Virus record (IMG/VR): IMGVR_UViG_3300050132_000146
Location: 1,105 to 65,104 of that record
Reading direction: 5' to 3' (one strand)
Source of the DNA: a virus
Lineage: Duplodnaviria > Caudoviricetes
Length of the DNA: 64,000 nt
The notes under the pieces were generated by a model. The model did not search any database. It saw only the letters and a list, made by a program, of their open reading frames with translations, and was not told the origin of the DNA. Positions 1 through 64,000 of this stretch are shown here, piece by piece. A program made the translations under genes and the position numbers. Position 1 is the stretch's first letter; the number at the start of each line of letters is the position of its first letter.

Positions 1-426
1 ATATGCTCGTGCAAATTCGGTCAAGCCGAACGGGTAATAAAGCCAAGGTGGACGGATAAGTGGAAAATTCTGTACTACCAGTTCCGCTACAACATCCCCG
101 ACCTATGTAATCAGTTTGCAGAATACATCCAAGACTACAACTCACCACCCGAGCGAGCACCAACTGGAGGAGAGGTACACTCAACCTCAACTGCCGAACC
201 ATTTCCTTATCAGGCATGGCTAGTGACGGGATTAATGTGTGTAATGGGGTTGACCGAGGAGCAGGCGTGGATGATGCCAATTGGCAAGGCCGAATGGTAT
301 CTATCTATTTCAAACGCATTTAGAGACAAAGAAACAGGTATTCTTGGTGGTCACGACAGAGAATTCATCGAAGGAATGAAGGCCAGGAAATTACAGCAAG
401 AACAAAATGGCAATACAAGCATCTAA
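1..426 (+). CDS. 5'-truncated phage protein upstream of the tape measure gene, probably a tail assembly chaperone
   Basis: Frame 1 is open from base 1 to the TAA at 426 and overlaps the TMP start. The C-terminal 'GLTEEQAWMMPIGKAEWY' resembles chaperone tails. Confidence 0.55.
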   Translation: MCSCKFGQAERVIKPRWTDKWKILYYQFRYNIPDLCNQFAEYIQDYNSPPERAPTGGEVHSTSTAEPFPYQAWLVTGLMCVMGLTEEQAWMMPIGKAEWYLSISNAFRDKETGILGGHDREFIEGMKARKLQQEQNGNTSI

Positions 427-3400
427 CGCGGCCGGTGTCGGCGTCAAGGCAGTCACCAAGGATCTGGCGGCACTGGAAAACGGTGCCTGGGGTGCTGTTG
501 GCGCACTCGTAGCCGGTGAATCAAAAGCCCGTATCGCATGGGCAGGCTTCTCCCAATTCTTCCTCATAAAGATCCTTGGTCCAGTCGGACTCTTCTCTTC
601 CGTTGCCCTGGGGGCTACCATCGCTCTAAACAAGATGGGCAAGGCATTCGCTGAGATGGGTATGGAGTCAGCAAAGTCAATGGAGTCCCTTACTCTACGC
701 TTCAAGCCACTCCTTGCCGGTCTCGAATCAGCCAAGAAGCGCATGGAGGAACTCGCATCCTTCTCCTCTCAGACCCCCTTCCAACTCACCGGAGTAGTAG
801 AGGCCAACCAAACACTCCAAAGCCTCACCAAGGGCGCTCTATCGACCGTTGCGGGCATGAAGCTGGTCGGCGATGCTGCCGCTGTTGCTGGCGTTCCTAT
901 GGAGGATATGGCGGTAAAGGTTGGTCGTCTCTATGACGGACTTCAATCCGGTCGTCCTGTGGGCGAGGTGGCACTACACCTACAAGAGCTTGGCGTAATC
1001 TCTGGAACCACGCGTAACCAACTCGAATCCATGCAGGAGTCTGGTCGCGCCGGATCTGACGTGTGGAAAGTGGCCGCCGCTGACATCGGAAAAGCCTCTG
1101 GAGCGATGGCCGCACAGATGACCACACTTCGCGGACTCACCACAAACCTTGACGATAATAAAGAAGCATTCCAACGCGCCTTCGCCAACAACTATCTTGA
1201 GGGCGAGAAGGCAATGGTTGAGTCTGTTGCCGGTGCATATAAAAACCTGACACCGGCAATTAGCCTTGTTGGACAAACGGTTTCGTACATATCAAACGCC
1301 TGGGATAAATTCAGGGCAGGTATTATCGACGTTATAAGCAAGAGCACCGTTGTTCAGGGTACAATCATTGCCATCGGTGCAGCTTTCTCAACACTAAGCG
1401 CCGCAGTCCTCGCTGCAACCACTATTTATGGCGGGTCATGGCTTCTGGGTCTCACAAAGAGTGCCGGTCTTGCAAAAGAGGCGGCGCAAGGATATGATCT
1501 TCTTGGCGCATCAATGAAGTTAATGGCATCTTCGGCCAAAGAGGCCGCAATTGGAGATGCTGGACTTGCTGTTATCCAAAGAGAACAGGCTACTATTGCC
1601 GCACAAGAAGGCGTTGAAATAATCAAGAAAACCGGGGCAATGGGTGCTCTTGGTGGTGCAACGAAAACTCTTCTTGGTGTTATTAAGTCGCTCACGATAG
1701 GAATGGTTGAATTCCTTGCATCGGCAGTATTCGACCCTCTTGTTCTTGCTGCCGCAGCAGTAATTGGACTCGTTGTTTCATACCGATACATGGCAAATGC
1801 CCAGAAGGAAGCAAAACAGGAGCTTGTAAATCTCAGTAATGCCATTGTTGAGCACACGGCACTGCTCGATAAACAGCGTCTAGCTATTCGTACAATCGCC
1901 GACCTTAATGCCCAGTACGCAGCAGAACTCACAAACGTAGCTGATGCATATGAGAAGCTTGGCCAAGCCAAGGCGAAGTCAGACCTTAACCCTAACGATC
2001 AGAACCTAAAAACCAAGGTTTCCATCGCTCAAGAGGGTGTTCGTCAGGCCGATTCAGCCTTCAATAAAACCAAAGGAATAAAGTACGGTGACTTGGCTTT
2101 CGCTCCAGGCGAACAAACCGAAGCAGAACGCCTCGCCAAGAATCGTGAACTAGCTGAGTCACAGTTCAGCCACGACCTAAACAAAATGTCCCCAGAAGGA
2201 CAGGTTTCAGCACTCCGTGAAAAGAAGGCTGAATACGACCGTCTGGCTGCTGAAAACAGCAACAAGAACAAGGAGTTCGAGGACACGCAAGCCAATGCAG
2301 CAACTGCGGGGGCTAATCGTGGTGAGATTCAGGCCAAGATCGACGCAGCAATCCACCGTCGTGACCAACTGTCTGGAACCACTATTAAGACGAAGGTTTC
2401 ATCGGGCGGTGATTACGCTTCAGAAGAAGATACGTCATACGGCGATGCCGTAGCATCTCGCGCCAAGGGTATTAAGGAAGCCCAGGACGAAGCGGACAAG
2501 CTGTACGCCTCTCTACACGCTCTACCCGATGCCGCTGTGGCCGTAGACAAAGCTCTTGCTTCAGGCGATGCTCTGGTTGTGCTGAAAACCAAACTCGGAT
2601 GGGTTGAAGCCCTTGCGACCGCTAATGAACGTCTTCAGGTGTCCACCCAATCCCTTGTGGATGCTGACAAGGAATATGCCAAAGCCTCTCAAGATGGCGA
2701 TGAAAAAGCCAAGAAGGCCGCTGCCGACAAGCAAAACCTGGCCAAGAAAGCAGTTGAAAACTACACAAAGGATGTCCAAACAGCCACAAACGTAGTTGGA
2801 TCTCATCTTGGCATGGACCCAAATAAAGCCACACTGGGACGCCAGCGCGACATCATCCAGGGTCAGATCACTGAAGTCCAATCGCAACGCAATGAAGCGT
2901 CCTCAAAAGGTCAGGATATGGGTCGTGTTCTTTCTGATAAGGAGAAGGAACTTTCTCTTGCCGAGAAAACAGAAGAATACGAAACCTCAAAGAAGCAAGC
3001 AGAACTCGACAACCTGGGACCACTAAACCTGGAGTACGCGCTGAAGATCAAGATTCTACAGATCGAAGAATCACGCCTAAAGCAACTTCGTGCTGATAAT
3101 CAAATCAGCCAGAGTCAGCTTGACCATGGAATTGCTAATCTCGCGATTGAAAAGCAGTCCCTGGACGTTGTGACTCGTCGTACAGCAATGGCAGCAAAGA
3201 TTGGACAGGACGTTGAGGGCCTTTCAATTATGGCGTCAGGTCAAGATGCTTCAGGTGATACTCATGGAGCACTTGAATCCCGTAATCGTCAGCGCGTAGA
3301 AGAACGTAAAGCCAAGCAAATGGAAATTGAAGACTTTGCTAAGTCTCATTTTGCCAATAAGGGCGATCAGGATGATTACATTAAGACTCAGGGAATCCAT

Positions 3401-4546
3401 GAGGATGAGAAAAAGAAGCAGGCTGACGAAGAAGATAAGAATCGAGTTGAATATCGAGACAACCAATCCGACAGATCATTGTCTCGCAAGGGCACCGAGA
3501 CCGACGTTGCGCAACAACTAATCGGCGAACTAGAAGCCAAGAAGAAACTCATCGACCTTGATGCAGAAGAACTCGAAAACAAGCGCAAAATAGGTGCCAT
3601 CACCGAAAAGGAACTCGCTAACGGAATGGCCGAACTCGCTCTTGAGAACAAGCGCATCGAAGCTGAGCAAAAGCGTGCCACCATCAAATCCAAACTCGCC
3701 CAAGACTCAGCCCAGTCCTCAATCGACGAAGAGAACGACCAATACCACAACCGCCCAATCTCAGCTCAGCACGACAAATACCGTCGTCAAGCTTCCGACC
3801 GCGCAATCCGCGAGCAGGAGCTAAAGGACGAGGCCATGGGTCTTGACCAAAGCGAGCGCTACAACCACATCAAAAAGGGTCTCAGCCAGTTTGATGCAGG
3901 AACAAAGCGCGAGAACCGTGGAGAGGGCCTGGACGGTGCCCGTGCGGCGCTAAATAAGGTTGCTGAAGGTTGGCTTGACTTCCTGAATGCATTCAAGGAA
4001 CTTATGGACAAGGTTCGTGAGTACCGCTCACAGCTCCAGGTCAAGGAACTCCGAGCCACCGGAAACGATGACGACGCCAAGAAAGCTGACCGAATCGAAT
4101 CTCAAAAGGCGTTTGACTCCCGCGTTAAGGACATCATGAAGGACACCGGAACCTCAAAAGAGGACGCCACCGCCTACGTGAACCGTGAAATGAAGGCGGA
4201 TCACGATGCGCCAATCAACAAGAACCTCAAGGAACTCAAGGATGAGCTTGCTAAAAAGCAGGAAGAACTGAAGTACGATCAGGCGCATCAGAAGCGCGAA
4301 TACCACCAGGGAATGCAGATCGTCACCAAGGAGGGCTCCATCGGCGGCTCCATGGCCCTCCGTTCCGCCTCATACTACAAGACTGACGCTGAAAAGACCC
4401 ATCAGGATCTCCTGGACATCAAGAAGATCCTCACAACCATCCAGCAGACCGCTGGTGATTCATACGTTGTCCACTCCGTATCGCGACCAGTAATTGACAC
4501 GATCAATGTCGCTACACAGGGCGGAATGGCCACAATCAAGGTTTAA
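407..4546 (+). CDS. Tail tape measure protein
   Basis: 1379 aa, Ala-rich and helical. Contains the tape-measure N-domain motif 'AKKRMEELASFSSQTPFQLTGVVEAN', hydrophobic segments and long coiled-coil stretches. Confidence 0.9.
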   Translation: MAIQASNAAGVGVKAVTKDLAALENGAWGAVGALVAGESKARIAWAGFSQFFLIKILGPVGLFSSVALGATIALNKMGKAFAEMGMESAKSMESLTLRFKPLLAGLESAKKRMEELASFSSQTPFQLTGVVEANQTLQSLTKGALSTVAGMKLVGDAAAVAGVPMEDMAVKVGRLYDGLQSGRPVGEVALHLQELGVISGTTRNQLESMQESGRAGSDVWKVAAADIGKASGAMAAQMTTLRGLTTNLDDNKEAFQRAFANNYLEGEKAMVESVAGAYKNLTPAISLVGQTVSYISNAWDKFRAGIIDVISKSTVVQGTIIAIGAAFSTLSAAVLAATTIYGGSWLLGLTKSAGLAKEAAQGYDLLGASMKLMASSAKEAAIGDAGLAVIQREQATIAAQEGVEIIKKTGAMGALGGATKTLLGVIKSLTIGMVEFLASAVFDPLVLAAAAVIGLVVSYRYMANAQKEAKQELVNLSNAIVEHTALLDKQRLAIRTIADLNAQYAAELTNVADAYEKLGQAKAKSDLNPNDQNLKTKVSIAQEGVRQADSAFNKTKGIKYGDLAFAPGEQTEAERLAKNRELAESQFSHDLNKMSPEGQVSALREKKAEYDRLAAENSNKNKEFEDTQANAATAGANRGEIQAKIDAAIHRRDQLSGTTIKTKVSSGGDYASEEDTSYGDAVASRAKGIKEAQDEADKLYASLHALPDAAVAVDKALASGDALVVLKTKLGWVEALATANERLQVSTQSLVDADKEYAKASQDGDEKAKKAAADKQNLAKKAVENYTKDVQTATNVVGSHLGMDPNKATLGRQRDIIQGQITEVQSQRNEASSKGQDMGRVLSDKEKELSLAEKTEEYETSKKQAELDNLGPLNLEYALKIKILQIEESRLKQLRADNQISQSQLDHGIANLAIEKQSLDVVTRRTAMAAKIGQDVEGLSIMASGQDASGDTHGALESRNRQRVEERKAKQMEIEDFAKSHFANKGDQDDYIKTQGIHEDEKKKQADEEDKNRVEYRDNQSDRSLSRKGTETDVAQQLIGELEAKKKLIDLDAEELENKRKIGAITEKELANGMAELALENKRIEAEQKRATIKSKLAQDSAQSSIDEENDQYHNRPISAQHDKYRRQASDRAIREQELKDEAMGLDQSERYNHIKKGLSQFDAGTKRENRGEGLDGARAALNKVAEGWLDFLNAFKELMDKVREYRSQLQVKELRATGNDDDAKKADRIESQKAFDSRVKDIMKDTGTSKEDATAYVNREMKADHDAPINKNLKELKDELAKKQEELKYDQAHQKREYHQGMQIVTKEGSIGGSMALRSASYYKTDAEKTHQDLLDIKKILTTIQQTAGDSYVVHSVSRPVIDTINVATQGGMATIKV

Positions 4547-4552
4547 TACATC

Positions 4553-6745
4553 ATGCCACTAACACCATCACTTGGGTCTCCTACAGTTTCGTTAATCACG
4601 GTCGGTTCTGCTGTGCTCGGTGGGTCTGTTACCACGGGTAACGGTTCCCCAACCATTGCAATAGGAATTGTTTACGCCCCGGCCTCTGCTGGAACTGGTG
4701 TTCTTACATTGAATCATGCTGGTGCAACCACAATCCAGACATCTTCATTCGCTCAGTACGGTTCTACTGGGGCATTCTCGTTCCACTTCCCTGTTTCCGG
4801 TCTGAGCGCTGGTGTTCTTTACAACTTTGTTGCGGTTGCTGGTAATGTTGTTGGTGGTAATGCTTATTCTTCGGTTGGGCACTTTTCTACCCTTTCACAG
4901 AACTGCAATCTGTCTGGACTTTCTATTTTTCCAGGTACGCTTACGCCTGGATTTGATCCATCCACAACCTCATACAGCGTTTTACTTCCTGTAGCCACCA
5001 CAAGCGCACAGCTTACGGCCACTAGACAACAAAACAACGCCACGATCAAGATCAATGGTCAGACGGCATCGTCTGGTGGTCTAAATACATTGACGCTTGT
5101 TCCTGGGGCCAATGTGGTTCCGGTTCTAGTTACGGCTCAGGATGGCGTTACGACACAGACGTACACGGTTACGGTTAATTGTGGTTTAGCCCCGGTTGTA
5201 TCGTCACCAACATCTTCCGATGTAACATCCACTACTGTAACATTAGGCGGAAATGTGACGAGTGATGGTGGGTCTACGATTACAGATCGAGGTATTGTTG
5301 TTGGGTATAGCGCCATTAATTCAGATACCGCAACAGGAACTCCGTCTAAATTCAATCAAACGCCAATTATTGGCGGACCAAATATTAATCAATATTCAAC
5401 ATCAGGTACAACGGGTGCATTCACCCTGTCTGCCGCTGACTATTTGGGAGGACCAATATCAATTATTGGTGGTGTAGTGTACTCTTTTGCCGCATATGCA
5501 ACAAATGCAGCGGGAACCACATATAGCGATTACGCTAAGTTCACAACCGTTGGCGCTGACGGGTTTATCAGTTCATTCAAGATCAGCAAGGGTGATATTT
5601 CGCCACTATTTAATCCAGGCGTATTCTCATACACATCAACTGTACCAAACTCTGTTTCAGAGATCTCTATTTGCCCCACCCCTCTTCATAGGGACACGGT
5701 TTGCAGTATAAACGGAAATCCGGCAGTAGGTGGAACCGGTTACGTATTCCCGCTTGTTGTTGGAAGTAATGTGTTTACCGTCATTGGTGTAAGCGGAAAC
5801 GGATCAAACACCCGTACCTACACCCTAACCGTAACCCGATCAATATTCCAAATCCAAGTAAACTCCCCACTAGCCTACGTAATCGGTGGTAAATTCGGGA
5901 ACCAACTAGTCTATGGAAATACCGGACTAAACGTACAAGAAGCTGGCGACATCACAACGGATCGTTTCGGCGTGTCCGCAGGTACGTGTGTGTTCGTTTC
6001 TCCAAAGAACAATGTACTTGAACTATCCGAGCAATTCCTTCATCTAGGAGTCGCAACGCATCCGTATGCGAACTGGCTTGTACTAACCAACAAGCGCGTA
6101 GTCATGTCTCCCGGTGTCTCAACCGTTGTCTGCACCTTCGAAGGGATCAAAAACCCCTCCGAGTTCATCTACAGCTTTGAAGCAGGTGCCACGCAGGAAC
6201 CAATCCAAACCCATCCAAATTTCATCATCCTGGGCCAGCAATACGGCGTATGGACCGTGACTGATCCGAATACTCAGGTTTCTAATATTGTGGGAGGTGT
6301 TGAGGGTGGCATATTGCCGTCGTATGCTCAATTGTATCAGGGTCAGTTCGGTGGATTCCGCACAACCTCGAAACTTGCTGGTCTGGAGAACTACCTTGAC
6401 TTCGGTGGCGCTACTTGGTCAGCAACTCAGGCCACTCCAGAGCCTCCGACTAACGCCCTGGCTACGATTGGCCACATATCAGTCCCTCTTGGCACCCCAC
6501 CCATCTTCGATGATGGTCGAAGCGTGTTCTTCATTGGTCGCGGACCAAAAGGAGCCATCCTCGAAGAAATCGACTCGATCCAGCGTAACTGGCTGTATAT
6601 GGGCATGAACTTCACGCAACGAGGTTCGGCATACATGGTTACGCACAACTGGCTTTTGTCTGGTCCTGGTGGGTGGAATCCACTTATCTACTCCAACGTT
6701 CCATTCGATCTTGGCGACGTTCAATCACCCGACTTCACCCTCTAA
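4553..6745 (+). CDS. Tail protein with FN3-like and cadherin-like beta-sandwich repeats
   Basis: Follows the TMP. Thr/Ser/Gly-rich, with two 'L(T/S)PxF(D/N)PxxxSY...L(V)xGxNV...TxTYT(V/L)TV' modules and two 'LGG(S/N)VTxxxGSxxIxxxGIV' modules. Confidence 0.75.
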   Translation: MPLTPSLGSPTVSLITVGSAVLGGSVTTGNGSPTIAIGIVYAPASAGTGVLTLNHAGATTIQTSSFAQYGSTGAFSFHFPVSGLSAGVLYNFVAVAGNVVGGNAYSSVGHFSTLSQNCNLSGLSIFPGTLTPGFDPSTTSYSVLLPVATTSAQLTATRQQNNATIKINGQTASSGGLNTLTLVPGANVVPVLVTAQDGVTTQTYTVTVNCGLAPVVSSPTSSDVTSTTVTLGGNVTSDGGSTITDRGIVVGYSAINSDTATGTPSKFNQTPIIGGPNINQYSTSGTTGAFTLSAADYLGGPISIIGGVVYSFAAYATNAAGTTYSDYAKFTTVGADGFISSFKISKGDISPLFNPGVFSYTSTVPNSVSEISICPTPLHRDTVCSINGNPAVGGTGYVFPLVVGSNVFTVIGVSGNGSNTRTYTLTVTRSIFQIQVNSPLAYVIGGKFGNQLVYGNTGLNVQEAGDITTDRFGVSAGTCVFVSPKNNVLELSEQFLHLGVATHPYANWLVLTNKRVVMSPGVSTVVCTFEGIKNPSEFIYSFEAGATQEPIQTHPNFIILGQQYGVWTVTDPNTQVSNIVGGVEGGILPSYAQLYQGQFGGFRTTSKLAGLENYLDFGGATWSATQATPEPPTNALATIGHISVPLGTPPIFDDGRSVFFIGRGPKGAILEEIDSIQRNWLYMGMNFTQRGSAYMVTHNWLLSGPGGWNPLIYSNVPFDLGDVQSPDFTL

Positions 6746-6936
6746 TGATCCAGCGCCAGAAACTTCTCGTCCGCAAGATCGGGAATAAAACACTGATTAC
6801 GCTTCCACCAACAAGACCCGTTTCGATGGCATACCGAATGATCGGAATGTCCACGGCTCTCGTTTACCAATCTGGCATGATTGGACCTATTATCATGGGC
6901 GTATCAGTGGCTTCCGTTGGGGTACATATGCTATGA
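6745..6936 (+). CDS. Hypothetical protein (tail region)
   Basis: TAATG overlap with the upstream stop and ATGA overlap with the next ORF. Confidence 0.45.
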   Translation: MIQRQKLLVRKIGNKTLITLPPTRPVSMAYRMIGMSTALVYQSGMIGPIIMGVSVASVGVHML

Positions 6937-7187
6937 CCAGAAAGCCAATCATCTTTGCAGGTTTGCCAAAGACTGTTTCAGAGCAGAATCAGTTGGATCA
7001 GTACAACCATGGTGTGAAATGGTCCGAATCAAAGCCAGCATCAATCGCAGGAAACTGGATGGGGCCGCGTCAGATCCCACCGGCATATGGACAGCAAAGA
7101 CCCGCTCCAACGAAGAATATACTTCGTGTGAGCGGGTCGCTGAATTTGCTATCAATCAATGGCAGGGTGCTTTTGTCTCCCCAGTAG
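6933..7187 (+). CDS. Hypothetical protein (tail region)
   Basis: ATGA-coupled 84-aa ORF. Confidence 0.45.
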   Translation: MTRKPIIFAGLPKTVSEQNQLDQYNHGVKWSESKPASIAGNWMGPRQIPPAYGQQRPAPTKNILRVSGSLNLLSINGRVLLSPQ

Positions 7188-8264
7188 TTCGACAACCGAG
7201 TCGATTACTTGCTCTGGTGTGATTGATGCGATCACGGTGCAGAACTTTGCGTGGGTGCAGGGGCGGTTGGGCGGGAATACGATGTTTTGCGAACTATGAA
7301 AGAAACACGGGCTACAACCACCCTTTGGCTCAAGTACCGTACAGAAGTCGGGATTTGTCACCCTAAGAGCAGACGGGAATGAACCGAAGATCGCTACAGT
7401 TGGTATACTCAGCGCCTGGGCTACGTGGAACAAGGATGAATCCGGCGTAAGCGCCACGTCACAGGTTTGTAGAACCGCCACGGATTCACGCATACCCAAC
7501 CCATCGTTGGCCAAGTTGGTGCATCCAGGAAGGTCCACCTTCATTTGTCCAGGCTTACCGAACATGAAAACCTCGTGACCCATACTGGCGAGTGTGGCGC
7601 AGACGGTGGATAGTAGAGATGGGTGATAGGATCGTACAGGGCTGCTTGCAGCGACTTGGACGCCAATCCTGAGTGATTGGGTTCGCGGATAGCGGCGAAG
7701 CGCCTCAATGGCCTCTAATGGGCTTACATGCCATTCCAGGCGGCGTGAGTCGAGCGTTATTCCGATCTTCTGCGCGAATAGGTCTACAGCGTGGATGTGT
7801 TCGGCTTCGGGGTTGTGCTCGATTAGGTTTTCATAGAAATACACAGCATCTCCTGGCTCAACAATGGATTGAGGAATTGGGGATGACATGACTTCACAAT
7901 TTACTCCATCGAAAGCAATCTTGTACTCATCGCCACAGACAACCACAACCCGGCACCTTGGCCACTTTGTTTTAAGTGCACGAATGGTTGGACCCATGAA
8001 AAGACAATCTCCGTGGCCACCATATCTCCACAAGTACACTGTATGACCGTTCATGGAACGACGTGGTTGGATGGGAATATCGAACGCCTCGTTTACGTGG
8101 GTCATGGACAAAAGGGATCGGCTCTTTCCGTCTGGACACGGAATTAACTGTGTGTCCTGAAGCATCATTCCTGATGTCTGACTGGTCAGCCAGTACCGCT
8201 CCCCTGGCATCATGGTTGCGCCGCCAAAGACTGGAACCGGGTAATCGACTGAGACTAAATTCAT
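7152..8264 (-). CDS. Glycosyltransferase family 9 (heptosyltransferase-like)
   Basis: GT9 motifs 'RYGGHGDCLFMGPTIRALKTKWP' and 'CDVALTPDSSLFHVAQALSIPTVAIFGS', plus a C-terminal 'CSPC...C...C..SITPEQV'. Confidence 0.9.
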   Translation of the reverse strand: MNLVSVDYPVPVFGGATMMPGERYWLTSQTSGMMLQDTQLIPCPDGKSRSLLSMTHVNEAFDIPIQPRRSMNGHTVYLWRYGGHGDCLFMGPTIRALKTKWPRCRVVVVCGDEYKIAFDGVNCEVMSSPIPQSIVEPGDAVYFYENLIEHNPEAEHIHAVDLFAQKIGITLDSRRLEWHVSPLEAIEALRRYPRTQSLRIGVQVAASSPVRSYHPSLLSTVCATLASMGHEVFMFGKPGQMKVDLPGCTNLANDGLGMRESVAVLQTCDVALTPDSSLFHVAQALSIPTVAIFGSFPSALRVTNPDFCTVLEPKGGCSPCFFHSSQNIVFPPNRPCTHAKFCTVIASITPEQVIDSVVELLGRQKHPAID

Positions 8265-8854
8265 GGTGTGTAAAACGTGTGGCTTTCTGGAAACAATTTA
8301 TCGCACAACATCGCGCTGATCTTCCGCATATCCGCGTAATGCGAGTCGGGAGGTGGAGTCCTGGATGTGCCATCGTCCGTTACCTTTGCTCGACCCCCTG
8401 TACCATCGAATCCCACAAGCGTCAAGCTCGAACATCCTAAATAATAAGCAAAGTGAATCGCCGGATGTGACGAACTAGTGGCGATGTATAGTTGTTTGGA
8501 CTTCGCCAGCTCATCACGAGTCTGGCGTAAGCGACCAGCACGACCCTCAACGGTGTTACCGAAGTGGGCAAACGGCAATGAGTCATCCGGCAGGAATGAG
8601 CTTTCTTTACCCCAGGCGTTCAAGTATGGAATACCGCGAATCCACTGTGTTGGATGATGGCTCCACTGATTTGCGTCCTGATCGCATGAAATGCTATAAT
8701 GTGTTTTTGTTACCGAGCACACGTTATTAATCCCAATCACAATATGCCCGCTCGTATCGGGCTTATTCTCCAGCCACTTATCCAACGATGGACCACGGCC
8801 AAGGAGGATGCACGGGAATCCCGCGTAACGGTTGTTTAGATTCTCGAATGTCAT
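8261..8854 (-). CDS. MptE/Maf/DUF115-like Rossmann protein (putative sugar transferase)
   Basis: 'CILLGRGPSL', 'IVIGINN' and 'AIHFAYYLGCSSLTLVGFD' are typical of this family. Confidence 0.7.
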   Translation of the reverse strand: MTFENLNNRYAGFPCILLGRGPSLDKWLENKPDTSGHIVIGINNVCSVTKTHYSISCDQDANQWSHHPTQWIRGIPYLNAWGKESSFLPDDSLPFAHFGNTVEGRAGRLRQTRDELAKSKQLYIATSSSHPAIHFAYYLGCSSLTLVGFDGTGGRAKVTDDGTSRTPPPDSHYADMRKISAMLCDKLFPESHTFYTP

Positions 8855-8856
8855 AA

Positions 8857-9447
8857 CTAAGGAAGTTGGATCAGGCTCAATCCCCTAGGCGAAGGAATAT
8901 GTATAACCCGATAACCCAACGAATCCAGGTCACGCTGGAGCTGATAAACATCCCTCATAGGGTGATTCGGAGCCGTGTCATGCGTCACAATCATTGACCC
9001 CTTGCGCATCTTCGGAATCAACATCTTAATCTCAGTCAACCTCAGTCCAATCACCGAATCAATAAGCGCGAAATCAACTGGTAGTTGAAGATTTCCGATA
9101 AATTCAAGCGAGTCGCTAACATTCACGTCCACCCAATCAGTCAGTCCAACTTCGTTGATGTTGTGGACGGCATCCGCTGCTTGGTCTGTGTGCAGCTCAA
9201 TGGTAGTTACTGATCCAAATCCATTCTCCCGGCAGGCGTGACCCATGACGGCGGCAGTGTAGCCATTCTCTGTTCCGGTCTCCAGGATGTGCGCTGGCTT
9301 GTAGTTGAGGACTAGGGCGTGGAGCAGGACGGCTTCCTCGACCGACATCGCCCCCTTGCCCCAACCTCCTTGATGGAAGAAGGGAGACATGGTTAACTGT
9401 GGATGGCAGTCCGGTGAGGTGATTTCTCTGGCTAGGATGTTGTGCAT
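8857..9447 (-). CDS. Class I SAM-dependent (O-)methyltransferase
   Basis: 'ILETGTENGYTAAVM', 'VTTIE', 'DFALIDS', 'IVTHD'. Start placed at ATG 9447 after AAATAAACAC. Confidence 0.85.
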   Translation of the reverse strand: MHNILAREITSPDCHPQLTMSPFFHQGGWGKGAMSVEEAVLLHALVLNYKPAHILETGTENGYTAAVMGHACRENGFGSVTTIELHTDQAADAVHNINEVGLTDWVDVNVSDSLEFIGNLQLPVDFALIDSVIGLRLTEIKMLIPKMRKGSMIVTHDTAPNHPMRDVYQLQRDLDSLGYRVIHIPSPRGLSLIQLP

Positions 9448-10143
9448 GTGTTTATTTCTTGCTGAATACTTTTGTCCAATGGAGAATGAGGCTGGTTGGC
9501 GTGGGGTTATCCCCATCCGTAATCCGACAGCAACATGTTTTTCCTGGTCTTGTGCATTCGATCCACCAGCATCCATCCCATGCCAAACACGGCTTCTGCC
9601 CAATCCTGCATACTGCATGTTGGTTGAAGTGGTTTACTGAGGTTTGGGTGGCGTCTAGCGATTGCACGGCTGCATTTAAACATAACGGACGGTGTTGTCA
9701 AGGGGAATTTGCACGGACGTTTGTTGTGCGGTTTTTGCTCATTTGCATGGACGGTGCTGGCCCTGGGGCGATTTTGCGAATGTCGAATTATATTCAATAA
9801 GACAAACAAACATAAAGTATTATAATGTATCACAAACACCCCTTGCCAGAATGTTAGAATTTCCATAAATTAATTTAAAAATGAATGAAAATATCGCATG
9901 ACGAACGGGAAACCCTCTCTACCTTGTATTCACCGGAAGGCTTCATCGCCTCCCCTATATGCGGATCACCCCTAACACGGTGGACACCCCCATGTCATCA
10001 AGCCAAAGCGCGAAAGCGAGGTGCGGCTAACCCTATAATTTCCAGCGATGTTTTCAGGCACGGCTTGCGCATCTGATTTCTGCCATCCCCTAATAGCTTC
10101 ATGGTGAATCTATCGGATGGCAGAATTCAGAACACATACCCAT

Positions 10144-10596
10144 ATGAAAACGAACATCGAAAACGCCAACGCCCTTCGCGAATACGCTCACAAAGCTGCA
10201 AGCACTGCGGGCCGAATCGCCAAGGCTGATCGCCAGCACAATGACCTTCAAACGGCCATCACTGGCAAGGCAACGATTGACAAGTACAACGCGCACAAAT
10301 CCCGTACTCCCCTCGAAATGGAACACCTGGGTTTTATGAAGGCCGTTGCGCTTATCAACAAGCTCGCCAAGGTGAATCTTGCCGATTGCCTTGCCCCTGC
10401 CCCTGAAAACATCGCCGCCGAAACCGAGGCCCCTGAGGTTGTCGCTCCGGCCCATGAGGTGGCCGAAACCGAGGCCCCTGAGGTTGTCGCTCCGGCCCAT
10501 GAGGTGGCCGAAACCGAGGCCCCTGAGGTTGTCGCTCCGGCCCATGAGGTGGAAACCCCCCGCAAGCCTGCCAAGCCTGCCAAGGTGATAGCCTAG
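10144..10596 (+). CDS. Hypothetical early protein with an acidic Pro/Ala/Glu repeat tail
   Basis: First ORF of the plus-strand early block, containing 3x AETEAPEVVAPAHEV. Confidence 0.75.
   Translation: MKTNIENANALREYAHKAASTAGRIAKADRQHNDLQTAITGKATIDKYNAHKSRTPLEMEHLGFMKAVALINKLAKVNLADCLAPAPENIAAETEAPEVVAPAHEVAETEAPEVVAPAHEVAETEAPEVVAPAHEVETPRKPAKPAKVIA
10417..10551 (+). repeat. Three perfect 45-bp tandem repeats (coding)
   Basis: gccgaaaccgaggcccctgaggttgtcgctccggcccatgaggtg at 10417, 10462 and 10507. Confidence 0.95.
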
Positions 10597-11375
10597 TTCA
10601 CCAATCCCTCCCCCTTCCCTCACATCCGAGGGAAGGGGTGATAAAGAAAAGTTTCAGGTCTGTTAAGTTCTGTCCATGACTTCCGTGCATAGAATTTAGC
10701 CGATTGAATCCTAAGAAATGCCGATTCCTTCCGTTAACGTTATAAAATGGCCCTGCCACGTACGCCCTTAGACCGGGCGGCAGATGAATAATGCGATAAG
10801 CCATAACATATATCCTAAGAGTCCGTGAGTTCTACCACTACGACTATGCCCAGAGAAGTGCCCCGTGCATCACTGGTTCCAGCCTGAACTTTATGACGAA
10901 TGATGGATAGTCCTGTCCCGGAGCTAGAGAGCTTCTGCACAATATCGAGGTACTTAGCTGCCCAAATAACAGGACACGAACGAGCGTGGATAATCCACAC
11001 CCGCGAGCAATTACAAGCTCAACGGAACGCTCAATGCCCGTCAGGCATTAGGTACAAACCCGCGTAAGCGAGGCCCGTACTAAGCGGTGACAACGCTAGG
11101 GATGAAAAAACTGTTGCAACGAAGTTACGCCCATTGGGTTAGTAGTGCCGTGCGCCCCACGAAAGAGGGCACAATATGCCACAAGCATAATCGTCAATGG
11201 CCACCGTCGAAAGCGTACCATCAAGTATGGACTCGCAATCACAAACAAGCGCCATTCAGTAACACACGCTTTGAGCGTTTGCGTTCGAGTCACCAATTAA
11301 TGACGGAATGTGAAAACGCCCACCAATGTATTACACATACATGTGCCATGCGGCAGTAAACCGCATGGCACCAGT

Positions 11376-11576
11376 ATGTCTAAAACACAAGCATACAAGA
11401 AGCGTAAGGCGCTACGTGCGCTAAACGAAGTCCGTGATTCATCGTTCATTGCCTCCCTCTGCGCAACGGGCGGAAAGCGAACCGGGCGCTCAACCAAAAC
11501 CGTCGAGAAGGCCGCGTGTCGCGATCTCCGCAAGTCTCAGTACAAGCCCTCAACCTGGATCAAAATCAACCCGTGA
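11376..11576 (+). CDS. Small basic hypothetical protein
   Basis: The ATG follows the perfect hairpin TGCCATGCGG/CCGCATGGCA. K/R-rich, 66 aa. Confidence 0.45.
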   Translation: MSKTQAYKKRKALRALNEVRDSSFIASLCATGGKRTGRSTKTVEKAACRDLRKSQYKPSTWIKINP

Positions 11577-11772
11577 AAATCATCACATGGCGATCAGGAG
11601 AGTTGTGCCACGCTCAAGTCCAAGGTGGATCCGTCGTCAATGCGCAGCGGTAAAACCCTTGATGACGCTGTCCTAAAGGTTCTTATGGACCACAAATTCC
11701 GACTTGGATTCTCCGTCGAAATGACGAATTCCTCCGAAGGGTAATTTCACCATCAACCAAAACAAACGAAAA

Positions 11773-12111
11773 ATGAACATCGAAGACCTTACTCTGCGTG
11801 AAATACGCGAAATTGCCGCAATCACATGCCCTCAAAACCGTAGTCCGCAACCACATCCATACAAGATTGGCGGGTTGTACTTCATCCGAACCGTCACCAT
11901 GTCTCATGCTGGCCGTCTGGTTGAGGTGGGTGATCATGAATTGATCCTTGAAGACGCATCGTGGATTGCTGATACCGGGCGACTCACGCAAGCGCTCGCA
12001 ACAGGTCAATTCTCTGAGGTGGAGAAATTCCCCGTTGGTCGCGTAATCGTGGGTCGCGGTGCCCTCGTGGACGCGTGTGAAATAACCGTGATTCCGGTCT
12101 CGCAGAAATGA
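11773..12111 (+). CDS. Conserved small beta-barrel (Sm/SH3-like) phage protein, DUF6948-like
   Basis: 'YFIRTVTMSHAGRLVEVGDHELILEDASWIADTGR' matches a widespread phage family I recognise. Confidence 0.75.
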   Translation: MNIEDLTLREIREIAAITCPQNRSPQPHPYKIGGLYFIRTVTMSHAGRLVEVGDHELILEDASWIADTGRLTQALATGQFSEVEKFPVGRVIVGRGALVDACEITVIPVSQK

Positions 12112-12347
12112 TTGCCTCTGTAGCAAGGGCGGGACTAGACTCGTCGCGGTCGGGGTCGGCGTCGTGGTCGCGGTCGCGGTCGGGGTCGGCGTCGTGGTCG
12201 GGGTCGCGGTCGGGGTCGGCGTCGTGGTCGCGGTCGCGGTCGGGGTCGGCGTCGTGGTCGCGGTCGCGGTCGGGGTCGGCGTCGTGGTCGCGGTCGCGGT
12301 CGGGGTCGCGGTCGGGGTCGTGGTCGTGGTCGCGGTCGGGTTCCTAA
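12108..12347 (+). CDS. Ser-X dipeptide repeat micro-protein (SRSRSGSASW)n
   Basis: ATGA-coupled to the upstream gene. An 11-aa leader is followed by Ser at every second residue. Confidence 0.6.
   Translation: MIASVARAGLDSSRSGSASWSRSRSGSASWSGSRSGSASWSRSRSGSASWSRSRSGSASWSRSRSGSRSGSWSWSRSGS
12141..12341 (+). repeat. Low-complexity 6-bp periodic / 30-bp higher-order repeat
   Basis: TCG alternates with CGG/GGG/GCG/TGG. The unit tcgcggtcgcggtcggggtcggcgtcgtgg occurs about 5 times. Confidence 0.9.
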
Positions 12348-12401
12348 AGCAGAAAATTTAACCCACGACCATGGCGTCAAACCCGTGGTCGTGGGAACAG
12401 T

Positions 12402-12556
12402 TTTGAGAATAGAGTAGAGCGTCGTTGTGGATGGTACACAAGCGCATTTCCAGCGAGACCGCATATCTCATCTGTCATAGCGTGGGCCAGCAGGACTGGA
12501 TAGCAAATAAGGCCCAAAAGAACGTAAAGTCGTTCACGCTCTACTCTGCCCTCAAA
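12402..12556 (+). other. Structured intergenic RNA element (long closing stem, multibranch interior)
   Basis: AGAGTAGAGCG (12411-21) pairs with CGCTCTACTCT (12537-47). TTTGAG/CTCAAA forms an outer stem. Confidence 0.55.
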
Positions 12557-12588
12557 GCAGCAATCCAAACAACGCATAGAAATATCGC

Positions 12589-13032
12589 ATGAAACCGAAC
12601 CTGACACTCGACGAAGCTCCATCCGCCAAGAAAGCCAAGCGTGGCAACCTCACTGCAACCCGTGCTGCGCGTAAAGCACAGAAAAAGGCCAATTACCTCG
12701 CGCGGTACGCCGTGCGCAAGGCTCAGAATGCGCGTAAGCGTGCTGAGAAGACGGCCAAGAACGAGGCCAAAACCGAGAACGAACTCACCCACGCCCAGAT
12801 GCGGCATTTCCGTCGTATCGAGAATCGTGACAACCGAAAGGTTGGATCGGACAATCCTCTTTCCGGCTGCATGATTCCGGGTGAATTGTCACCCGTGGAA
12901 ATCGCCCACAAGGCTCGTCGCATCTTCCGTCGCATCCACAAGGCGAAGTATTTGAGCATCAACTCCGCACTCGAACAAGACCGCCTGGAGTATCACCAGC
13001 AGTGGGTGCGGCTCGTGGGCTCTGCTGCGTAA
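12589..13032 (+). CDS. Basic hypothetical protein
   Basis: 147-aa K/R/A-rich ORF with C-ending codon bias. Confidence 0.75.
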   Translation: MKPNLTLDEAPSAKKAKRGNLTATRAARKAQKKANYLARYAVRKAQNARKRAEKTAKNEAKTENELTHAQMRHFRRIENRDNRKVGSDNPLSGCMIPGELSPVEIAHKARRIFRRIHKAKYLSINSALEQDRLEYHQQWVRLVGSAA

Positions 13033-13064
13033 ACCATCAACCAAAAATACTCGTTTCACCTACC

Positions 13065-13361
13065 ATGAAAACACCGAAATTCCTTCTCAATATCGCCGTC
13101 TGGCTCCATGCCGCACTCGTTAGCACGAAGCGCCACCTTCGTTCCAATGCTCGCGTCTACCGTGATCGCCCAGATTCCAGCATCACGGATGAACGACTCA
13201 TTAAGCTTTGTAATCGTCAGGATGCTCGTGAACAAGCCAAGCTCGACGCCGTGATCACTGGCTACTGCGCCAAGATCGACCGCGTTCGTGCTGGCAAGGG
13301 GAAGAATACCCTGACTGGCATTCCTCGCCAGTTCATTCCGTCAGATATGTTTGCTGCTTAA
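13065..13361 (+). CDS. Hypothetical protein
   Basis: ATG-started ORF with similar codon usage to its neighbours. Confidence 0.65.
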   Translation: MKTPKFLLNIAVWLHAALVSTKRHLRSNARVYRDRPDSSITDERLIKLCNRQDAREQAKLDAVITGYCAKIDRVRAGKGKNTLTGIPRQFIPSDMFAA

Positions 13362-13447
13362 CCATCTTCCCTGATCAGGAGCCCACGCCACCGTTTCGGC
13401 ATTTGAAGTACCGTGGTGGCGTGGGGAATTTTCAACAACACAAAACC

Positions 13448-13837
13448 ATGTACCAACTTTCTCAGCAACTCCGAGAAGCTGCGGATATTCTTGATGGTGG
13501 ATTGAAGTGGGAGTGTTATGAGGAGCGCGTATCCTCATGGTATCCATCAGGACAAACCACACGATCTGTTTCCGAGTGCGTCTGGAAGAGAATCCCAATC
13601 CGTCGCTACACCGAACCAAAACAAGTCCAACTCGAACAAAAGGACTGGCTGGTTGGTGGTCCTTGGTATTTTAGATCAAAAACAGATCTAGCAACGATTT
13701 TCATGGCAACTAAATTCTATGAAAATGCGGTTGGGTCATTCGACCGATATGGCGATAGGGATCATTCATCAATGATGTCTGATTACGAACGCTCCAACGA
13801 CGGGATCAACTGGCAACCATGCTCGAAACCGGAATGA
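13448..13837 (+). CDS. Hypothetical protein
   Basis: ATG after an AC-rich tract. Trp-rich, with a C-terminal 'DGINWQPCSK'. Confidence 0.65.
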   Translation: MYQLSQQLREAADILDGGLKWECYEERVSSWYPSGQTTRSVSECVWKRIPIRRYTEPKQVQLEQKDWLVGGPWYFRSKTDLATIFMATKFYENAVGSFDRYGDRDHSSMMSDYERSNDGINWQPCSKPE

Positions 13838-14394
13838 TCATCTACACCAAACACATCTGCGGAGTCTGGTTCGCGTCCTACCAGTCAGACATGGGTAATG
13901 CATCTGGCGCTCAGACTGAGGCTGATGCGATACTTCGGTTAATTGAACTTAACGGACTTGTTCGTCTATGAGAATCACAAAAGATATTACTCCTGTCCTG
14001 TTGCACCCACTCCTGACTGCACGCCTAGAGCGTGAGCGTCAGTCCTCGCCATTCTACAAACTCGGCCACACCTTCGTCGCCTTAGTGGCGTGGATTCTGT
14101 GCCTTGCAATCCTGAGTTTAGGTCTGGTTGCTTGCTTTGCGCCATGACCGCATTCTTAGTTATCCTCCTAATATGGGCCATCGCTCACTTTATCTTGGCA
14201 GGTCTCCCTAGCATCGACAACTAACATGAAACCCACCCAGCCATCGCTCCGTTCCGTAATCCTCTCCACGGACTACGCCGCAGCGGTGGCTGAGTGGCTG
14301 GCCAGCCCTATTTCCGTAGTCTCAGACGCTGCCAAGCACATCCAGGTGTGTTCTGACCGCATGAATAGGGTAAAACCCGTTAAAGCGCATTGTA

Positions 14395-14496
14395 GAGAGA
14401 AGTAGAGTGGGCGTGTGAGATTGGGATCTGTGGCCCCGACTAAAATCGGTACCTGAAAAGACCAATTACAAGCACGCCCACCCTACTGCCCTCAAA
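14395..14496 (+). other. Structured RNA element upstream of the Ubl gene
   Basis: AGTAGAGTGGGCGTG pairs with CACGCCCACCCTACT (14 of 15 bp) and encloses small hairpins. Confidence 0.55.
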
Positions 14497-14570
14497 ATCA
14501 GTTGTCCTCAACACATTACGTGACGCCGTTCCTGCGCTTGGATGTAAAAGTTAAAGACAAACACACACAT

Positions 14571-14888
14571 ATGGCTACCCACACACTCCAGACGATCTTC
14601 GTGAACATCAACGGCAACAACCAGCCGTTCCCTGTCACGCATGGTACCACCGGCAATTCCTTCCTGGGCAACTCCACCAACCGCGATCTGTTCCAGATCC
14701 CGGCCAATGTGGACGTTCTCGTGAACGGCGTCGGCGGCAGCGCTGGCGATCTCGGCCTCCGTGCCGGTGACGTGCTGACCTTCCAGACGAAGGCCAGTTC
14801 CAAGGCCGCCAAGGGCACCCTGCCCGCTGGCGTCAAGGTGAAGAAGGCCGCAACCGCGACCAAAAAGCCCGCCAAGGCGAGCAAGTAA
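14571..14888 (+). CDS. Ubiquitin-like (beta-grasp) protein with a Lys/Ala-rich C-terminal extension
   Basis: 'VDVLVNGV...LRAGDVLTF' is a ThiS/MoaD-like pattern. The gene heads an operon with E2, E1 and JAB genes. Confidence 0.75.
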   Translation: MATHTLQTIFVNINGNNQPFPVTHGTTGNSFLGNSTNRDLFQIPANVDVLVNGVGGSAGDLGLRAGDVLTFQTKASSKAAKGTLPAGVKVKKAATATKKPAKASK

Positions 14889-14924
14889 GCCATACGAGCA
14901 GTCTAGACTGCCCAGTAGCGCTAT

Positions 14925-14960
14925 GGGGCGAATCCAAGTAGGGTTCGCCCCTTTTTCTTT
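14925..14960 (+). terminator. Intrinsic terminator between the Ubl and E2 genes
   Basis: GGGGCGAATCC-AAGTA-GGGTTCGCCCC followed by TTTTTCTTT. Confidence 0.75.
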
Positions 14961-14989
14961 CCAAACCAGATACCAGAACCACCAAGTAA

Positions 14990-15841
14990 ATGCAAAAATC
15001 ATCAGTACTAGCAAACTGGCCCGTGAGCCAGCAATCCATCGAACAGTTCGATGTTGTTGATTTTGACGGAAGTGTTCGTGCACCAGCGGCGACATTCCGA
15101 AAGACAACCACGTATGAGTTCGTCGGTCTTGGTGGTATCCCTACCACTCAACAGTCTTTCATGTCTATGACACCAATGCTTTCAATCCCATTCAGTGAAC
15201 TCGGAATCGCCGAATCCGGCAACGCTGAGTTCAAGATGTTCTTGTCCAAGCATGAAACGATGGGAAATATCTTCCTCATCAAGATGCACATGATTCGTCT
15301 GAACACGAAGTTCTCGGTAATCCAGGACAATGTAACCACCCCAGGAGTCGATGGTGCTGATGCAACGATTACACAAACATCACTCATCGTCCCGAACTAC
15401 ACATCAGGTGTAGGACTTGCTCCAGTCTGGACTATGCCAGAGGCATCCGATTACGACTTCTGGCTTCTGTCGAAGTGTCCGTACACAGATCGTGGACAGG
15501 CACATTTCTTCGCGGCCAAGAAGTCGAACAAGATGACTATCGGTAGACCTCCGCTTCCAAACTGCTTTGGCGACACCCGCTTCTGCATTGGAAATGAGGA
15601 ATGGTGCCGACGTGGCGCATCTGATCCAATCGAGGTCGCCAAGGCTGCGGTAAAGGCAGCATTCATCAATCAGTGGCAGACGGACCTTCTTACCGAACAG
15701 GCCAAAGAGGTTTCGAAGCGAATCTTCCGGTTCGATATTGAGACACAGAAACAGGTACCAACTGTTCCAAACTTCGCAACTGACTGCGGAGCTGTCGCCC
15801 ATCAGGCAATCAGCAATATCATGTCAATGGTTGTTGAATAA
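14990..15841 (+). CDS. Prokaryotic E2-like (UBC-fold, PRTRC protein B-like) protein
   Basis: 'RPPLPNCFGDTRFCIGN' resembles the E2 PN-x5-(I/F)C catalytic signature, and the operon context fits. Confidence 0.7.
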   Translation: MQKSSVLANWPVSQQSIEQFDVVDFDGSVRAPAATFRKTTTYEFVGLGGIPTTQQSFMSMTPMLSIPFSELGIAESGNAEFKMFLSKHETMGNIFLIKMHMIRLNTKFSVIQDNVTTPGVDGADATITQTSLIVPNYTSGVGLAPVWTMPEASDYDFWLLSKCPYTDRGQAHFFAAKKSNKMTIGRPPLPNCFGDTRFCIGNEEWCRRGASDPIEVAKAAVKAAFINQWQTDLLTEQAKEVSKRIFRFDIETQKQVPTVPNFATDCGAVAHQAISNIMSMVVE

Positions 15842-15842
15842 T

Positions 15843-16085
15843 ATGAAAGTACAACTTCACGGTGCCACTCGTGAGCAATTCGAGATTGGCCAAACATTCG
15901 CATTCACATCCTGGCAAAAGCGGTCAGATCCAGGTAAAACGCTGCGTCAGATGGAAAACATCAAAAAGCGTAGTTCATCTGCCGAATTCTCATTGTCGGA
16001 GGCATTCCCAACAGGAGTTCCTGTTCCGGATATTACCAACATCCAGAAACCCCAACGCCTAGAATCAGAGCCACTATTCCCATGA
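15843..16085 (+). CDS. Small hypothetical protein in the Ubl operon
   Basis: Fills the E2-E1 gap and overlaps the E1 start (ATGA). Confidence 0.6.
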   Translation: MKVQLHGATREQFEIGQTFAFTSWQKRSDPGKTLRQMENIKKRSSSAEFSLSEAFPTGVPVPDITNIQKPQRLESEPLFP

Positions 16086-16795
16086 CCCCAAAACACATCC
16101 ACGTAATCGGTTGCGGAGGCGTTGCCTCGCACCTACTCACTGCGCTCATTCAGACCGCAGAATTCGCCATGGACTGTCCCACCATCCACTTCTGGGATGG
16201 TGACAAGTACGAGGACAAGAATATCGCTCGCCAGTTCCTTGCAAAAGGACGTGAGGGTCAATCGAAGTCTGAAGTATTCGCTGAGTACTATGGCGCTCTC
16301 TACGGAGGAACCATCATCGCTCACGATCAGTATTTCTTCGCTGACACATACACCATCGAAGAGAACTCCTTGATCATCTGCGTTGTGGACAACCACCGTG
16401 GACGGCGTGAATGCAGGGAATCAGCAAGGCGCTCAAGTTCCATACTTGTTTCTGGTGCAAATGAGACGGAATCAGGTGAGGCATGGGTGTGGCTTCGTGA
16501 GAACGAGGGAAAGAATACTGATCCTTGGGTTCGCTATCCTGACCTTGAGACAGACGTTGGTATTGACCCGCTTCACGCGCAGGGTTGTCAGTCCGAACTT
16601 GCAATCGTGGACAATCCACAGATCCCTGCTGGTAACATGCTCACTGCGGCGTGTATCGTGGGCCTTATTCAGGGAACGATCCTTGGTACCGAGGAGTATT
16701 GGGGCTACAGGTACAACCCAGCAGAGTACCGTTTCGTGCGGAATGGTCTCTTTGGTAAAACATTCGCACAACTGGAGACCACGACTACGCTATGA
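16082..16795 (+). CDS. ThiF/E1-family adenylyltransferase
   Basis: 'VIGCGGVAS', 'DGDKYEDKNIARQ', 'K' and 'ICVVDNHRGR'. Candidate catalytic Cys in 'DPLHAQGCQ'. Confidence 0.9.
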   Translation: MTPKHIHVIGCGGVASHLLTALIQTAEFAMDCPTIHFWDGDKYEDKNIARQFLAKGREGQSKSEVFAEYYGALYGGTIIAHDQYFFADTYTIEENSLIICVVDNHRGRRECRESARRSSSILVSGANETESGEAWVWLRENEGKNTDPWVRYPDLETDVGIDPLHAQGCQSELAIVDNPQIPAGNMLTAACIVGLIQGTILGTEEYWGYRYNPAEYRFVRNGLFGKTFAQLETTTTL

Positions 16796-18729
16796 ACCAT
16801 AATCCGCACGGAATTACAAATGACCAGATCCCGGAAGGTTGGAGACTTCTGACGGTAGAAGAACTTAGTGTTCTCGCAACAAGAGCGTATGGTGCGCAAT
16901 ATTGGGATTGCGATAATGGTGAGTTTAGGTTTAACTCATCATTCAGAGATCGATCAGGATCAAACGTTGGTGTAGCAACTACCTCAATCGTGCCCAACGG
17001 ATGGTCGGCAACAAACCAAATACACGAACCAATGCAAACAAACCGAATGACAGCAGATCAGTATGTTGACTGCTACAATCCAGATCAAGTTCCACTTGAT
17101 TCTGTGCCAGATGGGTGGAGGATCATGTCCAGAACTGAAGCCACACCAATAAGGTTGGTTGATGGAGCTAAATATTGGTACGGTGCACCACGAGTTCCGG
17201 TCTTCCGATTTGCATCGGAAGAAAGAAACGGAATAGGAACAAGCCAAGTTGGAGGTTCCGACACCTGCATCGTTCCCATCTCGTGGGTTGATCCAAGGAC
17301 CGTTGTGACACCAAACCGAATGACCCAACAGCAGTTCGATGACTCGTTCAACCCAAGCGATCTCACACTCGATCAGATCGAAGATGGTTGGACCATCGTA
17401 AGTCGAACTGTTTCTGAACCTGGCGAATGGATACACGGAGCTGAGTGGTGGGATGGTGATGCGTGGTCTGATTCTGAGGGTACCCTTGGACGTGGGTGTT
17501 ATGGTGATACTGTTGTAACCATTCGAATCAGAATTAACCCACAGACTGAATCGGTTGATGACGTGCCCGAACCAGAGCCTGAGCGTCACTTCAACATCGT
17601 CGCCGAAGTCCAACGAATCGAACCATCCTTCACAATGGCTGAAATCCTTTCCACGTTCGCAACGTGTGGTGAAGAGTCGCAAGGAAGGGTGGATAGGTTG
17701 TTGGCTAGAGACCGTCAGTCTGATTATGACTCGTGGGAACGCTCGGCTCGCATTAACTCTGGTAGGCGTTCAACAAGAATCGTATGCGCCATTCAGTGTG
17801 CACTTCTCGCATTCGCTCACCCTGAGATCACCCAGGTCACACCAATTGCCACGCCAACCCCTCCGGTGGCACCAGCAACGCCTCCGGTGGGCTTGCGTGA
17901 ATATCACAACCCTCGTAATGTCACTCTGGACGACATGGATGGGTGGACGCTTTGTCGGGTCGGTGAGCATATTCAAGGCAGTCGTATTGATGGTGCGCAA
18001 TACTGGAATATTGATTCAAGAACATGGAGATATCAGTATTCCAGTGATCGCTACACCCTCTTCTACCCAGAAGAAACCATTCGTAAGCCCGGATCTATGG
18101 GTCCGCCACCAGACCCTAACTCACCGGACCCTATTGTTCGCCTGACCATAGCGTGCCGTCGAAAGACGACTCCCGACATCAAATCGGCCATCTTCACAAA
18201 CCCCGCATCCTCAATTGTCTACACCCTGGCAAGGATAGAGATCAGTGAGAATGGTTGGTACAACACTCTGGAGGAGCAGCCTAAGACCCATGATGAATGG
18301 GTTACGTGGCTTAATGCTTGTACTACCGAGGCCCCGCCACCTCCAGTCGTTGAACCTCCGCAACCGAATGATGATGGGGCACCCGCGTTCACTGTTCGAG
18401 TAACATGGAATAATACATGCGTATTGATTCATCATCAGCCATCCACTACTCCGTTTTCGTCAGAAGTTATTGTGCCAAATCACATTGCTCGCCGTGGAGC
18501 TGATGCGGTATATGATTATATTAATAGAGAGAGGAGTCTTGCCCCGGTTTCGGGAGAAACCGTTCTTGGTAGTATTGAGCACAATTCAACATACAGATAC
18601 AATGAACGTGATCTTGAAATCCCAATGTTCAATCCTCTTGAAGAATGGCAAAGAGCCAATGGAATCGTCGAAGAAACTGACGAGGAAGAATCAGAAGATG
18701 AACACGAGGACGAAGACGAAGATATTTAA
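16792..18729 (+). CDS. Large acidic protein with four copies of an NP..(D/E)GW..GAx(Y/W)W domain
   Basis: ATGA-coupled to E1. Repeats start near 16798, 17074, 17347 and 17905. Acidic tail. Confidence 0.8.
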   Translation: MNHNPHGITNDQIPEGWRLLTVEELSVLATRAYGAQYWDCDNGEFRFNSSFRDRSGSNVGVATTSIVPNGWSATNQIHEPMQTNRMTADQYVDCYNPDQVPLDSVPDGWRIMSRTEATPIRLVDGAKYWYGAPRVPVFRFASEERNGIGTSQVGGSDTCIVPISWVDPRTVVTPNRMTQQQFDDSFNPSDLTLDQIEDGWTIVSRTVSEPGEWIHGAEWWDGDAWSDSEGTLGRGCYGDTVVTIRIRINPQTESVDDVPEPEPERHFNIVAEVQRIEPSFTMAEILSTFATCGEESQGRVDRLLARDRQSDYDSWERSARINSGRRSTRIVCAIQCALLAFAHPEITQVTPIATPTPPVAPATPPVGLREYHNPRNVTLDDMDGWTLCRVGEHIQGSRIDGAQYWNIDSRTWRYQYSSDRYTLFYPEETIRKPGSMGPPPDPNSPDPIVRLTIACRRKTTPDIKSAIFTNPASSIVYTLARIEISENGWYNTLEEQPKTHDEWVTWLNACTTEAPPPPVVEPPQPNDDGAPAFTVRVTWNNTCVLIHHQPSTTPFSSEVIVPNHIARRGADAVYDYINRERSLAPVSGETVLGSIEHNSTYRYNERDLEIPMFNPLEEWQRANGIVEETDEEESEDEHEDEDEDI

Positions 18730-18753
18730 CCCAGAAAAACAACCAGCACACCC

Positions 18754-20295
18754 ATGATCTACATCAACGACAAGAATGAGGTTCTCGAACGTCGAGAAAC
18801 CTCCATTGGTTCAGCCTTCGTTTCAACCAGGATTAAGGCAATCCCAATCGCACAACGAGCCTACATCAACTTCCAAAAAAAGATGCCGCTCGCAATGTGG
18901 CGTCAGATGATTGGATTCTTCCTGTGGTCTCAAAAGGAGCATAAGTCCGAGGCACAGGTCACTGGATTCATCCACCAAGATACTGGTGAGTGGTTCATGA
19001 TTCCTTTCCACCAGATCGGTATTGGAATGACAACCAAGGAGGTTGAGGGTGGTGACAATATTTCCCTATGGGAGCAAATCATACAAGCCGGATTCGGTCC
19101 AAACCCAATCTTCACCGGCCATCACCATTGTACTTCGTCTGCGTTCGCCTCTGGTACAGACACTACCGACGAGTACACGAACAAGCCCCAAGGAGTACAC
19201 ATCACAATCGGCAAGTTGGACTCAAACCCACTTGACCTACATTGCCGAGCAAAGCTGTCGTTCATGGGTCAGTTCAATCAGGAAACTGGAGAGGTAATCT
19301 CACCTGGAAGCTCAATCCTTCTACCATCTCACCCTCTTGAGTTCGTTGAAACCGGACTTCGTAATGAGGATGTTGGCGGAATGAATGACGTTCTCATCAA
19401 GCAGATCACTGAGTTCTTCCTGCTCAAGAAGGAGGAGTGGGAATTCCCAGAGGAGTGGAAGGCGCGAATGACAAAACAGTCTTACGCCACACACAGCACA
19501 GTCACATACACACCAGGGGGTCATCTATCCTGGAAGGACAGCAAGAAGCGCCCAAAGTCCCGGTGCCCGGCGAATACGAAGTATCCGCTGGTTCTGGTAA
19601 ACAGCGTGGTAAACATCTGCGCAAATCCGCTAAATACAACCGCATGGTTCGACGCGGTAAGAGAGGCGGTCACTAAGAAGGAGCCAGAGAAGCTCGAAAA
19701 CTTCTTCAATGAAATGTGTGATCGGTGCGGATATGCCAAACCAAATAAGGAATGGTGTTGGGCGTGGCTTGAAGCGTGGGAGATTGCTGACCTTCTCTTG
19801 AATTGCAAGAGTGGCACCGACTATGTATTTGACAACCTTCCTGGAGAGTACTACGATGCGCTTCTGGTTAGCGTTGTTGTGGCCATGTATGAGTCGGACA
19901 TCAATGCAGAAGCGTTCCGCGCATACTTCACCAACAACAAGGCTCTTGAGAATACCGGTAATGACCCAGCTTTCAAGGAGTGCGGAATCCACACGCTCAA
20001 TATCGGCAAGAAGCCAAATACTGGCATCTGGAATCTGTATCAGAAGATGTACGACAAGGCATCCAACGAGTTCATTGATCGTCACTCAACCGTGAACAAG
20101 GAGGCTCAGACAATCTTTGAGGCCAAGTTTAAGGAAATGGGAGTTCCAAAGGAAGAACTTGTGTTCGATGCCGGTGAAGACCCAGAGTCCGAATTCTACG
20201 GATACTCTGCCGAAGAGATCGCTCAAATGGAAGGGTATGGACTCACATTCCCTGATTACCAGGGAAGCAGCTCATACGCAGGAAGAATCCTCTAA
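18754..20295 (+). CDS. JAB/MPN metallo-isopeptidase (PRTRC protein A-like) with a long C-terminal region
   Basis: Glu in 'KSEAQV' and the HxH-x7-S-x2-D motif 'GHHHCTSSAFASGTD', followed by 'GVHITIGKL'. Confidence 0.85.
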   Translation: MIYINDKNEVLERRETSIGSAFVSTRIKAIPIAQRAYINFQKKMPLAMWRQMIGFFLWSQKEHKSEAQVTGFIHQDTGEWFMIPFHQIGIGMTTKEVEGGDNISLWEQIIQAGFGPNPIFTGHHHCTSSAFASGTDTTDEYTNKPQGVHITIGKLDSNPLDLHCRAKLSFMGQFNQETGEVISPGSSILLPSHPLEFVETGLRNEDVGGMNDVLIKQITEFFLLKKEEWEFPEEWKARMTKQSYATHSTVTYTPGGHLSWKDSKKRPKSRCPANTKYPLVLVNSVVNICANPLNTTAWFDAVREAVTKKEPEKLENFFNEMCDRCGYAKPNKEWCWAWLEAWEIADLLLNCKSGTDYVFDNLPGEYYDALLVSVVVAMYESDINAEAFRAYFTNNKALENTGNDPAFKECGIHTLNIGKKPNTGIWNLYQKMYDKASNEFIDRHSTVNKEAQTIFEAKFKEMGVPKEELVFDAGEDPESEFYGYSAEEIAQMEGYGLTFPDYQGSSSYAGRIL

Positions 20296-20299
20296 CAAT

Positions 20300-20464
20300 A
20301 TGGAAGAACTACGAATCGAACCAAAAGACAAAGATCCGCCATCTGTACTTGATGAAATCATGTCGAAGGCACAAGAGGTATCTATTCGAAAGATGCGAGA
20401 AGCCGCATCCGAGTACCTGGACTTAATACACAGGGCAGCCAAGAACCTCCTAAAGTCAGAATGA
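20300..20464 (+). CDS. Hypothetical protein
   Basis: Tightly packed ORF with ATGA coupling. Confidence 0.5.
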   Translation: MEELRIEPKDKDPPSVLDEIMSKAQEVSIRKMREAASEYLDLIHRAAKNLLKSE

Positions 20465-20847
20465 CCCGACTCCGATCCCACGAATATTTCATTACTGCGT
20501 GGGTCGAGATCATCAGTCTGTATCCAAAACGACCCATTTCAGAACTACTGGAGTGGACGGATAGAAGCATTCGGGCCTGGATGGGCTGCAAGGTTGCTGT
20601 CATAAAGGCTCGTGATGCCGACTCAAAGAAACTGTCGTCTCTATGCTCAAGGTTTGTATCGGTTCACAAGCGACAGCACAGGCTGTATAATGAACTGATG
20701 ATCCTTGAGTTTAGAGACGATCCAATGGGCTCGAAAGAGCGAAGGAAGACAACAAGAAGAATGAACACGCTGATCGACAAACACCACCCGATGATGCAGG
20801 AACTTGAGTGGCTTGGGTTGGAGGTTTTGGCGGTTACTGGTGGTTAA
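20461..20847 (+). CDS. Hypothetical protein
   Basis: Coupled 128-aa ORF. Confidence 0.6.
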   Translation: MTRLRSHEYFITAWVEIISLYPKRPISELLEWTDRSIRAWMGCKVAVIKARDADSKKLSSLCSRFVSVHKRQHRLYNELMILEFRDDPMGSKERRKTTRRMNTLIDKHHPMMQELEWLGLEVLAVTGG

Positions 20848-20848
20848 T

Positions 20849-21118
20849 ATGCAATACACCGTAAACATTGTTGCTGCCGCAATCAAATGCGAGGAACGAA
20901 TCTGGTCGCTTCCGGCACCAGCAAGACACGCTGACATCAGGGTGTGGATATTCAAGAGAAAGATGCCAGATGATAGTCTTGGAGAGTGTGGATTCCTTCT
21001 GAGTGACGGAACCTTCGCAAGAAGGTCCGTGGCACACTTCATCGCAACACAATCTGGACAAATCCTTCGAAAAGAAGACGAATCTGTATACGAACTCAAC
21101 ACAGAAATGCTATGGTAA
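20849..21118 (+). CDS. Conserved phage hypothetical protein
   Basis: The pattern 'IVAAAI...RH...GFLLSDGTF..R..A..IA..SGQI...L.TEMLW' is common in phages. Confidence 0.7.
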   Translation: MQYTVNIVAAAIKCEERIWSLPAPARHADIRVWIFKRKMPDDSLGECGFLLSDGTFARRSVAHFIATQSGQILRKEDESVYELNTEMLW

Positions 21119-21564
21119 CAAACGAAAAACAAGAAAGAATCCTCCGTGGTTTAATCCACCTAAGCATATTCGGATGCGCTCCACAAGATGAGATTGAAGA
21201 TCCGAAGCGCTACAAACTCGGCCTTGACTATGCCATTGATCGCATGATCAGTGTGGCTAAGATTTACGATCTTGGTGCACCGTTCATCCACAAGAAGCAC
21301 TGGACAGGAAACTCAGTCGCATACCTTATCGACTACTGGATTAAGTACCAACTATCACTACCTCAAGAGCATGAAATCACAACCATGTCCATTCTGCGGA
21401 AAAAAGCCAACGTGGCAACCAGGGGTAAAGACGGAAAGTTCGTGTCTAAAGCACGAGTGCCCGAATGGGGTGATGAGGGTTTACCTGTTTCGGAAGGTAC
21501 GGGAGAGGGCGGTGGAAGTGTGGAACCGGAGGGTTCTGGGGTTGAGCCTGAGATAGTATTTTAA
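21112..21564 (+). CDS. Hypothetical protein
   Basis: Overlapping start. Contains an 'RGKDGKFV' motif. Confidence 0.6.
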   Translation: MVTNEKQERILRGLIHLSIFGCAPQDEIEDPKRYKLGLDYAIDRMISVAKIYDLGAPFIHKKHWTGNSVAYLIDYWIKYQLSLPQEHEITTMSILRKKANVATRGKDGKFVSKARVPEWGDEGLPVSEGTGEGGGSVEPEGSGVEPEIVF

Positions 21565-21586
21565 CCAAAACAAAACAAAACACAAA

Positions 21587-21949
21587 ATGATAACACCGTT
21601 TCAAATCTACCTCTGGGGAATCTGCGATCAGGTTCAGTTTGGAGCTACCGCCATGGCCTTCATCTTTGGAGCTGCCTCTATTATTTCATCCGTTGTATGG
21701 TGCATCCTGTTTGAAGATAATGAGAAACAGGCCAGAAACTCTGCATCAAGAGTATTTATATTATCTGCTCCATTATTCGCGCTGATGATGGCTCTAATCA
21801 TGTTCCTTCCAACCTCAAAAACTATTGCGTGTATGTACGTAATACCAGCAGTAGCGAACTCAACACCGATTCAAAAGGACATTCCTGAGGTTTACAAGAT
21901 GGCTATTGATAAGTTCAAGAGCGAGTTGAAAACACCTTCTTCTAAGTAA
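21587..21949 (+). CDS. Conserved phage membrane protein
   Basis: Two hydrophobic helices, with 'ITPFQIYLWGICD' and 'FLPTSKTIACM'. Confidence 0.75.
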   Translation: MITPFQIYLWGICDQVQFGATAMAFIFGAASIISSVVWCILFEDNEKQARNSASRVFILSAPLFALMMALIMFLPTSKTIACMYVIPAVANSTPIQKDIPEVYKMAIDKFKSELKTPSSK

Positions 21950-21999
21950 CACTTTCCACGGCACTAACGTCGTGGTTTTCTGGGTAGGTATAAGGGATG

Positions 22000-22039
22000 C
22001 CCGCCAGTAGCTCGTGTGAGTTACTGGCGGGTTTTGTTT
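22000..22039 (+). terminator. Intrinsic terminator
   Basis: CCCGCCAGTAGCTC-GTGT-GAGTTACTGGCGGG followed by TTTTGTTT. Confidence 0.75.
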
Positions 22040-22127
22040 AGAGTTCTGGGTATCGTTAGATTCAGCAGATCCGCAAGCGCTTGTCTACGGGACTTGATGG
22101 GTAGCGGAACCCAGAACTCTACACAAC

Positions 22128-22346
22128 ATGAAACCACTCGACAAGAACGGAAGAGAGATTAAGGTTGGGGATTTGGTGAGGCTCACCACAACATTCAATG
22201 ATTATCTTCATCCAGAACGAAAGTTTGAGGTGTTTGATTCCGATCAGGGCCTAAATCTATCTGACGGGTTCTTCTACAAGCGCCTCGAAGACTTCCGTAA
22301 CGGACCAGACTGCGCATACCACTCCGTTGAAATCGTTTCACCTTAA
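22128..22346 (+). CDS. Small YopX/SH3-like protein
   Basis: 'LDKNGREIKVGDLV' motif. Confidence 0.65.
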   Translation: MKPLDKNGREIKVGDLVRLTTTFNDYLHPERKFEVFDSDQGLNLSDGFFYKRLEDFRNGPDCAYHSVEIVSP

Positions 22347-22359
22347 CCAACACACAACC

Positions 22360-22578
22360 ATGCTTACGAAAGAACAGTTACAGGAATGGGATGAACTTGA
22401 AAAAGAATACCTGGCTTGGCCTGGAAATACAGCGGGAAGAGAGGTTGCTGTTGAGGATATGAAAATACACCTATTCAAACACCGCCACTGCCTACGTAAA
22501 CACGTCGCCGCATCCATGGTAATGAGCGATGCGATCAGGAATGGTAGGGAGATGGCCGCGCAGACTTCTCATATTTAG
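22360..22578 (+). CDS. Hypothetical protein
   Basis: ATG after an AC-rich tract. Confidence 0.55.
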   Translation: MLTKEQLQEWDELEKEYLAWPGNTAGREVAVEDMKIHLFKHRHCLRKHVAASMVMSDAIRNGREMAAQTSHI

Positions 22579-22580
22579 CC

Positions 22581-22901
22581 ATGAAAAGACCGAAGATTAC
22601 GCCTGGACAGTGGAGTTACGGAGAAGAGGACGAAGAAGGACATTTCGTTATCGAGTCCATTCAACCAAATAAACACGACTGTTGTGTGTGTTATGGGGCT
22701 GGATGGTATGAAGAGGGTCGTAATGATGGACCGGCAAACGCCAAAGCCATCGCGGCACTTCCGTTGTTGTTGGATGCGTTGGAGAAGATCTGTAAAAACT
22801 TTGAGTCACTGTATTCAGGTGACAATAGAGAGCATCTTGAGTACCAAGGATCATACGTAGAAGCAAAGAAAGCCCTACTCGCAGCCGGATACACGGAATA
22901 A
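22581..22901 (+). CDS. Conserved phage protein (TPGxW...ANAxxIAAxPxLL family)
   Basis: 'ITPGQW' and 'ANAKAIAALPLLLDALE'. Confidence 0.75.
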   Translation: MKRPKITPGQWSYGEEDEEGHFVIESIQPNKHDCCVCYGAGWYEEGRNDGPANAKAIAALPLLLDALEKICKNFESLYSGDNREHLEYQGSYVEAKKALLAAGYTE

Positions 22902-22943
22902 TCTCCAACAGCATTGATAGCGTTGGTCGCACTACAACTACCC

Positions 22944-23576
22944 ATGAAGATTGAAGAAGTTAACATCAACTGCCTAGCTAAGTGCTGTGGTGTTTCTCCC
23001 GAATACAATCCTCGTGGATCTGGTTTCTTTTGCCCAACTTGCAAAAAGGAGAAGTTCGGATGGGGCGGAACCATTGAATGGCACGCTGGACTTTGGAACA
23101 CTTCGTTCCATAAGACTGTTGCTAGTGGTGGTCATGGTACGGATATTCCGTTCAGTATTGATTATCAAGATCCACCGGAACTTATTGAGGGCGGATGGAA
23201 GTATGCAAAGACTCACATGAGTTTTCATCTTCCGTGGCAAGAGGATAGGAAGGGAAATCACGACTTCGTTCTGTTTCGCTGTCTGGATAGGAACGACAAG
23301 TCACTGTTGGAGTCGGAGGATGGTTTCGAGTGCTGCATTGATGACTTCAGGTGCCTTAAGAGGCTGGAGTTAATGTCGCTAGACGGAAGGGTTTGTGATG
23401 TTGAATTCCCCAACGTTAAGGGAAGGAAGCCGTTTTACGCTTATCTGAGCCGATCCTGGTGTACGGATGGGACTTGGAATTACCTACTGAACTTGAATGT
23501 TCTGAATATAAAGTGGAGATATAAATTAGCCAATCAACTAGGCTCTATTGGTCTCCCGTTTCCTGACTTTAAATAG
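22944..23576 (+). CDS. Hypothetical protein with an N-terminal zinc-ribbon-like motif
   Basis: 'KCCGVSP...CPTC...WN'. Confidence 0.6.
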   Translation: MKIEEVNINCLAKCCGVSPEYNPRGSGFFCPTCKKEKFGWGGTIEWHAGLWNTSFHKTVASGGHGTDIPFSIDYQDPPELIEGGWKYAKTHMSFHLPWQEDRKGNHDFVLFRCLDRNDKSLLESEDGFECCIDDFRCLKRLELMSLDGRVCDVEFPNVKGRKPFYAYLSRSWCTDGTWNYLLNLNVLNIKWRYKLANQLGSIGLPFPDFK

Positions 23577-23673
23577 GCTCCTATCCGAGCGATGCGAAGG
23601 TGCAATGCCTTAGCCTAGTGTTAAATGACCCACCCAGTCCTTAACGGGGTTGGGTGGGTTTTACTTTAAATAT

Positions 23674-23946
23674 ATGAGCAGACCATCAATTCACACTGAT
23701 AAACTAAACGAACACTTAACCATTTCAGAGTGCCACCCTGACTCCGAGTGCCGAACCAATAATTGGTGGCTCTACGATGATAGGGCTGGCATGAATATTG
23801 GGATTCGTGAAAAGACACGCGACGAAGCATTCGTAGAAGCGATTGAGTATTGGGCAGAACGAGCGATAAAGTATGAGAAGCTCTATTTATCCATTCGGTC
23901 TAAGGTAGACTCATTCGTTGGTCAGTTCATAGAGCAGGATGATTAG
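23674..23946 (+). CDS. Hypothetical protein
   Basis: ORF between two terminator-like hairpins. Confidence 0.6.
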   Translation: MSRPSIHTDKLNEHLTISECHPDSECRTNNWWLYDDRAGMNIGIREKTRDEAFVEAIEYWAERAIKYEKLYLSIRSKVDSFVGQFIEQDD

Positions 23947-23962
23947 ATCTGGTATCGTCAAT

Positions 23963-23997
23963 AACCCGCACACCTTAACTGGTGTGCGGGTTTTTTT
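23963..23997 (+). terminator. Intrinsic terminator at the convergence with terL
   Basis: AACCCGCACACC-TTAACT-GGTGTGCGGG-T7. Confidence 0.8.
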
Positions 23998-24001
23998 GCG
24001 T

Positions 24002-25795
24002 TTAGGGGTTGGGCTTTTCGGGCTCGTAGATTAGTCCGCAGATTGCGGCTGCGCAGATATTCATCATCTCACATGACGCAAGGTGATCTTTTCCTTCACG
24101 CTTACAGAACCATTCAATCTGAACCACGCCATCCTTACCCATGTATTCACGCTGCTCATAAGCCGTGGATTGTAGGGCGTATTCTGGATGTGCGTCTTTA
24201 TGAAACTGGAAATCACCAAGTTCTCCGTGCTGCATCATGGTTAATCGCTCAAGGCACGATGGCTTTGAGTAAAACCAAAGCGTCAGTGGCTTCACCCGGC
24301 CCGCTAAAGCAGTACCAATTGCAGGGTCAGCAAGAGTTGAGGTGAAGATAGCTTTACGTCCATCCTTTTGGAAGTGCTGCTTGTCTTCACCCTTGAACGC
24401 CTTGTACTGATACCCAGAGTCCACGACCATACGATAGATTTCCGTTGCCCAGTGGCCAGAGTCGATGGCAATGTTTCCTGGCTCTACGCCCCAATTTCTA
24501 GCAATTTGTTCCCACTCTTCCTTTGACCATACGCGTCCACAATCAAGAAGACGTGACTGAGCCCCGGTTCCCCAGGCTCTAATAACATACCAGAAGTGTC
24601 GTCCGCCTTTACCCTGAACGTCAATCGTCATGATTCGACGCTTTTCTTCAGGCCACGGTTCTTTTGGGTCGTAATCCCGCTGACGCTTGTAGATGAATTT
24701 TTCATCCTTGGCGTACAAAATACGCGAATGGTATGGCTGGCCACATGTTTCTGTAATCCAAGATTTCAATGGCTCTGGGTCTCCCCATTGCATGGCCTGT
24801 AGTGCCTTAATACGCTCGATTACCTGCGTCTTCCACTCTGCCCAATATGGAAGTAGCGCATTCCATGTATAGCTCCTTGTATCGCTTGGGGCATTTGGGT
24901 TGGTAACGACCCATCTTCCTGAGTTGCCGAGCTGCTTCCTTTGCCTTATATTATCCGTAATGATGCCATCACAAGCACAGCACTCCCACCTGATCGTTTT
25001 GGTCAGTTTATCAAAGTCGATGCTTCCGTCCGTAGATTTTGTGCTTTCGTCCTCCGTCCAGGTCAATCCGCCTTTAATGTCATCGTCCTTCCATCCGAGT
25101 GGTTGCTCCTTGCCGCAGTGAGGGCAGGAGATGTGATAGACTTGGGCGTTGCCGTCCAGGAAAGATCGGTGAAGGGCATCCATTTCTCCAGCCGGGGTAG
25201 AGATGATGATCTCTTTAAAGTTGTGGGAGAAGGAGCGTGTACGCTTACGAACCATCTCCAGAGCGCCCGGAGGGTACGAGCGAGCTTCGTCTAGGAAGAG
25301 GTAGCGGAAGGGTGTGGACTGGAGAGCGGCTTTGTTTTCCGCAGATGCAATGATAAGAGGAGCGCCAGGAAAGTAGATTTCAAGTGTTTTGTTTCGTGAT
25401 CGGGTTTTGGGCATCTTTGCTGCGACCGGGGCGCAGGCTTCGAAGATGGGGAGGATTCGGGATTTGGCGATCTTTTGGGCTTCGGTTTCGTTCTTCGTTA
25501 ACCACAAAATCGGCCCTGGGTCCTCGCTAATCGTGTAGGCGAGCAGGCACAGGAAGGTGAGAGTCTTGGCTGACTGGGCTGAGCACATGCAGGAGATTCG
25601 TCGAACTGAGTCGTCCGCGAAGTCTTCCATAATTGGGCGCAGCCACTGGCAATCAGCGGAACTCCAACGAGCCCCCGCCGCATTCATCTTGTCGATTACA
25701 TTTCGCTCAGACCACTGCCACGGATTGCACTCTTGAGAAGGTCGGACTGCTGTGCATAAAGTCGCGACCATGTTTGGTCCCGCCGTCGTCCCCAC
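24002..25795 (-). CDS. terL: Terminase large subunit, lambda gpA family
   Basis: Walker A-like 'SAQSAKT', Walker B 'YLFLDE', 'ISTP', 'CPHCG', and nuclease motifs 'TIDVQ' and 'IDSG'. The true start may be ATG 25771. Confidence 0.92.
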   Translation of the reverse strand: MGTTAGPNMVATLCTAVRPSQECNPWQWSERNVIDKMNAAGARWSSADCQWLRPIMEDFADDSVRRISCMCSAQSAKTLTFLCLLAYTISEDPGPILWLTKNETEAQKIAKSRILPIFEACAPVAAKMPKTRSRNKTLEIYFPGAPLIIASAENKAALQSTPFRYLFLDEARSYPPGALEMVRKRTRSFSHNFKEIIISTPAGEMDALHRSFLDGNAQVYHISCPHCGKEQPLGWKDDDIKGGLTWTEDESTKSTDGSIDFDKLTKTIRWECCACDGIITDNIRQRKQLGNSGRWVVTNPNAPSDTRSYTWNALLPYWAEWKTQVIERIKALQAMQWGDPEPLKSWITETCGQPYHSRILYAKDEKFIYKRQRDYDPKEPWPEEKRRIMTIDVQGKGGRHFWYVIRAWGTGAQSRLLDCGRVWSKEEWEQIARNWGVEPGNIAIDSGHWATEIYRMVVDSGYQYKAFKGEDKQHFQKDGRKAIFTSTLADPAIGTALAGRVKPLTLWFYSKPSCLERLTMMQHGELGDFQFHKDAHPEYALQSTAYEQREYMGKDGVVQIEWFCKREGKDHLASCEMMNICAAAICGLIYEPEKPNP

Positions 25796-26292
25796 TCGCC
25801 AAGGGATAGCTCTTGGAGGATTCTGCGAGCGGATTCACCCAGGCGCTTAGTGAGTTCTGGGGTATCTAGGCCGGAAAGGTTCTGGGCGAGTTCATGCTTT
25901 TCTCGCTTGAGGGCTTCAGCGAATCCGTGCGCCATGTCTGAATAGACCCGTACCACTTCATCCCAAGCTACGTATTGACCCTCAGCAACATCGTTGTCGA
26001 ACTTCTTTTGGCGACGGGTTTCCTCAAGAATCGCCATCTGAACCGCGTGTTTAGCGGTGGTTGAGCCAGATACTTTTGCGCTAGAAGCCTTGCCATAACG
26101 CTCCATCCATGCCTTCCAGGCATTAATAGCGTAACGCTTATCCGTCCGTGGGGTAGGGGATTGTTCCTCTTTTACCCAAAGTCCTATACACTGGACGGAT
26201 ACACCAAGTTCACGCGCCAGTACAGCTTGATTCTTTGCCAGGGGTCCGTCCGATGAATCCTGGATTTCCGGGGAGAATTTGTGTTTTGCCAT
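25696..26292 (-). CDS. terS: Terminase small subunit (gpNu1-like)
   Basis: N-terminal HTH 'QAVLARELGVSVQCIGLW' and a coiled coil 'KFDNDVAEGQYV'. Lies upstream of terL. Confidence 0.8.
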   Translation of the reverse strand: MAKHKFSPEIQDSSDGPLAKNQAVLARELGVSVQCIGLWVKEEQSPTPRTDKRYAINAWKAWMERYGKASSAKVSGSTTAKHAVQMAILEETRRQKKFDNDVAEGQYVAWDEVVRVYSDMAHGFAEALKREKHELAQNLSGLDTPELTKRLGESARRILQELSLGEWGRRRDQTWSRLYAQQSDLLKSAIRGSGLSEM

Positions 26293-26515
26293 GGTTTTCT
26301 TTGGAAGAGAGTCAACCGTGATAACAAATAGTCATTATAGTGGCTATAGTTGGTATCGGTATTCCCCCAGAATGGTTATTTTTTACAAATCGAAATAGAC
26401 CGGACTGGGCTTCGCCTTTCGGCAAATCCCAAGTCAAGTAGATTCCTTTGCTTTTATGGTGGTGGACAAACATTTCTATTGACAACATGATTATAGTGTG
26501 CGAGTGGTGTGCTGT

Positions 26516-27325
26516 ATGAATAACGAAACAACAGAATGGAAACCCGTACCTGGGTTTGAATCATATTCAGTATCGAATACTGGATTCATTAAGAGCCACA
26601 AGTATGGCAGAGAGTATCAGTTAAGCTCTAAGCCAAATCACATGGGCTACATCATGTGTAGTATGCACCATGATGGAAGGGCTTGCGCAACAGCCATTCA
26701 TCGCTTGATTGGCAAGCTGTTCCTTGCGCCACCAGAAGACCCAAACTGCATCTTCCTGAACCATAAAGACGGCAATAAAACAAACAACCATGTTGATAAC
26801 CTTGAGTGGTGTACTCAACAGCGTAATGTTCAGCACAGCATTAAGGTGCTCAAGAAGTTTGGATCAGGACCACGCAAGGGCGTTGGTGTAACACAGGAAA
26901 CAAAAGATGAGGCCCTTGCCTTGTACGAGGCTGGCGAGGGTGCTGGTGCCATCGGTAAGAAGCTAGGAATCAGTAAGGACTATGTGCTAGATCTTGTTGG
27001 CCGAGTAACCCTTCACTCCATGCTCACAACGCAGAACAGAAGCACAAATGTCTACCATAAGTTCACCCTTCAAAACGTTCTAGACGCCTTTGATTTGGCT
27101 GAAAAGGGTGAAACCCGTATTGCTATATCACGCCATATTGGATGCACTGTCATAGCCCTAAATATGCTGGATCTACCAATCCTACCTCCTGTATTCCACC
27201 TGTCCCCGCCGAAGCCAAAAGGAAAGCCAAAGAACAAGTATCAAAAGCCTCGCATTTATTCATCTGTAGATGAAATCATTCCCTTGACACCACCATCAAC
27301 CCGCACTATAAACCCAGCCACATGA
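26516..27325 (+). CDS. NUMOD4/HNH homing endonuclease
   Basis: 'WKPVPGFESYSVSNTG', 'IHRLIG', 'NHKDGNKTNNHVDNLEWCT', then HTH-like tails. Confidence 0.9.
   Translation: MNNETTEWKPVPGFESYSVSNTGFIKSHKYGREYQLSSKPNHMGYIMCSMHHDGRACATAIHRLIGKLFLAPPEDPNCIFLNHKDGNKTNNHVDNLEWCTQQRNVQHSIKVLKKFGSGPRKGVGVTQETKDEALALYEAGEGAGAIGKKLGISKDYVLDLVGRVTLHSMLTTQNRSTNVYHKFTLQNVLDAFDLAEKGETRIAISRHIGCTVIALNMLDLPILPPVFHLSPPKPKGKPKNKYQKPRIYSSVDEIIPLTPPSTRTINPAT
27284..27312 (+). promoter_or_regulatory. sigma70-like promoter, nearly leaderless
   Basis: TTGACA-17 nt-TATAAA, 9 nt before ATG 27322. Confidence 0.6.
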
Positions 27326-27537
27326 ACCCACCACCTCACATCCTCCTTCAGTGCTACATCAACCTCCGCGAAGCAGCACGCATGATCAATGATCACTTCG
27401 ATGACCTCGAACAAGATGAGCTTGCCTACATCCAGCTACTCTACCAAATCGCAGAGAGGCTCAAGCCATACCTTGGCTACACCGAAGTAGCAAAAGGTGA
27501 AATAGCCCTTTACTCCCCACCCAAACCAATCCATTAA
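27322..27537 (+). CDS. Hypothetical protein
   Basis: ORF downstream of the promoter. Confidence 0.55.
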   Translation: MNPPPHILLQCYINLREAARMINDHFDDLEQDELAYIQLLYQIAERLKPYLGYTEVAKGEIALYSPPKPIH

Positions 27538-27543
27538 CACACC

Positions 27544-27750
27544 ATGCAAGCCTCAGGATGCTTCGAACCACCCGGCACCAACATCTACGACCTACGCACC
27601 GAAACAGCCCGCCAACGCCACCACATCACACTCTACCGCGAAGGCTTAAGTCGCATCGCTCACCCGTGCATGTACGACCCAACAACCGAATCACCACAAG
27701 AGATCGCTGCGCGCTTCCTTCAGGTGATCTTCATGAAAGAACCGAAATGA
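27544..27750 (+). CDS. Hypothetical protein
   Basis: Tightly packed ORF. Confidence 0.5.
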   Translation: MQASGCFEPPGTNIYDLRTETARQRHHITLYREGLSRIAHPCMYDPTTESPQEIAARFLQVIFMKEPK

Positions 27751-27932
27751 ACCCACAAGACACCATCACCATCAAGAAGTCCACGTACAACGAACTAATC
27801 CGTGATCAACGCATCCTCAGCTCTCTGTACCAGAGCGGAGTAGACAACTGGGAATACTACGATGAGGCAATGAAGTGCGCTGACATTCCTGTTGAACACG
27901 AAGAAACCGAGGAGGAAATCTACGGATCATGA
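27747..27932 (+). CDS. Conserved small phage protein
   Basis: 'L.SL...GVDNWEYYDEAM' motif. Confidence 0.7.
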   Translation: MNPQDTITIKKSTYNELIRDQRILSSLYQSGVDNWEYYDEAMKCADIPVEHEETEEEIYGS

Positions 27933-28138
27933 AGCTACTTGAAAACTTGAGCTATTCGGCCACCCAAGCCGACTCCTGGGGCCGAGACTACGCACGAGTG
28001 AGTCTTGATGAGATTGAGCAGGTGTGCTACGCCTTAAAAACGGCATCAAACATTATCCAGGTCTGTTCACGGGACTATTCAGAGGATGATGAACTTATGT
28101 CAGAACTCATGAGTAATTGGAGGGAGGCCACTGAATGA
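27929..28138 (+). CDS. Hypothetical protein
   Basis: ATGA-coupled. Confidence 0.55.
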   Translation: MKLLENLSYSATQADSWGRDYARVSLDEIEQVCYALKTASNIIQVCSRDYSEDDELMSELMSNWREATE

Positions 28139-28323
28139 GAACCGGTATTCTAGAAGAGGTTGAAAACCGGATCTTCAACAACATCTACATCCCACCAGAC
28201 AGAACCTTCTTGATCGAGATATTCGCAGCACTGAAGGCCGGTCAAGCCATGCACGACAGCTTAATCTCCCACGGGGACTACTGTTCATATGGGGTAGAAG
28301 ACTGGGAAAACGCCATTGCGTAA
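28135..28323 (+). CDS. Hypothetical protein
   Basis: ATGA-coupled. Confidence 0.55.
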   Translation: MRTGILEEVENRIFNNIYIPPDRTFLIEIFAALKAGQAMHDSLISHGDYCSYGVEDWENAIA

Positions 28324-28988
28324 GAAAAATGAAGAAAGTTCTAGACAAATGTGAAAGATGTGAGAAGTTGACTCGTTGTACTCAACATGAGGTTCTCTAT
28401 TCGCTAGTACCGGACAGAAATCTGAGATGATCGAATAGATTGAACCAGGACAGCCCAGACTTTAGCGAGTACTAGTCGCTAGAATCTGGGCTCTTCTATA
28501 CTCACGACCCAGACATTACTAACAGCGGCATTCTTGGCTGGCCGCTATATAAACCATACGAATCAAAACAACTCTGAAGGAGCACCGAACACTCGCCATG
28601 TAGCGAACCAGTAGACCCCACAGAGGCACCGCGCAGATTAGTTCTTTGCGGTATCAGCACGAAAACGTGTTGGAGTGGCCCACCGTCATTCTGACAGGCG
28701 CAGTGTTAACGGAGGTTTGGAGATGATTTACTCGATCATTGAGAGTTCCCTGTGCTGAGTCCACCACGTTCACCAAGACTGGCATGATTCCCGTCAAAAC
28801 ACATTGAGGATCAATTCTGAGAGAACATAGCCTTGTCGGGCTCAAGACACCAAAACAGAAAATCCTACTAGCAGGCTCCGTGACCTTGGCTCCAAACCAG
28901 AAGATCAGACTACTCGGAATACAGTCTATCCTATTAAAACAGGACGACTTTCCAAGCCTCACCATGCCCATTCACCACCCAGAAGCCA

Positions 28989-29426
28989 ATGAATATGAAG
29001 AAAGAGATGGATAAGACTGACACGAGGCAATGGTACAAGAACTACCTTCAAACGGATCACTGGAGAGAGCTGAGGCTCGCAAAGCTGGAGGACTCCAAAA
29101 ATAGATGCGAATGGTGTAAATGTAAAACTCGGCTTGAGGTTCATCATAAGCGATACAACGCATTCCATGAAACATTTGCCGATCTACAGGTCTTGTGCGA
29201 AGATTGCCATGAGCGCATACATGCTAAAGAAAAGCAAAAAGAGTCTGCTAAAAATACACCATCACCACAGGCCATCTCTTCTCGTGAGAAACACATTATA
29301 ACTGAGCTATGCGAGTCCATTAGATGCGCCACCAAAGCTGGAAATAAAACCTCAGTAAAAGCTTATAAGCTATTGCTTGAGTCCATTCAAACTGATGCTC
29401 AATCCATTTTACGACTTCTAAAATGA
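28989..29426 (+). CDS. HNH endonuclease
   Basis: 'YLQTDHWRELR...RCEWC...LEVHHKRY...DLQVLCEDCHERIH'. Confidence 0.88.
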   Translation: MNMKKEMDKTDTRQWYKNYLQTDHWRELRLAKLEDSKNRCEWCKCKTRLEVHHKRYNAFHETFADLQVLCEDCHERIHAKEKQKESAKNTPSPQAISSREKHIITELCESIRCATKAGNKTSVKAYKLLLESIQTDAQSILRLLK

Positions 29427-29743
29427 ACCTACCCGACATCATCCAGGCTACCCGCCACATCCGCACCGAAGCCGCCATCCGAGCAACCTCAAACGAACTC
29501 CTAGCCTGGGTTGCAGTAATGCCAGAACACCCGCTTTCCAACGAAGCCTACCTCGAAATCCACCGACGCGCCGGTACAACTCCCCACGTAATCACAAAGA
29601 CCATACACACCACCGCAGCCAAGCTCCCAATCCTCCTACGCATGAAACATTGGAACAAAAAGCTCTTGCAAACCATTGCAGATGAGAATAAGAGTGAGCT
29701 ATGGCGTGAATGCGCCAATGAAATGCTTAACAAAACCAAATGA
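29423..29743 (+). CDS. Hypothetical protein
   Basis: ATGA-coupled. Confidence 0.55.
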   Translation: MNLPDIIQATRHIRTEAAIRATSNELLAWVAVMPEHPLSNEAYLEIHRRAGTTPHVITKTIHTTAAKLPILLRMKHWNKKLLQTIADENKSELWRECANEMLNKTK

Positions 29744-29949
29744 ACCCCAATCAACCCCACCCCATGACCATCCCCGAAACAATCACCGCCATACGTTCCG
29801 GCCTCATAACATCAGTCACCGATGACGAGTGCCGAAACCTCTGCGCCTGGGCATACGGCCCAACCCCTCCCGTAAAGATCACCTTCTGTCCCCATGGAAT
29901 CCCGCACCGCTTCAACTGCGAGAAGTGCACAATGGAAGACGACTCATGA
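29740..29949 (+). CDS. Small Cys-containing hypothetical protein
   Basis: 'CPHG...CEKC'. ATGA-coupled. Confidence 0.5.
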   Translation: MNPNQPHPMTIPETITAIRSGLITSVTDDECRNLCAWAYGPTPPVKITFCPHGIPHRFNCEKCTMEDDS

Positions 29950-30101
29950 CCTACGACATCGAAATACGCACAGCCGGTTGTTGGGAAACCATCATGACCA
30001 CCGACAACCTCTCTGACGCCCTCTTTGAAGCCTCGCTACTCACCGCCTGCGTACGCGAGGAATGGATAAGGATCTGTACCCCAGACCTAAAGATCCTCTA
30101 G
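29946..30101 (+). CDS. Hypothetical protein
   Basis: ATGA-coupled, 51 aa. Confidence 0.45.
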   Translation: MTYDIEIRTAGCWETIMTTDNLSDALFEASLLTACVREEWIRICTPDLKIL

Positions 30102-30124
30102 CTGTTGACTCCACCCAACCCTAA

Positions 30125-30499
30125 ATGACCACTTTCCAACGACTATTCGCCCTTTCCGCAGCCATGGACGAATGCATCGAACTCGCCCGTGGTCAATACG
30201 CCGCCCAAGAAATAGCCCGCATGGGCGAATGGGGCAAGCACGAAGTAGCCCAGATGGGTCCGACCGCAATGGCAATCCTCAAGCGTGACCCTAAAGCCTA
30301 CCACGCCATTATCAACACCTCACTGGCCAAGTACGGTTTCCCCGAACTCCCCAAGGAGCATAGCAAGGCCATGGTTGGCATGGGTCGTGACCGCATCGCC
30401 AAGGCCATCCGTCGTCATCGCAACAAGGAGCCAATTGAGCCTGGATTTGGGCATGATGGTACGTACATCCACAACCCACTTGGAACGGGTAAGAACTAA
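30125..30499 (+). CDS. Hypothetical protein, candidate virion cargo
   Basis: GTTGAC 15 nt upstream. The N-terminal 'LSAAMDECIEL' resembles the head-protein motif. Confidence 0.7.
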   Translation: MTTFQRLFALSAAMDECIELARGQYAAQEIARMGEWGKHEVAQMGPTAMAILKRDPKAYHAIINTSLAKYGFPELPKEHSKAMVGMGRDRIAKAIRRHRNKEPIEPGFGHDGTYIHNPLGTGKN

Positions 30500-30594
30500 T
30501 GCCAGCCCTTACAAATGAAATTCTGGATACAAATACTCTGGTGGTCAATATGTAAAGAATACCACGAGAGAACTCGACTAATAATCTTCGGACC

Positions 30595-31062
30595 ATGCCC
30601 ACCTCCATATCCAATGCCAAAAAGTTTATCAGATCAGTTAAATCTGAGGGCGGGGTAAACAGGCTTGATGCGCTACTTGACTCCTGCCTAGAATTCGGCT
30701 CAGTCGCCCGCTCCCGCATCAAGATCATCACCATCACACACCCTTCAGGCTTCACCACACACCAAGCCCACATCGGTGACTCCCAACGCCACATCGGCAC
30801 AATAGGCGTTGAACCCTCAGGAGAAGTCAAGTGGTCCGGTATCCGCGAGAAGTTCCAGAAGATGGGTCTTGGCAAAAAGCTCTACGGTGAGGCAATGCGT
30901 CGTCGTCCTCAAGGCATCATGTCCTCCGACAAAGAGGAGATCAGCCAAGCCGCAAAAGGCGTCTGGAAGTCAATGTATAAAAAGCCCAGGTCATACCGCG
31001 TGTCTGAGGACAAGAGTGGTAACTTCACTGCTCAGATCCACCCGAAGGCGCTGATTAAATAA
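30595..31062 (+). CDS. GNAT-like acetyltransferase, candidate virion cargo
   Basis: Acetyl-CoA motif 'FQKMGLGKKLY' and 'SQAAKGVWKSM'. N-terminal 'LDALLDSCLEF'. Confidence 0.7.
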   Translation: MPTSISNAKKFIRSVKSEGGVNRLDALLDSCLEFGSVARSRIKIITITHPSGFTTHQAHIGDSQRHIGTIGVEPSGEVKWSGIREKFQKMGLGKKLYGEAMRRRPQGIMSSDKEEISQAAKGVWKSMYKKPRSYRVSEDKSGNFTAQIHPKALIK

Positions 31063-31112
31063 GCCCTGGGTTATTCTAGCTAACCAAACGCTAACCTCTG
31101 GGTTATTTTCAC

Positions 31113-31155
31113 ACCCGCCCCGCCTCTTAACAATGCGTAATTGGGCGGGTTTTTT
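31113..31155 (+). terminator. Intrinsic terminator
   Basis: ACCCGCCC...GGGCGGGT followed by a T-run. Confidence 0.7.
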
Positions 31156-31205
31156 GTGTCAAAAACTACTTGACTTGTGTTTTGTCTGGTGGATTATAGG
31201 GCCAC

Positions 31206-31391
31206 ATGAAAACACTAGAACAAAGAAAAGAAGAATACCTTGAAGAGTTGGTTCAGGTTGGACGCCGCCATGGCTTCTCGTTATCACACGAAGATCAGCA
31301 TGGAGCATTTGAGGTAACGGTAAATTGGCCAGTGTACGAGAACTGGTTGCGTAATGCCCTTATTTCAAGGCAGCTTGAGAAATCATCTTGA
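31206..31391 (+). CDS. Hypothetical protein
   Basis: 'LSHEDQHGAFEV'. A TTGACT box lies upstream. Confidence 0.6.
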   Translation: MKTLEQRKEEYLEELVQVGRRHGFSLSHEDQHGAFEVTVNWPVYENWLRNALISRQLEKSS

Positions 31392-31429
31392 CACAACCAA
31401 AACCCGCCCCACATTAACCCCACCGCACC

Positions 31430-31720
31430 ATGCCCTTCCAAGACCTCTACCACCCAAACATCTACCGCCTACGCGGACCACTCCAAACACAGCAAGAAAC
31501 CATGCAAGAACCAAAAATCTCCGAAGCCCAATACATCAAGCTCACTAAACCAACCGTTAGCTACCCGCGACTCCAAGACCTGCCAAGAGCAGAGAGAATA
31601 GCCTTCCGTAAGGTATTGTGTGGCCAGACTGTTCCAATTGATCCGAACGATGATGTTCACGACCGCTACTACCCATGGGACTACAAACGCTGGAAAGCTG
31701 GGCTTCCTGTGATCGACTAA
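31430..31720 (+). CDS. Hypothetical protein
   Basis: 'GQTVP...YPWDYKRW'. Confidence 0.55.
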   Translation: MPFQDLYHPNIYRLRGPLQTQQETMQEPKISEAQYIKLTKPTVSYPRLQDLPRAERIAFRKVLCGQTVPIDPNDDVHDRYYPWDYKRWKAGLPVID

Positions 31721-31737
31721 ACCCCATCCCAAAACAT

Positions 31738-31947
31738 ATGAGACCACCATACCAACAGAGAATCGTTCAGGAACAAACTGACCTATGTGATAAAATCGCC
31801 CTCCTTGAGGCATTTATCAGCCCAGACGGAATCTGGGTCACACTACCACCAGCCGAACAAGAAAGAATGACGCGACAGCTCACACATATGCGCGAATACG
31901 CCAGAGCCCTCGGTGATCGTATTCATGCATTCCCACACCATGAATAA
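31738..31947 (+). CDS. crAss001_48-like conserved phage protein
   Basis: 'PYQQRIVQEQTDLCDKIALLEAFI...QLTHMREYARALGDRI'. Confidence 0.7.
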   Translation: MRPPYQQRIVQEQTDLCDKIALLEAFISPDGIWVTLPPAEQERMTRQLTHMREYARALGDRIHAFPHHE

Positions 31948-31968
31948 ACACTACATAGCCATCTCCTA

Positions 31969-32901
31969 ATGATCACAACCGGAACCGAACCACGACTAGA
32001 GTGCTCCTCGAAAGGAGATAAGCGCTTCTCAGCATTCTACGCACGCATACACAATCGTAACAACAAAACCATTGAAGAGATCTATCAAGCCAGTAAAGTA
32101 TTCGAAGATGGTTCCACCAATCTTTCTTGGCGAGAAGCCAAGGGTCGCAAGGCAGTAAATATGGACGAGTGCTCAACGCTATACTCCAAGCTATGGGATG
32201 AATACTTCTCGGCAAATCCAGACCTACTTACATTCATTAAGACATTCAACGGATTCACCGATATTTTCGGACAACCCGGACACTGCTGTCAAGCAACCGA
32301 GGTCCACCGCATCGCTAATCAATCTAAAATGACACCAAAACACTACATCGCCATCGACACCGAAACAGGTGGCCTAGACCCCTCTCGCTGCGCCCTCCTC
32401 TCCATCTCCTGCGTCTCCTCCCGTGGCCCAACCTTCTCTCGACACATCTACCCACCTCAGGGCGACGTAGACGCACGCGCAGCGGAGGTTTCTGGCTACA
32501 CACCAGAGAAGTGGATTGAGCGTGGCGCGGTGCCCTTAAAACAGGCTCTGGATGAAATGCGCGAATGGTTCAAAGAAGTTAATAATGAAAAGACTGCCGA
32601 AGTGGTTGCCCATAATGCCAAATTCGATCAGGACTTCATTCATCAGGCCGTAATACGTACTGGCTTCGGTGTTCGACGAAGCATTGAGTGGACATGCACC
32701 AAAAAGAGGCTATCAAACTTCAAAGCCAAGCGCTACATGACCGGAACCGCCAAACTCGACGATCTCGGAACCCTCTCTGGTTTCTGGCAACTCGAACCAC
32801 GCTTATCCGCTCACGATGCCCTCCAAGACGCCCGCTGTTGCCTGCACGGTGCGATTTGGCTTGACGAACAGGAAAAGATCAATACATTAACTCCGCAATG
32901 A
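31969..32901 (+). CDS. Fusion of a NADAR-like N-domain and a DEDDh 3'-5' exonuclease
   Basis: N-domain: 'LECSSKGDKRFSAFYA..TIEEIYQASKVF'. C-domain: 'IAIDTETGG', 'AHNAKFD', 'AHDALQD'. Confidence 0.8.
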   Translation: MITTGTEPRLECSSKGDKRFSAFYARIHNRNNKTIEEIYQASKVFEDGSTNLSWREAKGRKAVNMDECSTLYSKLWDEYFSANPDLLTFIKTFNGFTDIFGQPGHCCQATEVHRIANQSKMTPKHYIAIDTETGGLDPSRCALLSISCVSSRGPTFSRHIYPPQGDVDARAAEVSGYTPEKWIERGAVPLKQALDEMREWFKEVNNEKTAEVVAHNAKFDQDFIHQAVIRTGFGVRRSIEWTCTKKRLSNFKAKRYMTGTAKLDDLGTLSGFWQLEPRLSAHDALQDARCCLHGAIWLDEQEKINTLTPQ

Positions 32902-33055
32902 ACACACAACACTACTGGCAAGCCTTCCGCGAAGGCTACCACTCAACCGAAAGTAGAAACCCGTACATCTTCTACCCTCACGGATTCGGAGAGTCGGTAG
33001 CACTAGCGGCAGCTTGGACTAAAGGACGCGACGAACAAATCAACCAAAACTGCAA

Positions 33056-33406
33056 ATGAAAAAATCAGCAATATTTGAGATAATTTTGAGTTCGTTCCCA
33101 AACTTGGTATTCCCATCATGGGAGCCCGAGGAACAACCCGAACCACCCGCCATCCTTGCTGAAGACGCTAAATCAATGTCTGAACTTGGTAAGATCTCAG
33201 CGGAAAAGGAAAGGTTAAAAGCCAAGAAAGAAGCCAGAGATAAGGTGTTTTGGTGGATTCGGTACTCTGCTGAAAATGGCAAAAACCAACGCAGATTTCA
33301 CGATCCAATCGCTCCAGAAACCAAACAAGAACTACTCTCTCTTGGGTACAAGATCGAAGAGACTGAAGGAACCATAACAGACAAGTTAACAATCGTATCC
33401 TGGTAA
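33056..33406 (+). CDS. Hypothetical protein
   Basis: 116-aa ORF ending 'IVSW'. Confidence 0.6.
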   Translation: MKKSAIFEIILSSFPNLVFPSWEPEEQPEPPAILAEDAKSMSELGKISAEKERLKAKKEARDKVFWWIRYSAENGKNQRRFHDPIAPETKQELLSLGYKIEETEGTITDKLTIVSW

Positions 33407-33407
33407 A

Positions 33408-33665
33408 ATGAAAACCACACTAACACTTCTCACCTGCATTTTCCTATCCTCCTGCGGACCGGGATATTTCGATACACCACCAGCAAACGAAATCACCCTG
33501 CCAGCAAACCAGAAACTGATCACAGCGTCCGTAGACTCACTGGGATACGTTACGGTCTTAACGCGAGAGTTCTATTTGTATGATCAGCCAGAAAAGAAGT
33601 ACCTTCGTGAGTACAACATAACTCACAACAAGGTTAAGATCACCATCATCCAAGAAACCCGATGA
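33408..33665 (+). CDS. Putative lipoprotein
   Basis: Signal peptide with the lipobox-like 'FLSSC'. Confidence 0.65.
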   Translation: MKTTLTLLTCIFLSSCGPGYFDTPPANEITLPANQKLITASVDSLGYVTVLTREFYLYDQPEKKYLREYNITHNKVKITIIQETR

Positions 33666-33780
33666 GCCTACTCCGAAAACTCCGCGAGTACGCATATGTC
33701 TCCTCAATCACCGTCCTTGGCCTCGTGATCTGTATTGGGTTCATTGAGTGCTCACGAAAGACGATTCAACTACTCACACC

Positions 33781-34035
33781 ATGAATAAACAACAAATCGG
33801 CATCTGCTCAATCTGCGGTGGTAACGTAACCGTGGAAACCATGTACTACTCAGTCATCCCGCCAACCCCACGCTGCGAGCGCTGTGGCTCTCATCGTGCT
33901 CCATACGGACCCATCATCCCAATGATTCCATGGCACCCACAATATACTCCGCATCCTGGCTGGCATTCAGACAGACCGTGTGATCCGCCATGGTTTATCA
34001 CATCAACCATACCACACTCAACCTGCATTTGCTGA
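33781..34035 (+). CDS. Zinc-ribbon hypothetical protein
   Basis: 'CSICGG...CERCG'. Confidence 0.6.
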   Translation: MNKQQIGICSICGGNVTVETMYYSVIPPTPRCERCGSHRAPYGPIIPMIPWHPQYTPHPGWHSDRPCDPPWFITSTIPHSTCIC

Positions 34036-34036
34036 T

Positions 34037-34258
34037 ATGCAATCTAAGCTAAACTCATTCATCGAATCCCTCTGGAACGTAGCAATCGGCTTCTCAATAA
34101 ACCTCGTCGCCCAGATCCTGATCTTCCCGCTCTACGGCATCCACCTCCAAACACACCAGAACTTCACAATGGGACTCTGGTTCACCGGAATCTCAATCGC
34201 CCGCTCCTACTTCCTCCGTCGCTACTTCACCAAACGAACTGAATCACCCAAATGCTAA
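34037..34258 (+). CDS. Small phage membrane protein (DUF7220-like)
   Basis: 'QSKLNSFIESLWNVAIGF...FTGISIARSYFLRRYF'. Confidence 0.8.
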   Translation: MQSKLNSFIESLWNVAIGFSINLVAQILIFPLYGIHLQTHQNFTMGLWFTGISIARSYFLRRYFTKRTESPKC

Positions 34259-34452
34259 ACACATCCGCCGAATATAACGTCGCCCTCTCTCGCATCATAG
34301 CCATGCCGTTCAAGGAAGCTCTCTACCTCGCATCCTACGCCAAGCAAACCCTTCTTCGCCTAGCCGCACAGCAGGTAATTGAGATGTATGAGGAAGGCGC
34401 GCTTCAGAAGCGTCCAGAAGACCTAACCTACTACGATGACACTGAGTCATGA
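34252..34452 (+). CDS. Hypothetical protein
   Basis: Overlapping packed ORF. Confidence 0.5.
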   Translation: MLNTSAEYNVALSRIIAMPFKEALYLASYAKQTLLRLAAQQVIEMYEEGALQKRPEDLTYYDDTES

Positions 34453-34626
34453 GCCTTGACTACACCGCCATTCGCAACTCCATCGAAGACCTTCCCTGGC
34501 ACAAGATCCTCTGGCTGTCCAAGAACGCCAACATCCCAATGTACCGCTCAGCCGCGAAGGAAATAGTTGCGGAACATGATAAAAACCTCTTGACCGAGGA
34601 GAAAGAGTCAGCACATTAAGACCCAC

Positions 34627-34923
34627 ATGAAAATCACCCACTATCAATGCGATTGCTGCCACCAACCAATCGACGCAACGCTCCCAGCAGACCGTCCGTC
34701 AAGTATCAAGATCGCAACCTCCTTCACCAAGGTTCACCCATTTAAGCTGAACCTTGACGAGTGCAATGACGCCAACAACCTCATAATATTTGAGATTGAA
34801 CACTGCTGTTATTCTTGTAGAAGGATGCTGTCAGATGTAATCACCGAACAGATCATCGCCATCCGACGCCACTTCAAAGTCGAAACCCTCAAGGCGGACA
34901 AAACTCTACCCGTAAAACAATGA
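34627..34923 (+). CDS. Cys-rich hypothetical protein
   Basis: 'CDCC...CCYSC'. A TTGACC box lies upstream. Confidence 0.6.
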   Translation: MKITHYQCDCCHQPIDATLPADRPSSIKIATSFTKVHPFKLNLDECNDANNLIIFEIEHCCYSCRRMLSDVITEQIIAIRRHFKVETLKADKTLPVKQ

Positions 34924-35079
34924 CCGAACTACCCGAAGCCTTCTGCAAGCTTCAAGAAGCCAACGACAACCTTCAAGACCAAGTAGACGAGCTTACCGTC
35001 AAACTTGCTAGATCTGAAGAAGACTACATCAAGCTCCAAGTAGCCTACCAAGCACTTAAACTCACATTCGACATCCTAA

Positions 35080-35304
35080 ATGAGCGCACCGAATAAAGTA
35101 CCATGCTCCGTGACGGACGCAGAACTTGCGGCGATTGAACGTCGTAGGGAGAAGATTAAGCTGGAGCTGAAAGGAATCCCTTGGGGCCATTCACTCTGTA
35201 CGGAATGCGGTTGTACGTATCCGAATACTCACCCAGATAGCTATCGCTGGATTCAGTCCAGGGCTTGGGGCCACTGCATTTGTCACCACTGCCAACCAAT
35301 CTAA
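35080..35304 (+). CDS. Zinc-binding hypothetical protein
   Basis: 'CTECG...CHHC'. Confidence 0.55.
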   Translation: MSAPNKVPCSVTDAELAAIERRREKIKLELKGIPWGHSLCTECGCTYPNTHPDSYRWIQSRAWGHCICHHCQPI

Positions 35305-35306
35305 CC

Positions 35307-35543
35307 ATGGCCGCACCAAAAAAGAAATCAAAAGCATATCATAATCTACCGAAGGAAGAGGGGTTCTTTTGGTATCAGGCAAGCCCAACCTCAAAGTGGC
35401 TACCACTACAGATCACCATTATGAATAACCAAATCTTCTTCTGGCTCTGGGGTTCACCGAACCACATTGAATCGCTTCCCCGTGATCATCCAGAATGTCG
35501 GTTTTCCAGTCGAATCGAAGAACCCCAACCACCAACACCATGA
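35307..35543 (+). CDS. Hypothetical protein
   Basis: 'PKEEGFFW' motif. Packed ORF. Confidence 0.55.
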   Translation: MAAPKKKSKAYHNLPKEEGFFWYQASPTSKWLPLQITIMNNQIFFWLWGSPNHIESLPRDHPECRFSSRIEEPQPPTP

Positions 35544-35818
35544 CTGCACAAAAGAAACCACAAAAGAGACTCTGGCGCTATAAGGGCGACGGAGAATCAA
35601 AGGGCGTAATCTATGAGATCCTCACCTTCAATCCAGCAGACGTTGGAGAGCCCGACATTAAGCAGCCACACAAGATCCTGTTCGCTTGGTCTCGCCCACA
35701 CGTAGGAGACGCAATTTTCATCCGAAACTGCTCAAAGCGCCAAGACAAAACTCCCATCGGCGGATTCTCCTGGGAGGGGAATTCCATCGACTTCATGAAA
35801 GTTTTCGAACCCGCTTGA
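35540..35818 (+). CDS. Hypothetical protein
   Basis: ATGA-coupled. Confidence 0.55.
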   Translation: MTAQKKPQKRLWRYKGDGESKGVIYEILTFNPADVGEPDIKQPHKILFAWSRPHVGDAIFIRNCSKRQDKTPIGGFSWEGNSIDFMKVFEPA

Positions 35819-35851
35819 CATTCACAAAACACACCGTAACATACACACATC

Positions 35852-36202
35852 ATGAAGACATTCAAAGCAAAGAAGCAACTACCAAAAGAACAGGTTGCAA
35901 TCATCGCCGAATCGGTTGTTCGGGACCATGGAATCCTGACAATTCAGGACGAGCTTGATCACCAAGCGCTACTAGGCTACCGCGCCCAAGAAGACATCCG
36001 ATACACGGAAAACGAACTCGTACGTGCCGCAACAGCCTACCTGCTCCACACGGTAGACTTCCCTGGTATGAGCACCTGGCCATTCCACCCGGAGTCGTTC
36101 AAGCCAGGGTCGAGGAAGCGTAACTTGGCTAAGGCCGGGGCGCTGATTGCTGCTGAACTCAACCGCATCAACCTTCTGGAGGAACAAGGTCATGCTTCTT
36201 GA
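35852..36202 (+). CDS. Conserved phage protein (ELxRAAxxY...WP...KAGALIxAExxR family)
   Basis: 'NELVRAATAYL...WPF...FKP..RKRNLAKAGALIAAELNRI'. Confidence 0.75.
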   Translation: MKTFKAKKQLPKEQVAIIAESVVRDHGILTIQDELDHQALLGYRAQEDIRYTENELVRAATAYLLHTVDFPGMSTWPFHPESFKPGSRKRNLAKAGALIAAELNRINLLEEQGHAS

Positions 36203-36431
36203 GGTTTGCGATAACGAAACGAAGGAAGCCGTTATGGCTCGCATTGGTGACTGCCAAATGGTCCCGATTGAACTGGCGGCGGAACTGCTAACCGTCACTG
36301 AGGACGATATTCGTCAAAGCGGTATGGAAGTTTTCTACTTCGAAGAATCCGATTCCCTCAAGATTCGCTTGACGACCCTGGAAAAGTACATTAACATCTC
36401 ATCCACGAAACTAAACATCACAAACGCATGA
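36192..36431 (+). CDS. Putative excisionase-like/HTH DNA-binding protein
   Basis: 'VPIELAAELLTVTEDDIRQ...IRLTTLEKYI'. Confidence 0.5.
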   Translation: MLLEVCDNETKEAVMARIGDCQMVPIELAAELLTVTEDDIRQSGMEVFYFEESDSLKIRLTTLEKYINISSTKLNITNA

Positions 36432-36688
36432 ATCAATCCGAGCAAGAAGCAGCCAACATCATCCTCTCAACAATCGACGGCGCAGACTGCCTAGATTGTC
36501 TCCTCAAGAAAATCGAAGCCTACAACCTCCTCATCGAAACCGCACACATGCGGGTTGATATTGAATTTGCTGAGCTTGATTTGATCATGGCGAACGACGC
36601 AGAGTATAACTCGTATGCGCCAGAGAATGTGATTGAGGTTAATTTCTCAGTCAAGGAACCAGAAGTTGAACACGATAACGAGGCTTAA
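36428..36688 (+). CDS. Acidic hypothetical protein
   Basis: ATGA-coupled. Confidence 0.55.
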   Translation: MNQSEQEAANIILSTIDGADCLDCLLKKIEAYNLLIETAHMRVDIEFAELDLIMANDAEYNSYAPENVIEVNFSVKEPEVEHDNEA

Positions 36689-36692
36689 TTAT

Positions 36693-36920
36693 ATGCAACC
36701 AGGAGACAAATTTTGGATTAGGTTCTGGAAGATTCCAGCAACAACGGTCGTGATTTTTACTGCTCTGGTAGTTCATCATGATGATATAGATACAGTAATT
36801 AAAAGGGGTTCTGAAATAGAAAAGCTTTCAGCACAAGTGGCAGAAATTCAAACCAAACTCGCCGAGCCGAAAACTCAGCAGCCGCCCTTTCCTCTTTTCG
36901 TACCCCACCTTGGAAACTGA
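36693..36920 (+). CDS. Small membrane-anchored protein
   Basis: One hydrophobic stretch followed by a coiled coil. Confidence 0.45.
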   Translation: MQPGDKFWIRFWKIPATTVVIFTALVVHHDDIDTVIKRGSEIEKLSAQVAEIQTKLAEPKTQQPPFPLFVPHLGN

Positions 36921-36968
36921 ACCACAAGAACCGTTTCCTGAAACACCGCATTTCGCAAATACACAAAA

Positions 36969-38924
36969 ATGAGTACAACACAAGCACCAAAACGAGCGAG
37001 TAAGCTCAAAGCAAAGAAGCCAGAAGACCGGGAGCCAACTAAACCGAAGATGCTTATCTTTGGACAACCGGGCGTAGGTAAATCACAACCACTGTCGGCC
37101 AATATCCTAACTCCATCTGGCTGGGTAAAAATGGGAGACATTAAGGCCGGTGATATGGTCATCTCGGTAGACGGAAATCCAACAAAGGTTCTTGAGGTTT
37201 ATCCTCAAGGTGAACTCGATGTGGTTGAATTGGTTTTCCATGATGGATCAAAAACACGGTGTTCAAAAGATCATCTTTGGCAAACAAGGACGAAGCTTGA
37301 TAGGGCGGCGAAAAGATTGGGATCAATTAAAGAGACTTCTGATTTAATTAAAAGTATTGAATCCTGCCATTCGATCCCGGTTGTCAGTGAAGTGTATTTT
37401 CCTGAGAATGAGGTACTAATCCACCCATACATCATGGGATGTTTGCTTGGTGACGGATGCCTTCGTGGCGACGATATAACCATCACTCAGGCGGATGAAG
37501 ATCTGTTCAATAATGTTGAAAAACTTCTTCCAGATGGCTTTAAGCTATCCAAAAGAAGCCATCTCACACGATGCGAAACAAGGTCTATTACAACTCGTCG
37601 TGGAGATAAAAACCCATTCACAGAATACCTCCGATCTGTTGGCCTGATGGGTAAAAAATCACTAGATAAGTTCGTACCAACTGAATATCTCATTAACTCT
37701 GTTGAAAATCGCATTGCCCTATTACAGGGTCTTCTCGATACTGACGGAACTGTTGGAAGTAGGGGTACCACCGTGAGCTTCTCATCAGCCTCAGTTAATC
37801 TTGCAAATGCGGTTGCATTTATCGTCCAATCACTGGGCGGGGTTGCGTTTCGATCAGTAAGAAGCAAGAGGGGCTATAAGAAGGATGGAATATACCATGA
37901 GTGTTTGCCATCATTTACAGTAACCGCTAATCTTCCAAACCATATTGCTCCATTCGCTATTGCAAGGAAGTCTGGTAAAGTTGTTGAAAAAACAAAATAT
38001 CAACCATCTAGATTCCTGAAGGAGATTAATGAGTCTGGTAAAGAGTTGTGTCAGTGTATTTCCGTGGACCATCCAACCAGCCTATATGTAACCGACGACT
38101 TTATCGTCACTCATAATACCTGGTTTTCACTGGACTTCCCAGGATGTTATTACATTGACTCCGAAGGCGGTTCAGCACGAACCCACTACATGGACAAACT
38201 CAAGGCGTCCGGTGGTGAGATCATGGGACCAGAAGAAGGGGCGAATGACTTCGAGACAGTCCTTGGACAAGTCCAGGCCCTGGCTACCGAGAAGCATGAG
38301 TTCAAGACACTTATCATTGACTCCATCTCCAAGCTGTTCAACTCAGCCGTAACTACCGAGCAGGAACGCCTTGGTGACAAGGATGCCTTCGGTGCCTCCA
38401 AGAAGCCTGCGGTTGCTTACATGCGCCGTCTGGTGAACTGGATTCAGCGCCTGGATATGAATGTCATTCTCGTTGCCCACCAGAAGGATGAGTGGGGAGT
38501 TGATGCAAAGGGTGAGCGTTGCGCCATCGGCCATACGTTCGATTGCTGGGACAAGCTGGAGTATGAGCTTGATCTTGTGCTTCAGTTAATGAAACAGGGC
38601 AGTAGCCGTGTGGCGTCAGTTCGCAAGTCCCGCCTTCTTGGCTTCCCTGATAAGGATCGCTTCCCAATTAGCTTTGACACCTTCGCTGAGCGATATGGTA
38701 AAGATGTGATTGACAAGGAGGTGAAAGCGGTTATTCTGGCCACGGCTGAAGAGGTTTCTGAGATTGTCCGTCTCGTTACTCTACTGAAGCTTGGCGAAGA
38801 CGAGATTAACAAATGGTGGACCAAATGGAACGTTTCCGATTGGACCGAAATGAGCGACGAACAGGCTGCGAAGGCAATTAAGTTTTTGCAGGAAAAGATC
38901 AACCCAACAGTAAAGGATAAATAA
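36969..38924 (+). CDS. AAA_24/Sak4-like ATPase (recombination) containing an intein
   Basis: P-loop 'GQPGVGK|T' is split by the intein. Also 'YIDSEGG', 'LIIDSIS' and 'ILVAH'. Confidence 0.88.
   Translation: MSTTQAPKRASKLKAKKPEDREPTKPKMLIFGQPGVGKSQPLSANILTPSGWVKMGDIKAGDMVISVDGNPTKVLEVYPQGELDVVELVFHDGSKTRCSKDHLWQTRTKLDRAAKRLGSIKETSDLIKSIESCHSIPVVSEVYFPENEVLIHPYIMGCLLGDGCLRGDDITITQADEDLFNNVEKLLPDGFKLSKRSHLTRCETRSITTRRGDKNPFTEYLRSVGLMGKKSLDKFVPTEYLINSVENRIALLQGLLDTDGTVGSRGTTVSFSSASVNLANAVAFIVQSLGGVAFRSVRSKRGYKKDGIYHECLPSFTVTANLPNHIAPFAIARKSGKVVEKTKYQPSRFLKEINESGKELCQCISVDHPTSLYVTDDFIVTHNTWFSLDFPGCYYIDSEGGSARTHYMDKLKASGGEIMGPEEGANDFETVLGQVQALATEKHEFKTLIIDSISKLFNSAVTTEQERLGDKDAFGASKKPAVAYMRRLVNWIQRLDMNVILVAHQKDEWGVDAKGERCAIGHTFDCWDKLEYELDLVLQLMKQGSSRVASVRKSRLLGFPDKDRFPISFDTFAERYGKDVIDKEVKAVILATAEEVSEIVRLVTLLKLGEDEINKWWTKWNVSDWTEMSDEQAAKAIKFLQEKINPTVKDK
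37083..38117 (+). mobile_element. Intein with LAGLIDADG endonuclease (class 3 WCT signature)
   Basis: Starts 'SQPLSANILTP'. Block B 'DHLW', endonuclease motifs 'GCLLGDG' and 'LQGLLDTDG', block F 'CQCI'. Ends 'VTHN|T'. Confidence 0.92.
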
Positions 38925-38927
38925 CAC

Positions 38928-39413
38928 ATGAGAATCACACCAAAGAGCGAACAGCAGTTGAAGGAAGAAGAAGCGGAGCGCATGAAGGCGTTCCAGTGTC
39001 CAGACGGCACTTGGGACTTTGAAGTCATTGAGGCAACCGAGGGCGTCAGCAAGTCTTCTGGAGCAGAGATGATCACGATTACCATGTCGGTTTTCGCAGA
39101 GTCTGACAAGCCGTACATGATTAAGGATTACCTTCTTGAGTCTGTGTCCCATAAGGTTCGTCACTTCTTCTTCTCGGCTGGTCGAGGGGATTTGTATGAT
39201 GGCGGTCGGTTCACGGCTGATGATTGCCGTGGATTGTGCGGTAAGGTGATCATTAAGCTTGGGAGGGCCAGTGGGAATTTTGCAGCCAAGCCTGAGGTTA
39301 AGGATTATGTGGTGCCGGTAGATGGTGAGCCGGTGGCACCAAGGATGCGGCAGGCAGTTGTGGATACCTTTGGGGACGAGAACCTGGAAGATATGGATTT
39401 AATTCCATTTTGA
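38928..39413 (+). CDS. Single-stranded DNA-binding protein (DUF669-like)
   Basis: 'PDGTWDFEV...SKSSGAEMI' and an acidic tail ending 'DLIPF'. Confidence 0.8.
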   Translation: MRITPKSEQQLKEEEAERMKAFQCPDGTWDFEVIEATEGVSKSSGAEMITITMSVFAESDKPYMIKDYLLESVSHKVRHFFFSAGRGDLYDGGRFTADDCRGLCGKVIIKLGRASGNFAAKPEVKDYVVPVDGEPVAPRMRQAVVDTFGDENLEDMDLIPF

Positions 39414-39481
39414 TGCTACGGACTAGTTAAACAACCACCAAGGAGGTTCCATCCCTCCTTGGTTTCAACCAAAACACACAT

Positions 39482-40264
39482 ATGATAACAAGAGACGATA
39501 TTACATGCGATTTCAGGGGACCACACACGGTCGTTGGTGAACTTAATCTACGAGTTACGCATAACGCCATTACGGGAGATTTTGGGCAAGGCCCAGATCG
39601 ACTGCCTGCAATTCATGGGGTTCAGGATGCTATTCTTGACTCCATCTATGGAGATGTTCGTGAGAATGCTGAAAGTCTAAGGGGAGCTTTCATTGACTTA
39701 AATCAAGAAGGTCTTACTACAAGAGAATATCAGAACCGAATTGATCGTTTTATGAACATTGTGGATGTTCTGTGTAATACTGGTCTAACTATTGAGGATA
39801 ACGAACCAACAATCCGTGAGCGTGTCATTAATGCCGGTCGGCGAGGTAATGGTCTTCTGGGTACTGCGCAAGCCGGTATAGGAGGTATGGGACCATGGAC
39901 GGGTGGTATTACGCGAGTTGGAGGATCACCACTCAATCCGGTGCGTGAAACACCTCCACCCCCACCGCCCGACCCATCACGCCTACACCCGAACACGGTG
40001 GCTGAGATTAACTCCCAGCTAGACGCGATGCCAGATCTTACGCCTGCGGCTCGGAGGGTGGCTTTTAACAACATCGTGGCTGAGTATATCACGCATCTTC
40101 CTACTCAAGCAAGGGTAAACAACCGGGTTACACGCCCTCTTGTTGAGCCTGATATTTACGATCTAGGTCGAGTACCTGAAGCCATGACTGGCATAGCTCA
40201 AGCCATGACTCAGCATGAGCCTCTTATGATGACCGAGGAAGATACTCTGCCTGTACCATTCTGA
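39482..40264 (+). CDS. Hypothetical protein
   Basis: 260-aa ORF with an SSB-like 'PVPF' end. Confidence 0.6.
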   Translation: MITRDDITCDFRGPHTVVGELNLRVTHNAITGDFGQGPDRLPAIHGVQDAILDSIYGDVRENAESLRGAFIDLNQEGLTTREYQNRIDRFMNIVDVLCNTGLTIEDNEPTIRERVINAGRRGNGLLGTAQAGIGGMGPWTGGITRVGGSPLNPVRETPPPPPPDPSRLHPNTVAEINSQLDAMPDLTPAARRVAFNNIVAEYITHLPTQARVNNRVTRPLVEPDIYDLGRVPEAMTGIAQAMTQHEPLMMTEEDTLPVPF

Positions 40265-40758
40265 TGGAATTCTTCTGTGGCATCGACCAGGGCATCACGG
40301 GCGGAATTACCGTCTTGGATAAAGGATCTGAAATAATCCAGTCATGGGTTATGCCAGCCTTTAGGCGAGACGATATAACCGAGGTGGACATTAAGGGCGT
40401 TTCAGATATTCTCTGTGACTTCCTGGCCCACACCCAAACGTACTTCATGCTCGAAAGGCCACTGAAGCACGCCAAGTCCTCACAGGCTCACGCCAGCATG
40501 GGTAGGTCATACGGAAGGCTTAGCGCCCTTCTTGACCTGTCTGGATGCCGGTGGAAGCCGATTGATCCAAGGGCATGGCAGAAGGCTTTACTAGGGAAGA
40601 AGATTCCGAAGGGGGAGACAAAGATCAGAGCGGTGGCCAAATGTCTGGAGTTATGGCCAAGTGAGGATTGGCGGGCGAGTGCTCGCTGTAAAGTAGAACA
40701 CCTTGGGAAAATTGATAGCGCCCTAATCGCTTTCCATTTACTTAACACACACAAATGA
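40264..40758 (+). CDS. RuvC-like Holliday junction resolvase
   Basis: 'GIDQGITGGI', 'LER', 'PRAWQK', 'IDSALIA'. Confidence 0.85.
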   Translation: MEFFCGIDQGITGGITVLDKGSEIIQSWVMPAFRRDDITEVDIKGVSDILCDFLAHTQTYFMLERPLKHAKSSQAHASMGRSYGRLSALLDLSGCRWKPIDPRAWQKALLGKKIPKGETKIRAVAKCLELWPSEDWRASARCKVEHLGKIDSALIAFHLLNTHK

Positions 40759-40799
40759 ATCCGACAACAAGACAAACAAGACTAGAACCAACAGACACA

Positions 40800-41057
40800 A
40801 TGAACCAAAAACTACAGTCAGTACTACGAATCGCAGCAGACAACCTCATCGCCTTTGGTGAGGAGCACGATGCAAACCTCACCGCCTCAATCCAAGACCT
40901 TGAGGACGGAGCAACATTCTCCATGGGATTCAGCATCAAACTGAACACTGATGATGACGTTGTGAGCACTAAGCTATCCTGGGCTCGCAAGTACAGCGCC
41001 GAGTGCGAAAACAAGGTGCCAGATCCGAACCAACTCGAATCCGACATCGCTGAATAA
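40800..41057 (+). CDS. Hypothetical protein
   Basis: ORF ending 'DPNQLE'. The start could be 40755. Confidence 0.6.
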   Translation: MNQKLQSVLRIAADNLIAFGEEHDANLTASIQDLEDGATFSMGFSIKLNTDDDVVSTKLSWARKYSAECENKVPDPNQLESDIAE

Positions 41058-41073
41058 TCAAACCAAAACACAC

Positions 41074-41423
41074 ATGGACCTAAACGAACTATCCCAAGTC
41101 TGCCATAAGGCGAACGAGAAGTGGTGGCAAAACATCGACACTGGTGAGACACTGAAGCGAAACAAGGTGAACTACTAATGCTCATCGTCTCGGAGGTTTC
41201 CGAGTGCATGGAGGGTGAACGAAAGGATCTCATGGACGACAAGCTTCCGCATCGAAAGATGGCTGAGGTAGAGTTGGCTGATGCGATCATTCGAATCCTC
41301 GACTACGCCGCCGGATTCGGTTACGACCTGCAAGGAGCCTTCGATGAAAAGATGGCGTACAATGCAGTCCGTGAAGATCACAAGCACGAGGCGCGTAAAA
41401 TCGCTGGAGGCAAACAGTTCTAA
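41074..41423 (+). pseudogene. MazG-like nucleotide pyrophosphohydrolase split by a 1-nt frameshift near 41166
   Basis: MDLNELSQVCHKANEKWW...RNK continues in the -1 frame as (G)ELLMLIVSEVSECMEG...EVELADAIIRILD. Confidence 0.7.
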
Positions 41424-41846
41424 ATGACCCGAGCCGAGTTCATCCAAAAACTCGTCCAGGCTGCTGAGCACCAAAAACAACACGATTTGCTACGAGCTGA
41501 GCTGGATTCAGATCTGGCGTATCACCTCAAAGTAGCACGTGAAAGCAGCCTCCTTACTCTCAAGGAGGCTGCTTTTCGTTTGGGGCATGATGCGAGCTAC
41601 GTTAATGGCAGGGAGAATATGGGCGTTCGGTGGGACACCATAAAAGCGCTTGACGCACTCAAAATCTGGACGAGTAAAACAGCAGAAGCACCAAAACGGC
41701 TCAAGCCTGGGCCAAAACCAAAATACACACATGAAGAAAAGCTTATTCGAAGAAGGTCAGCGTATGCTGGAGCGTCAGAAGGAAACAGTGACGGACGAAC
41801 AGGAGTCAGAATTAGCGTACTCAACGGTACCGCCAGTAGCGAGTAA
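41424..41846 (+). CDS. Putative HTH DNA-binding protein
   Basis: XRE-like 'LKVARESSLLTLKEAAFRLGHDASYVNGRE'. Confidence 0.55.
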   Translation: MTRAEFIQKLVQAAEHQKQHDLLRAELDSDLAYHLKVARESSLLTLKEAAFRLGHDASYVNGRENMGVRWDTIKALDALKIWTSKTAEAPKRLKPGPKPKYTHEEKLIRRRSAYAGASEGNSDGRTGVRISVLNGTASSE

Positions 41847-42171
41847 ACTTGGGGTAGACCCAAAGGGCTTGGCCGGTCTCACAAAGCCTCCTATGTGGCT
41901 TTGCTCGCCAGCAGGTATGGAAGCAGAGGCTTGGGCCATGGGTCTTGGGGCAAAGAAGTATGGTCCATTCAACTTTAGACAGAACAAGGTCTGTATGAGC
42001 ACGTACTTGGCGGCGATCCTGAGGCACGTCTACAGGATCATTGACGGGGAGTTTATTGACCCTGAGTCGGGTCAGCCGCACCTGGGTCACATTAAGGCTG
42101 GCTGTGGGATTGTTCTGGACGCGCAGAGGCACGGTACGCTGGTGGATGACCGGGTGATGGGGGGGAAATAA
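41731..42171 (+). CDS. dATP/dGTP diphosphohydrolase-like protein (DUF5664)
   Basis: 'GAKKYGPFNFR', 'AAILRH', 'DPESGQPHLGH'. Start uncertain. Confidence 0.8.
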   Translation: MKKSLFEEGQRMLERQKETVTDEQESELAYSTVPPVASKLGVDPKGLAGLTKPPMWLCSPAGMEAEAWAMGLGAKKYGPFNFRQNKVCMSTYLAAILRHVYRIIDGEFIDPESGQPHLGHIKAGCGIVLDAQRHGTLVDDRVMGGK

Positions 42172-42854
42172 TGCACTACTACCCACATCACATCGGGGAC
42201 TACTACCTGGACACCGGGCACCTTGAACCCATGGAGGATCTTTGCTATCGCAGACTCCTTGATCTTTACTACTCAACCGAGCGTCCAATTTCCACGGAAA
42301 CCCAGCGGGTTGCCAGCAGGTTACGTCTGGGTTATGAGATTGTCGAAACCGTGTTAAAGGAGTTCTTCGAACTACGCGAAGATGGGTGGCATCAGCCGCG
42401 TTGTGACGCAGAAATTGCCAAATATAATGCCCTGGCAGACAAGAGTAGAGAGAACGGGAAGCAAGGTGGCAGGCCGAAGAAAACCCAGCGGGTTATTTCT
42501 GGGAACCCAGCAGGAACCCAGCAGGATGCCAGCGGGTTAGCAACCAGAACCAAGAACCATGAACCAAGAACCAGTCTTTTGCTCGACCTGCTTCCGCCTG
42601 ATTGTTCTGAAGTTCGGAGGAACATTTTCACGGAATGGCTTCAGTATAAGACCGAACGAAAAGAGACGTACATGCCCACTGGGTTCCGAACACTCATCAA
42701 GAAGTTCTCCAACCTCTCAGATGAAGAATTTGAGAAAGTAGTTGAAAACAGTATGGCCAGCAACTACGCTGGAATATTCCCAGACAAAACACACCCGTCA
42801 CAGCCAGAGTTCACCTGGGTTCCAGACGGCATCACACCTCGACCACGACGCTAA
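42171..42854 (+). CDS. YdaU/DUF1376-family replication initiator
   Basis: 'YYPHHIGDYYLDTGHL...YRRLLDLYY...RCDAEI...NGKQGGRP'. Lies upstream of DnaB. Confidence 0.88.
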   Translation: MHYYPHHIGDYYLDTGHLEPMEDLCYRRLLDLYYSTERPISTETQRVASRLRLGYEIVETVLKEFFELREDGWHQPRCDAEIAKYNALADKSRENGKQGGRPKKTQRVISGNPAGTQQDASGLATRTKNHEPRTSLLLDLLPPDCSEVRRNIFTEWLQYKTERKETYMPTGFRTLIKKFSNLSDEEFEKVVENSMASNYAGIFPDKTHPSQPEFTWVPDGITPRPRR

Positions 42855-42860
42855 ACACAC

Positions 42861-45236
42861 ATGGCACCCTTCCAAAAGATCACGACAACAGAAGACATGC
42901 TTGGTGACATCACCAAGGTCACAATGCCGTTCTCGGACGAGGCCGAGATGGGCATCCTGTCCTGCATCATCCAAGATCCTCGCCACTGCCTTGACGAAAC
43001 CCGCACCGCAATCTCCCCAGACGCCTTCTACCACCAGAAGAACCGGCATGTTTACGAGGCTATCCTGACCCTCACCGACACAGGCAAGCCGGTGGACATT
43101 GTGACGCTTACCACTGAGCTTCGCGCTCAAGGTCTACTGGAAAAGGTTGGCGGCGGTGCTCAGATTTCAGAGATTTACACCTTCATTCCGGTTTCGGCTC
43201 ACTTCCCGTTCTACCTAGCAATCCTCAAGGAGAAGCATTGTTCGCGTCAGGCCGTACGTATCGGCGCAGAGATCATCCAGATGGCTCGTGATTCGCACGA
43301 GGACGCGGCTACGGTAGTGGCTGAGACTGACAGGCTGGCAATGCAAATTCACACGGATCATGATTCAGGTCAAATTGATACCATGGGTAGTCTGGTGGCG
43401 GAAGCGTTTGAGTATATCGAAACTCAGATGAAGAATCCGGGTGGGATTCCCGGACTGACGACCGGGATTGCTCAGCTTGATGACAGAACTGGCGGAATCG
43501 TTCCAGGAGAGGCTTGGATCATGGCTGGTGGAACCAGCGACGGTAAGGCGCAGCCTTTAGATGCGAAGATTTTAACACCGAATGGATTTGTTTTCATGGG
43601 TGAAATTAAGGTTGGGGACTTTGTGATTGGAGTTAATGGGTGTCCGGTTGAGGTACTGTCTGTTTATCCACAGGGAATTAAGGAGGTGTTTAGGGTTCTA
43701 ACGAACGATGGATACTCGACAGAATGCTGTGATGAGCATTTATGGTTAACGAGCACATGGAAAAATAGGTGTAAAAAAACCTCAGAACAAGTGAGGCCTC
43801 TTTCAGAAATACGAAAGACACTGTTTGCATCTGGAAGAACCAGGCTTAATCACCAGCTACCGGATCTTGCTCCAGTACAGTTCAATTCAAACAAAACACT
43901 ACCGATGAATCCATGGCTTCTTGGGGCGCTTCTTGGAGATGGGTGCCTTTGTGCAGGAAATATCAAATTCACAAATCAAGATCAAGACATTGTTGAGCGA
44001 GTTAGGAAATGTATTCCAGATTGTGATATAATGACGTGTGATCCCAATAGGCCTATAGAATTTAGGGTGAAGAGAAAGCAAAGAAATAACCAGCAGTCTG
44101 AAACAAAATCTATCATAGAATCTCTTGGGCTTCTCGGAACGGATAGTTCCACCAAGTTCATTCCCAATGAATACAAGTTAGCCTCAGTTGAGGATCGTAT
44201 TGAAATTTTGCGAGGACTCTTCGATACAGATGGAAGCGTAATGAAGGGAATGTCAGTTGATTATAGTACCTGCTCAAATAAACTTGCAGATGATGTGGTT
44301 TGGATCGTCCAGTCACTTGGGGGAAGCGCCAGAATCAGGGAGAAGTGGCCTACCTGCATGTATAAAGGTGTAAAAGTCACTGGGCAGCTATCGTATAGAA
44401 TCGTCGCCAAGTTCCCCAAACACATAATCCCGGTATGGACTGTGAAAAAGAGAAAAAGGTGGACCGGAAGAACTCGCGGTGGTCACAGATTCATTGAATC
44501 TGTCACTCCTATTGGACAAAAAGAGTGTCAGTGCATAAAGGTCACTGGAGGGCTCTACGTGACCGACGGGTTCATTGTGACCCACAATACCGCTTTGGCG
44601 ATGCAGGTGGCCCTGGAAATGGCCCTAGCGGGAGCGCCAGGAGCCTACTACCTCTGCGAAAGTTTGAAAGTGAAGTGGACCATCCGACTTTTGGCTTGTT
44701 TGAGCCGGGTTCCGATGAAACATATTCTTCGTGGAACACTCACCAGGGAGATGCAGCAACAGGTCGGTGTCGCTGCCATGAAGCTCCAAAAGCTCCCCAT
44801 CACCCTCAGGCACAAGCCAGGGATTGAGGTAACGAAGATGGTTGCTGACATTCGGATGCTGAAGCGCAAGCTTGGAATCAAGTGGTACGTGGGCGACTAC
44901 CTTCAGCGCATCAGCAACTCTGGGTGCAAAGGAAATCGTCAGGAGTATATCGCTGAGATTAGCAAGAGGCTCACGGACGTTGGGTCTGAGCTTGGGGTTG
45001 GGTCTATAGTTCTGAGCCAGCTTAACCGAGAGGGTCAAGTGCGTGAATCAGATGCCCCCACCCATGATGCCGACGTTGTGATTACATTGTCGGTACCAGA
45101 AGAGAAGCAGAACGGGAAAATGGTTAGGAACGAGGCAAAGAGGGTGCTGAGTATTGGGAAAGCTAGGAACGAGGAGCGCGGGCGGACCATAAACCTCATG
45201 TTCCAGGGTGAGATCCAAAGATTCACTGCGGTTTAG
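42861..45236 (+). CDS. dnaB: Replicative DNA helicase with an intein
   Basis: N-domain 'EAEMGILS' and 'VDIVTL', then 'GLTTG..LD', P-loop 'GGTSDGK|T', 'DYLQ', 'LSQLNRE' and 'DADVVI'. Confidence 0.92.
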   Translation: MAPFQKITTTEDMLGDITKVTMPFSDEAEMGILSCIIQDPRHCLDETRTAISPDAFYHQKNRHVYEAILTLTDTGKPVDIVTLTTELRAQGLLEKVGGGAQISEIYTFIPVSAHFPFYLAILKEKHCSRQAVRIGAEIIQMARDSHEDAATVVAETDRLAMQIHTDHDSGQIDTMGSLVAEAFEYIETQMKNPGGIPGLTTGIAQLDDRTGGIVPGEAWIMAGGTSDGKAQPLDAKILTPNGFVFMGEIKVGDFVIGVNGCPVEVLSVYPQGIKEVFRVLTNDGYSTECCDEHLWLTSTWKNRCKKTSEQVRPLSEIRKTLFASGRTRLNHQLPDLAPVQFNSNKTLPMNPWLLGALLGDGCLCAGNIKFTNQDQDIVERVRKCIPDCDIMTCDPNRPIEFRVKRKQRNNQQSETKSIIESLGLLGTDSSTKFIPNEYKLASVEDRIEILRGLFDTDGSVMKGMSVDYSTCSNKLADDVVWIVQSLGGSARIREKWPTCMYKGVKVTGQLSYRIVAKFPKHIIPVWTVKKRKRWTGRTRGGHRFIESVTPIGQKECQCIKVTGGLYVTDGFIVTHNTALAMQVALEMALAGAPGAYYLCESLKVKWTIRLLACLSRVPMKHILRGTLTREMQQQVGVAAMKLQKLPITLRHKPGIEVTKMVADIRMLKRKLGIKWYVGDYLQRISNSGCKGNRQEYIAEISKRLTDVGSELGVGSIVLSQLNREGQVRESDAPTHDADVVITLSVPEEKQNGKMVRNEAKRVLSIGKARNEERGRTINLMFQGEIQRFTAV
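43548..44588 (+). mobile_element. Ala1 intein with LAGLIDADG endonuclease (class 3 WCT signature)
   Basis: Starts 'AQPLDAKILTP', with 'EHLW', 'GALLGDG', 'LRGLFDTDG' and 'CQCI'. Ends 'VTHN|T'. Confidence 0.92.
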
Positions 45237-45285
45237 AAAGATTCCGCTTGCAAAGGAAGAAAGAGTGGCGTATTGAATCGGACAC

Positions 45286-45501
45286 ATGAAACTACTTTCA
45301 ACGGAAATTATCAATTCGATTGAGGACTATAAGCGCAGTCCGTTTAATGAGGACGCCGCGCATTTCCTTGAAGAACACGGTGAAGAGATTATCACCATAA
45401 TTTCCAAATACGAAGCTATGCAAACCGCATTATTCAAAATCCGAGCGTATTACGGAGATGCGGAGTATGTTCGCCAAATTTCACAGAACGCCACATCCTA
45501 A
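45286..45501 (+). CDS. Hypothetical protein
   Basis: A TTGCAA box lies upstream. TAATG-coupled to the next ORF. Confidence 0.55.
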   Translation: MKLLSTEIINSIEDYKRSPFNEDAAHFLEEHGEEIITIISKYEAMQTALFKIRAYYGDAEYVRQISQNATS

Positions 45502-46064
45502 TGAACACAACCTCAGACTACACATCACGTCAGCGTCAGCACGACGCTGAATACCAGAGAGAGTATGACCAGTGGCTTGACTCGCTTAGCGAAGAGGAGC
45601 TGTCTGAGCTGGAGAAGCATGGGCTGGATCATGCTAGTATCGAGAAGGTGGCGCATAGCGTTGGGAGGGAGAAGGACTTGGGTGAGACTGCGGTGCAGCA
45701 TAGTCACCGCTCAATCGAATCCGATGCCCCCAAGGACGCTAAGCTCCTTGAGTCCATCCGCCTCATCGTCTCTACGCTAATCTCCGAAGTGAATCTCAAG
45801 GTAAGTATCTGCGGACTATGCTTCGCTTGTGGACTTAGCGCCTGTAGCGTCTGGGGTTCACAGGCGAATGCGGCAAAGGCCATTGGTGTATCCAGGCAGC
45901 ACCTGGGTAAATCAACGAAGTTCTGGCAGCGGACGCTAGACCTTCCTCAGAACCCGTACACCAGCAGCAAGTCGAAGTCAGCGAAGCTGAAGAAGGTCCA
46001 GACCGAAAACCACTGGCGTCGTAAAAAGTTCGATGCACCAAAGAAATGTCTTGCAAAGAAGTAG
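45501..46064 (+). CDS. Putative HTH transcriptional regulator
   Basis: HTH 'SQANAAKAIGVSRQHLGK'. Confidence 0.65.
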   Translation: MNTTSDYTSRQRQHDAEYQREYDQWLDSLSEEELSELEKHGLDHASIEKVAHSVGREKDLGETAVQHSHRSIESDAPKDAKLLESIRLIVSTLISEVNLKVSICGLCFACGLSACSVWGSQANAAKAIGVSRQHLGKSTKFWQRTLDLPQNPYTSSKSKSAKLKKVQTENHWRRKKFDAPKKCLAKK

Positions 46065-46087
46065 AACTGTGAGATACTGAAAAACAC

Positions 46088-46705
46088 ATGAGCACAGAAC
46101 ACGAAAATACCGTTAGCATTGGGCATGGCAACCATCGCATCGAAATCACCGAACATGGTTGCACTATTTTAGGCGACCCATCCGTGGAACAGTGGCGCTC
46201 CCACCTTATTTCACTTAAGAAGGTTAAGGAAATCTACCATCAGGCACTTGCCGACTTGGTAAAGTTCGGAACCGAACGGTTTGGCGCAGCAGAGGTTGAA
46301 AATACCCTGACCCAGCTCGAATTCAGTCTTGCCGACGGCCATCACGCTCTTGCCATCAGCTCGCTTCCGAATACTATTCGTATTCAGCCAAACCTGAGCA
46401 CCGAGCATCAGTACGTGCTTGGTAAGGATCTGGCCGGTGACTCCGCGCAGCAGGAACATTGGGGAAAGGTTGCTGAAGAGGCCAATCTTTCACCACAGGA
46501 TCTTCGTCTGTCGATCTCCCACGGTCGCATTATTCGTGCTCGTGAACGGGTAAATGGGATTGTCTCGTTTGAGTCGGTTGTGGCGCTGTTTAATAGGTCC
46601 GCCAGGGCGCTGCAAGGCGTTGTGCTTACTGAGGCCCAAAGGATGAGCATTTACGATCTCCTGAGTCCTATCTTGAACTTCGCTGAGGCACTTAAGGCGG
46701 TATGA
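46088..46705 (+). CDS. Hypothetical DNA-binding protein (LmbU-like N-terminus)
   Basis: 'PSVEQWR...ALADLVKFGTERFG...LSTEHQ'. Confidence 0.55.
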   Translation: MSTEHENTVSIGHGNHRIEITEHGCTILGDPSVEQWRSHLISLKKVKEIYHQALADLVKFGTERFGAAEVENTLTQLEFSLADGHHALAISSLPNTIRIQPNLSTEHQYVLGKDLAGDSAQQEHWGKVAEEANLSPQDLRLSISHGRIIRARERVNGIVSFESVVALFNRSARALQGVVLTEAQRMSIYDLLSPILNFAEALKAV

Positions 46706-46843
46706 GCCGTCCAGTATCCATTTGGGAATGGGCCGATACCGGCTCAGTAGACGATCCAATGCCGCCGTTGACTCCTGGTGAGTGGATCAGTATTGGTGTG
46801 ATCATTGCGATCATCCTGTTGGCTGTTTTTAATTGATTTCAAT

Positions 46844-46915
46844 ATCGCATTCGTCTATCGGTAAGGACAGCAGCTTTTCAGGCTGCATAGAGCAGTTCGA
46901 CTCTGCTATGCGATG
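46844..46915 (+). tRNA. tRNA-Glu(TTC)
   Basis: Acceptor ATCGCAT/ATGCGAT, anticodon arm GCAGC-TTTTCAG-GCTGC, T-loop TTCGACT. No encoded CCA. Confidence 0.88.
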
Positions 46916-46928
46916 CTAGTTTGAAGTA

Positions 46929-47016
46929 TTCAGTATCGTCTAAGCGAGCGGAAAACTCGTAAAGGTAGGACTCCTGGCATGGTCTGGAAATGTTGGTTCG
47001 ATTCCAACTACTGTTC
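46929..47016 (+). ncRNA. Atypical tRNA-like element
   Basis: Perfect T-arm GTTGG-TTCGATT-CCAAC and a CAGTA/TACTG acceptor. The D-arm has an inserted hairpin and the anticodon arm is non-canonical. Confidence 0.5.
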
Positions 47017-47272
47017 ACTTCTCCAGATCGACGTGACGATAGCCATTACGCCAGAGGAAGGTGCTGAGCATCTTTGCCTCTTTAGTAACCTGCTCCTCTG
47101 ACCTTAAAAAGTCTAGGTGGTGCATATATTCGTGGCACGTCACCTCAAGCCTCCGAAGCGGGGAGAGCCTTGGGTCTATGAGTATTCGACCGTCTTCGAA
47201 ACACATGCCGTCGGCTCCTCTAGAGCGGAGTTTTGTGTACTCTATGATTGGGTATTTTGGCTTGCGCGGCAT
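47015..47272 (-). CDS. Small HExxH metallopeptidase-like phage protein
   Basis: 'ADGMC...ILIDPRL...EVTCHEYMHH...EEQV'. Confidence 0.75.
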   Translation of the reverse strand: MPRKPKYPIIEYTKLRSRGADGMCFEDGRILIDPRLSPLRRLEVTCHEYMHHLDFLRSEEQVTKEAKMLSTFLWRNGYRHVDLEK

Positions 47273-48000
47273 AGCTTTTTCTTTCTGCTCAGTGATTGAT
47301 TAACGGGTGTTTTTAACGCATCCACGAATGACATTCCTTTACTCATTCTGTATTTCAATGTAACTGGAGATATTGAATATTCTCTACACCAATCAAGGCT
47401 TAATTTTGTCGCACCATCAAGTTCATATCGTTTTTGAACGATACTATTTGGTGTGCATACAAGAGGCTTTGTAACAGCATCGCAAACAGACCATCCAGCG
47501 CGTATCCTGTCCATTATGTTTTTAGACTTAACACCAAATACAGAAGACCACTCTATTGCAGTAAGAGTTCTTCCAAATGCGCTGAATTTCAGCTGGTTAA
47601 TTTCCCTCAGATGATCCTTCCTCTCCTGACTTAATCTAAGCAACTTCATCTTTGCTAATTGAGATTCGCCCCACTTTCTTCCGAGTGTTGGTCTTGACAC
47701 ATCAATGGCTATATTATATTCTGGATCAGATTCATTTATTGACAATTGCTCAATTGGCAAACACTCCTCTTGCTGACACACCATGATTATCTCAAATGAG
47801 AAGCTTTTTTCTCCGTGCTTTGTCCACGATCTCTGTAGATGCTCGTTGTGATGAATACCCCTCCTTAAAAGAGATTTATGAGTTGCCCACCTTGCCCTAA
47901 ATGAATATGATGCAGAGCCAATATATGACTTACCGTTCACATTGTTTTTTATTCGGTAAACACCAGTACTATTCAAATAGGGATTAATATACTTTTCCAT
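47242..48000 (-). CDS. GIY-YIG homing endonuclease
   Basis: 'GVYRIKNNVNGKSYIGS...RWATH...HLQRSW...E...YN'. Confidence 0.9.
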   Translation of the reverse strand: MEKYINPYLNSTGVYRIKNNVNGKSYIGSASYSFRARWATHKSLLRRGIHHNEHLQRSWTKHGEKSFSFEIIMVCQQEECLPIEQLSINESDPEYNIAIDVSRPTLGRKWGESQLAKMKLLRLSQERKDHLREINQLKFSAFGRTLTAIEWSSVFGVKSKNIMDRIRAGWSVCDAVTKPLVCTPNSIVQKRYELDGATKLSLDWCREYSISPVTLKYRMSKGMSFVDALKTPVNQSLSRKKKLCRASQNTQS

Positions 48001-48997
48001 CTACAACGGAGTGGTTGGATACGTGAAATTCCTTGTCACCAATTGTGTCCACAATAATGAAACCATGAGACCATCGGTTCACGGGCATGAAGCGCGGGAA
48101 AAGTCCCGCCAGGCACCCAGAAGAGAAGGTAGATATGGTGCGCCTGTCGCCCGGAACGCCAAGACAAATTGTGTGCTCGGATCGTTGGTGGTGATGTCCG
48201 CAGATAGCCGACACACCAAGCTTGTCGCAAAGACCCTTTGCTGGGCTAACCGGGCTTGTAGCACCCCCTTGTAATTCGTGTCCGTGTAAAATTTGTACAC
48301 CAGAGAGATTGGCAATTTGAGTAGACTCAATTTGAGTGAAACCGAACCTTTCGTATTGTAATACACTCGGCATCGAGAAGTTTGGAACACCAAGAAGAAC
48401 CGGCGCATTCTGGTTTAGGTATCGCTCGTAACGGGACTCATGGTTGCCAACTTTGGCATATACGTCGCACTTCTTAAACTTGGAACGAAGGTATGCGAAA
48501 AATTCAATACAGCCAGAAATCTCACCCTTAAGATCTCTTTCTCGAATGTCAGGACAATATTTTGACAAAGAATGGGCATCCCAGAAATCGCCATTTAGGA
48601 TGATGCGGGTACATTTGCGCTTTTGTCCATAGGAGATTGCGGCATCAAGAGCCACTGAATCGTGGTACGGAATATGCACGTCACTTAAAATTAGTGTTGT
48701 GCTATCACCTAGAAGATCAATCGGGTCGCATCCATCCGGCCTGCTTTTGGGAAGTGAGAGCATCGGGCTTTTCCATCCCTTTGGCCTAGCGTCACGAGCA
48801 ATCTGTGGGTGCTCAGTGGATTCACCACTCACTCCGCGAATTCTCTGTACTGTCCTGCGGGCATTCTCGACGCTTGGGAACAGGGCGGTTTCACAAGCAT
48901 GTAGTGCCCGTGCTACGGTTTTGTTGGGAGAGTCACTAAAACGCCTTGAATAATCTAGCGCCACCTGAGTCCGAATCGTTGCCGTTGGCTTTTCCAT
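47984..48997 (-). CDS. Calcineurin-like metallophosphoesterase
   Basis: 'SDVHIP', 'NGDFWD', 'GNHE', 'HGH', 'GHHH'. Confidence 0.9.
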   Translation of the reverse strand: MEKPTATIRTQVALDYSRRFSDSPNKTVARALHACETALFPSVENARRTVQRIRGVSGESTEHPQIARDARPKGWKSPMLSLPKSRPDGCDPIDLLGDSTTLILSDVHIPYHDSVALDAAISYGQKRKCTRIILNGDFWDAHSLSKYCPDIRERDLKGEISGCIEFFAYLRSKFKKCDVYAKVGNHESRYERYLNQNAPVLLGVPNFSMPSVLQYERFGFTQIESTQIANLSGVQILHGHELQGGATSPVSPAKGLCDKLGVSAICGHHHQRSEHTICLGVPGDRRTISTFSSGCLAGLFPRFMPVNRWSHGFIIVDTIGDKEFHVSNHSVVDGKVY

Positions 48998-49040
48998 AGT
49001 CCACTAAACTACAGTCAACAATAACAAATGTCAATCTGTT

Positions 49041-49520
49041 TTACACAGTAAAACTCACATCAACAACATCGTCCGTCTGTAATCCCAACTTGTCCAGAAT
49101 TACAGGAGAGCAGTCAATAATCCTTCCATCCGTGCTGGTGCCGTTTGGTCCGAAGTCCGCTGGCTTACAGATCACATAGGCACCAGTCTTCGGGTTGGAC
49201 ACTTTTATACCAAGTTTGCGCAGAGCCGACTGTGGAATAGCCACAGGAAGACGTTTACCCACATTCTGATGACCCACAATCGCGTCCTGATTAACCTGAG
49301 ACTGATTGTACGCCCACCTCATAGCAACGTAAGGAAAGGCCACATTAAGCCTTCTTGCGGTTCCGGTTGTATTTGGTGGCTGCTGGGTCAGGAACATTCC
49401 CATTGGAGCATATTCCATGCTGCCATGATCATACAATGCAAGATCTTCAGACGCAGCAACCCCCGTGTCATGTGGACCGCCAAATGTGGAGCACTTTCCT
49501 GTAAATGTGTAGATCTGCAT
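49041..49520 (-). CDS. Putative endolysin (RlpA/double-psi beta-barrel lytic transglycosylase-like)
   Basis: 'GKCSTFGGP.D', 'YVAMRW', 'PADFGP', 'RIIDCSP..LDKLGLQTDD'. Sits among membrane-protein genes. Confidence 0.75.
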   Translation of the reverse strand: MQIYTFTGKCSTFGGPHDTGVAASEDLALYDHGSMEYAPMGMFLTQQPPNTTGTARRLNVAFPYVAMRWAYNQSQVNQDAIVGHQNVGKRLPVAIPQSALRKLGIKVSNPKTGAYVICKPADFGPNGTSTDGRIIDCSPVILDKLGLQTDDVVDVSFTV

Positions 49521-49524
49521 AAAA

Positions 49525-49902
49525 TTACTTCCCGCTCACGCCACTATCTTTAGCCATCATCAAGCCAATCGCCGCAAACACTTCAGGCACAACAACACTC
49601 AAATCAATGGGTGTGTGACTCAAATAATCACTCAGAACCTTAACCAGAACCGCAACAAGCCCACCGCTACCAAGCAACGACGTTTTCCACGACGTTCCAA
49701 GCGTATGTCCCTTAATTGCCATAACAAACGACACAAGATCCTTGGCAAGTGCTAATTCCTGCATCAGGCTCAGCTTCTGAACTGCTGATACAATTTCCTT
49801 ACCCGTAACCTGATCAACTGGAATTGCCTTCCGAATCTCGGTTGGCGGTTCTGCCTGATGTTCAATAAACGAACTAAGTTCTTGGCTTCCTGGTAGTGGC
49901 AT
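49525..49902 (-). CDS. Putative holin
   Basis: Two-TM C-terminus 'SWKTSLLG...AAIGLMMAKD'. Confidence 0.65.
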   Translation of the reverse strand: MPLPGSQELSSFIEHQAEPPTEIRKAIPVDQVTGKEIVSAVQKLSLMQELALAKDLVSFVMAIKGHTLGTSWKTSLLGSGGLVAVLVKVLSDYLSHTPIDLSVVVPEVFAAIGLMMAKDSGVSGK

Positions 49903-50074
49903 ATAATTAAGGGATTGGGATGAATCTGAGCGCTGCACTCAAAACCGTAGCTACACCCGTAATTACGGTCTGTAGCGTAGTCTGTTTCGGTGGCGGAGCT
50001 TGAAGAATAGTAATCTGAACAGCCTGTGTTTTGGCAGGATCAGAAGGATCTAAACCAACCGCCTGCGCCTTGAT

Positions 50075-50428
50075 CTACTTGGTAGAAGTTCCCTTGGCGG
50101 CGTCATAGGCAACAACAGCCTTGGTGGCGATGTCTACCCAGTCATTGACTGTGGCGGGAGAGGCGGGAGCAGCCTGGGCGGCGTTGTACTGGTTAACAGC
50201 GCTCATTGCGATGACCACAAAGTCAGCGGGAGTCACTTTTCGAACCTTGGCGATGGCCTCGTATTGGGTGGCAACGTTCAAGGCAATTCCGGCATCAGCC
50301 ACAAGGGTCTTGTTCTGTGCCAGGGAGGTAATACCATTGCCAAGCGAAGTCACGCCAGCCTTAAACTGGGTACAAGAAGCGGTGGACAGAATTAGAACGG
50401 CGAACAGGGCGGTCAGTGTGTTTTTCAT
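50075..50428 (-). CDS. Putative lipoprotein (spanin-like); the frame stays open past the TAG to 49907
   Basis: Signal/lipobox 'MKNTLTALFAVLILSTASC'. GTTGAC 18 nt upstream. Confidence 0.7.
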   Translation of the reverse strand: MKNTLTALFAVLILSTASCTQFKAGVTSLGNGITSLAQNKTLVADAGIALNVATQYEAIAKVRKVTPADFVVIAMSAVNQYNAAQAAPASPATVNDWVDIATKAVVAYDAAKGTSTK

Positions 50429-50453
50429 AGTGAAACACGAACCTCTGTCAACC

Positions 50454-50666
50454 TTAATGGTGGGCAGCTTCAAGGATCGGCTTGATTGCCGCAGCAAGTA
50501 GCTCGTGCTCCTTCTGAAGCTCAAAGATCTTGTTGATGACCCAAACAACGAACATGATGAACGATGCCGTCATGGGAGCAAGGATCACAAGGAACGCCTT
50601 GAACGCAAGTGACCACATACCCTCAAGGGTAAGGATGTGGTCTCCGTTTTTGTCGGTGATGGCCAT
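50454..50666 (-). CDS. Small membrane protein (lysis-associated)
   Basis: A long hydrophobic segment followed by a helix. Confidence 0.6.
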   Translation of the reverse strand: MAITDKNGDHILTLEGMWSLAFKAFLVILAPMTASFIMFVVWVINKIFELQKEHELLAAAIKPILEAAHH

Positions 50667-50678
50667 GGTGGTTGATAA

Positions 50679-51068
50679 TTACAGGTAGTCGTTCGCGCTG
50701 ATTTCAAGAGTGGCGGAATCGGATACCTGGCCGCCATAGACATCGAAGGCGCGCATACTGATCTGTTGATCCGTGGGGTTCGACAAAACCAGCGTAGCCA
50801 CGCTGGCGTCTTTAAGGGTTTGGTTGGTGGACTGCCTGGCACTCACATCCTTCAGCGCCACCAGACCGGCCGCAGACACGGCGGCAACCCCGGCGTTACC
50901 CTGGAGTTGCTGATGGATCGACACCAGCGCGGCAGTCGCCGTGTCGTTACCGATTTGCGCCGGGCTCTCGCCCTTCACAGCGGCGGCCACGGCAACGGCG
51001 GTGAGGGCATCGGACTGCTCGGCATCGAGCGTGATGGGGGGCAGGATGAGTTTGAAAATGGTGTTCAT
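50679..51068 (-). CDS. Hypothetical protein (tail fibre-associated)
   Basis: Ala-rich, GC-rich ORF downstream of the fibre-like gene. Confidence 0.6.
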   Translation of the reverse strand: MNTIFKLILPPITLDAEQSDALTAVAVAAAVKGESPAQIGNDTATAALVSIHQQLQGNAGVAAVSAAGLVALKDVSARQSTNQTLKDASVATLVLSNPTDQQISMRAFDVYGGQVSDSATLEISANDYL

Positions 51069-51081
51069 GGCTTGGTTAGGA

Positions 51082-52197
51082 TTAGGATTGCTCAACAATG
51101 GCGGCGCAATTGGCGACGGTGCCGAACCCCGGTGCACCGGTGTATCTCAGCACGAGCGACTCACCAGCGTCGTTGCCGGCAAGCCAGATAGCCGCTGAGG
51201 CGTCAATGGGCTGGAGCACGCCTGCGCCGGTGAGCGTGGCGAGGTCAATATAAGTTCCCGTGAATTTCAGCGACAACGAGACCGGGCACGCTGGGAAGCC
51301 TGCGCCCGGATTGGACAGCCAGGCCCCCACCATCTTGATCTTCTTGCCGGCGACAGCCGCCACGAGTTCGACTTCAGGTACTCCCCCGTGTTCCGGCACG
51401 TCGTCAACGCCCGCCGTGGTACCGCCGCCGCTGTAAGTGGGAGTGCCAATGACAGAGGCGCACGACAGGATGAGTGACACGTTTGCGCCAGCTGCCGACG
51501 TAGCAAAAGCGAGGGTAGATACGGAGTCGTCAGTTGCAGAGCCAGGGAATGCCGCGCTGCTGAGGGCGGACAGGAAGGCGGCATTGGCTGAGGTCACGTC
51601 GGAATACGCAATCACGATGGAACCGCCGATGAGCTGGCCGCTGTTGTTAAACTCGAAGACCTGGTCAAACGTCCCCGATCCCCCGACAGTCACCGCCACA
51701 TGGATGGAATAACCGTCAGTCGGGGTGATGGTGGAGTTATAAGAGACGTTCCCCGAGGCTCCGCTCGCCGGCACATCCGCAACGGTATGGCCTGTGACCG
51801 GGTTGTAGGCGCGCACCAAGGTGCTGCCACCGCCGCCGCTGATGCCAGTGAGCTGCGAGCCATCCAATGCCGGCAGCTTGCCAGCGCCATCGAGCTGCAC
51901 AACCTTGTTCGCCGTGGTGCCGACATCGAGCGCAGCCGCAGTGCCGAAGGAACGAGCCGCGACATAGAGCGTGTCGAAGTAGGTCTTCAACGTCGCCTTT
52001 ATGTTGACCCAAGTCACCTTCTTCAGCACATTGGATGCCGCGCTGTCGATCACACCCACCTCATCAGCATCTACCGGAGTGGTCTTTGCTGTAGCCGCAT
52101 GGATATTCGCTCCAGTATAAACCTCCGCGAAGTTAGCATTGATCGCGTTACGAGCATTCAGCCCGCTCTCGCCGTTGGTAAGTGAAGATTGAGCCAT
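51082..52197 (-). CDS. Putative tail fibre / virion appendage protein
   Basis: 'ARNAINANFAEVY', 'ATAKTTPVDAD...KKVTW.NIK' and 'GTAAALDVGTTANKVVQLDG.GKLPA.DGSQLTG' are fibre motifs. Confidence 0.75.
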   Translation of the reverse strand: MAQSSLTNGESGLNARNAINANFAEVYTGANIHAATAKTTPVDADEVGVIDSAASNVLKKVTWVNIKATLKTYFDTLYVAARSFGTAAALDVGTTANKVVQLDGAGKLPALDGSQLTGISGGGGSTLVRAYNPVTGHTVADVPASGASGNVSYNSTITPTDGYSIHVAVTVGGSGTFDQVFEFNNSGQLIGGSIVIAYSDVTSANAAFLSALSSAAFPGSATDDSVSTLAFATSAAGANVSLILSCASVIGTPTYSGGGTTAGVDDVPEHGGVPEVELVAAVAGKKIKMVGAWLSNPGAGFPACPVSLSLKFTGTYIDLATLTGAGVLQPIDASAAIWLAGNDAGESLVLRYTGAPGFGTVANCAAIVEQS

Positions 52198-52200
52198 AAA

Positions 52201-52338
52201 TTAAGAGTCTTTCCAGGTGTCAGTGTCGATCCAAGATCCAGAGTCACGCCATGCTCCAAGTCCGAGAATCCAGCCGTCGTCCCCGCCTGCAACGCGGCGC
52301 TTACTGATAGAGAAGACGCTAAGTAGAAGTCCAAGCAT
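52201..52338 (-). CDS. Small Trp/Asp-rich protein
   Basis: MLGLLLS...WILGLGAWRDSGSWIDTDTWKDS (45 aa) fills the gap between neighbours. Confidence 0.6.
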   Translation of the reverse strand: MLGLLLSVFSISKRRVAGGDDGWILGLGAWRDSGSWIDTDTWKDS

Positions 52339-52344
52339 GATGGT

Positions 52345-52596
52345 TTAGAGCTTGTATGCGCGAACTGCGCCTGAACTCATTGTGAAGGCGGTGATACCCT
52401 TGGCGTTGTAGAACTTGGTACCAGCGGGCCATGCGGTTCCGGTGAGAGCATCTCCAGTTGCGCCAACCTCGGTGAAAACAGCGAAGGTTGCATCGGCAAG
52501 AACGTCGATCAGATAGAAGTTCCCGGTGACTTCGGTTGTCCCGGTTTCGTTAACAACGCCAGATGCGGCAAAGGAAAGGTCAAAAGCGTCAGCCAT
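52345..52596 (-). CDS. Small virion protein
   Basis: Beta-rich, ends 'SGAVRAYK'. GTTGAC 17 nt upstream. Confidence 0.7.
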   Translation of the reverse strand: MADAFDLSFAASGVVNETGTTEVTGNFYLIDVLADATFAVFTEVGATGDALTGTAWPAGTKFYNAKGITAFTMSSGAVRAYKL

Positions 52597-52691
52597 AGTG
52601 ACCGAAATGAAATGTCAACAAAACATTATTCCGAATAATAGCCAAGTTGACATCTGCAAATCGCAAACCCCAATAATCAACATTTTTCTAT

Positions 52692-53138
52692 ATGGCCGAC
52701 ATTTCCATCACCGCAGCCAACGTCGCAATCTCCGCGAATACTGATACTCAGGCGAAGCAGGCCGTAGCCGGTGCCACTATTACTGCGGGCCAGCCAATTT
52801 ACCTGGACCCAACTTCCACCCCAGCCGGTCTGGCGACCCCAGCAAAGACCCTTACCGCCGTCACTTCGGCTGTGGTTGGTATTTCGCTGAATGGTGCTTC
52901 TTCGGGGCAGCCTGTTGACTACGTCGTCCAAGATCAAGCCTTTGTTCCCGGTGGCACACTGGTTGCCGGTAAGGTCGTAATGCTCAGCGCTTCTACCGCT
53001 GGTGGTTTTATCACCCAGACCCCTACTGATTGGGATGTTACGGGTCAATTCGGTTGCATCCTTGGGATTGCCACGAGCACCACGACCATGAAGTTCAGGG
53101 CGAATGCGATCCAGCGTTCTGGTGTTGCTCACGGTTAA
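52692..53138 (+). CDS. Capsid cement/decoration-like protein
   Basis: 'AGATITAGQPIY...GISLNGASSGQPV'. Confidence 0.7.
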   Translation: MADISITAANVAISANTDTQAKQAVAGATITAGQPIYLDPTSTPAGLATPAKTLTAVTSAVVGISLNGASSGQPVDYVVQDQAFVPGGTLVAGKVVMLSASTAGGFITQTPTDWDVTGQFGCILGIATSTTTMKFRANAIQRSGVAHG

Positions 53139-53184
53139 TTTTATGCGGGGACGGTCTAATCCACCGGATTCGCTCCCTTTCAAT

Positions 53185-53258
53185 TGCGGGGTCGTCTAGT
53201 GGCCCAGGACACGAGCCTCATAAGCTTGCATTCACAGGTTCGAATCCTGTCTCCGCTA
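53185..53258 (+). tRNA. tRNA with CAT anticodon (Met/fMet/Ile2 unresolved)
   Basis: Acceptor TGCGGGG/CTCCGCT with a 1:72 mismatch, loop CTCATAA, T-arm ACAGG-TTCGAAT-CCTGT. Confidence 0.88.
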
Positions 53259-53283
53259 CTAATTCGTAGATATACGATCACTC

Positions 53284-53550
53284 ATGGCCTCATTCGCTTG
53301 GCTCCAAATTTACAGATCGTATACAGGCGACCAGCTAAACGCTGAAATCGCCATGCTGACGAAACAGATTACCGATGCCAACGGAATAACCTCGGCAGGA
53401 TCTGGGTCCAAGACATACGCCAGGGATCTTGCACACCTCGAAGGACGACTAGCAGCCGCCTGCCAGATTCAGATTGAAAAAGGTCAATCTGGCTGTCCTA
53501 AAATGCGTGGTGGATGGGGCGTGGGAAATTTCACAAATTTCCGTGGCTAA
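53284..53550 (+). CDS. Head-tail joining (gpW-like) protein
   Basis: Small ORF immediately before a lambda-type portal, with 'SAGSGSKTY.R'. Confidence 0.6.
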   Translation: MASFAWLQIYRSYTGDQLNAEIAMLTKQITDANGITSAGSGSKTYARDLAHLEGRLAAACQIQIEKGQSGCPKMRGGWGVGNFTNFRG

Positions 53551-53575
53551 TGCAGTTGACCCACATTAACGCATC

Positions 53576-55342
53576 ATGGCTACAGCTACCGAAAAACCAG
53601 GACCAAAAGTAAACTTTCTTGAGCGTGCCATTGGTGCCGTTGCCCCATCGTGGGCTCTTGGTCGGGCCAAGGCCAATCAGGAGCTGATCAAGTATTTCAA
53701 TTATGACGGTGCCAACCCCGGCACTGCTCGCGGCAATTCTGGTGGTCTATATCGTAACGCCTCGCCTGAAACGGCGGCAATGACCCGCGACCGAATCAAT
53801 TTAATTTGGGAGGCGAGGGACATGGAGCGAAACTTCCCAATCGTCGCCGGTCTCCTAGACCGAATCGCCCAATACGCCTGCCACCGACTTGAATACAAGG
53901 CAATGACCGGCGACCCAAAGACCAACGTAGAATACGAGCGCTATTTCCACGACTGGTGCTCCCGTGCAGACATATCTGGACGCCTTCGTCTCAAAAACCT
54001 CTGCCAGCTCGCAGTCCGATCCTACTTCCGTGATGGAGATATGGGGTTCATCATGACGAAGCGCAACAACGAGCTTCGTCTTCAGCCCATCGAAGCTGAC
54101 CGTATCGGAAACCCGCTCCACAAGGTTCCGTCCGAACGTGAAATGGGTGGCGTAATCATTGGAAACGATGGTCAGCCTCTTGAATATGAGATTTGGAATC
54201 GCTCAAATACTAATCAGTATTCCAAGGATCACAACGAGAGTGCCGATAATTTCATCCACTTCTGGAGGCCAATTCGTTTTGATCAATATCGCGGCGTTTC
54301 TCCTCTTGCTCCTGTCATTCCTCATTGTCGAGACGCTTACGAGCTTATTGCCTTGGAGAAAGCTGCTTGCAAGCTTCAATCGTCTTATACGGTGTTTAAG
54401 CACCTCAAAGACCCTAATTCCAACTCGGCTCAGGCGGCGTGGGATCAAAAACCCACAATAAACTCACCTGCAAACACGGAAATCGTAGGCGGTAAGATCC
54501 AGACCGTGACCGATGCGGAGGATATTACCTTTGCTCCCGCCCAGACTCGTCCAAGCGGAGCGTTCATGCAGTTCCACGAGACTATTGTACGGCTCATCGC
54601 TCTTGGCGTTAACTTCCCGTTCGGATTCTGTTGGAACATGGGTGACTTTGGCGGAACAAGCTCACGCATCGAACTCAAGCAGGCAGAACGCCGAATTCAG
54701 GACATTCAGCAAATGCTTGTTGAGATCATCCTAAACCGTGTACGCGATCAAGTCATCAGCATGGGAATCGCAAACAAAGCAATCCCAGCTCATGCCAAAT
54801 GGCGCGAAGGTAGGTTCACATTCGGCGCTTGGCTTACCGCTGACGTTGGATACCAGACCAACGCTGACTTGCAGCTTATCCAGCTCGGATTGAAGTCCAA
54901 GCATCAGTGGGGTCAGGAAAACGACAACGACTTCGAAACCGTTCAGGACGAGCTGTATTCAGAAATCGAGTACCAGCGCAACCTCTCAGCAGAGAAGATG
55001 ATTCCTATGGAACTCCTTCCAGGAGGCAACCCAATGGCCACAGCGCTGCTCTCAGCGGCAGAACAGAGTCGTGAGTCACTTGCTACGCTCGAAGCCCAAC
55101 AGCAGCAGATGAACGCGCCTCCACCGCCTCCTCCTGGCCTCATCGGGTCAGTAGGCGACAAGGGCGTTAAGACTTTACTTGACTTGAACCAGCAGGTCGC
55201 TGATGGTGTTCTTCCGCGCCAGGCGGCGGTTCAGCAGGTGATGGCTATTTTTGGAACGACCGAGCAACAGGCTGAGGTTCTGGTTCCGCCAGCACCAAGC
55301 AAGAAAGATTTGAAATCAAAGTCGGTTGACGCGAAAGATTAA
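53576..55342 (+). CDS. Portal protein, lambda family
   Basis: 'EARDMERN', 'RDGD', 'LQPIEADRI', 'RFDQYRGVS', 'SSRIEL'. Confidence 0.92.
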   Translation: MATATEKPGPKVNFLERAIGAVAPSWALGRAKANQELIKYFNYDGANPGTARGNSGGLYRNASPETAAMTRDRINLIWEARDMERNFPIVAGLLDRIAQYACHRLEYKAMTGDPKTNVEYERYFHDWCSRADISGRLRLKNLCQLAVRSYFRDGDMGFIMTKRNNELRLQPIEADRIGNPLHKVPSEREMGGVIIGNDGQPLEYEIWNRSNTNQYSKDHNESADNFIHFWRPIRFDQYRGVSPLAPVIPHCRDAYELIALEKAACKLQSSYTVFKHLKDPNSNSAQAAWDQKPTINSPANTEIVGGKIQTVTDAEDITFAPAQTRPSGAFMQFHETIVRLIALGVNFPFGFCWNMGDFGGTSSRIELKQAERRIQDIQQMLVEIILNRVRDQVISMGIANKAIPAHAKWREGRFTFGAWLTADVGYQTNADLQLIQLGLKSKHQWGQENDNDFETVQDELYSEIEYQRNLSAEKMIPMELLPGGNPMATALLSAAEQSRESLATLEAQQQQMNAPPPPPPGLIGSVGDKGVKTLLDLNQQVADGVLPRQAAVQQVMAIFGTTEQQAEVLVPPAPSKKDLKSKSVDAKD

Positions 55343-55347
55343 AGACT

Positions 55348-58300
55348 ATGGAGCTTCCTAAAATTCCCTTCGGTGATGCAAAGCGTGCGCTGAAGCACAT
55401 GCTGAAGAAGAGTGGCGCGAAGATTAAACGCCAGGGCCTGGGGTCTGCTCCGGTTTATGTTACTCACGAAAAAGACCCCGCGATTAAAGCGGCTCAAGAC
55501 GCAATGGGACTGAAAGGAAATCATGTTTACATCGGTCGCGGGGAAGATCGTCTTCCTGGTGGTAAGCCAATTTTCCACAGCAAGGTGGTAGCTGCACTTC
55601 ACGAAACCGGACACTCACTAGATCCAAGGATTTCAGAACGCGGGACAGCCATTACGCATGGGCATCAAGGCACCGGTCACCTGTCCCCAAGCGAACAGGA
55701 GCATTTGAATATCGTCACTGAAAAAACAGCAAACAAGAATGCTCTTGGGGCACTAAAGGAAACCGGAGCAAAGGAGGGCGTCCAAAAGGCGTGGAAGAAA
55801 AACGCCAATCACCAGATGAAGGAGGGGTATCGAAAGCCATTGATTTCACGTCGATGGATGGCTGGTAAACTCCAGGCTGAGAAAGATGCCGGAAGAGAGC
55901 CATGGAACATGCGACCGGTTAAACCTAAATACTCGGAGATCAAAAAAGTTCTCCAAGAATCACCACATCTCCGCAAGAAAAACGTTGACCTATCGCGTAT
56001 TCAAAACCTGATCGAATTCATGGACGGACCACCTTCAATGCCAGAAATGCAGGGTAAATCGAAACTGAAGAAGCGCTTGCGGCGTAAGCTCCGTGAATTC
56101 GGCATGATCAGCGAAGTCGCGGGTCAGATGGCCACGCTTCCGCTTGAGAATAGCGTTGCTAAGAAGCTGAAGCCGATTATTAAGAAGGGTCTTTCTAAGC
56201 TTCCTGAGAAGTGGAAACCTTCTGAAGCATGGTCTGAGCGCATTGGAGACACGGCTTCGTACCTTCCTGGTACTGTGGCTGGCGCGGCTATTGGTGAGGT
56301 ACTTGGAAAGAAGAAGATGGATAAGCCAAAGGAGTTTTCTATTGGAAGCCTAATTAACGACGCCAATAGGCCAAGAAGCGATACAGACAGGCGACTTAAG
56401 GGTATTGGTGCTTACGGAAGCAACGCTGTAACCGGAGGTTTTACTGGCGCGGTGATTGCCGGGGCGCGGGCTGCTAAAAAGGGCGTTAACATTCATGATC
56501 CTAAAGCAATTGGTCCTCACTTCAACAGGGGTGCCGCCATTGGGGCTGGTGCCGGTCTGGCATATCGCGCTATCGCGCATAAAAAGATCAACAAGCTCTA
56601 CAAGGAAGACAAAAACATCAAGGCAGCAGCCTTACAGGTTCCGTTAATGACTGCCGCTGGCGCTGGTGCGCTCGGTGTTGGTGGTGCTATTGCTGCCACG
56701 GCAGCGGCTGGGCACCTGTACCGCTCACCCAAAACAATTGCCAAGGCCGCTGGTAAATCTAAGATTGGACGCAAGTTCAAAGCAGCACTGCTAAACCGTG
56801 AGCGTCACGCAAACCCGACCCGTCGTACCAAGGTCGTACCACACGGTAAAATCATCGACGCTAACACGGGTAAGCCAAATCTTGAGATCGCTGACAAGAG
56901 CACTCATAACCTACTGTCGGCTAAATACCCGGCGTTGACCCTATTCGCTGAAGAAATGAACGAACAGAAGAAACGCAAGAACTGGCAGACGGCAAAGGAC
57001 GCAACCAAGGTTGGCGCTGGAGTTGCTGGTATCGCTGGCATTGGACTGCTCACGCACAAGGGCAGTAAGGCTATCTCTGGTCTCGCCAAGCGCGGTCGCG
57101 CTGGATTGCGTGTTGCGGCAAGGAAGGCGTCTCAAACATCCGACTCCGTAAACAAGCTTGTAAATGAGCACGGCAAGGGAATTGCCACGTCAGCGCAAGA
57201 GGCTCTTGATAATATCAAGAACGCTACCGCCATGACTGGGGATATGGGGCGTATTTACGTTAAGGCCAAGGAGAATGTCACTGGGCATATTCCAAAGGCC
57301 GCTAAAGAGGGGTTCCATGAGGGCGTTCAGAGCAATAGGCCACACCTGGGTCGTCGCATCGCTAATGGACTCGGATTCCGTGTTCGCAAGGAAGAGCTAA
57401 AGGCCAAGATCCGCGAGATCTTCTTCAACTACCGAGACGAAGAATACGAACAACCCAAGCGCATCCTGACCGAAAAGGACCACGCTGAAATCGCAGCGGA
57501 TCGAAAGCATGTTCGCAACCTTGTTCTTGGCGGTCTGGCTACAGCTGGCGTTGGGGCTTATGCTGTGAGTGGGAATCCGTTGCTGAAGTCGGCGAGGAGT
57601 CATATTGGTAGCCTTCTCAAGGAGCACGCGCCTGATATTGGTCATTCCAAGACGGCTCGGAAATGGTTCCCACACTGGGAGGCTACACAGGCTAAGGCTG
57701 CTGAAAAGGTTGGTTCTACCGAAGTGCAGAAGCAGGAACTGGTTAAAACCCACAAGAAGGTTGGTGAGTATTTGAAGGAGGAGGTTGAAAACCCGTTAAA
57801 GGCTATTCATAAAAAGAAGCCAAAGGGTCCAATTCACGAGGCTTCAGCAAAACTGAAGCTCATCAACTTTGGCAAGGAAGACCAGCTCGTAGATACCCAT
57901 AACGTCTATTCCAAGCCGCTCGACGTAGCCACTGGAAAGTCCACGGGCCATGTCCGTGACTACGATGATAAGGGTAGGGCAACCGGAAGCCTGTCAAAGA
58001 TCTCACGCGAAGAAGCCATTGGTCATCATCAGGTGATCAAAGGTGTCTATCGCAAGGCTGAACAGGTACAAAAGCATGGTGGACGGGCCCTGAACCTAAT
58101 CCGTGACGCTGCTGACGTTGTTCGTGGCGAACCACGCGCCAAAGACCCGTGGGGCCGGAAGCGCAAGCGTGAATGGGAAAAGAGCTGGTTCAAGAATGCT
58201 GCTGGTGCCACGGTTGGTACAGTCGGCGCTCTTGCGCTAATCAAGAAGTTCCCAAAACAGTCTGAAAAGGTTGTTGATAAACTGAGCCACGCAAGCGATT

Positions 58301-58902
58301 TGTGGCACGGAACCAGCCGTCGTCGCCCACCGGAAGGAATGGTCGCAACTTCAGCTATTCTGGATTCTGTAAAGCACTTTGATTCAACCCTGAATGAGTT
58401 GGATTACACCGCCCCAGATTGGGATCTGCGCCATCAGCATCGTAAATCAGTGCGTGTCTATGCCCCGGAAGCGCACCCTCGTGAGCGTCGCGAGAAGAAG
58501 TGGCACGAGAAGATTGGTAATGAGCGCAAGATGTGGGCCGGTGGTGTATTAGCCGCTGGCGCGGTTGGTGCCGCAATTAATCACGGCGCATCTAAGGCAA
58601 AGTTTGCCAACAGATTGAAAAACGCAATAGCAAAATCAGCAGAACGTCACTCTGCTGATCTTGAGAAACACGCCCATTGGCAAGAGGCTGAAATTCATAA
58701 TACTGTACACGACGTTCTTCACAACTCAAGGCTTCCATCTCATTACAAAGAGCAGTTTCACTCAGAACTTGTGAATAGCGGAATTCATGACAGATCTGAA
58801 ATTGGTGCCGATAGGGAGAATGGGTCAAGGCTTATGCCCAGGATCAGAACCGAAACCCAGCCAGAACTTGATCTGAAGAATGGACACAAGAAGAAAGAAT
58901 AA
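55348..58902 (+). CDS. Large basic modular virion protein (candidate polyprotein/ejection cargo)
   Basis: Lies between the portal and the protease. Lys-rich, with Gly/Ala hydrophobic helices and an N-terminal 'LHETGH...E..AN' zincin-like motif. Confidence 0.75.
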   Translation: MELPKIPFGDAKRALKHMLKKSGAKIKRQGLGSAPVYVTHEKDPAIKAAQDAMGLKGNHVYIGRGEDRLPGGKPIFHSKVVAALHETGHSLDPRISERGTAITHGHQGTGHLSPSEQEHLNIVTEKTANKNALGALKETGAKEGVQKAWKKNANHQMKEGYRKPLISRRWMAGKLQAEKDAGREPWNMRPVKPKYSEIKKVLQESPHLRKKNVDLSRIQNLIEFMDGPPSMPEMQGKSKLKKRLRRKLREFGMISEVAGQMATLPLENSVAKKLKPIIKKGLSKLPEKWKPSEAWSERIGDTASYLPGTVAGAAIGEVLGKKKMDKPKEFSIGSLINDANRPRSDTDRRLKGIGAYGSNAVTGGFTGAVIAGARAAKKGVNIHDPKAIGPHFNRGAAIGAGAGLAYRAIAHKKINKLYKEDKNIKAAALQVPLMTAAGAGALGVGGAIAATAAAGHLYRSPKTIAKAAGKSKIGRKFKAALLNRERHANPTRRTKVVPHGKIIDANTGKPNLEIADKSTHNLLSAKYPALTLFAEEMNEQKKRKNWQTAKDATKVGAGVAGIAGIGLLTHKGSKAISGLAKRGRAGLRVAARKASQTSDSVNKLVNEHGKGIATSAQEALDNIKNATAMTGDMGRIYVKAKENVTGHIPKAAKEGFHEGVQSNRPHLGRRIANGLGFRVRKEELKAKIREIFFNYRDEEYEQPKRILTEKDHAEIAADRKHVRNLVLGGLATAGVGAYAVSGNPLLKSARSHIGSLLKEHAPDIGHSKTARKWFPHWEATQAKAAEKVGSTEVQKQELVKTHKKVGEYLKEEVENPLKAIHKKKPKGPIHEASAKLKLINFGKEDQLVDTHNVYSKPLDVATGKSTGHVRDYDDKGRATGSLSKISREEAIGHHQVIKGVYRKAEQVQKHGGRALNLIRDAADVVRGEPRAKDPWGRKRKREWEKSWFKNAAGATVGTVGALALIKKFPKQSEKVVDKLSHASDLWHGTSRRRPPEGMVATSAILDSVKHFDSTLNELDYTAPDWDLRHQHRKSVRVYAPEAHPRERREKKWHEKIGNERKMWAGGVLAAGAVGAAINHGASKAKFANRLKNAIAKSAERHSADLEKHAHWQEAEIHNTVHDVLHNSRLPSHYKEQFHSELVNSGIHDRSEIGADRENGSRLMPRIRTETQPELDLKNGHKKKE

Positions 58903-58929
58903 CCCGTTGACAATCGAAAAACAAAGAAA

Positions 58930-59409
58930 ATGAATACACTCGCTAAACTTGCAGAATTTGAAGCAAAGCTCGATACCGTGCTTTTTGACTCCCAGGAAGA
59001 TGAATCACATCCGGTTAAAAACGTCCTAAAGGCTGGCGCTGCCGTTGGTGTTGGTTATGGTGCTTATAAGGGTGGTAAGGCTGCTAAAAATGCACTCACC
59101 AATCGCTATGGCGTGACTGACGACATGGGTAATGTATCGGCCACTGGCGATATGATCAAGAAGGGTATCAAAAAGGATGTTGGAGACACAGCAGGTAGAG
59201 TGAAAGCGATCCCTGGTAAATTTGGTGATGCGTTTAAGTCGGCTCGTGCTGGCGCTTCCGAAGGTCTTGGACTCGACGTTCTTCCGGCATTGAAATCAGC
59301 CGCTAAGCGCAGCGTTGAGCGATTCTCTGAAAAAGATCTCGCCAAGCGCATTATCGAACTCGATACCCTCACTGACAAGATCATTGAACTTCGCGTAGCC
59401 CGCCAGTAA
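58930..59409 (+). CDS. Basic head-operon protein
   Basis: Similar composition, with the motif 'FEAKLDTVLF'. GTTGAC upstream. Confidence 0.7.
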   Translation: MNTLAKLAEFEAKLDTVLFDSQEDESHPVKNVLKAGAAVGVGYGAYKGGKAAKNALTNRYGVTDDMGNVSATGDMIKKGIKKDVGDTAGRVKAIPGKFGDAFKSARAGASEGLGLDVLPALKSAAKRSVERFSEKDLAKRIIELDTLTDKIIELRVARQ

Positions 59410-59411
59410 TC

Positions 59412-60368
59412 ATGCCACGCTACATCCACGTAAACGATGATCAGGTTCGTGAGAACGGACTTGGTGAAAGGATTCTTCGTAAAGGAGTAATCATTGGCGG
59501 AACCGTGGGCGGCGTGTCTAAAATCGGTGGCGTAAAGGGCGCGGTAATCGGAGCTGGAGCGGGACTGGCTGCTTCGCATATGATCAAAAAGATCCAGGAC
59601 CGCAGGGCGATTCGAGACGGTAATGTTTACGATAGGGATATTGAGCCAAATCAACTTGAAGCTATGAGACCTGGAATTTTGAAGGAGTTTGCGATTGATT
59701 TGGGCACTACGCCTGAGCCATATAAGCCATGTCCAATGCCGGTTTGTGATGAAGCGCCCAAAAGGTACTTTCCATCACTCTACATCGACAATAGCGGAGA
59801 GGATCTGAAGAAGATTCCAAACTCAGGTAAGGCCGTGATTACGTACAAGGTCAAGTCAAGGTCCAGTAATTGGAATGGTGAAAAGGAGACTCATGGCATG
59901 AATATCGAGATCCACAGTATTGCGCCGAAGCTGAAGGAGCTGGAGGCAGTTCTGGATGAGAGGTTGTTCGACTCAGCCGGTGCTCGCCCACGTACACCAG
60001 CAGGAACCTTTGAGTCCCAGGCGCAGAACGGTCTTCCTGATCCACTGTCGATCAAGAGGGCATACCAGACCGGGAGAGAGGATCAGTCTAGGGGGAATCT
60101 TGGACGTGGTATTATCGCTGCGGGTTTGGTGGGCGCTGCTGGATTGGCCGGACATAAGCTAGGCAAGGTTGCTGGCGTTGTGGACAAGAAGGCTTACGGT
60201 CAGGCAATGGGTCGAAAAGGGTACAAGGCGGCTCAGAACAGGGCTACGGTTGAGCGCGAGGGTCTTGGTAGCATGATCAAGCGTCAGGCTGACGAGATTG
60301 GTGTAAGGAAGAGCGTCGAGAGCGATCACCTGAAGGAAATTCGAGACCTCATGAAGAGGAAGAAATAA
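59412..60368 (+). CDS. Modular head-operon protein
   Basis: Glycine-zipper-like helices, plus 'LEAMRPGILKEF' and 'LEAVLDERLF'. Confidence 0.7.
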   Translation: MPRYIHVNDDQVRENGLGERILRKGVIIGGTVGGVSKIGGVKGAVIGAGAGLAASHMIKKIQDRRAIRDGNVYDRDIEPNQLEAMRPGILKEFAIDLGTTPEPYKPCPMPVCDEAPKRYFPSLYIDNSGEDLKKIPNSGKAVITYKVKSRSSNWNGEKETHGMNIEIHSIAPKLKELEAVLDERLFDSAGARPRTPAGTFESQAQNGLPDPLSIKRAYQTGREDQSRGNLGRGIIAAGLVGAAGLAGHKLGKVAGVVDKKAYGQAMGRKGYKAAQNRATVEREGLGSMIKRQADEIGVRKSVESDHLKEIRDLMKRKK

Positions 60369-60372
60369 TTAA

Positions 60373-60681
60373 ATGAATATACTGAATAAAAAGCTGGTTG
60401 AGTTGAATGCGCTTTGCGATGAGGCGTTGGTTGAGTTTTCTGATGAAAAGAAATCTTTGGTAAAAAAGATGGATGATTTTGAATCATCTCATCCTAAAAC
60501 AAGAAACGCCGCCCTCCTGGCTGCTGGTGCCTATCAGGGTCATATTGCGACAAAACATTGGAAAACCATCAAAGAGGATGCAGCTTACGCTGCCGATAAG
60601 ATTAAGAATGGATTTAAGTCTGGACACACCAAAGTCAAGGCTCATCTTCCAGATCTGAGCAAGGTTCACTTCCGTAAGTAA
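60373..60681 (+). CDS. Basic head-operon protein
   Basis: N-terminal motif 'LNALCDEALVEF'. Confidence 0.7.
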   Translation: MNILNKKLVELNALCDEALVEFSDEKKSLVKKMDDFESSHPKTRNAALLAAGAYQGHIATKHWKTIKEDAAYAADKIKNGFKSGHTKVKAHLPDLSKVHFRK

Positions 60682-60702
60682 ACAACTACCCAAAACACTC
60701 GA

Positions 60703-60736
60703 CAACCCAAACTGAGGAATCGGTTTGGGTTTCTTT
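60703..60736 (+). terminator. Intrinsic terminator
   Basis: AACCCAAACTGA-GGAA-TCGGTTTGGGTT followed by TCTTT. Confidence 0.65.
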
Positions 60737-60762
60737 GTTGACAATTCAAAACAACGATAATC

Positions 60763-62019
60763 ATGGCATCTCGCAAGAACAACGATCAAGAATTCCTTTT
60801 CGAATCCCATAATCTTGGGCTTGAGAACATTGATGCAGTGAACGGAATTATCCGTGGCGTTTCGGTGATCACATCCGGCGTAACTGCCCGTGGTCACAAT
60901 CTCCAGGTGGACATGAAGTGCCTGGAGCAGATGTGTGAGCTAGGCCAGAAGATGGGTAAGGTTCCGGTGAAGACGAATCATCGGACAGGGTTGGACGCCG
61001 TGAACGGATACCTAACGAATTTCGCTATCAAGGACAATAAGCTTAAGGCTGACTGGCACCTGCTGAAGAGTCACAAAGAGTTCCAACACTTGATTGAAAT
61101 GAGTGAGGTCATGGCCTCTAGTTTCGGCCTTAGTGCCGCATTTCTGGGTCGCTCAGTGGACGGCAAGAACCGCGAGATCTTCGATGAAGAAATCTCCCCA
61201 GGAAAGAATGTTCAGTACGTCCAGGATAATGGAAAGAAAGTAGTGCTTGGTCTTTCCGATAAGAGGTTTGCACGATGCTCTGAGTTAGTGTCGGTCGATG
61301 CAGTTGCTATGGCTGCTGCGAATCCAGATGGACTATTCGAATCCAAAGTTGACAATCGAAAAATAAACAATCATCAATCTATGAGCGATACTAACAAGAC
61401 CACCGAAGAACAACTTGCCGATCTGACGAAGCTTTTCGCTGCTCAGGCCGTTCAGGCTGAAACCCAGTCTGAAGCCATTAACCAGCTTTCTGCTACTCTT
61501 AACCAGCTTATCGAGTTCGCTACCAGCGAGGACGAAGAAGATGAAGACGAGGGCGACGATGAGGAAGAAGAAGACGAACCTAAGCATAAGAAGGGCAAGG
61601 AAAAGGGTAAGGATGGCGAAAATGAATATGCAGCCACCATTGAAGGTGCCATGCAGTATCTCGAAGCCAAGGTTCAGACCCAGCTTCAGAATGAGCAGGA
61701 TGCCCAGCTTTCCCACGCCTTCGAAGTGATCGAAGAAAAGGTGGTTGCTCTTACCGAGTTCAACGCCACCCTTCAGGCCGAAAACGAAGCTCTCCGCACC
61801 GCCTATAATAAGGCCAACGGTCAGTCTGCTATTCCTGGCCGCGAAAGCGCAGTACGACTTTTCTCGGCAAACGCTGAGTGCGATGAGTGGGAAGCCAAGG
61901 TTCATGAATTTGAAGCCGCTGGTGCCAAGAAGACCGAAGCCATTTCTAAGGCTATCGCCTTTGATGATGGCACCCTGTACCTGAAGCACCTTGAGCGTGC
62001 CGGTGCTGTGCGTAAGTAA
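60763..62019 (+). CDS. Prohead protease fused to a scaffolding domain
   Basis: Protease-like N-half 'GVSVIT.G.ARGH...NH...FGLS...SVDAV..AAANPDGLF' and an acidic coiled-coil C-half. Possible internal start at 61381. Confidence 0.8.
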   Translation: MASRKNNDQEFLFESHNLGLENIDAVNGIIRGVSVITSGVTARGHNLQVDMKCLEQMCELGQKMGKVPVKTNHRTGLDAVNGYLTNFAIKDNKLKADWHLLKSHKEFQHLIEMSEVMASSFGLSAAFLGRSVDGKNREIFDEEISPGKNVQYVQDNGKKVVLGLSDKRFARCSELVSVDAVAMAAANPDGLFESKVDNRKINNHQSMSDTNKTTEEQLADLTKLFAAQAVQAETQSEAINQLSATLNQLIEFATSEDEEDEDEGDDEEEEDEPKHKKGKEKGKDGENEYAATIEGAMQYLEAKVQTQLQNEQDAQLSHAFEVIEEKVVALTEFNATLQAENEALRTAYNKANGQSAIPGRESAVRLFSANAECDEWEAKVHEFEAAGAKKTEAISKAIAFDDGTLYLKHLERAGAVRK

Positions 62020-62045
62020 TCCAACCAAAACAAACTTCAAACAAA

Positions 62046-62417
62046 ATGAATCAACATAACAATATTTCGCTCACGCTGGCTACTAGCGTAGTCGCTCCCG
62101 CTTACAGCCGCCTCAAGGTGGTTACTGGCGGTCTCGTGGATCTCGCTGCTGCCGCTGATGGTACGCTGTGGATTGGTACCAACCTTCAGGACGCTGACCA
62201 GACTGTGGTTGGCCGTGACACTGTCGCCATTCAGGGCAAGTTCACTGGTATTCATTACGCCATCAATGGTGCTGCCACGGCGATTGCCGCTGGTGATGCC
62301 ATCCAGGCTGCTGATTCTGGCAAGGTCGCCAAATACAGCGCTGGTACTAAGATTGGTATCGCGCTTAGCCCATCGACTGCGGTTGGTGATGTGTTCAAAG
62401 TCATTTACCAGTATTAA
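62046..62417 (+). CDS. Capsid cement/decoration protein (DUF2190-like)
   Basis: 'AIAAGDAIQAADSGKV...IGIAL...AVGDVFKV'. Lies directly before the major capsid gene. Confidence 0.8.
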   Translation: MNQHNNISLTLATSVVAPAYSRLKVVTGGLVDLAAAADGTLWIGTNLQDADQTVVGRDTVAIQGKFTGIHYAINGAATAIAAGDAIQAADSGKVAKYSAGTKIGIALSPSTAVGDVFKVIYQY

Positions 62418-62462
62418 TTCGAGATCAAACCGAACCAAACCAAACTTCACTCTTTATAATCT

Positions 62463-63428
62463 ATGTACGCAAATGCAGCTTCGGTCTCTCGGCCTGAAAT
62501 CTCCGCTTTCCTTGAGGAAGCCCAGGGGATTGAAAAACTCCTGATCGGCACCAAGGTCTTGCCGGTCTATACCTCCACCGCTCGCGCTGGTCGTTATCCT
62601 AAACTTCGTATCCAGCTCGGCGAACTGCTGAAGACTGGCGGCGATAAGCGTGCTCCTGATGGTACGTATTCGGAAGTCTCTCGTTCCTGGGAATGGGATA
62701 CGTTCGACTGCCAGGAATGGGGTCTTACGGAACGTATTGACGACGCTCTGCGTGAGGAAATGAAGAATTTCTTCGACCTGGAAGTCACCACTTCGAAGGC
62801 TGTTATGCGTCAGCTCATGCTGGCTCACGAACTGCGGGTTTCCACGCTGGTTATGAGTTCCGGTAACTCTGGCTTCACCGCCACGAATCCTACCGCTGAC
62901 TACACCGAAGCCAACCTTGCTACGATTAACTTCGCCAAGGATGTCACCGATGCTCTGGCTCGTCTGGAAGCAAAGGGTGTTGTCCCGAATACGCTGGTCC
63001 TCAGCCGTGACTTGTTCAACCGTGTGCGCCGAACCACGAAGCTGCAAAGCTGGGTGTTTGGTAATGCCCTGGTGAACAGTGGTAACGCTGACATTACGGA
63101 AAAGATGCTGGGTGATCGCTTCGGGATCAGTCAGGTTCTGGTCTGTGGTGCCAAGTATGACTCCGCGATCAAGGGTCAAGCTCCTGTTCTGACGAATCTG
63201 TGGGCTAATACCACGATCCTCCTGGCTGATGTCAAGGGTGGTGACTTTAATGCCGGTGGCTTTGGCCGGGCGATTACCTGGGGCGCTGATGTTCCTGGTG
63301 GTCTGTTCGCTACTGAGAGCTACCGTGTTGAAGAACGCCGTGGTGATATTATCCGGGTTCGTATGAACAATGCGAATAAGATTATCGACCCGACTGCTGG
63401 TGAGCTGATTACGACCAATTACGCGTAA
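62463..63428 (+). CDS. Major capsid protein
   Basis: 321 aa with strong codon bias. HK97-like features 'RAPDGTY', 'AHELRV', 'PNTLVLS'. Position and downstream terminator fit. Confidence 0.88.
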   Translation: MYANAASVSRPEISAFLEEAQGIEKLLIGTKVLPVYTSTARAGRYPKLRIQLGELLKTGGDKRAPDGTYSEVSRSWEWDTFDCQEWGLTERIDDALREEMKNFFDLEVTTSKAVMRQLMLAHELRVSTLVMSSGNSGFTATNPTADYTEANLATINFAKDVTDALARLEAKGVVPNTLVLSRDLFNRVRRTTKLQSWVFGNALVNSGNADITEKMLGDRFGISQVLVCGAKYDSAIKGQAPVLTNLWANTTILLADVKGGDFNAGGFGRAITWGADVPGGLFATESYRVEERRGDIIRVRMNNANKIIDPTAGELITTNYA

Positions 63429-63452
63429 GCGTGAGGGTGGAATGAATTGAGG

Positions 63453-63480
63453 AAAGGCCGGTTTAAAAGACCGGCTTTTT
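63453..63480 (+). terminator. Intrinsic terminator after the major capsid gene
   Basis: AGGCCGGTTT-AAA-AGACCGGCTTTTT. Confidence 0.75.
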
Positions 63481-63530
63481 CATGTGCGGTTGACATGGTG
63501 TGAGAATCGTTCGTTGTTGGTGTCGTGTGT

Positions 63531-63568
63531 GGGCCGAGTTCAGACCTGTAATCTGAACTCGGCTTTTT
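63531..63568 (+). terminator. Second terminator-like hairpin
   Basis: GGCCGAGTTCAGA-CCTGTAA-TCTGAACTCGGCT followed by TTTT. Confidence 0.6.
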
Positions 63569-63590
63569 GTTGACTGGGAGGGAGGTGGAT

Positions 63591-63926
63591 ATGTCTCTTT
63601 TTGATGATGCCTGGAGCGGCGCTGTAGCCGAGAGCTTGAGTACTGCTGGACAGCCGATTGTGCTGAACGGCTTTGACACGGTTGCTAATGTGAGTACGGT
63701 TACGAGCACAACCAGGAGGGTTAGCGGTTTGCGTGTCGTGGACAACTCTACCATCATTCATGTGTCGCGGGATGCTTTTGAACAGAGTGGTTGCGCTAAA
63801 GGGAGTATTGCCGTGATTGGTGGTAGGAGAGCTAGGGTTATGAGTTGTTCGGATTTGGGTGGGGCTGGGTGGGAGTTGGCGGCGGAGTCGGTGGAGAATA
63901 GCAAAGGAATTCCAGGAGCACGATAA
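63591..63926 (+). CDS. Head-closure/head-tail adaptor-like protein
   Basis: Beta-rich ~110-aa ORF after the major capsid gene. GTTGAC 16 nt upstream. Confidence 0.65.
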   Translation: MSLFDDAWSGAVAESLSTAGQPIVLNGFDTVANVSTVTSTTRRVSGLRVVDNSTIIHVSRDAFEQSGCAKGSIAVIGGRRARVMSCSDLGGAGWELAAESVENSKGIPGAR

Positions 63927-64000
63927 TGAGCACACCTATCAGCAACGCATTGGAAGCTGGATTTGCCAGCACTCTACAGGGTCTTCTGGGAGGGTACACC
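63926..64000 (+). CDS. 3'-truncated tail-completion-like protein
   Basis: TAATG-coupled ORF (MSTPISNALEAGFASTLQGLLGGYT) running off the window. Confidence 0.5.
   Translation, partial: MSTPISNALEAGFASTLQGLLGGYT

What the first reader, a model, noticed from the sequence alone, without database searches (positions are those of the whole stretch)
14760..14960. Ubl has no terminal GG, carries a histone-like Lys/Ala tail and is followed by its own terminator
Seen: after the last predicted strand the protein reads FQTKASSKA-AKG-TLPAG-VKVKKAATATKKPAKASK*. It ends in Lys with a ~26-aa basic extension. The gene has strong C-ending codon bias, and a strong terminator (14925-14960) separates it from E2. 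Inference: the Ubl is made in excess as a pro-form that the JAB must trim, after ...SSKA, ...AAKG or ...PAG. An Ala terminus has precedent in Cap2-mediated CD-NTase conjugation. The basic tail could bind nucleic acid or supply lysines for poly-Ubl chains.
Basis: partly seen in the sequence, partly recalled or inferred. Interest (0 to 1): 0.7.

Follow-up and report, generated by a model that had tools for sequence, protein, structure and literature searches.

The report
Phage ubiquitin-like protein with removable tail
A phage gene encodes a ubiquitin-like protein whose relatives almost all stop at a conserved Lys-Ala end, so its extra 26-residue lysine-rich tail is probably a cap that the phage's own protease cuts off before the protein can be attached to targets.

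Summary
ORF 14571-14888 encodes 105 aa ending ...FQTKASSKA79 plus a 26-aa tail with 8 Lys and no acidic residue. It has the highest GC3 in the phage (0.84 against a mean of 0.53). An 11-bp-stem intrinsic terminator follows at 14925-14961.

With an alignment, the protein folds as a beta-grasp, and its best matches are MoaD, ISG15, SUMO and ubiquitin.

It opens a Ubl / E2-like / ThiF-type E1 / JAMM peptidase cassette. I found this cassette, in this order, in 50 uncultured-phage loci and almost nowhere else.

In 53 related loci the Ubl ends x-K-A or x-K-G. The stop codon follows directly in 44 of them. Tandem poly-Ubl forms join at KA|A and carry 1-3 cap residues. Long tails are rare and unrelated to each other: some basic, some acidic.

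The mature end is therefore most likely A79, not G82 or G87, and the tail is a lineage-specific propeptide.

A complex model scores 0.86 (best control 0.00). It puts Ubl residues 70-81 against the JAMM catalytic residues. Cleavage itself is not shown.

A terminator after the Ubl recurs in 21 of 53 loci.

Verdict: a new variant of a known kind, namely pro-Ubl processing in a phage-borne family that ends in Ala.

The parts
14571..14807 (+). Ubl core, residues 1-79, ending in the family motif A-S-S-K-A79
   Evidence: AF2 model built with a 20-sequence alignment: strands 6-13, 16-23, 47-51 and 68-73, helices 28-40, pLDDT about 90. Foldseek hits are MoaD, ISG15, SUMO and ubiquitin. 18 true homologues were found by exhaustive phmmer. 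K78 is invariant and A79 nearly so.
14808..14888 (+). 26-aa Lys/Ala-rich C-terminal extension (residues 80-105) plus the stop codon; proposed propeptide
   Evidence: pLDDT about 50, so predicted disordered. 8 K and no acidic residue. No Pfam match. Absent in 44 of 53 related loci. Same codon bias as the core, GC3 0.88.
14925..14961 (+). Intrinsic terminator between the Ubl and the E2-like gene
   Evidence: A different-sequence hairpin plus T-run sits at the same place in L002. In all, 21 of 53 related loci have one, against a background of 0.018 per 150 nt.
14990..15841 (+). E2-like protein, 283 aa, with motif LPN-x7-C199-x-G
   Evidence: N191, C199 and G201 are invariant in 51 of 51 unique cassette homologues. 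ESM Atlas nearest clusters carry Prok-E2_D in 14-33% of members. No Pfam or PDB sequence hit. The fold was not tested.
16082..16795 (+). E1: a ThiF-type adenylating enzyme, 237 aa
   Evidence: Pfam ThiF, 37 bits against a cut-off of 28.1. PADLOC E1-E2 models match its N-terminus. The G-x-G-G loop is kept in 62 of 64 and C169 in 64 of 64 homologues.
16792..18729 (+). 645-aa protein of unknown family between E1 and JAB, with an acidic C-terminus; possible adaptor or substrate
   Evidence: No Pfam, PHROG or PADLOC hit. Among the loci, a homologue was found only in L002.
18754..20295 (+). JAMM/JAB metallopeptidase, 513 aa, with the catalytic domain in the N-terminal ~190 residues
   Evidence: E66, H123, H125, S133 and D136 (E...HxHx7SxxD) are invariant in 7 of 7 homologues. 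Atlas hits point to Prok-JAB clusters. 1 of 10 cassette relatives scores 24.8 bits on Prok-JAB, cut-off 25. The complex model with the Ubl scores 0.86 against 0.00 for the best control.

Best explanation
ORF 14571-14888 is the modifier of a phage-encoded ubiquitin-like conjugation cassette (Ubl, E2-like, ThiF-type E1, an orphan protein, JAMM peptidase). In this Ubl family the reactive C-terminus is not Gly-Gly. It is an invariant Lys followed by Ala, or less often Gly. In the window protein that end is K78-A79.

The 26 residues after A79 are a lineage-specific, disordered, Lys/Ala-rich extension that blocks the carboxylate the E1 must adenylate. The protein is therefore made as an inert pro-form. 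The cassette's JAMM peptidase, encoded by the cassette's last gene, cuts between A79 and A80. After that, E1 (Cys169) and E2 (Cys199) can pass the Ubl to targets that remain unknown.

The Ubl gene is a highly expressed unit of its own. It has extreme C-ending codon use and is closed by an intrinsic terminator that lets only part of transcription reach the enzyme genes. The modifier is therefore made in excess over its enzymes.

Shown by sequence and models: the beta-grasp fold, the family's K-A end, non-conservation of the tail, the catalytic motifs, the terminator, and its recurrence in relatives.

Inferred: cleavage by JAB, adenylation at A79, and excess expression.
For: Fold. AF2 with an alignment gives a beta-grasp core at pLDDT about 90. 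Nearly all of the 50 Foldseek PDB hits listed are Ubls (MoaD, ISG15, SUMO, ubiquitin), with target-normalised TM of 0.6-0.68 for the stand-alone Ubl chains of similar length.

Family end.
- In alignment A2, K78 is invariant in 20 of 20 sequences and A79 is nearly so.
- In 53 related loci (47 unique), the penultimate residue is K in 47 of 47. The last residue is A in 42 and G in 5. The stop codon follows directly in 44 of 53.
- Eight two-domain proteins and one three-domain protein keep the full motif at each junction (..SKA|A..) and end with 1-3 cap residues, as polyubiquitin does.

Tails differ. They are 8 aa basic (L002), 36 aa basic (P0013), 30 aa acidic (P0014), 30 aa mixed (L076) and 7 aa (L012).

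JAB.
- The JAMM motif is invariant.
- The complex model scores ipSAE 0.86 against 0.00 for the best of 3 controls. That mark was reached by 58 of 80 solved complexes and 2 of 110 mismatched pairs. The runs share at least 76% of contacts, and partner pLDDT is at least 75.
- The interface holds JAB residues 66, 123, 125 and 133-136 and Ubl residues 70-81.

Precedent.
- BilC trims BilA after its conserved Gly, with up to 9 extra residues (PMC10557695).
- The Bub JAB domain cuts BubAB after G229 (PMC11601596).
- Cap2 substrates end in Gly or Ala (PMC10097602).

Expression.
- GC3 is 0.84, about 3.9 sd above the genome mean.
- C3 of the Ubl exceeds that of the enzymes in 46 of 50 loci.
- The terminator is described. 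A terminator after the Ubl occurs in 21 of 53 loci, against an expected 0.018 per 150 nt.
Against: - There is no experiment and no RNA data.
- JAB is just as conserved in the 44 loci whose Ubl needs no trimming. Its core role must therefore be something else, probably deconjugation. Trimming here could instead be done by a host protease, or not happen at all.
- JAMM-ubiquitin complexes are solved, so the high complex score may reflect likeness rather than binding by this particular pair. The output also does not give the residue that sits at the zinc.
- An E1 acting on a C-terminal Ala preceded by Lys has not been tested. The alternative that the end is K78, with Ala as a universal one-residue cap, is not strictly excluded.
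- The E2-like protein has no sequence match to any E2 family.
- The 53 loci are related to one another, so the terminator statistics overstate independence.
- 32 of 53 loci have no strong terminator by my scan.
Confidence: 0.6

Rival explanations
1. The tail is kept and functional. The protein would be a beta-grasp domain fused to a basic, H1-like nucleic-acid-binding tail that works without being conjugated. Or its unprocessed form would have a role of its own, for example tethering to phage or host DNA or RNA.
For: The tail has 8 Lys of 26 residues and no acidic residue. Two of the closer single-domain relatives also have basic tails: L002/P0005 with RKARKDRK, and P0013 with a 36-aa Lys/Ala/Pro-rich tail. 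Codon bias in the tail is as strong as in the core, so it is translated sequence under the same pressure.
Against: The tails share no alignable sequence. One relative has an acidic tail. 44 of 53 loci have none. There is no Pfam match. The motif right before the tail is the family's natural end, and the model places it at the JAMM site. With the tail left on, the E1-E2 cassette would have no usable substrate.
Confidence: 0.15
2. Processing exposes a canonical glycine. The cut would fall after ...AAKG82 or ...LPAG87, as in ordinary Ubls.
For: Known bacterial Ubls (Bil, Bub) end in a conserved Gly. 5 of 47 unique family members end in K-G. The window has K81-G82.
Against: In the alignments the family's terminal K-[A/G] column pair is K78-A79. 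Residues 80-87 align with nothing, and L002's tail has no Gly. pLDDT falls below 50 at residues 81-83. Confident JAB contacts stop at residue 81.
Confidence: 0.08
3. The tail is a neutral accident. A lost stop codon would have extended the ORF into low-complexity sequence, with no role. Whether it is removed would not matter, or the Ubl would be inactive in this phage.
For: The window is an outlier in its family. The tail is low-complexity and predicted disordered.
Against: The tail has the same extreme codon bias as the core. The sequence is identical in contigs from two other studies. Extensions arose independently in several relatives. All catalytic motifs of the cassette are intact. An unremovable tail would disable the whole cassette.
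Confidence: 0.12
4. This is not a protein-conjugation system. The Ubl would be a ThiS/MoaD-type sulfur carrier, or an assembly chaperone like lambda TAPI, working with a ThiF enzyme.
For: The only curated family match in the cassette is ThiF. The best PDB fold hit is MoaD. ThiS scores weakly in 4 of 10 family members.
Against: The cassette has no sulfur-transfer or cofactor genes. The neighbour with an invariant PN...C motif and the JAMM peptidase are kept in 50 loci. The poly-Ubl forms fit a modifier. Sulfur carriers need a Gly-Gly end, a point I state from established knowledge of ThiS and MoaD.
Confidence: 0.05

Closest known systems
Bil (BilABCD) bacterial ISG15-like antiphage system (Chambers et al., PMC10557695, passages read; Hor et al., bioRxiv 10.1101/2023.09.04.556158, passages read)
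   Same: It has four separate genes for Ubl, E2, JAB peptidase and E1. The JAB (BilC) pre-processes the Ubl by removing non-conserved residues after the reactive end, and it also deconjugates.
   Different: Bil is a chromosomal defence operon, whereas this cassette sits in phages. BilA ends in a fully conserved Gly with at most 9 extra residues; here the end is Lys-Ala with a 26-residue tail. [quoted passage not shown] No PADLOC model other than the E1-E2 group matched any cassette protein.
Eukaryotic ubiquitin precursor genes: polyubiquitin with a cap residue, and ubiquitin fused to basic ribosomal proteins (established knowledge, recalled; not from a call)
   Same: The family comes in the same three gene forms: a single unit, head-to-tail repeats ending in 1-3 cap residues, and a unit fused to a basic C-terminal extension. 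All of these would need an endopeptidase to free the reactive end.
   Different: The reactive end is K-A rather than G-G. The extensions are short, disordered and not conserved, and they are not ribosomal proteins. Processing has not been shown.
Type II CBASS Cap2/Cap3 (Jenson et al. 2023, PMC10097602; Ledvina et al. preprint)
   Same: An E1/E2 activity conjugates a substrate whose C-terminal residue is Gly or Ala, and a JAB peptidase reverses it. PADLOC E1-E2 models match the window's E1 at E = 3e-7.
   Different: In CBASS the E1 and E2 are fused in one protein, and the substrate is a CD-NTase, not a beta-grasp protein. No CD-NTase gene was found in this cassette.
Bub (6E/DUF6527) operons (Ye et al. 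preprint, PMC11601596, passages read)
   Same: A JAB domain cleaves a precursor (BubAB) to release a Ubl, and the Ubls have several beta-grasp domains.
   Different: Bub has Ubl-E2 and JAB-E1 fusions, an E1 without a catalytic Cys, and a Gly end. Here the genes are separate, and both the E1 and the E2-like protein have an invariant Cys.
Caldiarchaeum subterraneum ubiquitin and Rpn11 (PMC6043591, abstract seen in the listing; PDB 6fno among the fold hits)
   Same: A prokaryotic operon in which a JAMM peptidase processes a Ub precursor and also deubiquitinates.
   Different: It is archaeal, has true ubiquitin with a Gly-Gly end, and includes a RING E3.

Membership tests
Beta-grasp ubiquitin-like fold | beta-beta-alpha-beta-beta grasp topology | tested here: met
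   The AF2 model built with 20 sequences has core pLDDT about 90. The Foldseek PDB top hits are MoaD, ISG15, SUMO, ubiquitin and NEDD8. The viral library gives phage and giant-virus Ubls.
Pfam ThiS / ubiquitin / Multi_ubiq families | Score above the curated cut-off | tested here: not met
   The window protein has no hit. Among 9 relatives, ThiS reaches its cut-off in 2: P0018 at 24.5 bits and P0002 at 24.2 bits, cut-off 22.5.
Canonical conjugated Ubls (ubiquitin, SUMO, NEDD8, BilA, BubA) | Reactive C-terminal Gly (usually Gly-Gly) | tested here: not met
   The family end is K-A in 42 of 47 unique members and K-G in 5 of 47. The window has A79.
Pro-Ubl precursor processed by a cognate peptidase | Non-conserved residues after a conserved reactive end, with a peptidase in the same operon | tested here: met
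   The cleavage itself cannot be tested with these tools.
JAMM/MPN+ metallopeptidase | E...H-x-H-x7-S-x2-D zinc motif | tested here: met
   E66, H123, H125, S133 and D136 are invariant in 7 of 7.
Pfam Prok-JAB (PF14464) | Score above 25 bits | tested here: not met
   The window has no match. 1 of 10 cassette relatives scores 24.8 bits. The Atlas gives leads only.
E1 / ThiF adenylating enzymes | ThiF Rossmann domain with a Gly-rich ATP loop; a catalytic Cys in true E1s | tested here: met
   Pfam ThiF at 37 bits, cut-off 28.1. G-x-G-G is kept in 62 of 64 and C169 in 64 of 64. That C169 is the catalytic residue is inferred.
E2 / UBC fold (including Pfam Prok-E2_D) | UBC fold with the (H)PN motif and a catalytic Cys about 8 residues later | tested here: inconclusive
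   The motif [LI]-P-N-x7-C-x-G has N, C and G invariant in 51 of 51. There is no Pfam or PDB sequence hit: 0 of 10 relatives, and nothing by profile. The Atlas feature hit scores 0.96 to clusters carrying Prok-E2_D in 14-33% of members.
Bil system (BilABCD) | BilA with a conserved Gly end; a large IAD-AAD-CYS E1; a bacterial defence locus | tested here: not met
   The end is Ala. The E1 is 237 aa. No PADLOC model other than E1-E2 matched any of the five cassette proteins. The cassette is found in viral contigs, and in only 1 locus from genomes of 185,579 species.
Intrinsic (Rho-independent) terminator | G+C-rich hairpin directly followed by a U-run | tested here: met
   Function in vivo cannot be tested with these tools.
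Histone H1-like / bacterial histone-like Lys-Ala tails | Match to a curated family, or demonstrated nucleic-acid binding | tested here: not met
   The tail gives no Pfam hit at E up to 10. The resemblance is one of composition only.

The most novel reading that the evidence does not exclude
Tailed phages carry their own complete ubiquitin-like conjugation system. Its modifier ends in an invariant Lys-Ala instead of Gly-Gly, and its genes mirror the three eukaryotic ubiquitin gene forms: single, poly-Ubl with a cap, and Ubl fused to a basic tail. In this phage the JAMM peptidase would release two products from one abundant precursor. One is an activated modifier. The other is a free 26-residue H1-like basic peptide that acts on nucleic acid or on the acidic tail of the neighbouring 645-aa protein. 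The delay before the late-made peptidase accumulates would time the start of conjugation during infection.
Probability: 0.15. Interest if true: 0.85.

Novelty: new variant of a known kind. Interest (0 to 1): 0.62.

Why it matters
Bacterial ubiquitin-like conjugation (CBASS Cap2, Bil, Bub) is currently understood as antiphage defence, with a Gly (rarely Ala) reactive end. This locus shows the phage side of that picture.

- **Distribution.** A Ubl / E2-like / E1 / JAMM cassette occurs in at least 50 uncultured-phage loci. It matches no PHROG family and almost no curated Pfam or PADLOC family. It is essentially absent from deposited phage genomes, and genomes of 185,579 bacterial and archaeal species gave only one locus.
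- **Testable chemistry.** The family's invariant Lys-Ala end is a clean prediction about E1 specificity. It also has a practical consequence, which I infer from trypsin specificity: trypsin would leave a single Ala (+71 Da) on modified lysines.
- **Natural experiment.** The window's tail, together with the poly-Ubl and capped relatives, shows how precursor processing gates a Ubl pathway.
- **Open question.** What phages conjugate, and to what end, is unknown. Counter-defence, virion modification and exclusion of rival phages are all possible.

Tried and rejected
**Searches and models that gave nothing**
- The single-sequence AF2 model of the Ubl was useless (pLDDT 40.6).
- The word-indexed homologue search with the single Ubl found nothing.
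- PHROGs matched none of the five cassette proteins.
- PADLOC matched only the E1.
- PDB sequence searches found nothing for the JAB, the E2-like protein and the E1 as single sequences, nor for the JAB and E2-like profiles.
- Pfam Prok-E2_D, Prok-JAB and Multi_ubiq gave no match on the whole virus record.
- GenBank phages: blastn found none. tblastn with the window JAB found none. tblastn with a marine-clade JAB found one weak hit.
- A viral-contig scan with the E1 and one with Ubl alignment A1 found no relatives. The JAB alignment did.
A3 found none. A5 found one MAG contig.

**Dropped hits**
- P0016 and P0021 were dropped as unrelated repetitive proteins after I read them.

**Expression**
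- No RNA holder is listed for this stretch, so Ubl and E2 transcript levels could not be compared.
- Laying contigs showed no variants and says nothing about expression.

**Other checks**
- Rfam matched nothing near a gathering score in 14000-15100.
- The antisense ORFs over the Ubl gene (14508-15107 and 14516-14893, minus strand) have no Pfam match. I take them for by-products of the G+C-rich third positions.

**Literature**
- Six literature searches listed no paper on a phage-encoded Ubl-E2-E1-JAB cassette or on a Lys-Ala Ubl end.
- One search was uninformative.
- Supplementary tables of the Bil and Bub papers could not be read and might list phage-borne homologues.
Full report
**What is there**

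The window is a 65,104-bp IMG/VR virus record with direct terminal repeats. It is a tailed phage: it encodes a portal, a large terminase and a DnaB-like helicase. DNA runs that hold it are peat metagenomes.

The finding lies at the 3' end of a small + strand ORF. The listed ORF starts at TTG 14502. Homologues begin MA(T).. at the position of ATG 14571, so I take 14571-14888 as the gene, giving 105 aa.

After ...TFQTKASSKA79 come 26 residues, AKGTLPAGVKVKKAATATKKPAKASK, with 8 Lys and no acidic residue.

The terminator is as described. The stem at 14925-14951 has 11 pairs, 8 of them G-C, with a loop of 5, followed by TTTTTCTTTC. The folding energy is far below that of shuffles (z = -5.3). Of the + strand sites listed for bases 1-60000, it is one of four with a stem of at least 11 pairs and at least 8 G-C pairs.

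Codon bias is extreme. GC3 is 0.84 and C3 is 0.55, against 0.53 +/- 0.08 and 0.28 +/- 0.09 for 95 ORFs. The tail is as biased as the core.

Contigs from two other studies' runs reproduce the tail-coding stretch without a difference.

**Is it a Ubl?**

Pfam, PHROGs and PADLOC do not recognise the protein, and a single-sequence fold failed.

An exhaustive phmmer search with residues 1-87 found 20 proteins at E <= 0.001. I rejected two after reading them, because they are unrelated repeats. The other 18, plus one more from a profile search, form a family.

With this alignment, AlphaFold2 gives a beta-grasp. Strands are at 6-13, 16-23, 47-51 and 68-73, with helices at 28-40. pLDDT is about 90 in the core and about 50 from residue 81 on.

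Foldseek against the PDB returns almost only ubiquitin-like proteins: MoaD, ISG15, SUMO, ubiquitin, NEDD8 and Caldiarchaeum ubiquitin. E-values are modest (from 3e-3), and target-normalised TM is 0.6-0.68 for the stand-alone Ubl chains of similar length. The viral library gives uncharacterised phage proteins and giant-virus ubiquitins.

ThiS scores weakly in 4 of 10 family members and reaches its cut-off in 2.

**The cassette**

Four genes follow the Ubl downstream.
- **E2-like protein (14990-15841).** It has no family hit.
- **E1 (16082-16795).** It passes the Pfam ThiF cut-off (37 bits against 28.1).
- **Orphan protein (16792-18729).** It is 645 aa with no family hit.
- **JAB (18754-20295).** This 513-aa protein contains GHHHCTSSAFASGTD, which fits H-x-H-x7-S-x2-D.

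Seven homologues of the 513-aa protein keep E66, H123, H125, S133 and D136 invariant, which is the JAMM signature.

A metagenome contig (L002) has the same gene order, with 40-50% identical proteins.

Scanning IMG/VR with the JAB alignment gave 76 loci. In these, an HMM of the Ubl domain finds a Ubl on the same strand upstream of the JAB in 52.

Of the 24 loci without a Ubl hit, 21 are cut by the contig end less than 2.1 kb before the JAB. The other three (L071, L073, L075) have room but no hit.

Fifty loci, counting L002, have hits for Ubl, E2-like, E1 and JAB in that order.

Catalytic features are conserved across these loci.
- The E2-like protein keeps [LI]-P-N-x7-C-x-G, with N191, C199 and G201 invariant in 51 of 51 unique sequences.
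- The E1 keeps its G-x-G-G loop in 62 of 64 and Cys169 in 64 of 64.

The E2 assignment still rests on three things: this motif, the gene's position, and ESM Atlas feature similarity to clusters that carry Prok-E2_D in 14-33% of members. No HMM or PDB profile search supports it, and I could not fold it.

The cassette is nearly confined to uncultured phages. The deposited-phage searches gave nothing for the window's own sequences and one weak hit for a marine-clade JAB. One MAG contig turned up among genomes of 185,579 species.

**Where the Ubl ends**

In the 20-sequence alignment, K78 is invariant and A79 nearly so.

Among the 20 proteins (30 domains) from the protein searches, the residues left after the last K-[A/G/N] motif number as follows:
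- 0 in 3 proteins;
- 1 in 10;
- 2 in 2;
- 3 in 1;
- 8, 26, 30 and 36 in one protein each.

Eight proteins have two domains and one has three. This is the layout of polyubiquitin genes (recalled knowledge).

In the 53 cassette loci (47 unique Ubls), the penultimate residue is Lys in 47 of 47. The last residue is Ala in 42 and Gly in 5. The stop codon follows directly in 44 of 53 loci.

The Gly of the K-G members aligns with A79, not with the window's G82.

The long extensions share nothing:
- RKARKDRK (L002);
- a 36-aa Lys/Ala/Pro-rich tail (P0013);
- a 30-aa acidic tail (P0014);
- a 30-aa mixed tail (L076);
- TAELAHA (L012).

So the natural end of this family is K-A. The window's tail is a rare add-on, and the proposed cuts after AAKG or PAG have no support.

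**Does the JAB trim it?**

Three lines point that way, and none is proof.

First, tailed, capped and tandem forms need an endopeptidase, and the JAMM enzyme is the only peptidase in the cassette.

Second, a complex model of JAB(1-260) with zinc and the full Ubl scored ipSAE 0.86 in the median run, against 0.00 for the best of three controls.
- That mark was reached by 58 of 80 solved complexes and 2 of 110 mismatched pairs.
- The runs agree in at least 76% of contacts, and partner pLDDT is at least 75.
- My own alignments and the riding zinc make these counts only rough.
- The confident interface includes JAB residues 66, 123, 125 and 133-136 and Ubl residues 70-81, and nothing beyond residue 81.
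- Because JAMM-ubiquitin complexes are solved, the pass may reflect likeness rather than binding by this pair.

Third, there is direct precedent.
- BilC cuts BilA after its conserved Gly, where up to nine non-conserved residues follow (PMC10557695, passages).
- The Bub JAB domain cuts BubAB after G229 (PMC11601596, passages).
- A C-terminal Ala is used by some Cap2 substrates (PMC10097602, passages).

Against this, the JAB is equally conserved where the Ubl needs no trimming. Its core role is therefore presumably deconjugation, and trimming would be a secondary use.

**Expression architecture**

L002 has a different hairpin (12 pairs, 10 G-C) plus a T-run at the same place after its Ubl.

By my own scan, 21 of 53 loci have a hairpin with a stem of at least 10 pairs plus a T-run within 150 nt of the Ubl stop. 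Such sites occur at 0.018 per 150 nt across the same loci. The binomial P is about 3e-23, but this is overstated because the loci are related.

The Ubl uses more C-ending codons than its enzymes in 46 of 50 loci.

Together these fit a modifier made in excess over its enzymes, with partial readthrough at the terminator. No RNA run holds the locus, so this remains inference.

**Mechanism proposed**

The phage makes much pro-Ubl, and the tail blocks the A79 carboxylate. The JAMM peptidase, encoded by the last gene behind the terminator, cuts A79|A80. The ThiF-type E1 then adenylates A79 and takes it on Cys169. The E2-like protein takes it on Cys199 and passes it to unknown targets. The JAB also reverses conjugation.

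In this lineage the tail would add a delay or a safety catch. The basic character shared by three of the closer relatives (window, L002, P0013) hints at an extra role, but nothing tests it. The tail matches no family.

**Comparison and novelty**

It works like Bil, and like eukaryotic ubiquitin precursors, but it is not a member of Bil, Bub or CBASS.
- The reactive residue differs.
- The E1 is a minimal ThiF type.
- The genes are unfused.
- No defence-system model fits beyond the generic E1 match.
- The carrier is a phage.

Pro-Ubl trimming by a JAB is known. An Ala end has precedent outside beta-grasp proteins.

Three things appear new within the limits of six literature searches and without access to supplements:
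- a phage-borne beta-grasp modifier family with an invariant Lys-Ala end;
- its poly-, capped and tailed gene forms;
- the long Lys/Ala tail seen here.

I rate it a new variant of a known kind, with interest about 0.6. The cassette as a whole is more interesting than the tail.

Noticed in passing
window 14395-14494 (+), and L002 about 7835-7895: A ~100-nt hairpin lies about 75 nt upstream of the Ubl start. Its arms GTAGAGTGGGCGTG and CACGCCCACCCTAC enclose about 55 nt. The 186-nt leader folds at -54 kcal/mol, z = -2.6. L002 has the same arms with two changes on both sides (G-C to A-T, C-G to T-A), by my reading. The arm motif occurs 3 times in the window against 0.21 expected. It could be a leader or processing element, or a U-less terminator of the upstream gene. 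It matches no Rfam family.
   Followed up: partly
window 16792-18729 (+); L002 10355-11611: A 645-aa orphan protein sits between E1 and JAB. By eye it has four repeats around a D/E-G-W motif, and its C-terminus is strongly acidic (EETDEEESEDEHEDEDEDI). Among the fetched loci only L002 has a homologue, which also ends acidic. Both of these phages have a basic-tailed Ubl. Several other soil-clade loci have an unassigned gap of 0.4-1.8 kb between E1 and JAB. The protein could be an adaptor, E3 or substrate, but with n = 2 the tail pairing may be chance.
   Followed up: partly
window 14781-14807 against L002 8203-8229: The 27 nt encoding FQT(K/R)ASSKA differ at only 2 positions between the two phages. 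The rest of the gene is much more diverged. This is conservation beyond the protein level, or chance.
   Followed up: no
L002 8363-8521 (+): A small ORF lies between the Ubl terminator and the E2-like gene. Translated by eye, it has CxC...CxxC spacing, which is zinc-ribbon-like. The window has only 30 nt at that place.
   Followed up: no
window 14898-14911: A perfect 14-bp palindrome, GCAGTCTAGACTGC, lies between the Ubl stop and the terminator. Contigs of run X1 break there, most likely an assembly-graph effect of the palindrome.
   Followed up: no
window 10117-10596 (+) and 12108-12347 (+): Two ORFs contain tandem peptide repeats: APEVVAPAHEVAETE three times, and SRSGSASW many times in a stretch of 68% G+C. 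Their function is unknown.
   Followed up: no
window 50679-52197 (-): The two other ORFs of 100 codons or more with GC3 of at least 0.70 (0.70 and 0.75) are adjacent on the minus strand. The 371-aa one has only weak PHROG hits, to a tail fiber family and an unknown family. They are probably abundant structural proteins.
   Followed up: partly
window 36969-38924 and 42861-45236 (+): Two large proteins hit overlapping sets of PHROG primase, helicase and terminase-like ATPase families. The second also carries a DnaB-like domain. They may be paralogous replication ATPases.
   Followed up: no
window 28412-28505 (-), 46844-46916 (+), 53185-53259 (+): Three tRNA genes: Thr(AGU), Glu(UUC) and Met(CAU). 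The Thr call is 94 nt long and may be unusual or a false call.
   Followed up: no
L003-L078 (IMG/VR), L079: The largest clade of the cassette has Ubls ending ...ITLE(Q/R/K)QASSKA with the stop codon next. In this clade E1 and JAB abut or overlap. One copy lies on a 19-kb contig of a Sneathiella MAG, possibly a phage contig binned with the MAG.
   Followed up: partly

Follow-up and report, generated by a model that had tools for sequence, protein, structure and literature searches.

The head-assembly genes of the window (i.e., the whole 64,000-nucleotide stretch of phage DNA analyzed) lie, together with all of their features located below, on the + strand. The upstream border of the block considered here is formed by the gene for a portal protein of 588 aa (53576..55342; PF05136 Phage_portal_2, E 1.4e-40; phrog_21, E 7e-44), and 6 nt past its stop codon starts p1184 (55348..58902), a basic, multi-module protein of 1184 aa (pI 10.1), which we regard as putative "polyvalent" cargo. 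Three further putative cargo genes follow, i.e., p159 (58930..59409) and p102 (60373..60681), both small and basic and with N-terminal leaders at residues 6-19 (nt 58945-58986; 20.5 bits) and 7-22 (nt 60391-60438; 21.1 bits), respectively, and, between them, p318 (59412..60368), which has three modules, with motif copies that span residues 82-93 (nt 59655-59690) and residues 177-186 (nt 59940-59969). The next gene encodes p418, with a protease domain at residues 1-192 (60763..61338), which has the T4 gp21/herpesvirus assemblin fold in its predicted structure, and a scaffold-like half (61384..62019), which contains an acidic run and for which a low-confidence model shows long helices and, at the C-terminus, a helical hairpin. 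A decoration/cement-like protein of 123 aa (62046..62417; phrog_673, E 5e-8, and a weak match to PF09956) and the major capsid protein of 321 aa (62463..63428; phrog_1005, E 1.8e-33), the downstream border of the head module, complete the locus.

The large terminase subunit is encoded at 24002-25795 and a tape-measure-like protein of 1379 aa downstream of the head genes; no sheath-sized ORF was seen among the window ORFs, and a siphovirus-like phage is plausible. At 64 kb the phage is not small, contrary to its description in the initial annotation. Pfam and PHROGs scans took in 28 of the approx. 89 window ORFs. Cargo genes hold the same position in the head-assembly operon in 45 viral loci and in 16 loci of metagenome-assembled genomes (MAGs), the latter from Verrucomicrobiota, which are the hosts; the cargo block of these relatives ranges from 1.8 kb to >10 kb, and proteins of 445-1956 aa occupy the place of p1184. 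No cultured member of the clade was found in the phage collection searched.

As had been proposed from the sequence, the cargo proteins are basic (pI 9.3-10.1, with every p1184 module at 9.3-11.1) and contain Gly/Ala-rich, moderately hydrophobic segments (Kyte-Doolittle means of 1.3-1.6 over 17-mers), and the modules share the same crude layout and composition. By comparison, p418 as a whole protein has a pI of 4.9. Module 1 of p1184 carries the predicted zincin-like motif HETGH at residues 85-89 (55600..55614), followed by S-L-D, a candidate metallopeptidase motif by its sequence; HE..H modules recur in a similar context in the cargo of relatives (18 of 197 cargo ORFs), and p1184 residues 76-213 resemble residues 324-456 of the related cargo protein L027_5640 (E 2e-8). 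This HExxH module had no match in Pfam, PHROG or homologue searches, the full p1184 sequence gave neither a PHROG match nor, at E up to 0.1, a Pfam match, and the cargo modules of the window had no match to recognizable effector domains. Among ten cargo proteins of relatives that were scanned, three had domain matches, i.e., Metallophos, HNH_3 with DUF6321, and FG-GAP. MuF/SPP1 gp7 proteins, whose gene adjoins the portal gene and which are head proteins with variable effector domains according to the accessible part of PMC5512222, were considered as an identity and rejected, as neither p1184 nor these ten proteins had a MuF match in Pfam.

The initial annotation had listed short, related strings ending in Phe in the head-operon proteins, and all of them were present at their reported places, with the final Phe at residues 224, 251, 330, 533, 693, 841 and 1011 of p1184, F19 of p159, F93 and F186 of p318, F22 of p102, and F11/F13, F192, F252 and F367 of p418. 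In p1184, the motif instances that seeded our profile are LSRIQNLIEF (residues 215-224; 55990..56019; 13.6 bits), LSAKYPALTLF (residues 523-533; 56914..56946; 16.9 bits), LKAKIREIFF (residues 684-693; 57397..57426; 11.0 bits) and ASAKLKLINF (residues 832-841; 57841..57870; 10.6 bits), the last of which opens a block conserved in relatives; TSAILDSVKHF (residues 1001-1011; 58348..58380), between two universally conserved sub-modules, is identified by orthologue alignment. RRKLREF, KPKEF and QEFLF, which were not profile seeds, found no support as copies among the best 90 of 195 cargo matches. For p418, the string LSATLNQLIEF (residues 242-252; 61486-61518) is indeed present, but as a motif copy it scored only 2.2 bits and showed no conservation in relatives.

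The regular expression L[SEDNK]A.{5,8}F matched 7 times in the 5 head-operon proteins (2181 aa), whereas shuffling within each protein gave 0.59 matches on average and never as many as 7 in 2000 rounds. In the window's other 83 greedy ORFs (16604 aa) it matched 9 times, i.e., 0.54 matches per 1000 aa as compared to 3.2 in the head-operon proteins. As this expression was defined post hoc on these same data, other genomes represent a fairer test of the motif. We thus used a profile built from 10 window instances only (consensus KLVELSAKLDAxLF, with a heptad-like hydrophobic spacing), for which no window ORF outside the head operon reached 5 bits; the unusual richness of the window in matches is in part a consequence of its having supplied the seeds. 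At this same threshold, related viral contigs gave 12 matches in the 193 unique ORFs of their cargo blocks (77085 aa), and none in 515 other ORFs of the same viral loci (114659 aa), in shuffled cargo or in reversed cargo. The Verrucomicrobiota MAG loci showed 3 matches upstream of the protease gene (21400 aa), and none downstream of it (26432 aa) or in shuffles. Matches of at least 2 bits occurred in 40 of 197 cargo ORFs, while 5 of 23 complete cargo blocks were without any match. Where residues were identical, the codon was also identical in 452 of 1274 cases as compared to 431.5 expected, indicating selection on the protein rather than on the DNA. Overall, these results confirm a genuine, conserved motif that is enriched over background and restricted to the block between the portal and protease genes.

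Small proteins carry the motif N-terminally, and large ones carry it between their modules. Among 31 matches of at least 5 bits, 17 begin no later than residue 40, 3 fall within the final 15 residues and 11 are internal; L005_8506, L044_5471 and L043_2308 end in the motif. Thirteen otherwise unrelated small proteins (p159 and 12 others, p102 among them) align with one another in the leader only, over the first ~20 residues. The claim that the motif divides dissimilar modules is borne out by the ends of BLAST homology blocks, 80 of 657 of which fell within 10 aa of a motif (23 expected; 0 of 1000 random placements reached 80). In p318, for example, residues 77-172 correspond to the N-terminus of L005_8904 and of L004_9153, and the p318 module therefore begins at the motif. 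Module content across related phages, whose comparison had been recommended, showed the same placement at module borders: nearly all relatives conserve residues ~830-1080 of p1184 in their first cargo gene, the two conserved sub-modules of this region occur in swapped order in locus L008, and TSAILDSVKHF was aligned with a motif in 16 of 18 orthologues (Phe at the last position in 15 of 18), which keep the motif between these sub-modules at ~30% identity. Many of the profile matches are orthologues of one another.

For the gene at 60763, initially described as a protease/scaffold, structure prediction upheld a prohead-protease fold fused to a scaffold-like half. The AF2 model of the protease domain (pLDDT 85.8; 126 sequences) matched 5jbl_A best (Z 11.4, rmsd 3.0, 130 of 165 residues), with herpes proteases (assemblins) at ranks 2-36 (Z 5.9-8.2) and unrelated MCE-domain chains at Z of 5.2 or less; 5jbl was also the top match in Foldseek (E 1.9e-3). 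In its modelled structure, the N-terminal domain of p418 is thus of the T4 gp21/herpes assemblin fold. A comparison of p418 with T4 gp21 by hhalign was not significant, p418 had no Pfam or PHROGs match, and searches of 24 family members against the protease families of Pfam, with E values of up to 1 allowed, were also negative. The family is large, with 4746 representative clusters (E up to 1e-3), but has no curated profile. Conservation and predicted fold together make H73 and S124 candidate catalytic residues. Neither these two nor D179 vary among 90 homologues; in the set of 126 sequences, H73 is again without exception, and at least 90% carry S124. The helices of the C-terminal half were modelled with a pLDDT of 47, and a scaffold role is suggested by its location ahead of the genes for the cement and capsid proteins.

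At the end of the protease domain, in its unstructured tail, p418 carries the junction L-F-E-S-K-V-D (residues 191-197; 61333..61353), a candidate self-cleavage ("release") site by its conservation. Among the 90 homologues, the junction columns hold F in 86, S in 42 or E in 36, A in 54, K in 36 or R in 18, V in 84 and D in 87, i.e., a conserved ΦF[SE]A[KR] element. The relaxed expression ΦF[SEQDA][AS][KRN] matched these 90 sequences 40 times at the junction, 18 times near the C-terminus and nowhere else; in p418, the C-terminal copy is LFSAN (residues 366-370; 61858-61872), ~50 residues from the C-terminus, with F367 conserved in 63 of the 90. With regard to the initial proposal that cleavage probably occurs at or after the (E/L)F of the motif, the final Phe is not the best-conserved part of the motif (the variant QLSAKLRLRELA has Leu there), and ΦF[SE]A[KR] aligns with the first half, L[SE]AK, at least as well as with the final Phe. 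When the junction matrix was run against the cargo, the best 4 matches all lay inside leader motifs (3 of the 4 being orthologues), while the matrix was not enriched in the cargo overall (4 versus 1.9 matches in shuffles at 10 bits or more; 8 versus 5.6 at 8 bits or more).

The junction Val-Asp also appears to be constrained as DNA. The sequence GTTGACAAT, followed by the in-frame ATG of Met207, overlaps the junction (61348..61383) and represents a candidate internal start for a nested scaffold protein; exact copies of GTTGACAAT occur only three times in the window, all on the + strand and in this operon, the other two being 24 nt upstream of the p159 start (58906..58914) and upstream of the p418 start (60737-60745). 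Across the clade, GTTGAC is most frequent at a distance of 20-24 nt ahead of called starts. In all 24 relatives in which the site was located (36 genes examined), Val-Asp is encoded by GTT GAC, with an ATG 5-11 codons later, and Met occupies one of two adjacent columns after the junction in 65 of the 90 homologues. These data suggest that the p418 gene probably has a nested, in-frame scaffold start. Since this DNA constraint already fixes the junction Val-Asp, the likeness between junction and motif is unconstrained at just four residues.

Several known systems share parts of this arrangement. In T4, IPI-III and Alt are unrelated basic head proteins with a short N-terminal peptide, which directs them into the core and is later cut off by gp21, according to the accessible part of PMC9026906. 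The tag described here resembles this capsid-targeting sequence (CTS) in being a short conserved terminal peptide common to unrelated head-operon proteins, in a phage whose protease is modelled with the same fold as gp21; it differs in being longer (~14-20 aa), predicted to be helical, unrelated in sequence and present also inside polyproteins and at C-termini, in a 64-kb long-tailed phage with a lambda-like head module (PF05136 portal, separate scaffold, cement protein), and its cleavage is a proposal. In phiKZ and SPN3US, many head proteins are cut at a short motif by a gp21-like protease and cargo is ejected into the host, as reported in the sections available of PMC9026906, PMC5694885, PMC10052503 and PMC7411985; these phages are jumbo myoviruses, their motifs end in Glu (S/A-X-E), and those sections describe no polyprotein with repeated tags.

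The "polyvalent" proteins of Iyer, Burroughs, Anand, de Souza and Aravind (2017) are large multi-domain proteins encoded beside portal/virion genes, for which packaging and delivery have been predicted; their commonest domain is a zincin-like HExxH module, and assemblin-like peptidases have been linked to their processing (PMC5512222, available text). p1184 is likewise large, multi-module and encoded beside the portal in a portal-terminase phage, whereas most of its modules are without a recognized fold, the same tag is also present on separate small genes, and the available text of PMC5512222 defines no inter-domain or leader motif. PrV UL26 has two self-cleavage sites, R and M, at the junction and near the C-terminus, with Ala before the cut, and the junction and C-terminal copies in p418 mirror these sites as given in the accessible part of PMC4498786. 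The likeness to UL26/UL26.5 extends to the assemblin-fold protease fused N-terminally to a scaffold-like half and to the candidate in-frame scaffold start just past the protease, although p418 belongs to a bacterial virus and its putative sites and nested start are proposed from conservation. The tag would be a further point of difference. Herpes scaffolds are, to our knowledge, not known to load tagged cargo.

The reading we prefer, at slightly less than an even chance, is that these are "polyvalent" cargo proteins of the head interior, loaded as well as cleaved by means of one T4-CTS-like tag; packaging, cleavage, cut position and ejection are what we infer here. The genes between portal and protease would encode one large "polyvalent" and several small basic proteins, each module with a Gly/Ala-rich hydrophobic helix. 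The tag would be an amphipathic helix of ~14-20 residues, K-L-V-E-L-S-A-K-L-D-x-x-L-F, followed by an acidic or flexible stretch, which would carry cargo into the assembling procapsid like the T4 sequence, probably via the acidic scaffold core, and would also bear the site that the prohead protease recognizes. The N-terminal domain of p418 would be this protease, in a fusion with the scaffold like that of herpesvirus UL26, with the scaffold probably also produced alone from the internal start as in UL26.5. After shell closure the protease would release itself at the ΦF[SE]A[KR] junction, and once free it would trim leaders and cut the polyprotein at internal motif copies, leaving several basic proteins in the head to exit with the DNA. 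We prefer a cut after the Ala of Φ-[SE]-A-K, with a cut after the final Phe as the alternative. Trimming after Phe is known from the cysteine protease Prp, whose substrates are ribosomal protein L27 and head proteins of some Firmicutes phages.

The motif could instead be a binding tag only, i.e., a helix that docks cargo on the scaffold, the portal or the shell interior, with repeats making binding multivalent and the proteins remaining uncut; the encapsulin cargo-loading peptide is a comparable docking tag. The heptad-like spacing of the consensus and the pairing of basic cargo with an acidic scaffold agree with this, and the C-terminal copies of the motif fit a binding tag better than a cut site. 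We nevertheless consider it unlikely, as a polyprotein could be loaded by one tag, whereas p1184 has retained at least 5, exactly at module borders, and as the operon encodes an assemblin-fold protease with conserved His and Ser whose own conserved tail resembles the motif core. That the cut is made by the cargo itself, through a zincin-like metallopeptidase (the HExxH module) self-processing the polyvalent protein, as Iyer et al. (2017) had suggested for such proteins generally, seems improbable. In favor of this, p1184 begins with a HETGH-S-L-D module of a kind also found in relatives' cargo, and the phage type of the MPTase (HExxH helix and downstream Glu, with Asp three residues after HExxH) is predicted to be self-processing in the accessible part of PMC5512222; conversely, the p1184 module went unmatched in all three kinds of search, and 11 of 18 motif-bearing complete cargo blocks (cargo blocks counted only) contain no HE..H, so that the motif is independent of the cargo HExxH module.

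Similarly improbable is a structural relic, with the modules as diverged copies of an ancestral unit (leader helix, Gly/Ala helix and basic tail) and the motif without a signalling role. The common crude layout of the modules and the orthology among many profile matches would be expected under such descent, but the leader is common to proteins without other detectable similarity, the motif is kept at a fixed place between two unrelated sub-modules despite low overall identity, and it was never found outside this block in the viral loci, the MAG loci or the window. Finally, the proteins may not be packaged at all and may act as membrane or assembly helpers in the infected cell, with the helix as an oligomerization element. 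Gly/Ala-rich hydrophobic segments between basic residues would suit such a role, which we judge very improbable given the fixed place of the genes in the head-assembly operon across the 45 viral and 16 MAG loci, hydropathy peaks that are borderline for membrane spans, and the lack of an N-terminal signal-like segment.

Extended from cargo that is loaded and cut via its tag to the clade as a whole, this reading becomes more tentative, being possible while on the doubtful side. Verrucomicrobiota phages of a widespread, uncultured, long-tailed clade would load arbitrary proteins into a lambda-like head of the HK97 fold by means of a portable helical tag ~15 residues long, and a UL26-like protease-scaffold with a nested gene would recognize the same tag and cut polyproteins into up to eight injected basic effectors, membrane-active or enzymatic (zincin peptidase, phosphoesterase, HNH nuclease and others). 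If this is true, the block between the portal and protease genes would represent a plug-in cassette site for injected counter-defense cargo.

The 65104-base IMG/VR record bears direct terminal repeats, and the window comprises this record minus its first 1104 bases. On the plus strand, a lambda-family portal gene (53576-55342; PF05136, E = 1.4e-40) is followed by the genes for four cargo-block proteins, i.e., p1184 (55348-58902), p159 (58930-59409), p318 (59412-60368) and p102 (60373-60681), none of which matched a Pfam or PHROG family, and then by the genes for the protease-scaffold p418 (60763-62019), a cement-like protein (62046-62417) and the major capsid protein (62463-63428; phrog_1005, E = 1.8e-33). 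The large terminase subunit is encoded on the minus strand (24002-25795), and a 1379-aa tape-measure-like protein, downstream of the head genes, spans the ends of the record. Lambda shows the same order of portal, protease/scaffold, decoration and capsid genes, from which the phage described here differs by its four additional genes after the portal. A 148-aa ORF (52692-53138) located just 5' of the tRNA-Met-CAT (53185-53259) and portal genes had no family match; its start resembles that of the ORF at the same position in the related locus L004 (4497-4910), and it may represent another small protein of the head or neck.

The initial annotation had proposed that a short motif recurs in the head proteins, and every motif string that it listed was found in the sequence. 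The corresponding regular expression, L[SEDNK]A.{5,8}F, yielded 7 matches in five head proteins (2181 aa) as compared to 0.59 in shuffled sequences (0 of 2000 shuffles reached 7), and 9 matches in the other 83 ORFs of the window (16604 aa). As this expression was picked post hoc, the motif was also tested on other genomes. A scan of viral contigs with the single p418 sequence found no relative; a later scan with an alignment of four p418 homologues identified 45 related loci, in addition to 3 viral contigs found through p1184. The block between portal and protease genes ranged from 1.8 kb to >10 kb, and the layout was identical in every locus that showed both genes. A profile seeded solely from ten instances in the window gave 12 strong matches (at least 5 bits) in the 193 unique cargo-block ORFs of the relatives (77085 aa), and none in 515 ORFs from elsewhere in these loci (114659 aa), in shuffled cargo or in reversed cargo; the remaining proteome of the window likewise had no match of at least 5 bits. 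After iteration, the consensus was KLVELSAKLDAILF, followed by acidic residues, and controls scored 4.6 bits or less. In 16 loci from metagenome-assembled genomes (MAGs) of Verrucomicrobiota, the window-only profile matched 3 times 5' of the protease gene, and neither 3' of it nor in shuffled sequences. Strong matches numbered 9 in the window and 0 to 3 in the relatives, a richness that is partly due to seeding of the profile from the window, and 5 of 23 complete cargo blocks had no match of at least 2 bits. Overall, the motif is real and specific; no published description of it or of this clade was found in the portions of the literature surveyed.

Among 31 matches of at least 5 bits, 17 started in the first 40 residues of the protein, 3 were located in the last 15 residues and 11 were internal. 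Thirteen small proteins could be aligned over this leader alone (M-x-x-I-K-x-K-L-V-A-L-E-A-K-L-D-x-x-L-F) and diverged beyond it. Internal variants in the large proteins included ALSAKLKLREF-D and QLSAKLRLRELA, so that L is possible at the position of the final F. The proposal that the motif divides the proteins into modules was borne out by the relatives, where blocks of homology begin or end at motif copies. For example, residues 77-172 of p318 match the N-termini of two ORFs from related loci (L005_8904 and L004_9153), and residues 76-213 of p1184 match residues 324-456 of a third (L027_5640), with both stretches terminating at a motif. The region of p1184 from approx. residue 830 to 1080, conserved in nearly all relatives, begins at one motif and is divided by another, and its two halves occur in reversed order in L008. 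Internal BLAST block ends fell within 10 aa of a motif in 80 of 657 cases, as compared to 23 expected (22 proteins; none of 1000 random placements reached 80), with the caveat that the block ends depend on one another and that the motif itself forms an island of conservation. Identical residues used the same codon in 452 of 1274 cases (431.5 expected); this agreement with expectation indicates that selection acts on the peptide, and the idea of a "recombination linker" at the DNA level was rejected.

Neither Pfam nor PHROGs provided a protease match for p418, and a structure model based on 4 sequences only (pLDDT 47) was unusable for the protease domain (residues 1-192). AlphaFold with an alignment of 126 sequences gave a model with a pLDDT of 85.8, for which the best structural match was T4 gp21 (5jbl_A; Z 11.4, rmsd 3.0 over 130 residues), followed by herpesvirus assemblins (Z 6-8), with unrelated folds at 5.2 or below. 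The fold thus backs the earlier label of p418 as a protease/scaffold. H73, S124 and D179 are invariant across 90 full-length homologues, and we infer from these data both the protease activity of p418 and the identity of its catalytic residues. Comparison of alignment A2 with T4 gp21 by hhalign gave a probability of 0.2, and searches of PDB sequences with alignments A1, A3 and A6 (the last consisting of 18 orthologues of the conserved p1184 region) gave coiled-coil noise or nothing. In a collection of cultured phages, portal and capsid had only distant matches (20-26% identity), and neither p1184 nor the protease domain had a match. Several family representatives (P0013, P0052, P0091, P0099, P0116 and others) carry basic, Gly/Ala-rich, cargo-like sequence after the protease domain in place of the acidic scaffold and retain the F-x-A-[K/R] junction described below; they look like protease-cargo fusions.

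At the end of the protease domain, a tail without structure is conserved (A-A-N-P-x-G-L-F-[S/E]-A-[K/R]-V-D), in which F, A, K/R, V and D occur in 86, 54, 54, 84 and 87 of 90 homologues, respectively. The pattern ΦF[SEQDA][AS][KRN] was found at this junction in 40 of the 90 proteins, approx. 50 residues before the C-terminus in 18, and at no other position (0.025 per sequence expected). Pseudorabies virus UL26 has a release site (YLQA-T) and a maturation site (VQA-S) (PMC4498786), a two-site arrangement mirrored by the junction and the near-C-terminal copy in p418. Among 57 representatives positive for the pattern, 22 lack V-D yet retain F-x-A-[K/R], which therefore is a feature of the protein.

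The V-D of the junction, on the other hand, was encoded by GTT GAC in all 24 relatives where it was located (36 genes examined), against an overall usage of 22% for GTT and 51% for GAC, and an in-frame ATG follows 5-11 codons 3' of it, which in the window is Met207 (codon pair to ATG, 61348-61383, inside p418). Met207 is likely the internal start of a nested scaffold protein, as in herpesvirus UL26.5 or in lambda, where Nu3 is a nested scaffold protein made from an internal start. Across the clade (loci L002-L049), GTTGAC peaked 20-24 nt 5' of called starts (31 of 190 cargo ORFs and 78 of 516 others, vs. 0.019 expected). The only exact copies of GTTGACAAT in the window lie ahead of the p159 start (58906-58914), the p418 start (60737-60745) and Met207 (61348-61356). 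When one mismatch was allowed, the window had 17 copies of this sequence as compared to 17.95 expected, and thus no enrichment; only its three exact copies and the position of the hexamer 5' of starts stand out. No Shine-Dalgarno-like sequence was seen 5' of 15 starts inspected, and GTTGAC may be a gene-start signal specific to the clade or its host. A simple -35 box would not have this geometry.

The core of the junction, F-[S/E]-A-[K/R]-V, resembles that of the motif, L-[S/E]-A-K-L. A junction-derived matrix showed no overall enrichment in cargo (4 matches of at least 10 bits vs. 1.9 in shuffles); its 4 best cargo matches all fell within leader motifs, and 3 of the 4 are orthologues. Alternatively, L-F-[S/E]-A of the junction can be aligned with the end of the motif, L-F-[D/A/E]-[S/T], which would fit the cut after F suggested initially; cleavage after Phe by a Prp-like protease may be another possibility. 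The data are compatible with both placements, and a predicted cut after Ala is preferred, because more positions match and because assemblins are cut after Ala.

Most economically, the motif can be read as a tag for both capsid targeting and cleavage that is carried by head-internal polyvalent cargo, with an assemblin-fold protease-scaffold to act on it. Copies at the N-terminus would direct the protein to the capsid, those inside the protein would be cleaved, and we infer that the cargo is packaged, cleaved at these sites and ejected. The cargo proteins are basic (pI 9.3-10.1), p418 is acidic (pI 4.9), and each cargo module has a Gly/Ala-rich segment of borderline hydrophobicity. That the motif is a binding tag only is a serious alternative, since some cargo proteins terminate in it. 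A complex prediction for p418 (90-row alignment) with a 45-aa leader (13 rows), run without controls, scored 0.00 and weighs neither way.

Another candidate for the processing enzyme is a putative zincin within the cargo. HETGH-S-L-D occurs at the beginning of p1184, and HE..H occurs in similar context in 18 of 197 cargo ORFs; in a survey of polyvalent proteins, the phage type of zincin has an Asp three positions beyond HExxH, and self-processing was predicted (PMC5512222). However, 11 of 18 motif-bearing complete blocks lack HE..H, which argues that the zincin is cargo and not the general processing enzyme. Profile and homologue searches did not confirm the fold of this module and found no homologue of 123-392 aa; a protein atlas gave only unnamed viral clusters and, as a lead only, one with Peptidase_M78 on 14% of its members (score 0.89), and scores of 0.77 or less for the C-terminal conserved module of p1184. 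Cargo blocks of relatives include Metallophos, HNH_3+DUF6321 and FG-GAP proteins. A GIY-YIG endonuclease gene adjoins a metallophosphoesterase gene (phrog_221) in the window (47242-48997, minus strand), and a Metallophos protein also lies inside the cargo block of L003.

Elsewhere in the window, two replication proteins (36969-38924 and 42861-45236; one DnaB-like) share a block of approx. 360 residues that matches an identical assortment of PHROGs, drawn from families without relation to each other (terminase, primase, helicase loader, endonuclease); this pattern resembles that of an intein or homing-endonuclease insertion in both proteins. A family-9 glycosyltransferase (heptosyltransferase-like) is encoded two genes from a methyltransferase-domain protein (7152-9618, minus strand), with a 197-aa ORF between them (8261-8854); these may be surface-modifying accessory genes. 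Further tRNA genes are tRNA-Thr-AGT (28412-28505; 94 nt, an unusual length) and tRNA-Glu-TTC (46844-46916).

In a genome collection, all 16 matches to the protease domain were in MAGs of Verrucomicrobiota (Opitutaceae, Chthoniobacter, Akkermansiaceae, Pedosphaera and others), which points to this phylum as host; to our knowledge, almost no phages of Verrucomicrobiota have been studied. The contigs that carry three of these matches are 104 kb to 1.95 Mb long, and some members therefore are prophages, which points to temperate phages in the clade. The protease-scaffold family comprises 4746 representative clusters (E up to 1e-3) without a Pfam or PHROG model. If the dual-tag reading is true, polyvalent proteins would gain a concrete, testable processing signal, none being given in the accessible part of the 2017 survey, and foreign proteins could be directed into HK97-fold shells by means of a short tag. 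Ordinary-sized long-tailed phages with lambda-like heads would then follow the logic of T4 and jumbo phages, in which a targeting peptide is combined with a site for the prohead protease. The herpes-like layout of the protease-scaffold family, with its likely nested scaffold start, is further evidence linking the assembly of tailed phages and herpesviruses.
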